Positions 1 to 37,023 of a stretch of 37,023 nucleotides of DNA are shown here, in pieces (position 1 is the stretch's first letter; each line of letters begins with the position of its first letter). The notes below the pieces were generated by a model, which was not told the DNA's origin, ran no database searches, and saw only the letters and a program-made list of their open reading frames with translations. Source of the DNA: Basidiobolus meristosporus CBS 931.73 (taxonomy: Eukaryota > Fungi > Basidiobolomycota); assembly GCA_002104905.1 (NCBI GenBank), contig MCFE01000776.1:1-37023 (forward strand), in the 5' to 3' direction. Position numbers and translations under genes: made by a program.

Positions 1-117
1 TGGAGAAAGTGGCAAAGTTAAGGCAGTAAATGAGTCCTACAGTGACTAAGACTAGCCTAGAATTGTTAAGTAAATTTTTAGCTGCTGAATGATACCAAAT
101 AGTCCAATATTTCAACA
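1..117 (-). repeat. Partial Copia-type LTR in inverted orientation (runs off the window edge)
   Basis: Reverse complement of 1-117 matches 424-540 with 3 mismatches; begins TGTTGAAATATTGG on the minus strand. Confidence 0.9.
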
Positions 118-423
118 GAGGCTATATGGCTACAAAAATTATTCAAAGACTTAGGTTTTAATTCAGGTGAACCAACATGTATCTACAAGGATAAGCAAAG
201 TTTTATTTCATTAGCTAAAAATCCTACTAATCATGCCAGAACTAAGCACATTGATATACAGCATCACTTTGTGAAGGAAGCTGTAGAAAATAACTTAGTG
301 AAGCTGGTTCACTGACCAACTGACAAAATGGTGGCAGACATATTGACAAAACCACTAGCTAGGTTACAGTTTGAGATCCTTAGAGAGAAATTGGGATTAA
401 TGAATTATTTAGTTGAGGGGGAG
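118..423 (+). pseudogene. Ty1/Copia RNase H 3' fragment with polypurine tract
   Basis: Translates EAIWLQKLFKDLG...NPTNHARTKHIDIQHHFVKEAV...PTDKMVADILTKPL, the canonical Copia RNase H C-terminus, with an internal stop. PPT AGTTGAGGGGGAG at 411-423. Confidence 0.95.
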
Positions 424-601
424 TGTCGAAATATTGGACTATTTAGTATCATTCAGCAGCTCAAAATTTACTTAACAATTCTAGGCTAGTCTTAGTCACT
501 GTAGGACTCATTTACTGCCTTAACTTTGCCACTTTCTCCAGATATGTGATCTTATGATTATTCCCCTATAGTCAGGATCAAATTAGCACTATTACCAAAC
601 A
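424..601 (+). repeat. Copia 3' LTR (right boundary uncertain)
   Basis: Starts with TG immediately after the PPT. The end is guessed at ...ACCAAACA (601). Confidence 0.7.
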
Positions 602-621
602 TTATGTACTAACCCTGAAAC

Positions 622-792
622 TGTTACGGAATGCTCCTGAATGTTGAGAAACCCTCCCTACTTAGTGTTGCAGCTGTATTACTTCTACAAAGGTATAAAT
701 ACTGAGCTTCTTTATGAATAAACAACAGTTCAACTATTATCACTCTTTCTTGATAAGTTCCTTATATCCAAATCACTTCTTAAATTGCAACA
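622..792. repeat. Short LTR-like segment
   Basis: TGTTAC...GCAACA ends, internal TATAAATA and AATAAA; no matching TSD found. Confidence 0.4.
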
Positions 793-3405
793 GATCCCAT
801 TAAGAGACTGTCATAATACTGTTACAAGTCTTGGTATAAGAGTTGTAGAGGAATAGGGAGTTTAGCTAGTATTGTACTCACTAAAACTTGAACTGATCTT
901 TATTGAGATTCCAGCAGCCCCTTACATACATTTTGCCAGATCAATTGCTGACTAATTGTATTTCCTAATGTAGGCTGTGGCTGATGATTCATTTGATTGC
1001 ATCATCATCACCCAATAAGGTCCTACCTAATATATCTATATCTGTCTGATAAGGATCTGCGGATTCATTAGCTGACTAATGTTACTGATTTGATAGATAA
1101 TACTGATATACTGACAACCTAAACAAAAGCTAGTTCATTTAACTAAAAACTGATCTACCTTAAATATTCAAGCGGCAGATCATAACAATACCAGCAGCTT
1201 GGAATCAATGACCCTCTTAACAATCTTACAACAGGATCACAATGCCATTTTGCTATTCTACTACCAAGTAAAGTGATAAAAATTGACCAGATTTGATTGT
1301 TGCTATGACAATAATTGCATTGTATTGTTGTGGTCTTATTGTGCTCTACAACTATTGAAATGGATCCAACTGGCTAGAACATCTAATTGTCTCATATGGC
1401 AAGAAACTTGGCAATATTTCACCAGCCTCACACCAAGTCTCAGAAGGCATTATATCAGCAGCCTGGCGGCCTACAGCTGGTTCTTTACATTGCAACCATA
1501 CCAATTGACCAAATGGCATTTTTTTTTCTACCACCCCTTGTGCAATTCTTATATTCCACTGTAGAATAACCCCTATTGGCCTCCTGTTTGCTAACCTCTA
1601 CAAAAGCGCACACCTGCCATAATTGACATACTTCTATCACCTCAACTTTACAGCTGTTTAGTGTAATACTTGCAAAGTTGCCATATATCTTGTACTACTG
1701 GTAACATATACATCTTGCAAACGCATGCTTGGTTGTTGCTACTTCTGCTATGAATATCTCTTGAATATCCGCAGAGAACTTCTTGGCATTTAGCCAATAT
1801 ATTAGTTCTCCCGGCTGGACTCTGTTCCTCCTTATTAGGGTGCTCTGGCTCTTGTTTTTGTAAATTCTGTATTGAATGGTGCAGATGCTGGCATGAGATC
1901 AAGAGAAATCCGGCATACCTTGGTAGAGTTATGCTAGTAAAAATTGGTTGCTTGTTGCACCCCACCCAAATTTGCATTATTTAACTGATTACCCACATAT
2001 TGGTGCTGCTTAGCTTCTTAAAGCCATAGGCTTAGGTATCTCCATACTGCCATTTGTCCTCAGTATTTTTCAACCCTTCCTGGCTCTCCTCCATGTGCCA
2101 ACTCAACAAATTCATGACAGACTTGAAGGTAATACTCTTGATGAGATTGAGATATGGTAGCACCTGAAACTTGACTTGTCTTCCTATCTCCCCACACATT
2201 CACCCCACAGGAAACCCCCAAAAGGTGAAGCAAGGCCCAATATTCTCCACTCACTGTGCAAGATGGAGTAGAGAATGGAAACAGTAACAGCAGAGATCTA
2301 CGTGTTCAGCTTTATGTTTGTAGTATTGCCACTCAAGTCCCATCACAATCACCTTGCACAACAGCTGTAGATCCATCAAGTAGGCATTGGTGATCTGCTT
2401 CTGGATAAATATTCCTAAAATGTTTACATATAACTCCCAATGCTTCCAATGAGCTCTTGATAGGAATGGCTTCAGAACACCACTTGAATAAAAACATATC
2501 CAGTTCTTCCAGTCTTTGCATTTGTATTGTTGCATATGTGTGTTAATATTGATTGAAGCCTGTGAGAAGCACTTAGGGTAGCAGATACTCTGTAATATCT
2601 TGCCAATTCTATCAAATTTCTCTGGTATCTCAAAGGGCTCATTTAGCTTGAAATGCTCCATGTACAACTTGGTCATCAGTATAGGGATATTGTTGAAAAG
2701 CAAATGCATTGCTCCTAGTGGAAAGCTTTTGCTTCAACAGATACTCTCTATCTTAAGAATCACTAGTTTACAATTGATTCTATATTCCAGCCAACAGCTA
2801 CTAGCTTGCCAACTTTGCTGCATTAACATGCTGACTTATGTATGTTCTCTATGTAGGATAATGATGCTCCTGGTGTTGGTATTTGGGTAATAATAATGTG
2901 GGTGAGTTATGGAGTAGGTCCTCTAGATCTCACACATTTGACAGCAATACTGTCCATTGAGCCCAGAAAAGCCAGCTATCTGGCAGATTGCTGAAGTATC
3001 TTCAATGCAGATAATAATATGGGCTTTGGCATGCCAGCCATTTACTGTTATCCCACTGGAGAGTATACCAGATTCATTCAGTAATACATATAGGCAGGTA
3101 CCCAGGTTCCATGATGATTTAGGCCCAGACACCAGTGAGACTGCCATCAGATTTCTACTTGAATATTGTAAGACAAGCAACAGAGTTGGGCTGATAAGAA
3201 TCAGTGGCTGGCAGGACTTGCTGGTAGAGCAACTGTTTGATGCAAATTCATCCAGTGCCTAGGCAAAGGCATGGTCATACACACCTTCAAAGTAACCTTG
3301 CTTCTTAGCTGTTTGTTATGTTTGCCATTGAATATATTGGATATGTTTGTGCATGATTTATACTGGGTGCATTACTGTATAGTTTTGCAATACTTGCTGT
3401 ATTAC
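793..3405 (-). mobile_element. CMC/CACTA element copy 0, left part: subterminal region plus 3' two-thirds of a transposase pseudogene
   Basis: Colinear with 12830-15095 of the complete copy. ORF fragments include AHIIICIEDTSAICQIAGFSGLNGQYCCQMCEI and KDWKNWICFYSSGVLKPFL...CFHSLLHLAQ. The TIR is missing. Confidence 0.9.
820..1187. mobile_element. Solo LTR, family Y (368 bp)
   Basis: TGTTAC...ATAACA; 4-bp TSD ATAC at 816-819 and 1188-1191; homologous to 6764-7129. Removing it restores the CMC subterminal sequence. Confidence 0.9.
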
Positions 3406-3409
3406 ATAA

Positions 3410-5410
3410 GCTAATGATACTGATATCAGCAAGACAGAAGAGGATCATGTGGTGCACATTGAAAAGGTCTTAAAGAAGCTGAGAGAGAACAAACTATATG
3501 GCAAGCTAGCCAAGTGTGAATTCTCCAAGGAACATGTTGAATATCTGGGACACATAGTGACTAGCACAGGAGTGACTCTAGACCCTAAGAAGGTTGAAGT
3601 TATCAAGAATCTGAAGCAGCCCCATAGCATATCAGAACTCAGATCATTCCTTGGAATGGTCTCCTATTATTGGAGAGTTGCCAAGTCCTTTGCAAGTATA
3701 GCAGCCCCTTTAATTGATATTCTCAAGAAAGACAATACCTACAAGTGGGAAATAGCTTGTGAGATGGCTTTCCAGACACTCAAGGATGAACTTGCTCAGC
3801 TGCCAAGCTTAAGAATACCTGGCTTCAGAAAAGAGTTTATTCTATGCACAGATGCTTCAGATTATGAAATTGGTGGAGTGTTGAGCCAAGAACTCAAGGG
3901 AAAGGACTCCCCAGATGCCTTTGAATACAAGAACCTGAACTCAGCAGGACAGAACTATCCAGTGCATGAGAAGGAGATGCTTGCTATAGTATACATTCAG
4001 CAATTTGATTTGGAGAATGTCTACTACCCTGGGAAAAACAACATGGTTGCTGATGCCTTATCAAGATTGGAACATGTTGCACAACTCAACTTGGTGCATG
4101 AACCAGACTGACCTAGCCTATTACCTAAGTACTTGGAGGACCAAGCCACTCCTAATGAGTTGGACAAAGAGATCAAGAAGATAATCTGGGACAAAGCCAG
4201 CAGATTTGTGGTACAGGATGAAACACTCTACCAAATTGTTCATGGGAGCCCTATTACCTATTGCCATTATGTTGCTTGCCTGGATTTAATACATAAGCTA
4301 CACAATGGATATGGACATCCTGGAATTGAAGGAACCTATAGCCTTGTGAAAGCCAGAGCATGGTGACCCAGAGTAAAACAAGAAACTGAGAAGCTAGTGA
4401 CAACATGCCCAAATTGCCGAATCAGCAAGGCCAACCACAGAGAATTGCTGAGCTCTTTCCCTTGGAGCCAGTAAGACTATTTGAAAGATGGGAAATTGAC
4501 TTCATTGGAACATGGTGTAGCAGGGTTGCAGTGACACCCGCTGACAGATGTGCTCATTCCTATATTTTCTACTTCACTATTTCTCTACTACCCTTATTTT
4601 GGTTTTATCCCATTTGTCTTACCTGATCAGTACTATCCCATAAGCCGGTTGACTATCACATGTGCTTACCTTATTGCATAAGTTATTGCCCACTTTATGT
4701 AAGATTACTAGCAGTAAGATCAACATGTGTCACCATCCCTACCATTTCCATACCATATATGGTATCCCTATGTTACACAGGTCTCAGAGTACTAATTCCT
4801 GATTGGTTGGATGTGCTGTGCCTCTTAGTACCTTCTGGCACCTACATTCATAAGTCATTCTGATGTCAATAAGATTTCTATTGATATCCAGAACCTTTTG
4901 GAACACCACAATTAGTAATCACTTGAACAGTAAGAAAAGTACATTGTCATCTCAAAGGGCGCTGAACCCAGCACATACTTTTGTTAAGATGCCAACTAAG
5001 TTGGGAATTTTAGCTCAATGATTTTCCCTTGACAAGCTTGTGGCTTTAATCCCCATCATATTAGATTAGAGACAGAACCCAAGTATTCCTAGCAAGCTTT
5101 TGCCAGAGGTTATTGCACCCAGTGAGCACCCCACACACAAAACACTTGAGAAGTGTTGGACATACCTCTCCCTTGGACCTATTCACCACCACAACAGCCA
5201 ACTACCAGGAAATGCAACTATTGGATCCTAGAAGCCATTGACCATGCCACTAAATGGCCAGTGGCTAAAGCAGTACTTGTAGCCAGTGAGCAAGAAGCTG
5301 CAAGTTTCATCTACCATGAGATCCTTATGAAGTTTGGATGCTCTGTTGAGATTCAATCCAATAGAGGTGCAAACTTAATGGCAAGGACATTGGAAGCTTA
5401 CCTGGAAATG
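3410..5410 (+). pseudogene. Ty3/Gypsy pol fragment 1 (RT 3' end, RNase H, integrase)
   Basis: YGKLAKCEFSKEHVEYLGHIV; FILCTDASDYEIGGVLSQ; integrase zinc finger HNGYGHPG...CPNC; rve motifs WEIDFIG and ILEAIDHATKWPVAKA. Confidence 0.95.
4516..5193. mobile_element. Solo LTR, family X, short variant (678 bp), inside Gypsy integrase
   Basis: TGTAG...CACCACA; flanks ATGG/ACAG; homologous to 6325-7739, 17307-18378 (inverted) and 25795-26517. Removing it rejoins the integrase frame. Confidence 0.92.
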
Positions 5411-5641
5411 CAACAAATGCAGTTGAAGGCACTTTGTTCTTTCCTCTGGTACTTTAAGGTTTCCTCACCCATGTTTTTAGCAGGGGATTCTTCTCCCATG
5501 ACAATATCCCAAAGGCCTCTTTCTTGTTGCTGCATCTTCATCTTTGCCTCCTGCATTTGGTGGTTATATCCATCCAACTTCTCAGCAGAGAGAGAAATTT
5601 CAGTACTAGCAGTATTAGATGTTGCTGAGAGTGACAGCTTG
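5398..5641 (-). pseudogene. Ty1/Copia gag N-terminal fragment
   Basis: EKLDGYNH...KMKMQQQERGLWDIVMGEESP resembles the Copia gag N-terminal (DUF4219/UBN2-type) motif and directly follows the PBS. Confidence 0.85.
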
Positions 5642-5653
5642 GGGCTCATAACC
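5642..5653 (-). promoter_or_regulatory. Copia primer-binding site GGTTATGAGCCC
   Basis: Directly follows the LTR end ...TTACAACA on the minus strand. Resembles the GGTTATGGGCCC PBS of Drosophila copia, which primes from an initiator tRNA-Met fragment. Confidence 0.75.
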
Positions 5654-5930
5654 TGTTGTAAGAGTCTTTAAGATATTGAAAGTGATATGGGAGAGCAAGT
5701 ATATTATATGGTTTTCACTCAATGATTTGTTCAATGTAAAAGTGATAGTTATAATTTTACATGGTCTTGGTATTGCAAGCATGTTAATACGTTAAGAAAG
5801 GTCACAAGAACATGTGGGCAAGATTGGGGCTGTTTGGACAACTTGAAGAATTTTAATGTTCTAGGTACCAGCTATTTTGGTGAAGATATTCTGTGTAAAT
5901 CCCATCAAGGAACTTGGTCAGTATTCCATA
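5654..5930 (-). repeat. Copia 5' LTR (truncated), family shared with 33819
   Basis: Ends TTACAACA before the PBS. Its reverse complement shares GAATACTGACCAA...AAGTTGTCCAAACAGCCCCAA with 33895-33980. Confidence 0.8.
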
Positions 5931-6324
5931 GTAGAACACTGTAGAAGTCCATGAAGCACAACAATGGCGCCAAAAGATCAAGCACACAGAAAAACTTATC
6001 ACAGCATGGGAGAGAGAAGCTGTGGTGCTTACATCCATGCCTAAAAATCAAAAGTCATTGAGGTACCATGAGGTCATTGAGTGCAATGATGCAAGGTGGG
6101 CTAATATTCAAGAGGCCATCAGAAGTCAGGCACTGCATCACCTTGAAGCCAGTACATCATGGGACCATCAGGAACTCAAGGCTAAGCAGAGTGCACTTGA
6201 CCTGTCCCATGAGCAGTATCCTGGATCCAAGTACGCATGTGCATTTTGGGCCAGCCTTGGTATGCTAAGGAAGTAATGCAAGAATAGCAGAAACTATCAA
6301 AGGCAGAACAAACGTGTTCCAGGG

Positions 6325-7739
6325 TGAAGCAGGATCATGGTGACACCCAATGACAAATGTGCTCATTCCCATCTTTTCTACTTTGCTATTTCTCTACCAC
6401 CTTTATTTTAGTTATATCCCATTTGTCTTATCTGAACAGTACTATGCCATAAGCTTGCTTACTATGACACCTGCTTATTTTATTGCATAAGTTATTCCTC
6501 ACTTTATGTATGACTCCTATATGTATGTGCTTCAATAATAGGCAGGTACCCATGCCAGCACCTATCACAAATGACCAACCTGCATCACCATCCCACTAGC
6601 TTTCATTTATTATGTGGTATCCCTGTGTTGCACAGGCTTTGGAATACTATATCAGTGATTGACTAAATGTGCTCTGCCCCTTAGAAGCTTCTGGCGTATT
6701 CCTGGAACATTCCTGGCTCATTTGATGTCATTAAGGTTTCTACTGATCTCTAGAACCTTCTGGTGTTACAAGTCTTGGTATAAGAGTTGTAGAGGAATAG
6801 AGAGTTTAGCTAGTGATGAATTCACTAGAACTTGAACTGATTTTTATCAAGGTTCCAGTAGCTCCTTAAATACATTTTGCAAAATCAATTGCTGACTCAT
6901 TGTATTTCTAATATAGGTTGTGGCTGATGACTCATTCAATTGCATCATCATCACCCAATAAGATCCTACTTGATATTTATTCCTGTCTGATCAAGATCTG
7001 CTCATCCATTTGCTGACTAATGCTACTAATTTGATAGATAACATTAATATACTGATAGGCTAAACATATACCTAATTGATTTGACTAAAAGCTGATCTAA
7101 CTTAAATATTCAGGTGGTAGATTATAACACTGGAATACCATGATTAGTAATTGCTTAGCCAGTGAGATAAGTATATAAGGTAGGCAATCCCTTAACAATA
7201 TACTAACTTGTCAATTAGTGTAAACACAGCTATCTGCTACAACCTGAACTTCCAATCCTTAACCACATGATACTCTCAGGTGACTGTGCTGACAGCCAAC
7301 TGACCAGGGTGGCACTTCCAGTGAGGAATACCCAGAGTGCATATCTTTTACCATATTTGATTTTTCTTGAACTTGTTCTTGCACAGGCAAAGATACTTTT
7401 CTGTCTTAGTTACTATTTACACAATTCCATTCTGATCCAGTCCCCTCTGGTGGAGTTTTCAATTATTTTGACTTTGGAAACTTTAGTATATTGTTATCCT
7501 AGAAGATGATGCACCGTGCACATACTTTTGTTTATACACCAACTAAGGTGTCATTTGCAGCTCAATAGTTCTCCCTTGACAAGCTGTGGCTTTATTATCC
7601 TTCACATCAGAGTAGTGACAAAACTCAAGAGTTCCTAGCAAGGCTTTAGTAGAGGTTATTGCATGCAGTGGACACCCCAGACACAAAACTCTGATAAAGT
7701 GTTGAACATATCTCTCCCTTGGACTTATACACAACCACA
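6325..7739. mobile_element. Solo LTR, family X, long variant with nested LTR-Y
   Basis: TGAAG...AACCACA; flanks AGGG/ATGG; about 1045 bp after removing the nested insert; host accessory ORF resumes at 7740. Confidence 0.88.
6764..7129. mobile_element. Solo LTR, family Y (366 bp), nested in LTR-X
   Basis: TGTTAC...ATAACA; perfect 4-bp TSD CTGG at 6760-6763 and 7130-7133. Confidence 0.92.
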
Positions 7740-9189
7740 ATGGCTAAAACCAGCAGCTTTGTCAAGAACTTGTCATAAGCAGGACTGAATGCTCCAAAAA
7801 AATGGCAATGAATAGTCAGGTAGCCAGAAGAATGCCAATAAAGGATAAGCAGGCAGAGATAGATGCATCAGTGCAGCATAAATTAAGGAGAAAACATAGT
7901 TTGATATAAGAAACACTCAATCAACATGGCAGTGAAGGGCCTGAGAGTGATAAAAACCCACAGCTTACTCAGTGGCCCATCACAAGCAGGGCTGAAAGTT
8001 CTAGACAAGTGGCAAAGAAACATCAGATTGTCACAAGAGTGCTGGTATGGGACAAGCAGGCAAAAGCAGACACACCAGTGCAGCATCCATTAAGGAGAAA
8101 ACAAAGAACTATACAAGAAGCACCCAGTCAAAGTATTGGTGTATGACTTGGCAGTGAGCAAGGTAAATGGTAACAACAAAAAAGTCTACCCAAGCCAGTG
8201 ATAGGGAACTGTGAGAAAAAAGCTGTAGCTCTCACCAATTAAAGCTGTCTGCTCAGAACAGCCTGAATCCCATCATAGCCAAGAAGAATTATCATCAAGA
8301 CCAAAGCTTTCTTCTCAAGAGTTAGAGGTGCAGTCAGTTGGTCTACACTCCAGTGAGGTAGATAGGTTTGCTGAGAAAAGCAACTTGTCTTCCACTCCCT
8401 CCACATCCTCAATTGATGATAGAATGGAGATACAACTGGCAGACAATGCAACAATGTCATGAATTCAAAATACTATCACAATGCCTACAGTGAAATTTTG
8501 GACCATTAATAGGCACACTAGGAGGTTGCATCACATCTTCAACAGCAGTGTAGAAGAAAATGCCCTTGAATATTGCAAGATCTTTTTCAAAGAGTGGCAG
8601 ATGTGGTGCCAGACCTTGCTGAGCCAGCTGAAGACCAGGGCATATGGGACCAGAGAATGAGCAATGGCATAAAGCCATAGGGCTCCTGCCAAAGTCATGG
8701 AAAGATTGTGGTACAGCGGAAATAATTATTTCATAGAAGATTTTGATGGAACTACTTATTGAGTGTGGCTTTGTGCTTATTATAGTGTTGGGTATTGGGA
8801 CTTGTATTGGTCAACACAACTGGCAATTGAAGCTCAACTGAAGCTTCAACAGAAACAAATCTAATTGTATGCATTAAAAGTGAAAGAATTGGTTGAATCA
8901 GGATGTAAGGAGTCAGACAAAGAAGCTATATCCAATCAATGGACAAAAACATGGAAAGTGATTGAGTGCCCAATATCAGAGAGTGCAAAAATTGGCAGAG
9001 GACCAATCAAAAGTCACCTTTACATAGTTTTGTAGAAAAAATTTGACCAAGTGTTTTGTTAAATCTGGGATGCAATTTTTTTTCAACAGTCTTTGTATTT
9101 TGCCCTGATGGGATCCATACCTCTTAGTCACAGGACTTTACTTTTGTGACAGCCCTCTGATGGGATCCTCACATTTAGTTCTATAGGGT

Positions 9190-9509
9190 ATAGACTCACA
9201 ATATTTGTTAGACAAGCAGGCAAAAATGGATAAATCAGTGCAGCATTCTTCACAGTGAAAATGTAGTACAATACAAGAAGCACTCAGTCAATGTAGTAGT
9301 GAAAGACTTGGCCATGAAAATGGCAAAGTAAAGAAAAGAAAGTCTACCTTAACCAGAAACAGAGAAGTATGAGAGAAATCTGCAGCTCTTGCCAATTAAT
9401 GATGTCAGCCCAGAGCAGGCTGACACACAATATAGCCGAGTACAGTTACCAATAAGACTACTGCTATTCCTATAAGAGCTGAAAGTGCAGCAACTTGAGC
9501 TACACTCTA
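9190..9509 (+). pseudogene. Further fragment of the CMC accessory ORF (repeat unit to C-domain junction)
   Basis: Aligns by eye to about 18470-18770 (GACAAGCAGGC...CAAGAAGCACTCAG...TTGAGCTACACTC). Confidence 0.75.
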
Positions 9510-9940
9510 CCCTATGAAAAATAATTTGGTCCCGCAAGTGGATCTGGTCTGGATCAGCCATTAGGATCTTGCTTGGAAACCGTCATAATACCAGTAGCTT
9601 GGAATTAGTGACCCTCTTGACAATCAAATAATGGGATCACAACAGCACATTGCTGATTTTACTGCCAAATAAAGCTATAAAACTTGACGGGGTTTGATTA
9701 GTGCTGTGACAATAATTGCATGGCATTGTTGCTGTCTTGTAGCACTTTACAAACTTTAAGTGGATCTGATTAGCTAGGATACTCAATTGCCTTATATGGT
9801 AAAAAACTTGACAGTATATCAACAGCCTCACAGCTTGACTCTAAAAGCATTATTGAGGCAGTATGGTGGCCTACAGCTAGTTTTGCATAATGCTGCCATA
9901 CCAATTTACTAAATGGTGTTTCCTTTTTCTACCTCCCTAG
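9510..9940 (-). mobile_element. CMC/CACTA terminal fragment (transposase-side end)
   Basis: Starts CCCTATGAAAAATAATTTGG like 12746 and 29041; homology lasts about 430 bp. Confidence 0.85.
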
Positions 9941-12900
9941 GCTATAACTGAATTTACCATGACACTTTACTGTGCACAAAGGCATCCTCAGGACTTGGCA
10001 AGGAAAGTTGACTTGCATTCAGCCAAGGATGACAAGTCCGGCATTTTATGCTTTGCAGCAATGAAGCATGTTCTCCTTGAGGCAAAGCAGACTTTCACCA
10101 TTAGGAGACTTTTGTAGTCAAATCTGCCTGACCAGTCAACCAAGGAATCAAGGAGTGCTGTTGCTGAGAATCAGACCTACACTACAGACAGAATTGACCA
10201 ACTTGCTGAGCAGCTACAAATCTAGCCCTCAGGATTAATGGCTCCGCTGAAGTAGCTACTGAGAGCCAAAAACCTTTGCCCAGACATTGCATCTGGTGTG
10301 ACTCTACTCAGCATGCCAGAAGAGAAAGCTCAGAGCTTAGTCAGCTACTAAGAGAAGGAGCTGTAAAGCTTGATGCTGATGGAATGCTTGCTGGCAGGGT
10401 AGAAAGAAGGATCCCCACCAATTTCAGAAGAGGAGGGATGAGAGCTCTTTTCCAGAGATCTGACTTAGCAACCAGAAATATTGCTGTTGATACCCCTATT
10501 GGTACTCATACAGTGAATATAAGCAGCCCTGACAACAGACAATACAAAGTTGATGCCTTTGCTACCAAAAGACACCTTCCTGAAGAACCTGCCTGACCCA
10601 TCCTTAGAGGACCACAATTTGAAGGGCCTGAAGTTAGCATTGACAGAAGGCCTGGAATACTGCCCACTCAAGATCTAATGCCTCAGTTTCAGATGACCTT
10701 ATAGATAGCAAACTACTCAAGCCCTCAGCTGATTAATGAGAAGCTGCTGAAGCGGAACCTTACTTTGCTGGTTGGAGAAATCATAAGTATATCCCCATCT
10801 GTTATCAGGACCGTTGATGCGCAGCTTCAAACAAGAAAAAAAGCCATTGAACATATGGACACCCACATAATCAGACAAGCCATGAAGACTACCAAAAGGA
10901 TGACAACATTACTGAATATAAGACCTTTTACTCAGTTGCAACTGCTGTGGCAAAAGAATATATATATGATGACCCTGCTGACTGCCATATTGACAGTGGC
11001 TCACAGATTTGTGTTATGCTGCTAGACTTCCAGACAACACTCAGAAGCAAAGAGCTACTGCCTGTTGATAGAGATATTGGATGGAACATGACTGATGCAA
11101 ACTCAGGATCTAGTCCACACTATGGTGTAGTGCACAAGTTCCCTACTGAGGTACAACAAATCAAGGTCTGGCTTCCCCTCTTTATCTGCCAGAAAGCAAA
11201 CCTTGACCTTCTGCTAGGCAGACCATGGGAGACCAGTACTATGGCTACAACTACCAATTATTCCAATGGGTCAGTGTAGTACACTATACAAGGATCAAAC
11301 TCAGGACTACAGTCAATGTTCTGTGGTGTAACACCCTACAATAAGAGGACACATACTGCTTTCCAGAAGATGCATTTTGTTACAGAAGAAGATGAGGAGC
11401 CTTACAATATAAACCCCAACATTTGGAGCTGCTCATTAAGCATATAGAAGTGGACTGCCATAGTTTGAACAAAATTCAAGACAGCTGAGCAGAAGATTAG
11501 ACCATCACCTACACCTCTGACTGATGGATCTTGACCTGCTAATTATATCAGTCCACCAGAAGAAACTCCTGGAGTTATACAGCTTACACCCAAGTGACTT
11601 AGGCAACTTATCATTGATGATGGAAACCTAACACCAGAAGAGATCTTATCATTCAAAGAAACCCTGAAAAGGTATGATAAGGTTTTCTCATACAATGACA
11701 AGGAGATGGGGCTCTCAAAGACATCAGCTGAAGAACCTATCCAGATTTATACAGTGCCACACACACCTGGCATATAAGCCTTACCTACTGCCCAGAGGAC
11801 TACAAGCTGATGTGCATAATCTACTTAAGAAGTAAATTGATGCTGGTATCCTAGAGCCTTGCCATGGAACTTATGCTGGCAGATGGTTGGTGACCAAAAA
11901 GAAAAATTGAAAGCCCCAATTCATTCAAGACATGCAACCTGCAAATGCTGTCATTATCAGAGATGCTGTGATACCTCCATTTGTTGATGACTTTACTGAG
12001 AGCTTTAGTGGTCACTCTATCTACTCAACATATGATTTCCAGCTGGGATATGACCAGATCCCACTAGATGAGACATCAAGAGATATGTATGCACTCCAGA
12101 CACCATCTGGACTGTTAAAGATGACAAGACTAGCCAAGGGGCTTCAAACTCTATGGCTCAGTTCCAGCAATGCAGGGCAAATGTTCTGTACCAGTTTATA
12201 TCTGAAAAACTTGCAGTCTTTGTTGATGAAATAGGCATCAAGAACCAAAGTTTCAGGACACCATTGAAGTTCTGCATAGAGTAAGAAAGTTTGCCTATAA
12301 CTGTATTTCAGACAATGATGCCACATTAGGAGCCATTGAAGATGCTGGACTCACCATCAGTGCTGAGAAAAGCAGCTTTCATGTATCAGAGATATCCATT
12401 GTTGGACAAAATGCAACACCTTTGGTTGTTCACCTGGAGACTGCAAGACACAAAAAATATGCAACTAGCCTACCCCCACAAATCTAACATAAGCTTGGGG
12501 CTTTGTGGCAGCTTGTGGGTTCTTTAGGATCTGGATCCCAAGATTTTCTGAGATAGCAGAGCCAATTTACCAACTACAAAGAAAGCATACCCTATTTATC
12601 TGGGGAGAAATACAAGAAGAAGCCATGCAAATACTAAAAGAGGCCTTTGTATCTCCACCAGTTCTAAGACCTTTTGACTATCAAAAAACTGAATGCCCAT
12701 CTATTTTGACATTTGATGCAAGCTATATAGGAGCTGAAGCACTACCCCTATGAAAAATAATTTAGTCCAGCGGGTGGATCCAATCCAGATCATCCGTCAA
12801 GATCCTGTATAGAGACCATCATAATAACAACACCTTGGAACTAGTGACCCTCCTGACAATCTTATAACAAGATCACGATGGTGTTTTGCAAATTTCACAG

Positions 12901-12988
12901 CCAAATAAAGGGATAAAGCTTGACAATTTTTGATTGGTGCTGTGACAATATTTGCATGGCATTGTTGTGGTCTTTCAGCGCTCTATTA

Positions 12989-15911
12989 CTATTTTAAGTG
13001 GATCCAGTTGGCCAGGACTTCCAATTGCCTTATATGGCAAGAAACTTGACGGTATTTTGATGGCCTCACAGCAAGACTCTGATGGCTTTTTCTTGGCAGT
13101 ATGACAGCCTGCCACTGGTTCTGTATAATGCTACTGTACCAATTTACCAAATGGTATTTCCTTTTTCTACCTCCCCTTGTGCAATTCATATATTGCACTG
13201 TAGAATCACTTTTCTTTATTTGCTTACCCGCTACTACCTTGGGTATTCCACATTTAGTTCAAATCAAAAAAAACTATGGGCTCCTGCTTACTAACCTCTA
13301 CAAACATGCACACCTGCTGCAATTGACATACTTCTATTACCTTGACTTTACAGCTTTTTAGTGTGATACTTGCAAAGTTGCCATATACCTTGTACTGCTG
13401 GTAGCATGTACATCTTGCAAACATATGCTTGGTTGTTGCCACTTCTGCCATGAATACCTCCTGAATATCTGCAAAGAACTTCTTGGTATTTAGCCAATAT
13501 ATTCCTTCTCCCTGCGGATTCTAGTCCCTCTTATAGGTGCACTCTGGCTTTTGTTTGTGTGAATTCTGTATTGAATGGTGTAGAAGTTGGCTTGTGACCA
13601 CAAGAAATCTGGCATATCTTGGTGGAGTTTCCTGATAAAAATTAGTTGCTTGTTGCACCCAGCCCAACTTTGCATTACTTAACTGATTACCCATGCATTG
13701 GGCCTGCTTAGCTACTTAATGCCATAGGCATAGGTGTCTCCATGTGCACATCTGTCCTCAGTATTTTCCAACTCTTTCTGGCTGTCCTCCATGTGCCAAC
13801 TCATCACATCCATGACAGACTTGAAGGTAATATTCTTGATGAGATTGGGATATGGGAGTACCTGTGACTTGACTCGTCTTCCTATCTCCCCACACATCCA
13901 CTCCATAGGAAATTCCCAAAAGGTGAAGCAAGGCCTGATATTCTCCACACACCGTGCAAGATGGAGTAGAGAATGGATACAGTAGCGGCAGTGATCTACA
14001 TGTTCAGCTTTATGTTTGTAGTATAGCCGCTCAAATCCCATCACAAACTCCTCACACAATAGCTGTAGATGCGTCAAGTTGGTATTGGTGATCTGCTTCT
14101 GGATAAATATTCCTACAATGTCCACATATGACTCCCAATGCTTCCAATGTACTCTTGGTAGGAATGGCTTGAGAACACCACTTGAATAAATACATATCCA
14201 GTTCATCCAGTCTTTTCATTTGTATTTTTGCATATGCGTATGAATATTGATTGGAGCCCATGAGAAGTACTTAGGGTAGCAGATACTCTGTAAAATCTTG
14301 CCAATTCTTTCAAATCTCTCTGGTATCTCAAAGGGCTCATTTTGCTTGAAATGCACCATGCACAACTTGGTTATCAGTATAGGGATATTGTTGAAAGCAA
14401 ATGCATTGCTCCTAGTGGAAAGCTTTTGCGCCAACAGATACCCTCTATCTTAAGTATCTCTGGTTTCCAATTGATTCCGTATTCCGGCCAATGGCTTATA
14501 GCTTGCCAACTTTGCTGCAACTGCACGCTTACTTCTGTACGTTCTCTCTGTGAAAAGATGATGTTCTTAGTGCTGGTGTTTGGGTAATAGTAATGTGTGT
14601 GAGTTGTGGAGTAAATCCCCTGGATCTCACACATTTGATAGCAATACCATCCATTGTTCCTGGAAAAACTTTGCTATCTTGCTGATGGCTGGGGTATCTC
14701 CAATGCAGATAATAATATGCGCTTTTACATGACAGCCATTTACTGTTATCCCACTGGAAAGCCTACAAAATTCATTCAGCAATGAATACAGGTAGCTATC
14801 CAGGTTGGATGGTGATTTAGGCCCAGATACCAGTGAGACTACTATCAGATTATTACTCTGATACCATAAGATGGGGGGCAGATTCAGATCAATGAGAATC
14901 CGTAGCCAGCAGGATTTGCTGGTAGAGTACTTGTTTAATGAGAATCCATCAAGTGCTAAAGCAAAGGCATGGTCATACATACCTTCAAAGTAGCCCTTGC
15001 TTCTTAGCTGTTTGTAATGTTTGCCATCAAATATATTGGATATGTTTGCACTTGATTGATACTGAGTGCAGTACTGTATAGCTTTGCAATATTTGTTGGA
15101 CTGCATCAGCTTCCTCAGACGGGGTATGACCAGAATAAATCTGGAGTGTGAACAATGTTTACCCTCAATGGTGGTAGATTCCTGACATTTGGACACTGTG
15201 CAATAGTAGCATTTGCGGATGTGAATGCCATGCAACTATTAACATATGCTGGAATCAGGACAGTCTCTGGATCATATGTTGCCAGCGGCATGACGGTTGT
15301 CCACTTGCACCATGTACATGGTAAGTTGCATCCTGGTATGATTTTGGCAAGAAGTAGTAATAAATCCTCAAAGCCCCCATTACTGATATTAGTGGAAACG
15401 CACCACTTCTCTAGCCACAACATTATATGATTCACCAGTAAATGGATTACTGGGCTTACTTGGCTCCACAAAGTATCCTTGGTGTTTGTTTCAACAGGTG
15501 TTGTCTCATTGCATACAGGGATTAGACAGGCTCATACATGGTACTGTTATTAGGGGAGATAGGCTCAAAATCCATCAGTGAACCTTTTTGGTCAGAGCTA
15601 TCACTCTGCGTGCCATATTCAGAAGGCTGAGGTGAGCATAAAGGTGGCACAAACTCACCTGACTAAGTTTACACAAGGTGACAAAGACAGCCAGGTGCCA
15701 ACATAGAAGTATCAACTGGCCAGCAAGATAATGTTGGTAGAGTAGTGACCAATGAATTGTCAAATATGACTTGGGTGGCAAAACACTGGCCATGATCCTT
15801 GTAATACTTCCTATGCTGTCTGAGTGCTTCATGGCTGAGAGGCTTGCCACAATAGCCACATGGTTATTTTTCTCTTCTCTTACGGCGTTGAGTCAAAGTA
15901 GTCTTGTCCAT
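12989..15911 (-). pseudogene. tnp2/Transposase_21-type (CACTA) transposase, frameshifted
   Basis: Start MDKTT at 15911; AYVNSCMAFT...CPN; IFDGKHYK; ALALDGFS; LVSGPKSPSNLDSYL; IGDTPAISK; DUF4218-like HSLLHL...FWEFPMEWMCG. The 3' end is approximate. Confidence 0.92.
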
Positions 15912-16132
15912 GGTCAAACAGTTTGACCTTCAACAACGTAATGCCATTATATCACTTTTTGGTCAATACTCATGTGAGCTTAAGACAGTCTTGTATTTGA
16001 GACATTTTACCTACATGAATGTAAGATTAAATGATGACCCTCCATAGTAAGCATTATAAATAAAGTTGTGGCACCACATACACATGTATATGTAACACTA
16101 TTTCCCCTTTGGTTTGACTCACTTCCATATAT
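15912..16132. promoter_or_regulatory. Putative bidirectional promoter between transposase and accessory ORF
   Basis: ATG-to-ATG spacer is 221, 221 and 223 bp in copies 1, 2 and 3; contains TATAAATAAA at about 16056. Confidence 0.6.
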
Positions 16133-17086
16133 ATGCCACCAAAAAATAAAGCAAAGTTGTCTGGTACTCCACCAAACCCCACCACTGACAGCAACAGAAG
16201 AATGGTTAGACAACAGCTTGCTTTGACATTCAGTACAACAAGCAGGCCTACATCCAAAAAAGGTCCTGTGGACAGTGTGCCCATTGAAGGTATTAATGCC
16301 AACTCCTCAGACTCTCAGTCAAGTAGGCAATTGAGAACCTCTGCAGAGCCACAAGCTGACCATTATTCTCAGGCAGATGAGAATGTAGCAAACACAGTAC
16401 CCTCTGTTGAAGATCAGCAAGTGGCCATGATAACATTACCACCACCCATATTAGCAAGTATATTGTCAGCTCATACCAAAGCATTAATGAAGCAATTAGG
16501 TGCAGTGGCTGATAGGATAGATGCAATGGCCCAGAGAAATCTGGAAGTAGTCCAGAAACAGGATGAGCGGATAATACATGTAGAGCAATCAATATCCCAG
16601 GTAGAGAATGCAGTATCTCTGCTGCAAAGAAGGAACTCAAGTAGCTCAATGTCACAGCCAAGAATTGAGCCATTTCCCAATGTAACAGCAGAGGAACACC
16701 GCACAGTCTTTGAAGTACAACAACAGTGCCCAAAGATAAAGCCCACAGAAAAACCTATCATTGCATGGGAGGGAGACAATGTGGTGTTTATACCAAAGCC
16801 TAAAAATCAAAAGACATTGAAGATCCATGAAGCTTTTGAGTGCAATAATGAAGAGTGGGCTAATATACAAGAGGCCATCAGAAGTCTAGCATGCTATCAC
16901 CTTAAGGCTGGCATACCATGGGGTCATCAGGAACTCAAGGCCAAGCAGAATGCACTTTACTTGTTCCATGAGCATTATCTTGGACTCAAACAGGCAAACG
17001 GATTTTGGGCCAGCATTGATATGCTAAGAAAGTATCTTAAGAATAGCAGAAACTATCACAGGCAGAAGAACAAGGGTGCCATAGCT

Positions 17087-18575
17087 AAAAACCAGTGGCT
17101 TCCTCAAGAGCCCATTACAAGCAGGGCCAAAAGCTCCAGACAAGCGTCAAAGAGATGTCAGGCAGCTGGAAGAGTGCCAATTACGGATGAGCAGGCAGAC
17201 ATGGATGCACCAGCACAACATTTATCAAGGAAAAAGCATACTACCACTCAAGAAACACCCAGTCAACGTAGCAGTGAAGGACCTGGCAGTGATAAAAACC
17301 AGCCGCTGTGGTGGTGTATAAGTCCAAGGGAGAGATACGTCCAACACTTCTCAAGTGTTTTGTGTGTGGGGTGTTCACTGGGTGCAATAACCTCTGGCAA
17401 AAGCTTGCTAGGAATACTTGGGTTCTGTCTCTAATCTAATGTGAAGGGGAATAAAGCCACAAGCTTGTCAAGGGAAAACTATTGAGCTACAATCCCCAAC
17501 TTAGTTGGCGTCTTAACAAAAGTATGTGCTGGGTTCAGCGTCCTTTGAGATGACAATGTACTAAAGCTTCCAAAGTCAAAACAACTGTAAACTCCACCAG
17601 CAGGGACTTGATAAGAATGCAGCTTTGGTCAATAGTTACAAAGACAGAAAAGTATCTTTGCCTGTACAAGAACAAACTTGGGAAAGAATCAAATATAATA
17701 AAAGATACCTACTCTGAGTATTCCTCACAAGTAGTGCCTCCAAGGTCAGTTGGCTGTCAGCGCGGTTTCCTGGGAGTGTCCTGTGGTCTAGGGTTGGAAG
17801 TTCAGGTAGCAGCAGGTAGCAGTGATCACACTAATCAACAAGTCGGTATATTGATAAAAGGGATGATGATTTATTGTTGAGGGATAGCCTCCCTTATATA
17901 CTTTTTTTCACTGGCTAAGTAATTACTAATCATGGTGTTCCAGAAGGTTCTGGAGATCAATAGAAATCTTAATGACATCAAAATGACCTAAGAATGTTCT
18001 AAGTAGGTGCCGGAAGGTTCTAAGAGGCACAGCACATCCAACCAATCAGGAATCAGTATTCTGAGACCTGTGTAACATGGGGATACCATATATGGTATGG
18101 AAATGGTAGGGATGGTGACACGGGCTGATCATGTGTCACGGGTACTGGCGCGGGTACTTGCCTAATATAGAAGTACTTATAGCTAGTAATCTTACATAAA
18201 GTGAGGGGTAACTTATGCAATAAGGTAAGCAGGTGTGATAGTCAACCAGCTTATGGGATAGTACTGATTGGGTAAGACAAATGGGATAAAACTAAAATGA
18301 GTGTAGTAGGGATATAGGGAAGTAGAAAATAAGGGAATGAGCACATCTGTCAGTGGGTGTCACTGTCACCCCACTACACCGCTTTACAGGAGCCCATCAC
18401 AACTACGGTTGAGAGCTCAAAACAAGCTGAAAAGAAATGTCAGGTTGCCAGAAGAGTGCCAGCAAGGGACATGCAGGCCAAAACAGATGTGTCAGAACAG
18501 AATTTATCCAGGAGAAAACGTAGTTCTTTACAAGAAGCACTCAGACAAAGTAGCAGTGAAAGACCTGGCAGTGAT
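17087..18575 (+). repeat. Two 207-bp (69-aa) tandem units in the accessory ORF, split by LTR-X
   Basis: KNQWLPQEPITSRAKSS...SSEGPGSD and ...QEPITTTVESS...SSERPGSD; unit starts at 17087 and 17294. Confidence 0.88.
17307..18378. mobile_element. Solo LTR, family X, long variant (1072 bp), inverted relative to the other three
   Basis: TGTGG...ACTACA; perfect 4-bp TSD CCGC at 17303-17306 and 18379-18382; retains CpGs. Confidence 0.93.
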
Positions 18576-21039
18576 AAAGGAAAAGGTAAAGGGAAAAATG
18601 TCTACCCAAGCCTGAGACAGGGAGGCATGCAAAAAAACTGCAGTTCTTGCCAATTAACACCACAAGCCAGGAACAGAATGAATCCCATCATAGCCATGAG
18701 GAATTACCAACAAGAAAACAGCTGTTTTCACAAGAGTTGGAAGTGCCGCCAGTTGAGCTACACTCCAGCAAGGTAGATGAGTTTGCTGAAAAAGGCAACT
18801 TCTCTACCACAGCCTCCACAGCCTCCACAACCTCCATTGTTGACAGAGTGGAGATCCCTCTGACAGACAAGGCTACAATGTCAAGAGCTCAAAAGACTAT
18901 CACAATGCCTTCAGTGGAGTTTTGGAACATTAATAGGCACACCAAGAGGTTGCAGCACTTCTTCAAGAGCAGTGCTCAAGAAAACACACTGGAATATTGC
19001 AAGGATTTATTGCAAAGACTAGCAGATGAGGAACTAGGCCTTGCAGTGCGGGCTGAAGACTCGTACGTGTGGGAACCAGTGAATGAACAGTGGCATAAAG
19101 CTGCTGGGTTCCTTCCAAGGTTGTGGAACCAGAGCGTTACAGCAGAAATACTTATTGAGTGGTGGATTTTAATGGAGTTACTTGTTGAGTGTGGGGTTAG
19201 GCTTAATGTTAGTGTAGTGTATGGAGACTTCTATAGGTCAATACAATTGGCAATTGAGGTACAACAGAAGTTTCAACGGAAATAAGTTAATTTGTATGTA
19301 TGAAAAGTAAGAGAAACGGTTGAGTCAGGAAGTAAGGAGTGTGAAAATGAGGCAATAGCCAATCAATTCACACAAACGTAGGAGGCAATAGAGTGTCCAG
19401 GATCAGAAAGTGAGCAAATTGGCAGGGAACCAATTAAAAGCCACTTATACATTGTTGTGATGAAAAATTTTGACAAAGCTTTTTGTGAAATCTGGGGTGC
19501 AATTAATTTTCAACGGTCTCTGGATGGTGTCCTGACAAGATCAGTACCTCTCAGTCATGGGACATTAATTTTGTGATGGCCTTTTACTGGATCATCTCAA
19601 TAATTTTTCATAGGGTACTTTGCCAAGATGATCAAGATGACAACTGCTCTGTCTGCAGATATGAGAGCTGCCTACTTTCTTGTAGAGAACAAAGGTACTC
19701 ACAGATTAAGAGAGAGCTACTAGGTGTTGTGACAATGCTGAAGAAGCTGAAGTCACAACTCTACACAACACATTTTATCCTGGAGACAGATGCCAAGCCA
19801 CTTATACAAATGATCACAATTCTAACTGACCTGATGATGCCACCAAGCAATAGATGGCATGGCAGAAAATGCTTGACTTTGAGGTCAAACATATCCCTGG
19901 CAAGACAAATGTTGTGGCTTATGCACTCTGTAGGAAGGGACCACACTTATTTGAAGACTTAGACCTTCACTTTGATAATATGATTGATGCAGTGATCCAA
20001 CATATTGCTATCAAAGACCAAGAGAGAACTACCAGCAGCCTGATCAAAGAATATCTAAGGACACTCAAGAAACCTAGTTGGATGGATATTCATGAATTTA
20101 GAAAGCTCAGAAAGAAGGCACACCACTACTATCTCAAAGATGATCTTCTCTTTAAACAAGTGAATCCTGGACTTATGCCAAGAAGAGTAGACACTACCCC
20201 ACTAGAGCAACTGAGCATCATGACAAGTATCCACCAAGGAGAACCAGGAAATCCTAGAGGACAAGAAGCCACCTACAACACCACAGCTCAGAGGTACTAC
20301 TGGGAAAAAATGTACTATAATATCCAACACTTTGTTGAGTCATGTATAGCCTGCCAGAAGAGATCCTCTAAGCATTATGCAGAACCACTGCATCCTACCT
20401 ACATAGTTTGTCTATGGCAAAAGGTTGGTATTGACCATGTCCACATGCCAACAGCTGGATCAAAAAAGTGCCTGATTGTTGCTGGAGATGACCACAGTGG
20501 TTGGGCAGACACTTGAGCCTTGGCCAACATCAAGAGCCATCCCATATGGAGATCTATACTTGAAGACATTATCTGTAGATTTGGCTGCATCCAATAGTTT
20601 GTTGCTGACAGAGGAGAGATGACATCCCAAATGATTCAGGAGCTGGTGAACTCTCTTGTAAGGATCTGTGAGAATAATACAACACTTTGGCCATAGCATT
20701 TACATATTGCACTCTGGGCAGATAGAATTACTACCAAGAGAACAACTAGATTATTGCCATTTAAGCTACTCTATGGACATGACTGCATACTACAAGCTGA
20801 GTTGGACACAGTCACTTGGAACTCTTTGAATTGGAAATCTAATGTCTACACTGAAGACCTCCTAGCCACTTGTATACAGCAACTTAATCACCATGACCCA
20901 AATATTAACAGAGCTGCTGGACAACTTATACACAGCTGAAGAACAAGGTGCCCTTTGACAAGTCACACTCAACAAGACCAAAACCACTATCATCTCTATG
21001 AAAAATTATTGAGATGATCCTGTCAAAAGGCCATCACAA

Positions 21040-23171
21040 AGTGAAAGTCCCGTGACTAAGAGGTACTGATCTTGTCAGGACACTGTCCAGAGACCAACGA
21101 AAAATAGTTGCACCCCAGATTTCACCAAAAACTTAGTCAGAATTTTTCATGACAACAATGTATAAGTGGCTTTTGATTGGTTCCCTGCCAATTTGCTGAC
21201 TTTTTGATCCTGGACACTCTATTACCTCCTACATCTGTGTAAATTGATTGGCTATTGCCTCTTTTTCACACTCCGTACTTCCTGACTCCACGTTTCTCTT
21301 ACTTTTCATGCATACAAATTGACTTATTTCCATTGAAACTTCAGTTGTACCTCAATTGTCAATTGTATTGACACATACAAGTCTCCATACCCTACACTAA
21401 CATTAAGCCCAAAACTACACTCAACAAGTAACTCTATTAAAATCCACCACTCAATAAGCATTTCTGCTGAAATGCTCTGGTACCACAACTTTGGTGGGAA
21501 CCCAACAGCTTTATACCACTGCTCATTCAATGGTTCCCACACATCCTGGTCTTCAGCTTGCACTGCCAAGTCTAGCTCCTCATCTGCCAGTCTTTGCAAT
21601 ATTACAGTGCATTTTCTTGAGCACTGCTGTTGAAGAAGTGCTGCAGCCTCTTGGTGTGCCTATTAATGTTCTAAAACTTCACTGAAGGCATTGTGATAGT
21701 CTTTCAGGCTCTTGATGTTGTAGCCTTGTCTGTCACTGGAATCTCCACTCTGTCAACAATGGAGGCTGTGGAGGCTGTAGTAGTTGAACTGCCTTTTTCA
21801 GTAAACTCAACTACCTAGCTGGAGTGTAGCTCAACTGGCTGCGCTTCCAACTCTTGTAAAAACAGCTGTTTTCTTGTTGGTAATTCCTCATGGCTATGAT
21901 GGGATTCATTCTGCTCCTGGCTTGTGGTGTTAATTGGCAAGAACTGCAGTTTTTTTGCATGCCTCCCTGTCTCAGGCTTGGGTAGACATTTTTCCCTTTA
22001 CCTTTTCCTTTATTACTGCTGGGTCCTTTGCTGCTACTTTAACAGGGTGCTTCTTGAGTGGTATTACACTTTTTCCTTGATATATGTTGTGCTAGTGCAT
22101 CCATGTCTGCCTGCTTGTCCCTAATTGGCACTCTTCCAGCTGCCTGATGTCTCTTTGACACTTGTCTGGAGCTTTTGGCTCTGCTTGTAACAGGCTCTTG
22201 AGGAGGCTTCTAGTTTTTAGCCATGGCACCCTTATTCTTCTGCCTTTGATAGTTTCTGTTATTTTTGAGATACTTTCTTAGCATTCCAATGCTGGCCCAA
22301 AATCTGTTTGCCCATTTGAATCCAGAATAAAGCTCATCAAACAAGTCAAGTGCATTCTGCTTGGCCTTGAGTTCCTGATGGTCCCATGGTATGCTGGCCT
22401 TAAGGTGATGGCGTGCTACTCTTCTGATGGCCTCTTGTATATTAGCCTGCTCTTCATTATTGCACTCAATGGCTTCACAAATCTTCAATGTCTTTTGATT
22501 TTGAGGCTTTGATATAAACACCACATTGTCTCCCTCCCATGCTGTGATAGGTCTTTCTGTGTGCTTTATCTTTGTGCACTGTTGTTTTGCTTCAAAGACT
22601 GTATGGTGTTCCTCTGCTGTTACATTGGGAAATGGCTCAATTCTTGGCTGTGACATTGAGCTACTTGAGTTTCTTCTTTGCAGCAAAGATACTGCTTTAT
22701 CTACCTGGGATATTGATTGCTCTACACATATTATCTGCTCATCCTGTTTCTGCACTATTTCCTGATTCCTCTGGGCCATTGCATCTATCCTGTCAGTCAC
22801 TGCACCTAATTGCTTCATCAATGCTTTGGTATGAGCTGACAACATACTTGCTAATATGGGTGGTGGCAATGTTATCATGGCCACTTGCTGATCTTCAACT
22901 GAGGGTACTGTGTTTGCTACATTCTCATCTGCCTGAGAATAACGGTCAGCTTGTGGCTCCACAGAGGTTCTCCATTGCCTACTTGACTGAGAGCCTGAGG
23001 AGTCCACATTATTACCTTCAATGGGCACACTGTCCACAGGGCCTTTTTTGGATGTAGCCCTGCTTGTTGCACTGAATGTCAAAGCAAACTGTTGTCCAAT
23101 TGTTCTTCTGTTGCCATCAGCAGTGGGGTTTGGTTGAGAACCAGACAACTTTGCTTTATTTTTGGTGGCAT
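21040..23171 (-). pseudogene. Accessory ORF, copy 2 (single repeat unit)
   Basis: ORFs 22210-23190 and 21324-21599 are close homologues of copy 1; the homologous ATG is at 23171. Confidence 0.85.
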
Positions 23172-23392
23172 ATATATGGAAGTGCATCAAACCAAAGGGG
23201 AAATAGTGTTACATATACATGTGTATGTGGTGCCACAACTTTATTTATAACCCTTACTATGGCGGGTGATCATTTAATCTTACATTCATGTAGGTGAAAT
23301 GTCTCAAATACAAGACTGTCTTAAGCTCACATGAGTATTGACCAAAAAGTGATATAATAGCATTACGTTGCTGAAGGTCAAATGTTTTCTCC

Positions 23393-25750
23393 ATGGACAA
23401 GACTACTTTGACTCAACACTGTAAGAGAAGAGAAAAAGGACCATGTGGCTATTGTGGCAAGCCTCTCAGCCATGAAGCACGCAGACAGCACAGGAAGTAT
23501 TACAAGGATCATGGCCAGTATTTTGCCACCCAAGTCATACTTGACCATTCATTGGTCACTACTGTACCAACATTATCTTGCCAGCCAGTTGATACTTCTA
23601 TATTGCCACCTGGCTGTCTTTGTCACCTTGCGCAAACTGAGTCATGTGAGTTTGTGATGCCTTGAGGCTCACCTCAGCCTTCTGAATATGCATGCAGAGT
23701 GATAGCTCTGACAAAGAAGGTTCACTGATGGATTTTGAGCCTATCCCCCCAAACAACAGTACCACATATAAGCCCGGTGAAATCCCTATATGCAATGAGA
23801 CAACACCCGTTGAAACAAATGCCAAGGATACTTTATGGAGCCAAGTGAGCCCAGTAATCCATCTACTGGTGAATGATGTAATGTTGTGGATAGAGATGTG
23901 GTGTGTTGCCACTAATATCAGTAGTGGGGGCTTTGAGGATTTATTACTACTTCTTGCCAAAATCATTTCGGGATACAACTTACCATGTACATGGTACAAG
24001 TAGACAACCATCATGCAGCTGGCAACATATGATCCAAAGACTGTCCTGATTCCAGCATGTGTCAACAGTTGCATGGCATTCACATCCAAAAATGCTACCA
24101 TTGCAATGTGTCCAAACTGTCAGGAATGCACTACCATTCAGGGAGAACATTGTTCACACTCCAGATAGACTCCAGTCATACCCTGTCTCAGGAAGCTCAT
24201 GCAGCGCATATTATTATCTGCATTGGAGATACCCCAGCCATCAGCAGGATAGCAGGTTTTTCTGGGTACAATGGACCGTATTGCTGTCAAATGTGTGAGA
24301 TCCAAGGGATAAAATCCATTACTCAAGCACATTGTCAATACTCAGGCACCAGCACTAAGAACATCATCTTCCCACAGAGAGAATGTACAGAAGTAAGCAT
24401 GCAATTGCGGCAAAGCTGGCAAGCTATAAGCCATTGGCCAGAATATGGAATCAATTGAAAACTGGAGATACTCAAGATAGAGAGTAATTGTTGGAGCAAA
24501 AATGTTCCACTGGCAGCAATGCATTTGCTTTCAACAATATCCCTATACTGATAACCAAGTTGTACATGGTGCATTTCAAGCAAAATGAGCCCTTTGAGAT
24601 ACCAGAGAGATTTGAAAGAATTGGCAAGATATTACAGAGTATCCGCTACCCTAAGTACTTCTCATGTGCTCCAATCAATATTCATACTCATATGCAACAA
24701 TACAAACACAAAGACTGGATGAACTGGATATGTATTTATTGAAGCGGTGTTCTGAGGCCATTCCTACCAAGAGTACATTGGAGGCATTGGGAGTCACATG
24801 TGGACATCATAGGAATTTTTATCCAGAAGCAGATCACCAATGCCACTTGACACATCTACAGCTGTTGTGTGAGGAGTTTGTAACAGGATTTGAGTGGCTA
24901 TATTACAAACATAAAGCTGAACAGGTAGATCTCTGTCACTACTGTATGCACTGCTACTCCATCTTGCATGGTGCATTGCAAATATTGGACCTTCCTTCAC
25001 CTTTTGGGAGGTCCCTATTGGAGCAGATGTGTGGGGAGATAGGAAGACAAGTAAAGGTGCAGGTACTACCATATCCCATTTGCATCAAGAATATTACCTT
25101 CAAGTCTGACATGGATGTGATGTGTAGGCACATGGAGGACAGCTAGGAAGAGTTGGAAAACACCTATGCCTATGGTATTAAGAAGCTAAGCAGCCCCAAT
25201 GAGTGGGTAATCAGCTAAGTAATGCAAAGTTGGGTTGGGTGCAACAAGCAACTAATTTTTATCAGGAAAACTCTACCAAGGTATGCCAGATTTCTCATGG
25301 TCACAGGCCAACTTCTACACCATTTAGTACAGAATTCACAGAAACAAGAGCCAGCACGCACCTATAAGGGGGGCTAGAATCCAGCAGAGAGTAGGAATAT
25401 ATTGGCTAAATACCAAGATGTTCTTTGTGGATATTCAGGAGGTTTTCATGGCAGAAGTGGCAACAACCAAGCATCTGTTTGCAAGATGTTTATGTTACTA
25501 GCAATGCAAGGTATATGGCAACTTTGCAAGCATCTTACTAAAAACCCGTAAAGTTGAGGTGGTAGAAGTATGTCAATTGTGGCAGGTGTATGTGTTTGTA
25601 GAGGTTAGTAAGCAGGAGTTCATAGTTTCTTTTGATTCAAACTATATGTGGAAAACCCAAGGTAGTAGTGGTAAGCAAATAGAGAGGGGTGATTCTACAG
25701 TGGAATATATGAGTTGCACAAGGGGAGGTAGAAAAAGGAAATACCGTTAG
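23393..25750 (+). pseudogene. CACTA transposase, copy 2, with internal deletion
   Basis: MDKTTLTQHCKRREKGPCGYCGK...; RKLMQ is fused directly to AHIIICIGDTPAI at about 24204; C-terminal part ends RKRKYR. Confidence 0.9.
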
Positions 25751-25794
25751 GTAAGTTGGTACAGTAGCATTATACAGAACCAACTGTAGGCTGT

Positions 25795-26517
25795 TGTAGG
25801 GGGTGACAGTGACACCCACTGACAGATGTGCTCATTCCCATATTTTCTACTTCCCTATATCTCTACTACACTTATTTTAGTTTTATCCCATTTGTCTTAA
25901 CTGATCAGTACTATTCCATAAGCTGGTTGACTATCACACCTGCTTACCTTATTACATAAGTTATCCCTCACTTTATGTAAGATTACTAGCTGTAAGTGCT
26001 TCTATATTAGGCAATTACCAGCGCCAATACCCATGACACATGATTGACCCATGTTACCATCCCTACCATTTCCATATCATATATGGTATCCCTATGTTAC
26101 ACAGGTTTCAAAGTACTGATTTCTGATTGGTTAGATGTGCTGTGCCTTTTAGAGCCTTCTGGCACCTACATTCATAAGTCATTCTGATGTCATTAAGATT
26201 TCTATTGATATCCAGAACCTTTTGGAACACCACAATTAGTAATCACTTGAACAGTAAGAAAAGTACATTGTCATCTCAAAGGGCGCTGAACCCAGCACAT
26301 ACTTTTGTTAAGATGCCAACTAAGTTGGGAATTTTAGCTCAATGATTTTCCCTTGACAAGCTTGTGGCTTTAATCCCCATCATATTAGATTAGAGACAGA
26401 ACCCAAGTATTCCTAGCAAGCTTTTGCCAGAGGTTATTGCACCCAGTGAACACCCCGCACACAAAACACTTGAGAAGTGTTGGATGTATCTCACCCTTGG
26501 ACCTATACACCACCACC
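25795..26517. mobile_element. Solo LTR, family X, short variant (723 bp)
   Basis: TGTAG start; end ...CACCACC (terminal A changed to C); flanks CTGT/CCAT; host CMC sequence rejoins. Confidence 0.88.
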
Positions 26518-26879
26518 CCATCATACTGCCAATGTAATGCCACTAGAGTCTTGCTGTGAGGCCTTCAAATACCATCAAGTGTCTTGCCTTATTGGGCAAT
26601 TGGATGTCCCAGCTGGTTGGATTCACTTAAAATAGTTGTAGAGCGCTAAAAGACCGTCACAATACCATGTAATATTTGTCTCACCACAAATTGAATCTTG
26701 TCAAGTTTTATCCCTTTATTTGGCATTAAAGTTGGCAGAGCACCGTCATGATCCCTTTATAAGATTGCTAAGAGGGTCACTAATTCCAAGCTCCTGGTAT
26801 TATGATGGTCTCTAAATGGGATCCTGATGGCTGTTCTGGATTGGATCCACCTGCAGGACCAAATTACTTTTCATAGATT

Positions 26880-29040
26880 TAATTTTGATTATCTGCTCAA
26901 AATAATCAGAGATCAGCTAATTTCCAGAGTAGAGATTGCTCTCCCAGCTAATTTGTTGCACTGTGAAGCCAGCATATATGGAAAACAAGTCACAAAACTG
27001 TTCTAGAGCTCTGGGTCAATCAAAACTAAGAAAGAATTGGATTGAATTCACTCAGATTTATGTGGACCTATGCAAAATTTATCCTTAGGTGGGATGAAGT
27101 ATTTAATCCCTTTACTGACAATTACACATGATACACATGGGTCTACATCATGGAGAGAAAGAAAGAGCCTCTGTCCAAGCTCAGGGAGTTTAAAGCCATG
27201 GTGGAGAGAGAAATTGGTGAAAAAACAAGAAAATATGCCCTGACAATGGTGGAGAATATAACTCAGAACTCTTCATCCATTTCTGCAAGATTTGTGGGAT
27301 AAAGCAAGAGACTACTGTACTACACTCCCCATAGAAAAATGAAGTGGCAGTATGTGCAAACAGATTAATAATTGATAAGGCAAGATTCATGATCCATGAT
27401 CAAAATTATCCTATGATTTTTGAACAAAACCAGTGGCCACAACTGTGTACCTTAAAAATAGGATTTATAACAAAATACTTTGTGATTCTACTCCATTTGA
27501 AGCATAATATGGATACATACCAAGTCCAGAACATCCAAGAATACTTGCGTGCACAGCATATGCCAAGAAACTGCCTGCAAATCAGTCAAAATTTGAACCA
27601 AAAAGTGTGATATGCATATTTTTGGGCTACTACAATGAGAGTAAAGCATACAGACTCTACAGTACCAAAGCAGAGAAGCTGATCAAGACTAGGGATGTGC
27701 TGTTTGATGAAAACTTAAGATTCTTACAAAATATGACATCAGATGATGACAAATATCAAATCTCATGTCCACCTATTGTCCGAATTGAGTCAGAGAAAAA
27801 CAATGAAAATTTTTTCACTCCAGAGGACTTAGCAACCATGGTTCAGCCTGAATCAGTGCCCAGAAATATCCCTGAAGTGCTCATTTCCGTACCAATCACC
27901 TGGAGATCCGGCCACACAAGAAGTAGTCCAAATTGTGAGTACTCAATGTAGTACCCACTCTTTGCCCAAGAGTTCTCCCAAGAGTTCTCTCCAGAGTCCT
28001 ACCCGAAGTCCTCCAGTACCCTCCCTATGATTCCCCCACATGTCCTCCCCTCCTATCCCTGCCCTTATCTAGTTTGAACACTTACCATAACAGGAAGGTG
28101 TTCACACCCCTATTTTATAACACATTGGCTATTGTCTAAGCCCCCCCAAGTGATATATATATCTACCCAAATGAACCAGGAAGAACAACAAGATTTGGAC
28201 GAAATAAACAGAAGTCTTTATTACCTTGCTACCTTCTATCGGAAGCTATTCTGAACCAAGTGGTACTGACTTGACCTACAAGCTCTCCCACTCACCAAGT
28301 ACAGTCAGTAATAACCCACACAAATCACTATTTCAATGAGGGTACAAACTTTGCCTATGCCTATTCAGTACATATTGATGAGCCCCAGTCAGTAAAAGAG
28401 GCCCTAATTAGCCCTCTGACACATTTTAGGAGATCTTCAATGACTGAGGAATATTAGGCTCTAATGAAAAATCTAGCTTAGGACTTGGTCAAATTACCAA
28501 ATAAACTAATAATTAATTGGATGCAGATGGATCTTTAAGACAAAATACAAGGCTGATAGTAAAATTGAGGATATAGAGCAAGATTTGTGGTCAAGAGATA
28601 CTCTCAAACAAAAGTACCTGACTATACTGAGACCTTTGGACTGGTGGCCAAGTTTAATTCCATCAGATTAGTATTGGCTATTGTAGTCTAATATAAGCTT
28701 TTTATTCATCAGATGGATGTAAAACCTGCATTTTTGTACAGAGAACATGCTAAGGAGATATATATGGACTAGCCTGATGGGTTTGCTGACCAAGATAATC
28801 CCCATTTGATCTGCAAGCTTCTAAAGTGTCTATATGGACTCAAAAAATCACTAAGAGCCTGGAATTACAAAATAGATTCTTATTTGGAATCTTTAAGTTT
28901 CAAAAGGAGTATGCTGACTGTGGTATATACTATAAGCCAGATAGAGCAAGTCCAGCTCTACTAGCGCTATATGTTGATGATCTTATTATAGTACTAATAA
29001 CCTTGCAGCATGGGAAGAGATTAAATCAAGCCTATCTAAG
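26880..29040 (+). pseudogene. Ty1/Copia pol fragment (integrase to RT)
   Basis: IHSDLCGPM; CIFLGYYNESKAYRLY; DEPQSVKEAL; HQMDVKPAF; ALYVDDLII. Integrase-before-RT order is Copia-type. Confidence 0.92.
27947..28280. repeat. LTR-like insertion in the Copia integrase-RT linker
   Basis: TGTAG...CTACA inverted ends, internal TATATATA and AATAAA; no matching TSD. Confidence 0.5.
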
Positions 29041-32000
29041 CCCTATGAAATATAATTTGGTCCCACAGGTGGATCCAATCTGGATCAGCCATTAAGATCC
29101 TGTCAAGCAACTGCTATAATACCAGCAGCTTGGAGTTAAGGACCATCTACACAATCTTGTGATGGGATCACAATGGCAAATTACTAATTTTACAGCCAAG
29201 TAAAATTGATAAGATATAATGGTGTTTGTACAGTGTTTTGCCAAAGGTGGCATGGCATTATTACGGTCTTAGTGTGCTTTACAATTATCTGAGTGAACCT
29301 TACCAGCCAGTACATCTGATTGCCTTATATGGCAAAATACTTAACAGTGTTTTGATGGCCTCTTTGCAAGCCTCTGATGGTATTATCATGGAAGTATGGC
29401 AGCCTACAGCTAGTTCTGTATAATGCTACCATACCAATATACCAAATGGTATTCCCTTTTTCAACTCCCCTAGTGCAATTCATATACTCTACTGTAGACT
29501 CACCCTCTTTCTTTGCTTACCAGTCACTAATTTGGGTATTCAACATACAGTTTGAATCAGAAGATACTATGGCCTCCCGCTTACTAACCTCTACAAATGG
29601 GCACACCAGCTGCAATTGACATACTTATATCACCTCAACTTTACGGCTTTTAGTAAGATACTGCAAAGTTGCCATACACCTTGTATTGCTGGTAACATAT
29701 ACATCTTGGAAACATATGCTTGGTTGCCGCCACTTCTGCAATGAATACCACCTGAATATCCACTAAGAACTTTTTGCTATTTAGCCAACATATTCCTTCT
29801 CCTAGCTGGATTCTGGTCTTCCCTATAGGTGTGTTCTGGTTCTTGTATGTGTGAATTCTAAATTTAATGGTGTAGAAGGCAGCATGTGATCAAGAGGAAT
29901 CTGGTATACCTTGGTAGAGTTCTCCTATTAAAAATTAGTTGCTTGTTGTACCCAACCCAAATTGTATTACTTAACTGATTATCCATGCATTGGGGCTGCT
30001 TGGCTTTGTAATGCTATAGACATAGGTGTCTCCATGTGCCATCTGTCCTAAGTATTCTCCAAGTCTTCCTGGCTTTTCTCCATGTGCCAACTCATCACAT
30101 CCATGACATACTAGATGGTAATATTCTTGATGAGATTGGGATATGGTAGTACCTGCACCTTGACTTGTCTTCCTATCTCCCCACACATCTGCTCCGATAG
30201 GGACCTCCCAAAAGGTGAAGGAAGGTCCAATATTTGCAATGCACCATGCACAATGGAGTAGTAAATGGATACAATAGTGGCAGAGATCTACATGTTCAGC
30301 TTTATGTTTGGAGTATAACTGCTCAAATCCTGTCCCAAGCTCTTTGCACAAAAGCTATAGATGTGTCAAGTTGGCACTGGCAATCTGCCTCTGGATAAAA
30401 ATCCTGCAATGTCCACATATGACTCCCAATGCTTCTAATGTACTTGTGTTAGAAATGGCTTCAGAAGGCCACTTGAATAAATACAGATCCAGCTCATCCA
30501 GTCCTTGCATTTGTATTGTTGCATATGCGTATGAATATTAATTGGAGCCCGTGAGAAGTACTTAGGGTAGCAGATACTCTGTAATATCTTGCCAATTCTT
30601 TCAAATATCTCTGGTATCTCAATGGGCTCATTTAGCTTGAAATGCCCCATGTACAACTTGACCATCAGTATAGGGATAATGTAACAAAGCAAGTGCATTG
30701 CTTCCAGTGGAAAGCTTTTGCTCCAACAGATACCCTCTATCTTAAGTATCTCTGGTTTCCAATTAATTCCATACTGTGGCCATTGGCTTATAGCTTGCAA
30801 ACCTTGCTGCAATTGTGTGCTGACTTATGTATATTCTCTCTGTGGAAAAATGATGTCCCTAGTGTTGGTGTTTGGGTAATAATAATGTGTTTGAGTTATG
30901 GTGCCCAGAGAAGCTGGCTTTCTTACTGATGGCTAGGGTATTTCCAATGCAGAAAATAATATGCACTTTTACACAACAGCCACTTAATGTTGTCCAGCTG
31001 GGCATCATACAACATTCATACAGCAATGGATACAGGTAGCTATACAGATTGGACGGTAATTTAGTCCCATATACCAGTGAAACTGGCATCAGATTTTGGC
31101 ACTGGTACCATAAGATAGGCAGCAGATTCAGGTTGATGAGAGTCAGTGGCCAGCAGTATTTGCTGGTAGAGTACATGTTTAATGAGAATTCATCAAGTGC
31201 CAAGGCAGGGGCATGGTTATACATACCTTCAAAGTAGTCCTTGCTTCTTAGTTGTTTGTAATGATTGCCATCAAATATTTCTGATGTGTTTGTGCTTGAT
31301 TGATACTGTGTGTGGTACCCTAGCTACAAAATATTTGTTGAACTGCATGAGCTTCTTTATATGAGGTATTACTGGCATATATCTGCAGTGTGAACAATGG
31401 TTTCCCCCAGTGGTGGAGGATTCATGACAAGTTAGACACCTTGCAGTGGAGGCATTCTCTGATGTGAACACCATGCAACTGTTAACAAATGCTATTATCA
31501 GGACAGTCTCTGGGTCACATTTTGCCAGCTGCATGATGGTTTTTTATTCATACCATGTACATGGTAAGTGCATCCTGCAATGATTTTTGCAAGAAGTAGT
31601 AGTAAATTCTCAAAGCCCCCATTACTGATATTAGTAGAAATGTGCCACTTCTTTGGCCACAATATCACATCACTCACCTTTAGATGAATTACTGGGCTCA
31701 CTTGATTCCATAGAGTATCCTTGGCATTTTTTTTCCACAGGTGTTGTCTTATTGCATAATGGGATTCTGTCAGGCTTGTGCAGGGTACGGTTGTAAGGGA
31801 AGATAGGCTCACAATTCACCAGTAAGCCTGCTTCCTCAGAGCTATCACTCTGCATGCCATATTTGGAAGGCTGGGGTGAGCCTAAAGGTGTCACAAACTC
31901 TCCTGACTCAGTTTGTGCAAGGTGATAAGCATAGCCAAATGCTGTTATAGAAATATCAAGTGGCCAGCAAGATATTGTTAGTACAGTAGTGACTGGTGAA

Positions 32001-33509
32001 TGGTAAAATATGACTTGTGTGGTAATGCACTGGCCATGATCTTTAGAATACTTCCTATGCTCTCTGTGTACTTCATGGCTGAGAGGCTTGCTACAATAGC
32101 CACATGGCTGTTTTTCTCTTCTTTTATGGCATTGAATTAAAGTAGTCTTGTCCATGGGGCAAACAGTTTGAGACTCAACAACATACTACTGTTATATCAC
32201 TTTATTGGTAAGTACTCATATGAATTTAAGATAGTTTTGTGATTGAGACATTGCACCTACATGAATGTAAGATTCAATGGTGACCTGCCATAGTAAGCAT
32301 TATAAATAAAGTTATGGCACCTCATATACACATATATATAACTCCATTTCCCGTTTGGCTTGACTCACTTCCATATATGTGCAGCCAAAAAATAAAGCAA
32401 AGTTGTCTGATTCCCAACTAAACCCTACTACTGACAGCAGCAGAAGAGTGGTTGGACAGCAGCTTGCTTTGACATTCAGTGTAGCATGCAGGCCTACAAG
32501 CAAAAAAGGTCCTGTGGACAATGTGCCCACTGAAGGGAATAATGCAGACTCCGCAGGCTCTCTGTCCAGTAGGCAATTGGCAATCTCTGCAGAGCCACCA
32601 GCTGACCATATTGCTGAGGCAGATGAAAATATAGCAAAAGCAGTACCTTCAGTGGAAGACCAGTAAGTGGCTGTCATAACATTACCACCACCTATATTAG
32701 CAAGTATGTTGTCAGCTCATGTCAAAGCATTGATGAGGCAATTAGGTGCAGTGGCTGATGGGATAGATGTACTGGCCCAGAGAAGCCAGGAAACAGTCCA
32801 GAGACAGAATGAGCAGATAAAAGGTGTAGATCAATCAATATCCCAGGTAGATAAAGCGGTATCTTTGCTGCAAAGAAGGAACTCAAGTAGCTCAATGTCA
32901 CAGTCAAGAATTGAGCCATTTCCCAATGTAACAGCAGAGGAACACCGTACAGTCTTTGAAGCACAACAACAGTTCCCAAAGAAAAGCCCACAGAAAAACC
33001 TATCACACCATGGGAGGGAGAAATTTAGTGTTTGTACTAAAGCCTAAAAATCAAAAGATATTGAAGATCTGTGAAGCAGTTAAGTACAATGATGAAGAGT
33101 AGGCTAACATTGAAGTTTAGCATTTCATCACCTTAAGGCCAGCATATCATGGGACTATCAGGAACTCAAGGCCAAGCATAATGCACTTGACTTGCTCCAT
33201 GAGCATTATCCTGGATTCAAACAAGCAAATGTTTTTTGAGCCAGAATTGGTATGCTAAGAACATATCTCAAGCATAGTAGAAACTGTCAAAGGCAGAAGA
33301 ACAAGGATGCAATGGCTAAAAACCAGCACTTCCTCAAGAGCCCATTACAAGCCAGGCCAAAAGCTCCAAACAAGCATCAAAGAGGTGTCAGGTAGCTGGA
33401 AGAGTGCCAATAAGGCAAAACCAGGCAGACACAGATGCACCAGTGCAACATTTACCAAGGAAAAAGTGTACTTCTACTCAGGAAGCACTCATTCAAAGTA
33501 GCAGTGAAG
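29041..33509 (-). mobile_element. CMC/CACTA copy 3, right-truncated
   Basis: Starts CCCTATGAAATATAATTTGG; transposase pseudogene on minus (ATG 32155); accessory ORF on plus (ATG 32379), cut off at about 33509. Confidence 0.9.
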
Positions 33510-33818
33510 CCATATGATGAAGTAAGCTGTTTAAAAATTTAGGTATAAGTCAAAAAATGCCTATTACTTTGTTTCAAGATAATCAAGGATGTATACAATT
33601 AGGTAGAAATCCAACTTTTCATGCTAGAACCAAGCACATAGATATTAGACATCACTTCATACGATGAAGCTATAGAGAGTAACTTAGTCTAACTTAGCTT
33701 ACTGTCCTACAGATGAAATGATTGCAGACATATTTATCAAACCATTAGCTAGAGACAAGTTTGACTATCTTAGGTCAAAATTAGGACTAGTCATTAGGAG
33801 CATTCAGTTGAGTGGGAG
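33506..33818 (+). pseudogene. Ty1/Copia RNase H 3' fragment with PPT
   Basis: EAI**SKLFKNLG...DNQGCIQLGRNPTFHARTKHIDIRHHF...DEMIADIFIKPL; PPT AGTTGAGTGGGAG at 33806-33818. Confidence 0.92.
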
Positions 33819-34010
33819 TGTTGTAAAAATTTGGAATTCCACCTAAATATTCACCCAACTGAGTCACTTGGATCATTACCTTCAAATCCTAGAGAATACT
33901 GACCAAATTCCTTGTCAGGATTTACTTAGAATATTTACCCAGAACATGAAAATTAGATAAGTTGTCCAAACAGCCCCAAACTTTGCACACATGTAAAGCC
34001 CTTGCAACAT
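33819..34010 (+). repeat. Copia 3' LTR (partial)
   Basis: TGTTGTAA directly after the PPT; related to 5654-5930. The right boundary is uncertain. Confidence 0.7.
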
Positions 34011-35147
34011 GTACATCTACTATATGAACCCGTTTTCTTTCAGCATTTGGCTGGTGTATCCACTGTATCAGGAGTAAAAGCTCCACATAAGGACTTTAAG
34101 GGGCACCCGTTAATGATGACATACAGATGCTACCACCCTGGTCCCAAAATAGGATTTCCAGCTGACCTTGGCAGATTACCAAGGAGAAGCCAATTTACTC
34201 ACTTTCCACGCAAGAATCTGCCAGCACAATGGATCCAATTTCTTGCCAAACCAATCCCAAGTCACGGAGCTGCTTACAACATGACGATTTCCCATGGGAC
34301 AAATGGGATGGATTTCCAAAGCTCCAAACTTCCCCAAAAACAAGTATTGCTTAGGTTACCGCGCTTTATCTCATGCGGCTCAGTATAGGGATCTATCGAG
34401 AAAGAGGATTGGTGGATCTGCCCAGGGTTTAGGCATTTCCGGAAGCCAGATTTTCAAGGCAACTAGTGCAAGAACACCAAGGGGCTCCGTACCGAATGGT
34501 GAAATATCAGGAATATGGGGTGAGTACCAAACACTTGCGACCAAAGGGATTGCCATTCTCGAGAAACTGCACCAATCATGATCGAGGAATCAGTAAAGAT
34601 ATCGGGTGGGAACGAATTGAATATGCGATCCTCTAGTTCATGGCAACCGCGTGCGGGGGAAAGCAATCACCATGACCCAACTCTGATAATCAACACCCTC
34701 ATGTCACAAGATCATTTAACAAACCAATCTAACCTTTTCGTGAGCCAAGCTGACCGACCAATCACAGGGACTCCAATCCCGTCGACCAAAAAAGTGGGCC
34801 ACTGACTTCACTTCGATGGCTCAAGGGCCAATGCCCTTTGAAAGGCGATTGCGCTATCGAATCCGACCGATCGTCCCAGCACACCTTGATTTCCGGATAT
34901 CGCTGCAAAAGTTAAGTGCGTTTTGTGTCGGACAGGGTGGCGGTAAATTAAGTGGTAACCAACCTAAAATCGGTTCGGCAAGCCAGTCAAGGTCGAGGAT
35001 CCCACCATGCGGTGTCACAGAATGCCCGGACCCACATTTTTGGCTTGATATGAATATGGCCGTCGTCAACCCAATAGTGTCGGCGGTGGACGACATGCAC
35101 AATCGCTACCGGGTCGAGTTAATCTAGCCGAGTGCTGACCATCATCC

Positions 35148-35154
35148 TATATAA
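35148..35154 (+). promoter_or_regulatory. Candidate TATA box of the transporter gene
   Basis: TATATAA about 83 bp upstream of the ATG at 35237. Confidence 0.5.
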
Positions 35155-35236
35155 CTCCTCAGCTCATCCCCTTGGCTATTCGTTCAACTGAAGTCCACTC
35201 GAGGCTCCCACTACCACCAGCTTGACTAAATCAACC

Positions 35237-36922
35237 ATGGAGATTCATGATTTCACCTGGCTTTTCGTACTTGGCCTCTTGTTTGCCATGCTGGACGCCT
35301 ATGGCATCGGGGCCAATGACGTTGCCAACTCCTTCTCTACCTCTGTCGCCTCCAAGTCACTGACCCTTGGTCAAGCCTGTGCCATTGCCGTATTCACCGA
35401 GTTCTTCGGTGCCTTCCTTCTTGGCTCCGGTACCTCCGAGACCATTCGTGGAAAGATCATTGCCCTCGAGAACTTTGCCGGTCAGCCTGAACTCCTTATG
35501 GTTAGTATTCGTCGTTTTGTCCATAACCCCTCCAGTCCAAACACACCCCATCTCCCTCACTCTCGCCTTCACCGGCTTCCCCCCCCCTCACCTCGTCATG
35601 AACTCCTCAAGAAGCTGGTCACTAACCTTGCACTCTTACTTTTCATTCTGTAGCTTGCCATGGTGTGTGCAGTCATCGGATCATCGACCTGGGTTCTCTT
35701 CGCCACTCGCAACGGATGGCCCGTGTCGACCACTCACTCCATTGTTGGCGCCATCATTGGGGTAGGCATTGCCGCATTCGGTGTCAACAGTGTTGACTGG
35801 GGATACAGCGGAGTTGCCAAGATCGTGACCTCCTGGTTCGTTTCTCCCATCGCCGCCGGTATCGCCGCCAGTATCATCTACATGTCCACCAAGCTTCTTG
35901 TGTTGACCAAGCCAAACTCATTCGAGCGTGGCCTCCGTGCGATCCCATTCTACTTTGGCCTGACCACGTTCATCTCGATGTTCTACGTCTTCTACAAAGC
36001 CCCTGGCTTCAAGGAGCTCACCAAGAACAATGTCGGTTTGGTGTGGGGCCTCACCGCCGGCATCACCGTTCTTATCATGCTCTTCTGCTGGTTCTTCATT
36101 GCCCCTTGGTTCCGTCGCAAGATCCACGAGAAGGAGGACCTTCGTTGGTACCATGTCTTCATCATCCCCACCCTTGGCCCTCGTCCCCCCAAGGCCGAGG
36201 TCGCCCTGGAATTGAACGAGGACGAGATCAAGGGTGAAGGAAAACTCGAGGCCACCGAAGAATCCTCCCCCAACTCCCTCTTCAAGAAGTTCAAGAAGAT
36301 CGTGCTTGCTGGTGTGCAACATGATGTGGTCAACTGTAAGGAGGAGAGACTCCAGAAGATCCATGATGCCGCCGATCGTTACGATGATGACACCGAGTAC
36401 ATGTACAGCTTCATTCAGGTCGTCACCGCGAGTATGGCCAGTTTCGCTCACGGCTCAAATGACGTTGCCAACGCTGTGGGTCCTCTCTCCACCGTGTACT
36501 ACATCTGGAGCACCGCAACTGTCGATCTGAGTGGCAAGACCCCAGTACCACTGTGGATCCTTGCCTTGGCGGTGTGTTCATCGACATCGGGCTGTTGACC
36601 TTTGGCTACAACATCATGCGGTCACTCGGAAACAAGATCACCTATCACTCGCCATCTCGTGGGTTCAGTATGGAACTAGGAAGTTGTCTCACCGTCCTCA
36701 CCGCCTCGAAGATTGGACTTCCGGTCTCGACCACACATTGCATCACTGGGGCTACCACGGCGGTAGGACTTTGCAACGGCAGCGCCAAGACGATCAACTG
36801 GCGAATGATTGGGCTGGTGCTTTTTCTCATGGATCCTCACTCTCCCATGCGCGGGACTGGTTGCCGGATTGATCTTCTCGTTCGCAGCATATGCCCCCAA
36901 ATACTTTGCCGCCACTCAATAG
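35237..36922 (+). CDS. PHO89: PiT/PHO4-family (sodium-)phosphate symporter, about 510 aa; exons 35237-35500 and 35654-36922; two 1-bp frameshifts as sequenced
   Basis: Signature motifs GIGANDVANSF and FAHGSNDVANAVGP; repeats PVSTTHS and PVSTTHC. A -1 shift near 36565 and a +1 shift near 36812 restore ...WCFFSWILTLPCAGLVAGLIFSFAAYAPKYFAATQ*. The symbol is a family-level call. Confidence 0.9.
35501..35653 (+). other. Spliceosomal intron (153 nt)
   Basis: GTTAGT donor, CACTAAC branch point at about 35620, TAG acceptor; splicing gives in-frame PELLM|LAMVCAVIG. Confidence 0.92.
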
Positions 36923-37023
36923 TCACCAATCTTGTACAGCACTCATAAATCGATAATAAACCATCCCTCGTGATTCCACAATATTCGGTCAATAGATAGC
37001 CATCGTGATACCTGGTCTACCAC

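Follow-up and report, generated by a model that had tools for sequence, protein, structure and literature searches.

The window analysed here, a 37,023-bp contig of Basidiobolus meristosporus CBS 931.73 (GenBank: MCFE01000776.1), contains a DNA transposon with two head-to-head genes, which is inserted into the RNase H region of a Ty3/gypsy retrotransposon (Table 1). Judged by its sequence, the element is a decayed but structurally full-length copy of a CMC (CACTA/EnSpm-Mirage-Chapaev) cut-and-paste transposon. The terminal inverted repeats (TIRs) are 20 nt long, start with CCCTATG and are complementary at 18 of 20 bases. They are flanked by a TAC target site duplication (TSD), and once the element and one TAC are deleted in silico the host frame is open with no stop. 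The two host halves match RT_RNaseH_2 positions that follow closely on each other, and thus the halves abut. The first-pass annotation had reported both the TIRs and a TAC duplication that restores the host RNase H, and this agrees with our reading.

Table 1. Features of the transposon and its insertion site, with positions in the window.
Feature	Position	Strand	Basis or remark
Ty3/gypsy RT-RNase H, upstream half	12505-12745	+	RT_RNaseH_2 positions 1-41
Left TSD, TAC	12743-12745		Read directly; host frame restored without one copy
Left TIR, CCCTATGAAAAATAATTTAG	12746-12765	+	Inverted-repeat pair, 90% complementary
Transposase gene, CMC/tnp2 type, broken	13500-15912	-	PF02992 match, ORF pieces, motifs; C-terminal limit (13500) approximate
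Transposase E motif, FPMEW	13898-13912	-	Read directly
Transposase H(3)H motif, HSLLH	13961-13975	-	Read directly
Transposase C(2)C motif, mutated	about 14617-14640	-	CYQMC in this copy
Transposase second D motif, IGDTPA	14687-14704	-	Read directly
Transposase D motif, LDGF	14942-14953	-	Read directly
Transposase ATG	15912-15910	-	Start-region reading
Region between divergent start codons, 220 bp	15913-16132		Presumed bidirectional promoter
Second gene, part before the solo LTR	16133-17306	+	ORF, relatives, alignments, models, charge
MPPKNK start, then disordered S/T/P/Q-rich stretch	from 16133	+	
Coiled coil	about 16418-16642	+	
Conserved basic helical domain, about 120 aa	about 16700-17092	+	
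First 69-aa basic repeat	17088-17300	+	
CCGC target duplication of solo LTR	17303-17306 and 18379-18382		
Solo LTR 'LTR-X', TG..CA ends, 1,072 bp	17307-18378	-	Secondary insertion, foreign to the transposon
Second gene, part after the solo LTR	18383-19576	+	ORF pieces, frame reading
Second basic repeat	18387-18590	+	
Frameshift at A-run	18631-18637	+	
S/T-rich linker	between second basic repeat and C-terminal domain	+	
Acidic C-terminal domain, about 215 aa	about 18899-19573	+	
In-frame stops in acidic C-terminal domain	19286, 19304, 19379	+	
Right TIR	19596-19615	-	Pair partner of left TIR
Right TSD, TAC	19616-19618		Same basis as left TSD
Ty3/gypsy RNase H, downstream half	19616-19962	+	RT_RNaseH positions 21-87; RT_RNaseH_2 positions 46-99

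The 3-bp TSD lies in the CMC range of 2-4 bp and has the length known from CACTA elements (3 bp). Among the copies in the window it is readable on both flanks in this copy only; the copy C2 is flanked by TAA and ATG, with no matching TSD. An empty paralogous host site was searched for within the window and none was found. The CCCTATG end is also present at 9510 and 29041 and, in degraded form, at 26878, in other copies in the window, and the termini CCCTATG...CATAGGG are common to three sub-lineages. A CACTAC directly to the left of the element was considered as a true CACTA end and rejected: nothing mirrors it at the right end, and CCCTATG is where the other copies begin. A PHO4 gene neighbours the element; an Atlas search confirmed its gene family, though not its phylum.

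On the minus strand lies the transposase gene that the first-pass annotation had proposed. Its ORF at 14627-15235 matches Transposase_21 (Pfam: PF02992) with an E-value of 2.7e-12 and 46.8 bits, against a cutoff of 28.6, and weaker matches to the same family were found in the copies C2 and C3. The CMC catalytic motif series IGDTPA ... CCQMC/CYQMC ... HSLLH ... FPMEW is present, with the C(2)C motif intact (CCQMC) only in C2. The gene is broken into at least six ORF fragments, with a stop in the start region, where the N-terminal motif PCGYCxKPLSHExHRxH is interrupted in this copy.

The second gene starts at the ATG at 16133 and ends with the stop at 19574-19576, 19 bp short of the right TIR, and fills half of the element. 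Without the solo LTR it encodes about 790 amino acids, as expected from the plus-strand ORF of about 750-800 amino acids described before. The 220 bp between the two start codons, with TATAAATA at about 16055, presumably act as a bidirectional promoter. The solo LTR is missing from about 30 contigs in each of two runs of the same organism (X1 and X2), which lack exactly 17307-18378. The frame breaks in the second gene go back to an indel in the A-run, which is seen in other copies, and to in-frame stops. About a quarter of the related contigs (by depth) have an extra A behind 18630, which rejoins both frames. Introns were rejected as the cause of the changes of frame at 18586-18643 and at 19286-19312: most candidates span 26-35 bp, too little for an intron, and a 58-bp GT..AG candidate in the second gene has the wrong phase. 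The element had been called complete. This stands for the full-length structure with TIRs and TSD, but not for the genes, both of which carry stops and frameshifts, with a solo LTR inside the second one.

All four copies within the window have the head-to-head gene order, including the one for which the first-pass annotation had read only the order and not the divergent start codons, and the two sub-families, which differ by about 25% at the DNA level, both keep the second gene. The CpG observed/expected ratio is 0.04-0.16 across the transposon nest, consistent with the heavy CpG decay noted earlier, and the differences among copies are mostly transitions; together this indicates that the host methylates these elements. 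The second-gene frame is broken in every copy. Since the window copies diverge without codon-position bias, they are dead copies, and as only dead copies were seen, activity is deduced from the family structure alone. From runs of the source organism, about 85,000 short contigs align to the element with at least 80% identity, as do about 6,000 from a second strain or species. This abundance fits the large CMC-EnSpm expansions already published for Basidiobolus genomes (PMC5751038).

Among 1.84 billion proteins, a profile search recovered just three relatives of the second protein, with about 30-43% amino acid identity; two come from metagenome contigs and the third from Basidiobolus ranarum. 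Their E-values are 6e-29 (P0001), 6e-9 (P0002, the B. ranarum protein KAK9738516.1) and 3e-7 (P0003), and the match at 6e-29 has the conserved motifs P.NQKTL and YPGF.QANG.WA.IG. Upstream DNA is available for two relatives (L001 and L002), and both have a transposase N-terminus head-to-head with the relative, recognisable by the motif KKPCxYCxKxLSHExxRxH in the divergent ORF (tblastn 3e-12 and 1.4e-8). Between the lineages, the differences at codon positions 1, 2 and 3 are about 0.4, 0.3 and 0.7. The second gene is thus real and under protein-level constraint across transposon lineages. Because distant relatives keep the head-to-head partner and the protein is constrained, the comparison supports a divergent gene that is part of the element rather than a passenger. 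The 1.84 billion proteins contained no free-standing homologue. The expectation that homologues sit divergent to a tnp2 transposase is borne out by two of the two relatives with upstream DNA. The protein also seems to be specific to this transposon lineage. The N-terminal ORF (433 aa), the C-terminal ORF (212 aa) and a transposase piece (202 aa) all drew a blank in word-index protein searches, in which full-length relatives may have been missed through length limits. Nothing matched either when JGI metagenomes were scanned with an alignment of the domain or when plasmids were searched by tblastn.

The second protein belongs to no named family that Pfam, PDB-sequence or protein searches could recognise. 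There was no Pfam match at E-values of 0.1 to 10, which includes the TnpA families (Pfam: PF03004 and PF03017), and no Tet_JBP or other enzymatic signature in the Pfam searches; PDB sequence searches were also without match, and no known DNA-binding family was matched by sequence in Pfam or PDB. The Atlas feature search placed the N-terminal part at a sub-threshold 0.88 to Mucoromycota hypothetical proteins. A match of the C-terminal part to ABC-membrane was rejected as a sub-threshold artefact.

A first AF2 model, built on the decayed window copy, had a pLDDT of 52 and was usable for the coiled coil only (pLDDT 72-81). The conserved domain comes out as a helical bundle with pLDDT 83-89, with four of its five models poor. 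The modelled parts are all-helical and do not include the C-terminal domain, which could be neither folded nor matched. Both the conserved domain (pI 9.6 and 9.9 in the two lineages) and the repeats (pI 9.5-10.2) are basic, and the basic MPPKNK start is NLS-like. The structural neighbours of the domain are mostly small DNA-binding helical domains, such as BEN, homeodomain, Myb-like and HMG-C1, with Z-scores of 4-5.5, and all helical fold matches have Z < 8, below the trust level. One neighbour in the Atlas is a plant cluster with DUF8039 and Transposase_24 (CACTA TnpA-type), at a TM-score of 0.43. Foldseek against PDB found nothing at E 0.001 or better, and its matches have E > 1. The AlphaFold and Foldseek comparison that the first-pass annotation had suggested therefore gave no confident fold family.

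The first-pass annotation had also proposed that the accessory protein binds the element ends. Subterminal repeat arrays of the En/Spm type were not detected: over the terminal 300-500 bp, k-mers are no more frequent than in the range given by shuffles. The fold resemblance to small DNA-binding helical domains is weak, and end binding is a putative function. A weak GGATCC/CATCAG motif does recur in the same terminal regions, and subterminal sites may have been erased by CpG decay.

The element differs from CACTA or En-Spm in the strict sense, as represented by the plant elements with TnpD and TnpA, in several ways. Its termini are CCCTATG...CATAGGG instead of 5'-CACTA...TAGTG-3', its genes diverge from the shared 220-bp region whereas those of plant En-Spm are spliced from one transcript, and it has neither a TnpA match nor the arrays that TnpA binds. 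Plavaka termini are CATCA/TGT, and the TSDs of Kyakuja and Dileera are 7 bp and 8 bp (PMC12730594); our element, with Transposase_21 as its only matched transposase family, a 3-bp TSD and CCCTATG ends, is not of the Plavaka or KDZ type. Extra genes, some of them oppositely oriented, have already been published for fungal DNA transposons (PMC12730594), among them TET/JBP genes (Iyer et al. 2014, as cited in PMC12730594). The EnSpm/Plavaka and further fungal elements that bear TET/JBP or other additional genes (Kojima 2025, PMC12730594) resemble ours in their CMC(T) group, 2-3-bp duplications, additional gene and cytosine-methylating genomes. They come from rusts, mushrooms and truffles, whereas the host here is an early-diverging fungus, and by Pfam match the extra gene of our element is not a TET/JBP dioxygenase, and its ends are not CA..TG. 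With PIF/Harbinger it shares the two-gene layout and a helical, basic and presumably DNA-binding partner alongside the transposase, but the transposase superfamilies are unrelated, a Myb/SANT match is absent by sequence, and the partner is much larger, having in addition a C-terminal domain and a coiled coil. The Basidiobolus CMC-EnSpm expansion (Muszewska et al. 2017, PMC5751038) is of the same superfamily and of very high copy number, and that study counted transposase domains only, with no element structure, termini or second gene.

Taken as a whole, we hold it to be somewhat more probable than its opposite that this is an old, dead, full-length, high-copy CMC element with two divergent genes, the second of which encodes a transposition cofactor. 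The element would have moved by cut-and-paste with a tnp2-type DDE transposase, and landing in the Ty3/gypsy RNase H would have produced the 3-bp duplication. In the autonomous form the two genes, starting 220 bp apart, would be transcribed outward toward both ends. The second protein may enter the nucleus by its NLS-like start, oligomerise through the coiled coil and bind element DNA with the basic helical domain and the repeats, while the C-terminal domain may recruit or regulate the transposase. Its counterparts would then be TnpA in En/Spm or the Myb-like ORF in PIF/Harbinger, and we propose such a TnpA-like, DNA-binding and oligomerising role with moderate to low confidence. The anatomy of the element, the existence and conservation of the second gene and its link to the transposase are established by the sequences, and it is DNA binding, oligomerisation and the role as cofactor that are inferred. 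After insertion the copy would have decayed by CpG deamination and been hit by the solo LTR.

Other readings concern mainly the second gene. It could represent an unnamed class of CMC accessory protein, either a distant structural relative of plant TnpA/DUF8039 or a new factor acting on host silencing, which we think unlikely. A little less likely in our view is an anti-silencing or counter-defence factor like VANC of VANDAL elements or the TET/JBP genes, which would shield the element from cytosine methylation. The CpG depletion and the transition-dominated differences of the nest are in its favour, and this is how the TET/JBP genes carried by EnSpm, Plavaka and other fungal transposons have been read (PMC12730594). 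However, the modelled parts are helical with no enzymatic signature, no sequence feature points specifically to methylation, the copies were heavily methylated and decayed nonetheless, and the protein takes the place of a DNA-binding cofactor instead of being additional to one.

Transposons do take up genes, and with a family so small in the databases a host origin is formally possible, so that the second gene might be a captured host gene or a passenger with no role in transposition. We regard this as quite improbable, because there are only three relatives among the 1.84 billion proteins and both of those with upstream DNA keep the same type of transposase head-to-head, the gene makes up half of the element almost to the TIR and is retained in all window copies and both sub-families, and the constraint runs across transposon lineages with no free-standing homologue found. 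The unbiased differences and broken frames of the window copies would even suit a chance open frame in decayed DNA, with no gene at all, yet the match to an independent ORF with conserved motifs, the third-position excess between lineages and the extra A that rejoins the frame make this very improbable indeed.

What is new compared to the published expansions is the structure of one dominant family, with unusual CCCTATG ends and, encoded by half of the element, a partner protein that is conserved, restricted to the lineage and missing from all family databases. CMC and Harbinger transposons have greatly enlarged genomes of the Basidiobolus type, in which so far the transposase domains alone have been counted, and tens of thousands of second-gene fragments that are now unannotated or called 'hypothetical protein' in such genomes can be annotated with this description. 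If the kinship with TnpA/DUF8039 is true, a two-protein CMC ancestor would have existed before plants and fungi diverged, and the gene order would have been inverted afterwards. If the second protein acts on silencing, transposon counter-defence would extend to early-diverging fungi, and if it is a DNA-binding cofactor, it would add to TnpA a second, independent case in which the targeting or regulation of a CMC transposase can be understood.

The first-pass annotation had drawn the element as a complete two-gene transposon at 12746-19615 with a 3-bp target site duplication inside a host RNase H. TAC is found on either side of the element, the flanks are the two halves of a Ty3/gypsy RNase H, and the host frame is open across the site once the element and one TAC are taken out. 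The halves align to positions 1-41 and 46-99 of Pfam RT_RNaseH_2; together with the restored frame, this means that the annotated boundaries and duplication are correct. The termini of another copy in the window, C2, are mutated (CTCTATG and ATCTATG, at 20994 and 26878) and its flanks, ATG and TAA, carry no 3-bp duplication, so that the TAC duplication is documented by one copy only in the window. Besides the terminal inverted repeats (TIRs), we searched for subterminal repeat arrays and found none above shuffled expectation. In several copies, GGATCC with an adjoining CATCAG or CCATCAG lies 25-90 bp from both termini; this motif is no more frequent than shuffled expectation and is a possible binding site.

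Coordinates of repeats, insertions and copies of the element in the window
Feature	Position	Details
Inverted repeat, 20 nt	both ends of 12746-19615	CCCTATGAAAAATAATTTAG and its complement; 18 of 20 bases match
GGATCC/CATCAG motif	12770-12810 and 19530-19590	same places in C0, C2 and C3
Solo LTR (LTR-X) in second gene	17307-18378	TG..CA ends; CCGC duplicated on either side
Related LTRs	4514-5193, 6340-7745, 25795-26516	
Copy C0	1177-3412, 5946-6311, 7746-9188	BLAST
5' end of further copy	9510-9937	BLAST
Copy C2	20996-26876	inverted; BLAST
Copy C3	29041-33509	truncated; BLAST

The minus-strand ORF at 14627-15235 matches PF02992 (Transposase_21, tnp2) with 46.8 bits, which confirms the annotated transposase. 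The motifs LDGF (first D), IGDTPA (second D), HSLLH and FPMEW (E) can be read directly, and the C(2)C motif is intact in C2 (CCQMC) and reads CYQMC in the element. Their order is the D-D-C(2)C-H(3-4)H-E arrangement given by Kojima for EnSpm, Mirage, Chapaev, Transib and Plavaka (PMC12730594). The transposase starts at 15912. Next comes a zinc-finger-like motif, KQPCGYCSKPLSHEVHREHRKY, intact in C3 and interrupted by a stop in the element. Related contigs carry one extra base at two sites, about half of them behind 14393, which separates two ORF pieces within the transposase, and about two thirds behind 15914, just upstream of the ATG; both sites are therefore private deletions of the element copy or of its sub-family.

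The second gene begins with an ATG at 16133; 220 bp separate it from the start codon of the transposase. All copies in the window keep the annotated order, in which the transposase reads outwards to the left and the second gene to the right. The 433-aa ORF of the second gene consists of 389 aa of genuine protein, followed by solo LTR sequence. About 30 contigs in each of X1 and X2, two sequencing runs of the same organism, skip exactly 17307-18378, which makes the LTR a secondary insertion private to this copy. LTR-X, about 0.7-1.1 kb long, has inserted independently in at least three copies of the transposon family at differing positions. An additional internal segment marks its longer versions: 333 bp in the element (17563-17895) and about 366 bp in the copy at 6340-7745. 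Past the LTR the coding region resumes and ends with a stop at 19574-19576, 19 bp short of the TIR. The coding capacity is about 790 aa, within the 750-800 aa annotated. From its MPPKNK start, the protein runs through a disordered stretch rich in S, T, P and Q, a coiled coil, a roughly 120-aa conserved domain, two basic repeats of 69 aa each and a linker rich in S and T to an acidic domain of about 215 aa at the C-terminus. The TIRs, the TAC and the gene order of the annotated transposon thus stand, but its completeness does not: the transposase gene is broken into at least six ORF pieces and the second gene is interrupted by the LTR and by stops.

An apparent frame change in the second gene lies at a run of seven A at 18631-18637; in the element and in C2 alike, the repeats before the run and the C-terminal region after it are in different frames. 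Eight A, found in about a quarter of the related contigs by depth, join the frames into one continuous ORF, so the frameshifted form is common to most copies; either plain homopolymer decay or a spreading non-autonomous sub-family could explain it. The positions of three in-frame stops near the end of the gene vary between sub-families, which rules out introns as their cause and makes them decay.

The element has four further copies or fragments in the window, which diverge from it by 10-25%. Differences among the element, C2 and C3 are free of codon-position bias, and these are therefore dead copies in neutral decay; a mild 2<1<3 pattern is seen in the C-terminal region only, and only against the more distant C0 sub-family. 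Less than 25 bp beyond the right end of C0 (about 9188) lies a 300-bp fragment of the second-gene repeat and linker (9211-9507), and a fresh left end of the family starts at 9510; two elements are compounded or nested in 9188-9937. Copies of the family are extremely abundant: X1 and X2 each have about 85,000 short contigs that align to it at 80% identity or more, and for a second sample with the same species label the number is about 6,000 in each of its two runs. Differences among the aligned contigs are mostly transitions.

The window is a transposon nest of about 41% G+C, with a CpG observed/expected ratio of 0.04-0.16 up to about 33,500, climbing to 0.6-0.8 at the start of a PHO4-type phosphate transporter gene. 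The change within 33500-37023 is abrupt, from about 0.1 and 41% G+C in the nest to 47-53% G+C beyond it. The PHO4/PiT-type gene runs from 35222 onward in the non-depleted region and changes frame at least once, which suggests an intron; C3 is truncated at about 33509, directly ahead of the boundary.

Word-index searches returned no relatives of the second gene. A profile of its N-terminal part, run against the full set of 1.84 billion representative proteins, found three matches, all singletons: P0001 (299 aa, E 6e-29), P0002 (122 aa, E 6e-9) and P0003 (243 aa, E 3e-7). P0002 is the only named relative, a hypothetical protein of Basidiobolus ranarum strain AG-B5 (KAK9738516.1, assembly GCA_040143965.1), and is among the indications that the window comes from Basidiobolus or a near relative. 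P0001 and P0003 are located on short ENA metagenome contigs resembling the window (G+C 0.41-0.43, CpG depletion 0.10-0.37). On both, an upstream ORF on the opposite strand carries KKPC(G/F)YCxK(P/L)LSHExxRLH(K/R)K, the N-terminal motif of the window transposase (tblastn 3e-12 and 1.4e-8). No free-standing homologue was seen among the relatives found. Compared between the lineages, codon positions 1, 2 and 3 differ by about 0.4, 0.3 and 0.7, which shows selection on the protein, in a protein-guided alignment that itself favours positions 1 and 2. The relatives, the head-to-head transposase motif and the codon-position pattern show that the second gene is a true conserved component of this transposon lineage. 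In B. ranarum, a 1.2-kb contig holds the conserved domain twice in tandem (95-370 and 431-775), the first copy with stops; the tandem reflects either a local duplication or two diverged copies assembled together.

The second protein has no match in Pfam, including Transposase_23/24, Tet_JBP and Myb/SANT, and no PDB sequence match. With the window copy as target, the only confident part of the AF2 prediction is a long coiled-coil helix; with P0001, one of five models has a helical bundle over the conserved domain (pLDDT 83-89). Foldseek returned nothing significant. In an exhaustive structure aligner the best Z is 5.5, below the level of trust of the tool for helical proteins, and the list is mostly small DNA-binding helical domains (BEN, homeodomains, Myb-like Reb1 and ARR1, HMG-C1). 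In the ESM Atlas, the matches by shape are leads only: Basidiomycota clusters without a name, at TM about 0.5, and one plant cluster (TM 0.43) that includes DUF8039 and Transposase_24. The conserved domain is basic in both lineages (pI 9.6 and 9.9), as are the repeats; its C-terminal counterpart is acidic. Together, these features are more in keeping with a nuclear, oligomeric, DNA-binding transposition cofactor than with an enzyme, a role proposed by analogy with TnpA and the Harbinger Myb-like protein. An end-binding role is plausible; an anti-silencing role is unsupported.

The transposase, motif and duplication of the element are those of the CMC group. From CACTA in the strict sense it differs in its CCCTATG termini, in that neither a TnpA homologue nor subterminal arrays were found, and in its divergent genes, which are co-linear in strict CACTA. 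Additional genes (TET/JBP, alpha-kinase, 'third proteins'), sometimes oriented opposite to the transposase, have already been described in fungal DNA transposons of the CMC group and others (PMC12730594). The element is therefore a variation on a described type: it belongs to a known superfamily, its terminus is unusual, its genes are divergent and its partner protein is an orphan.
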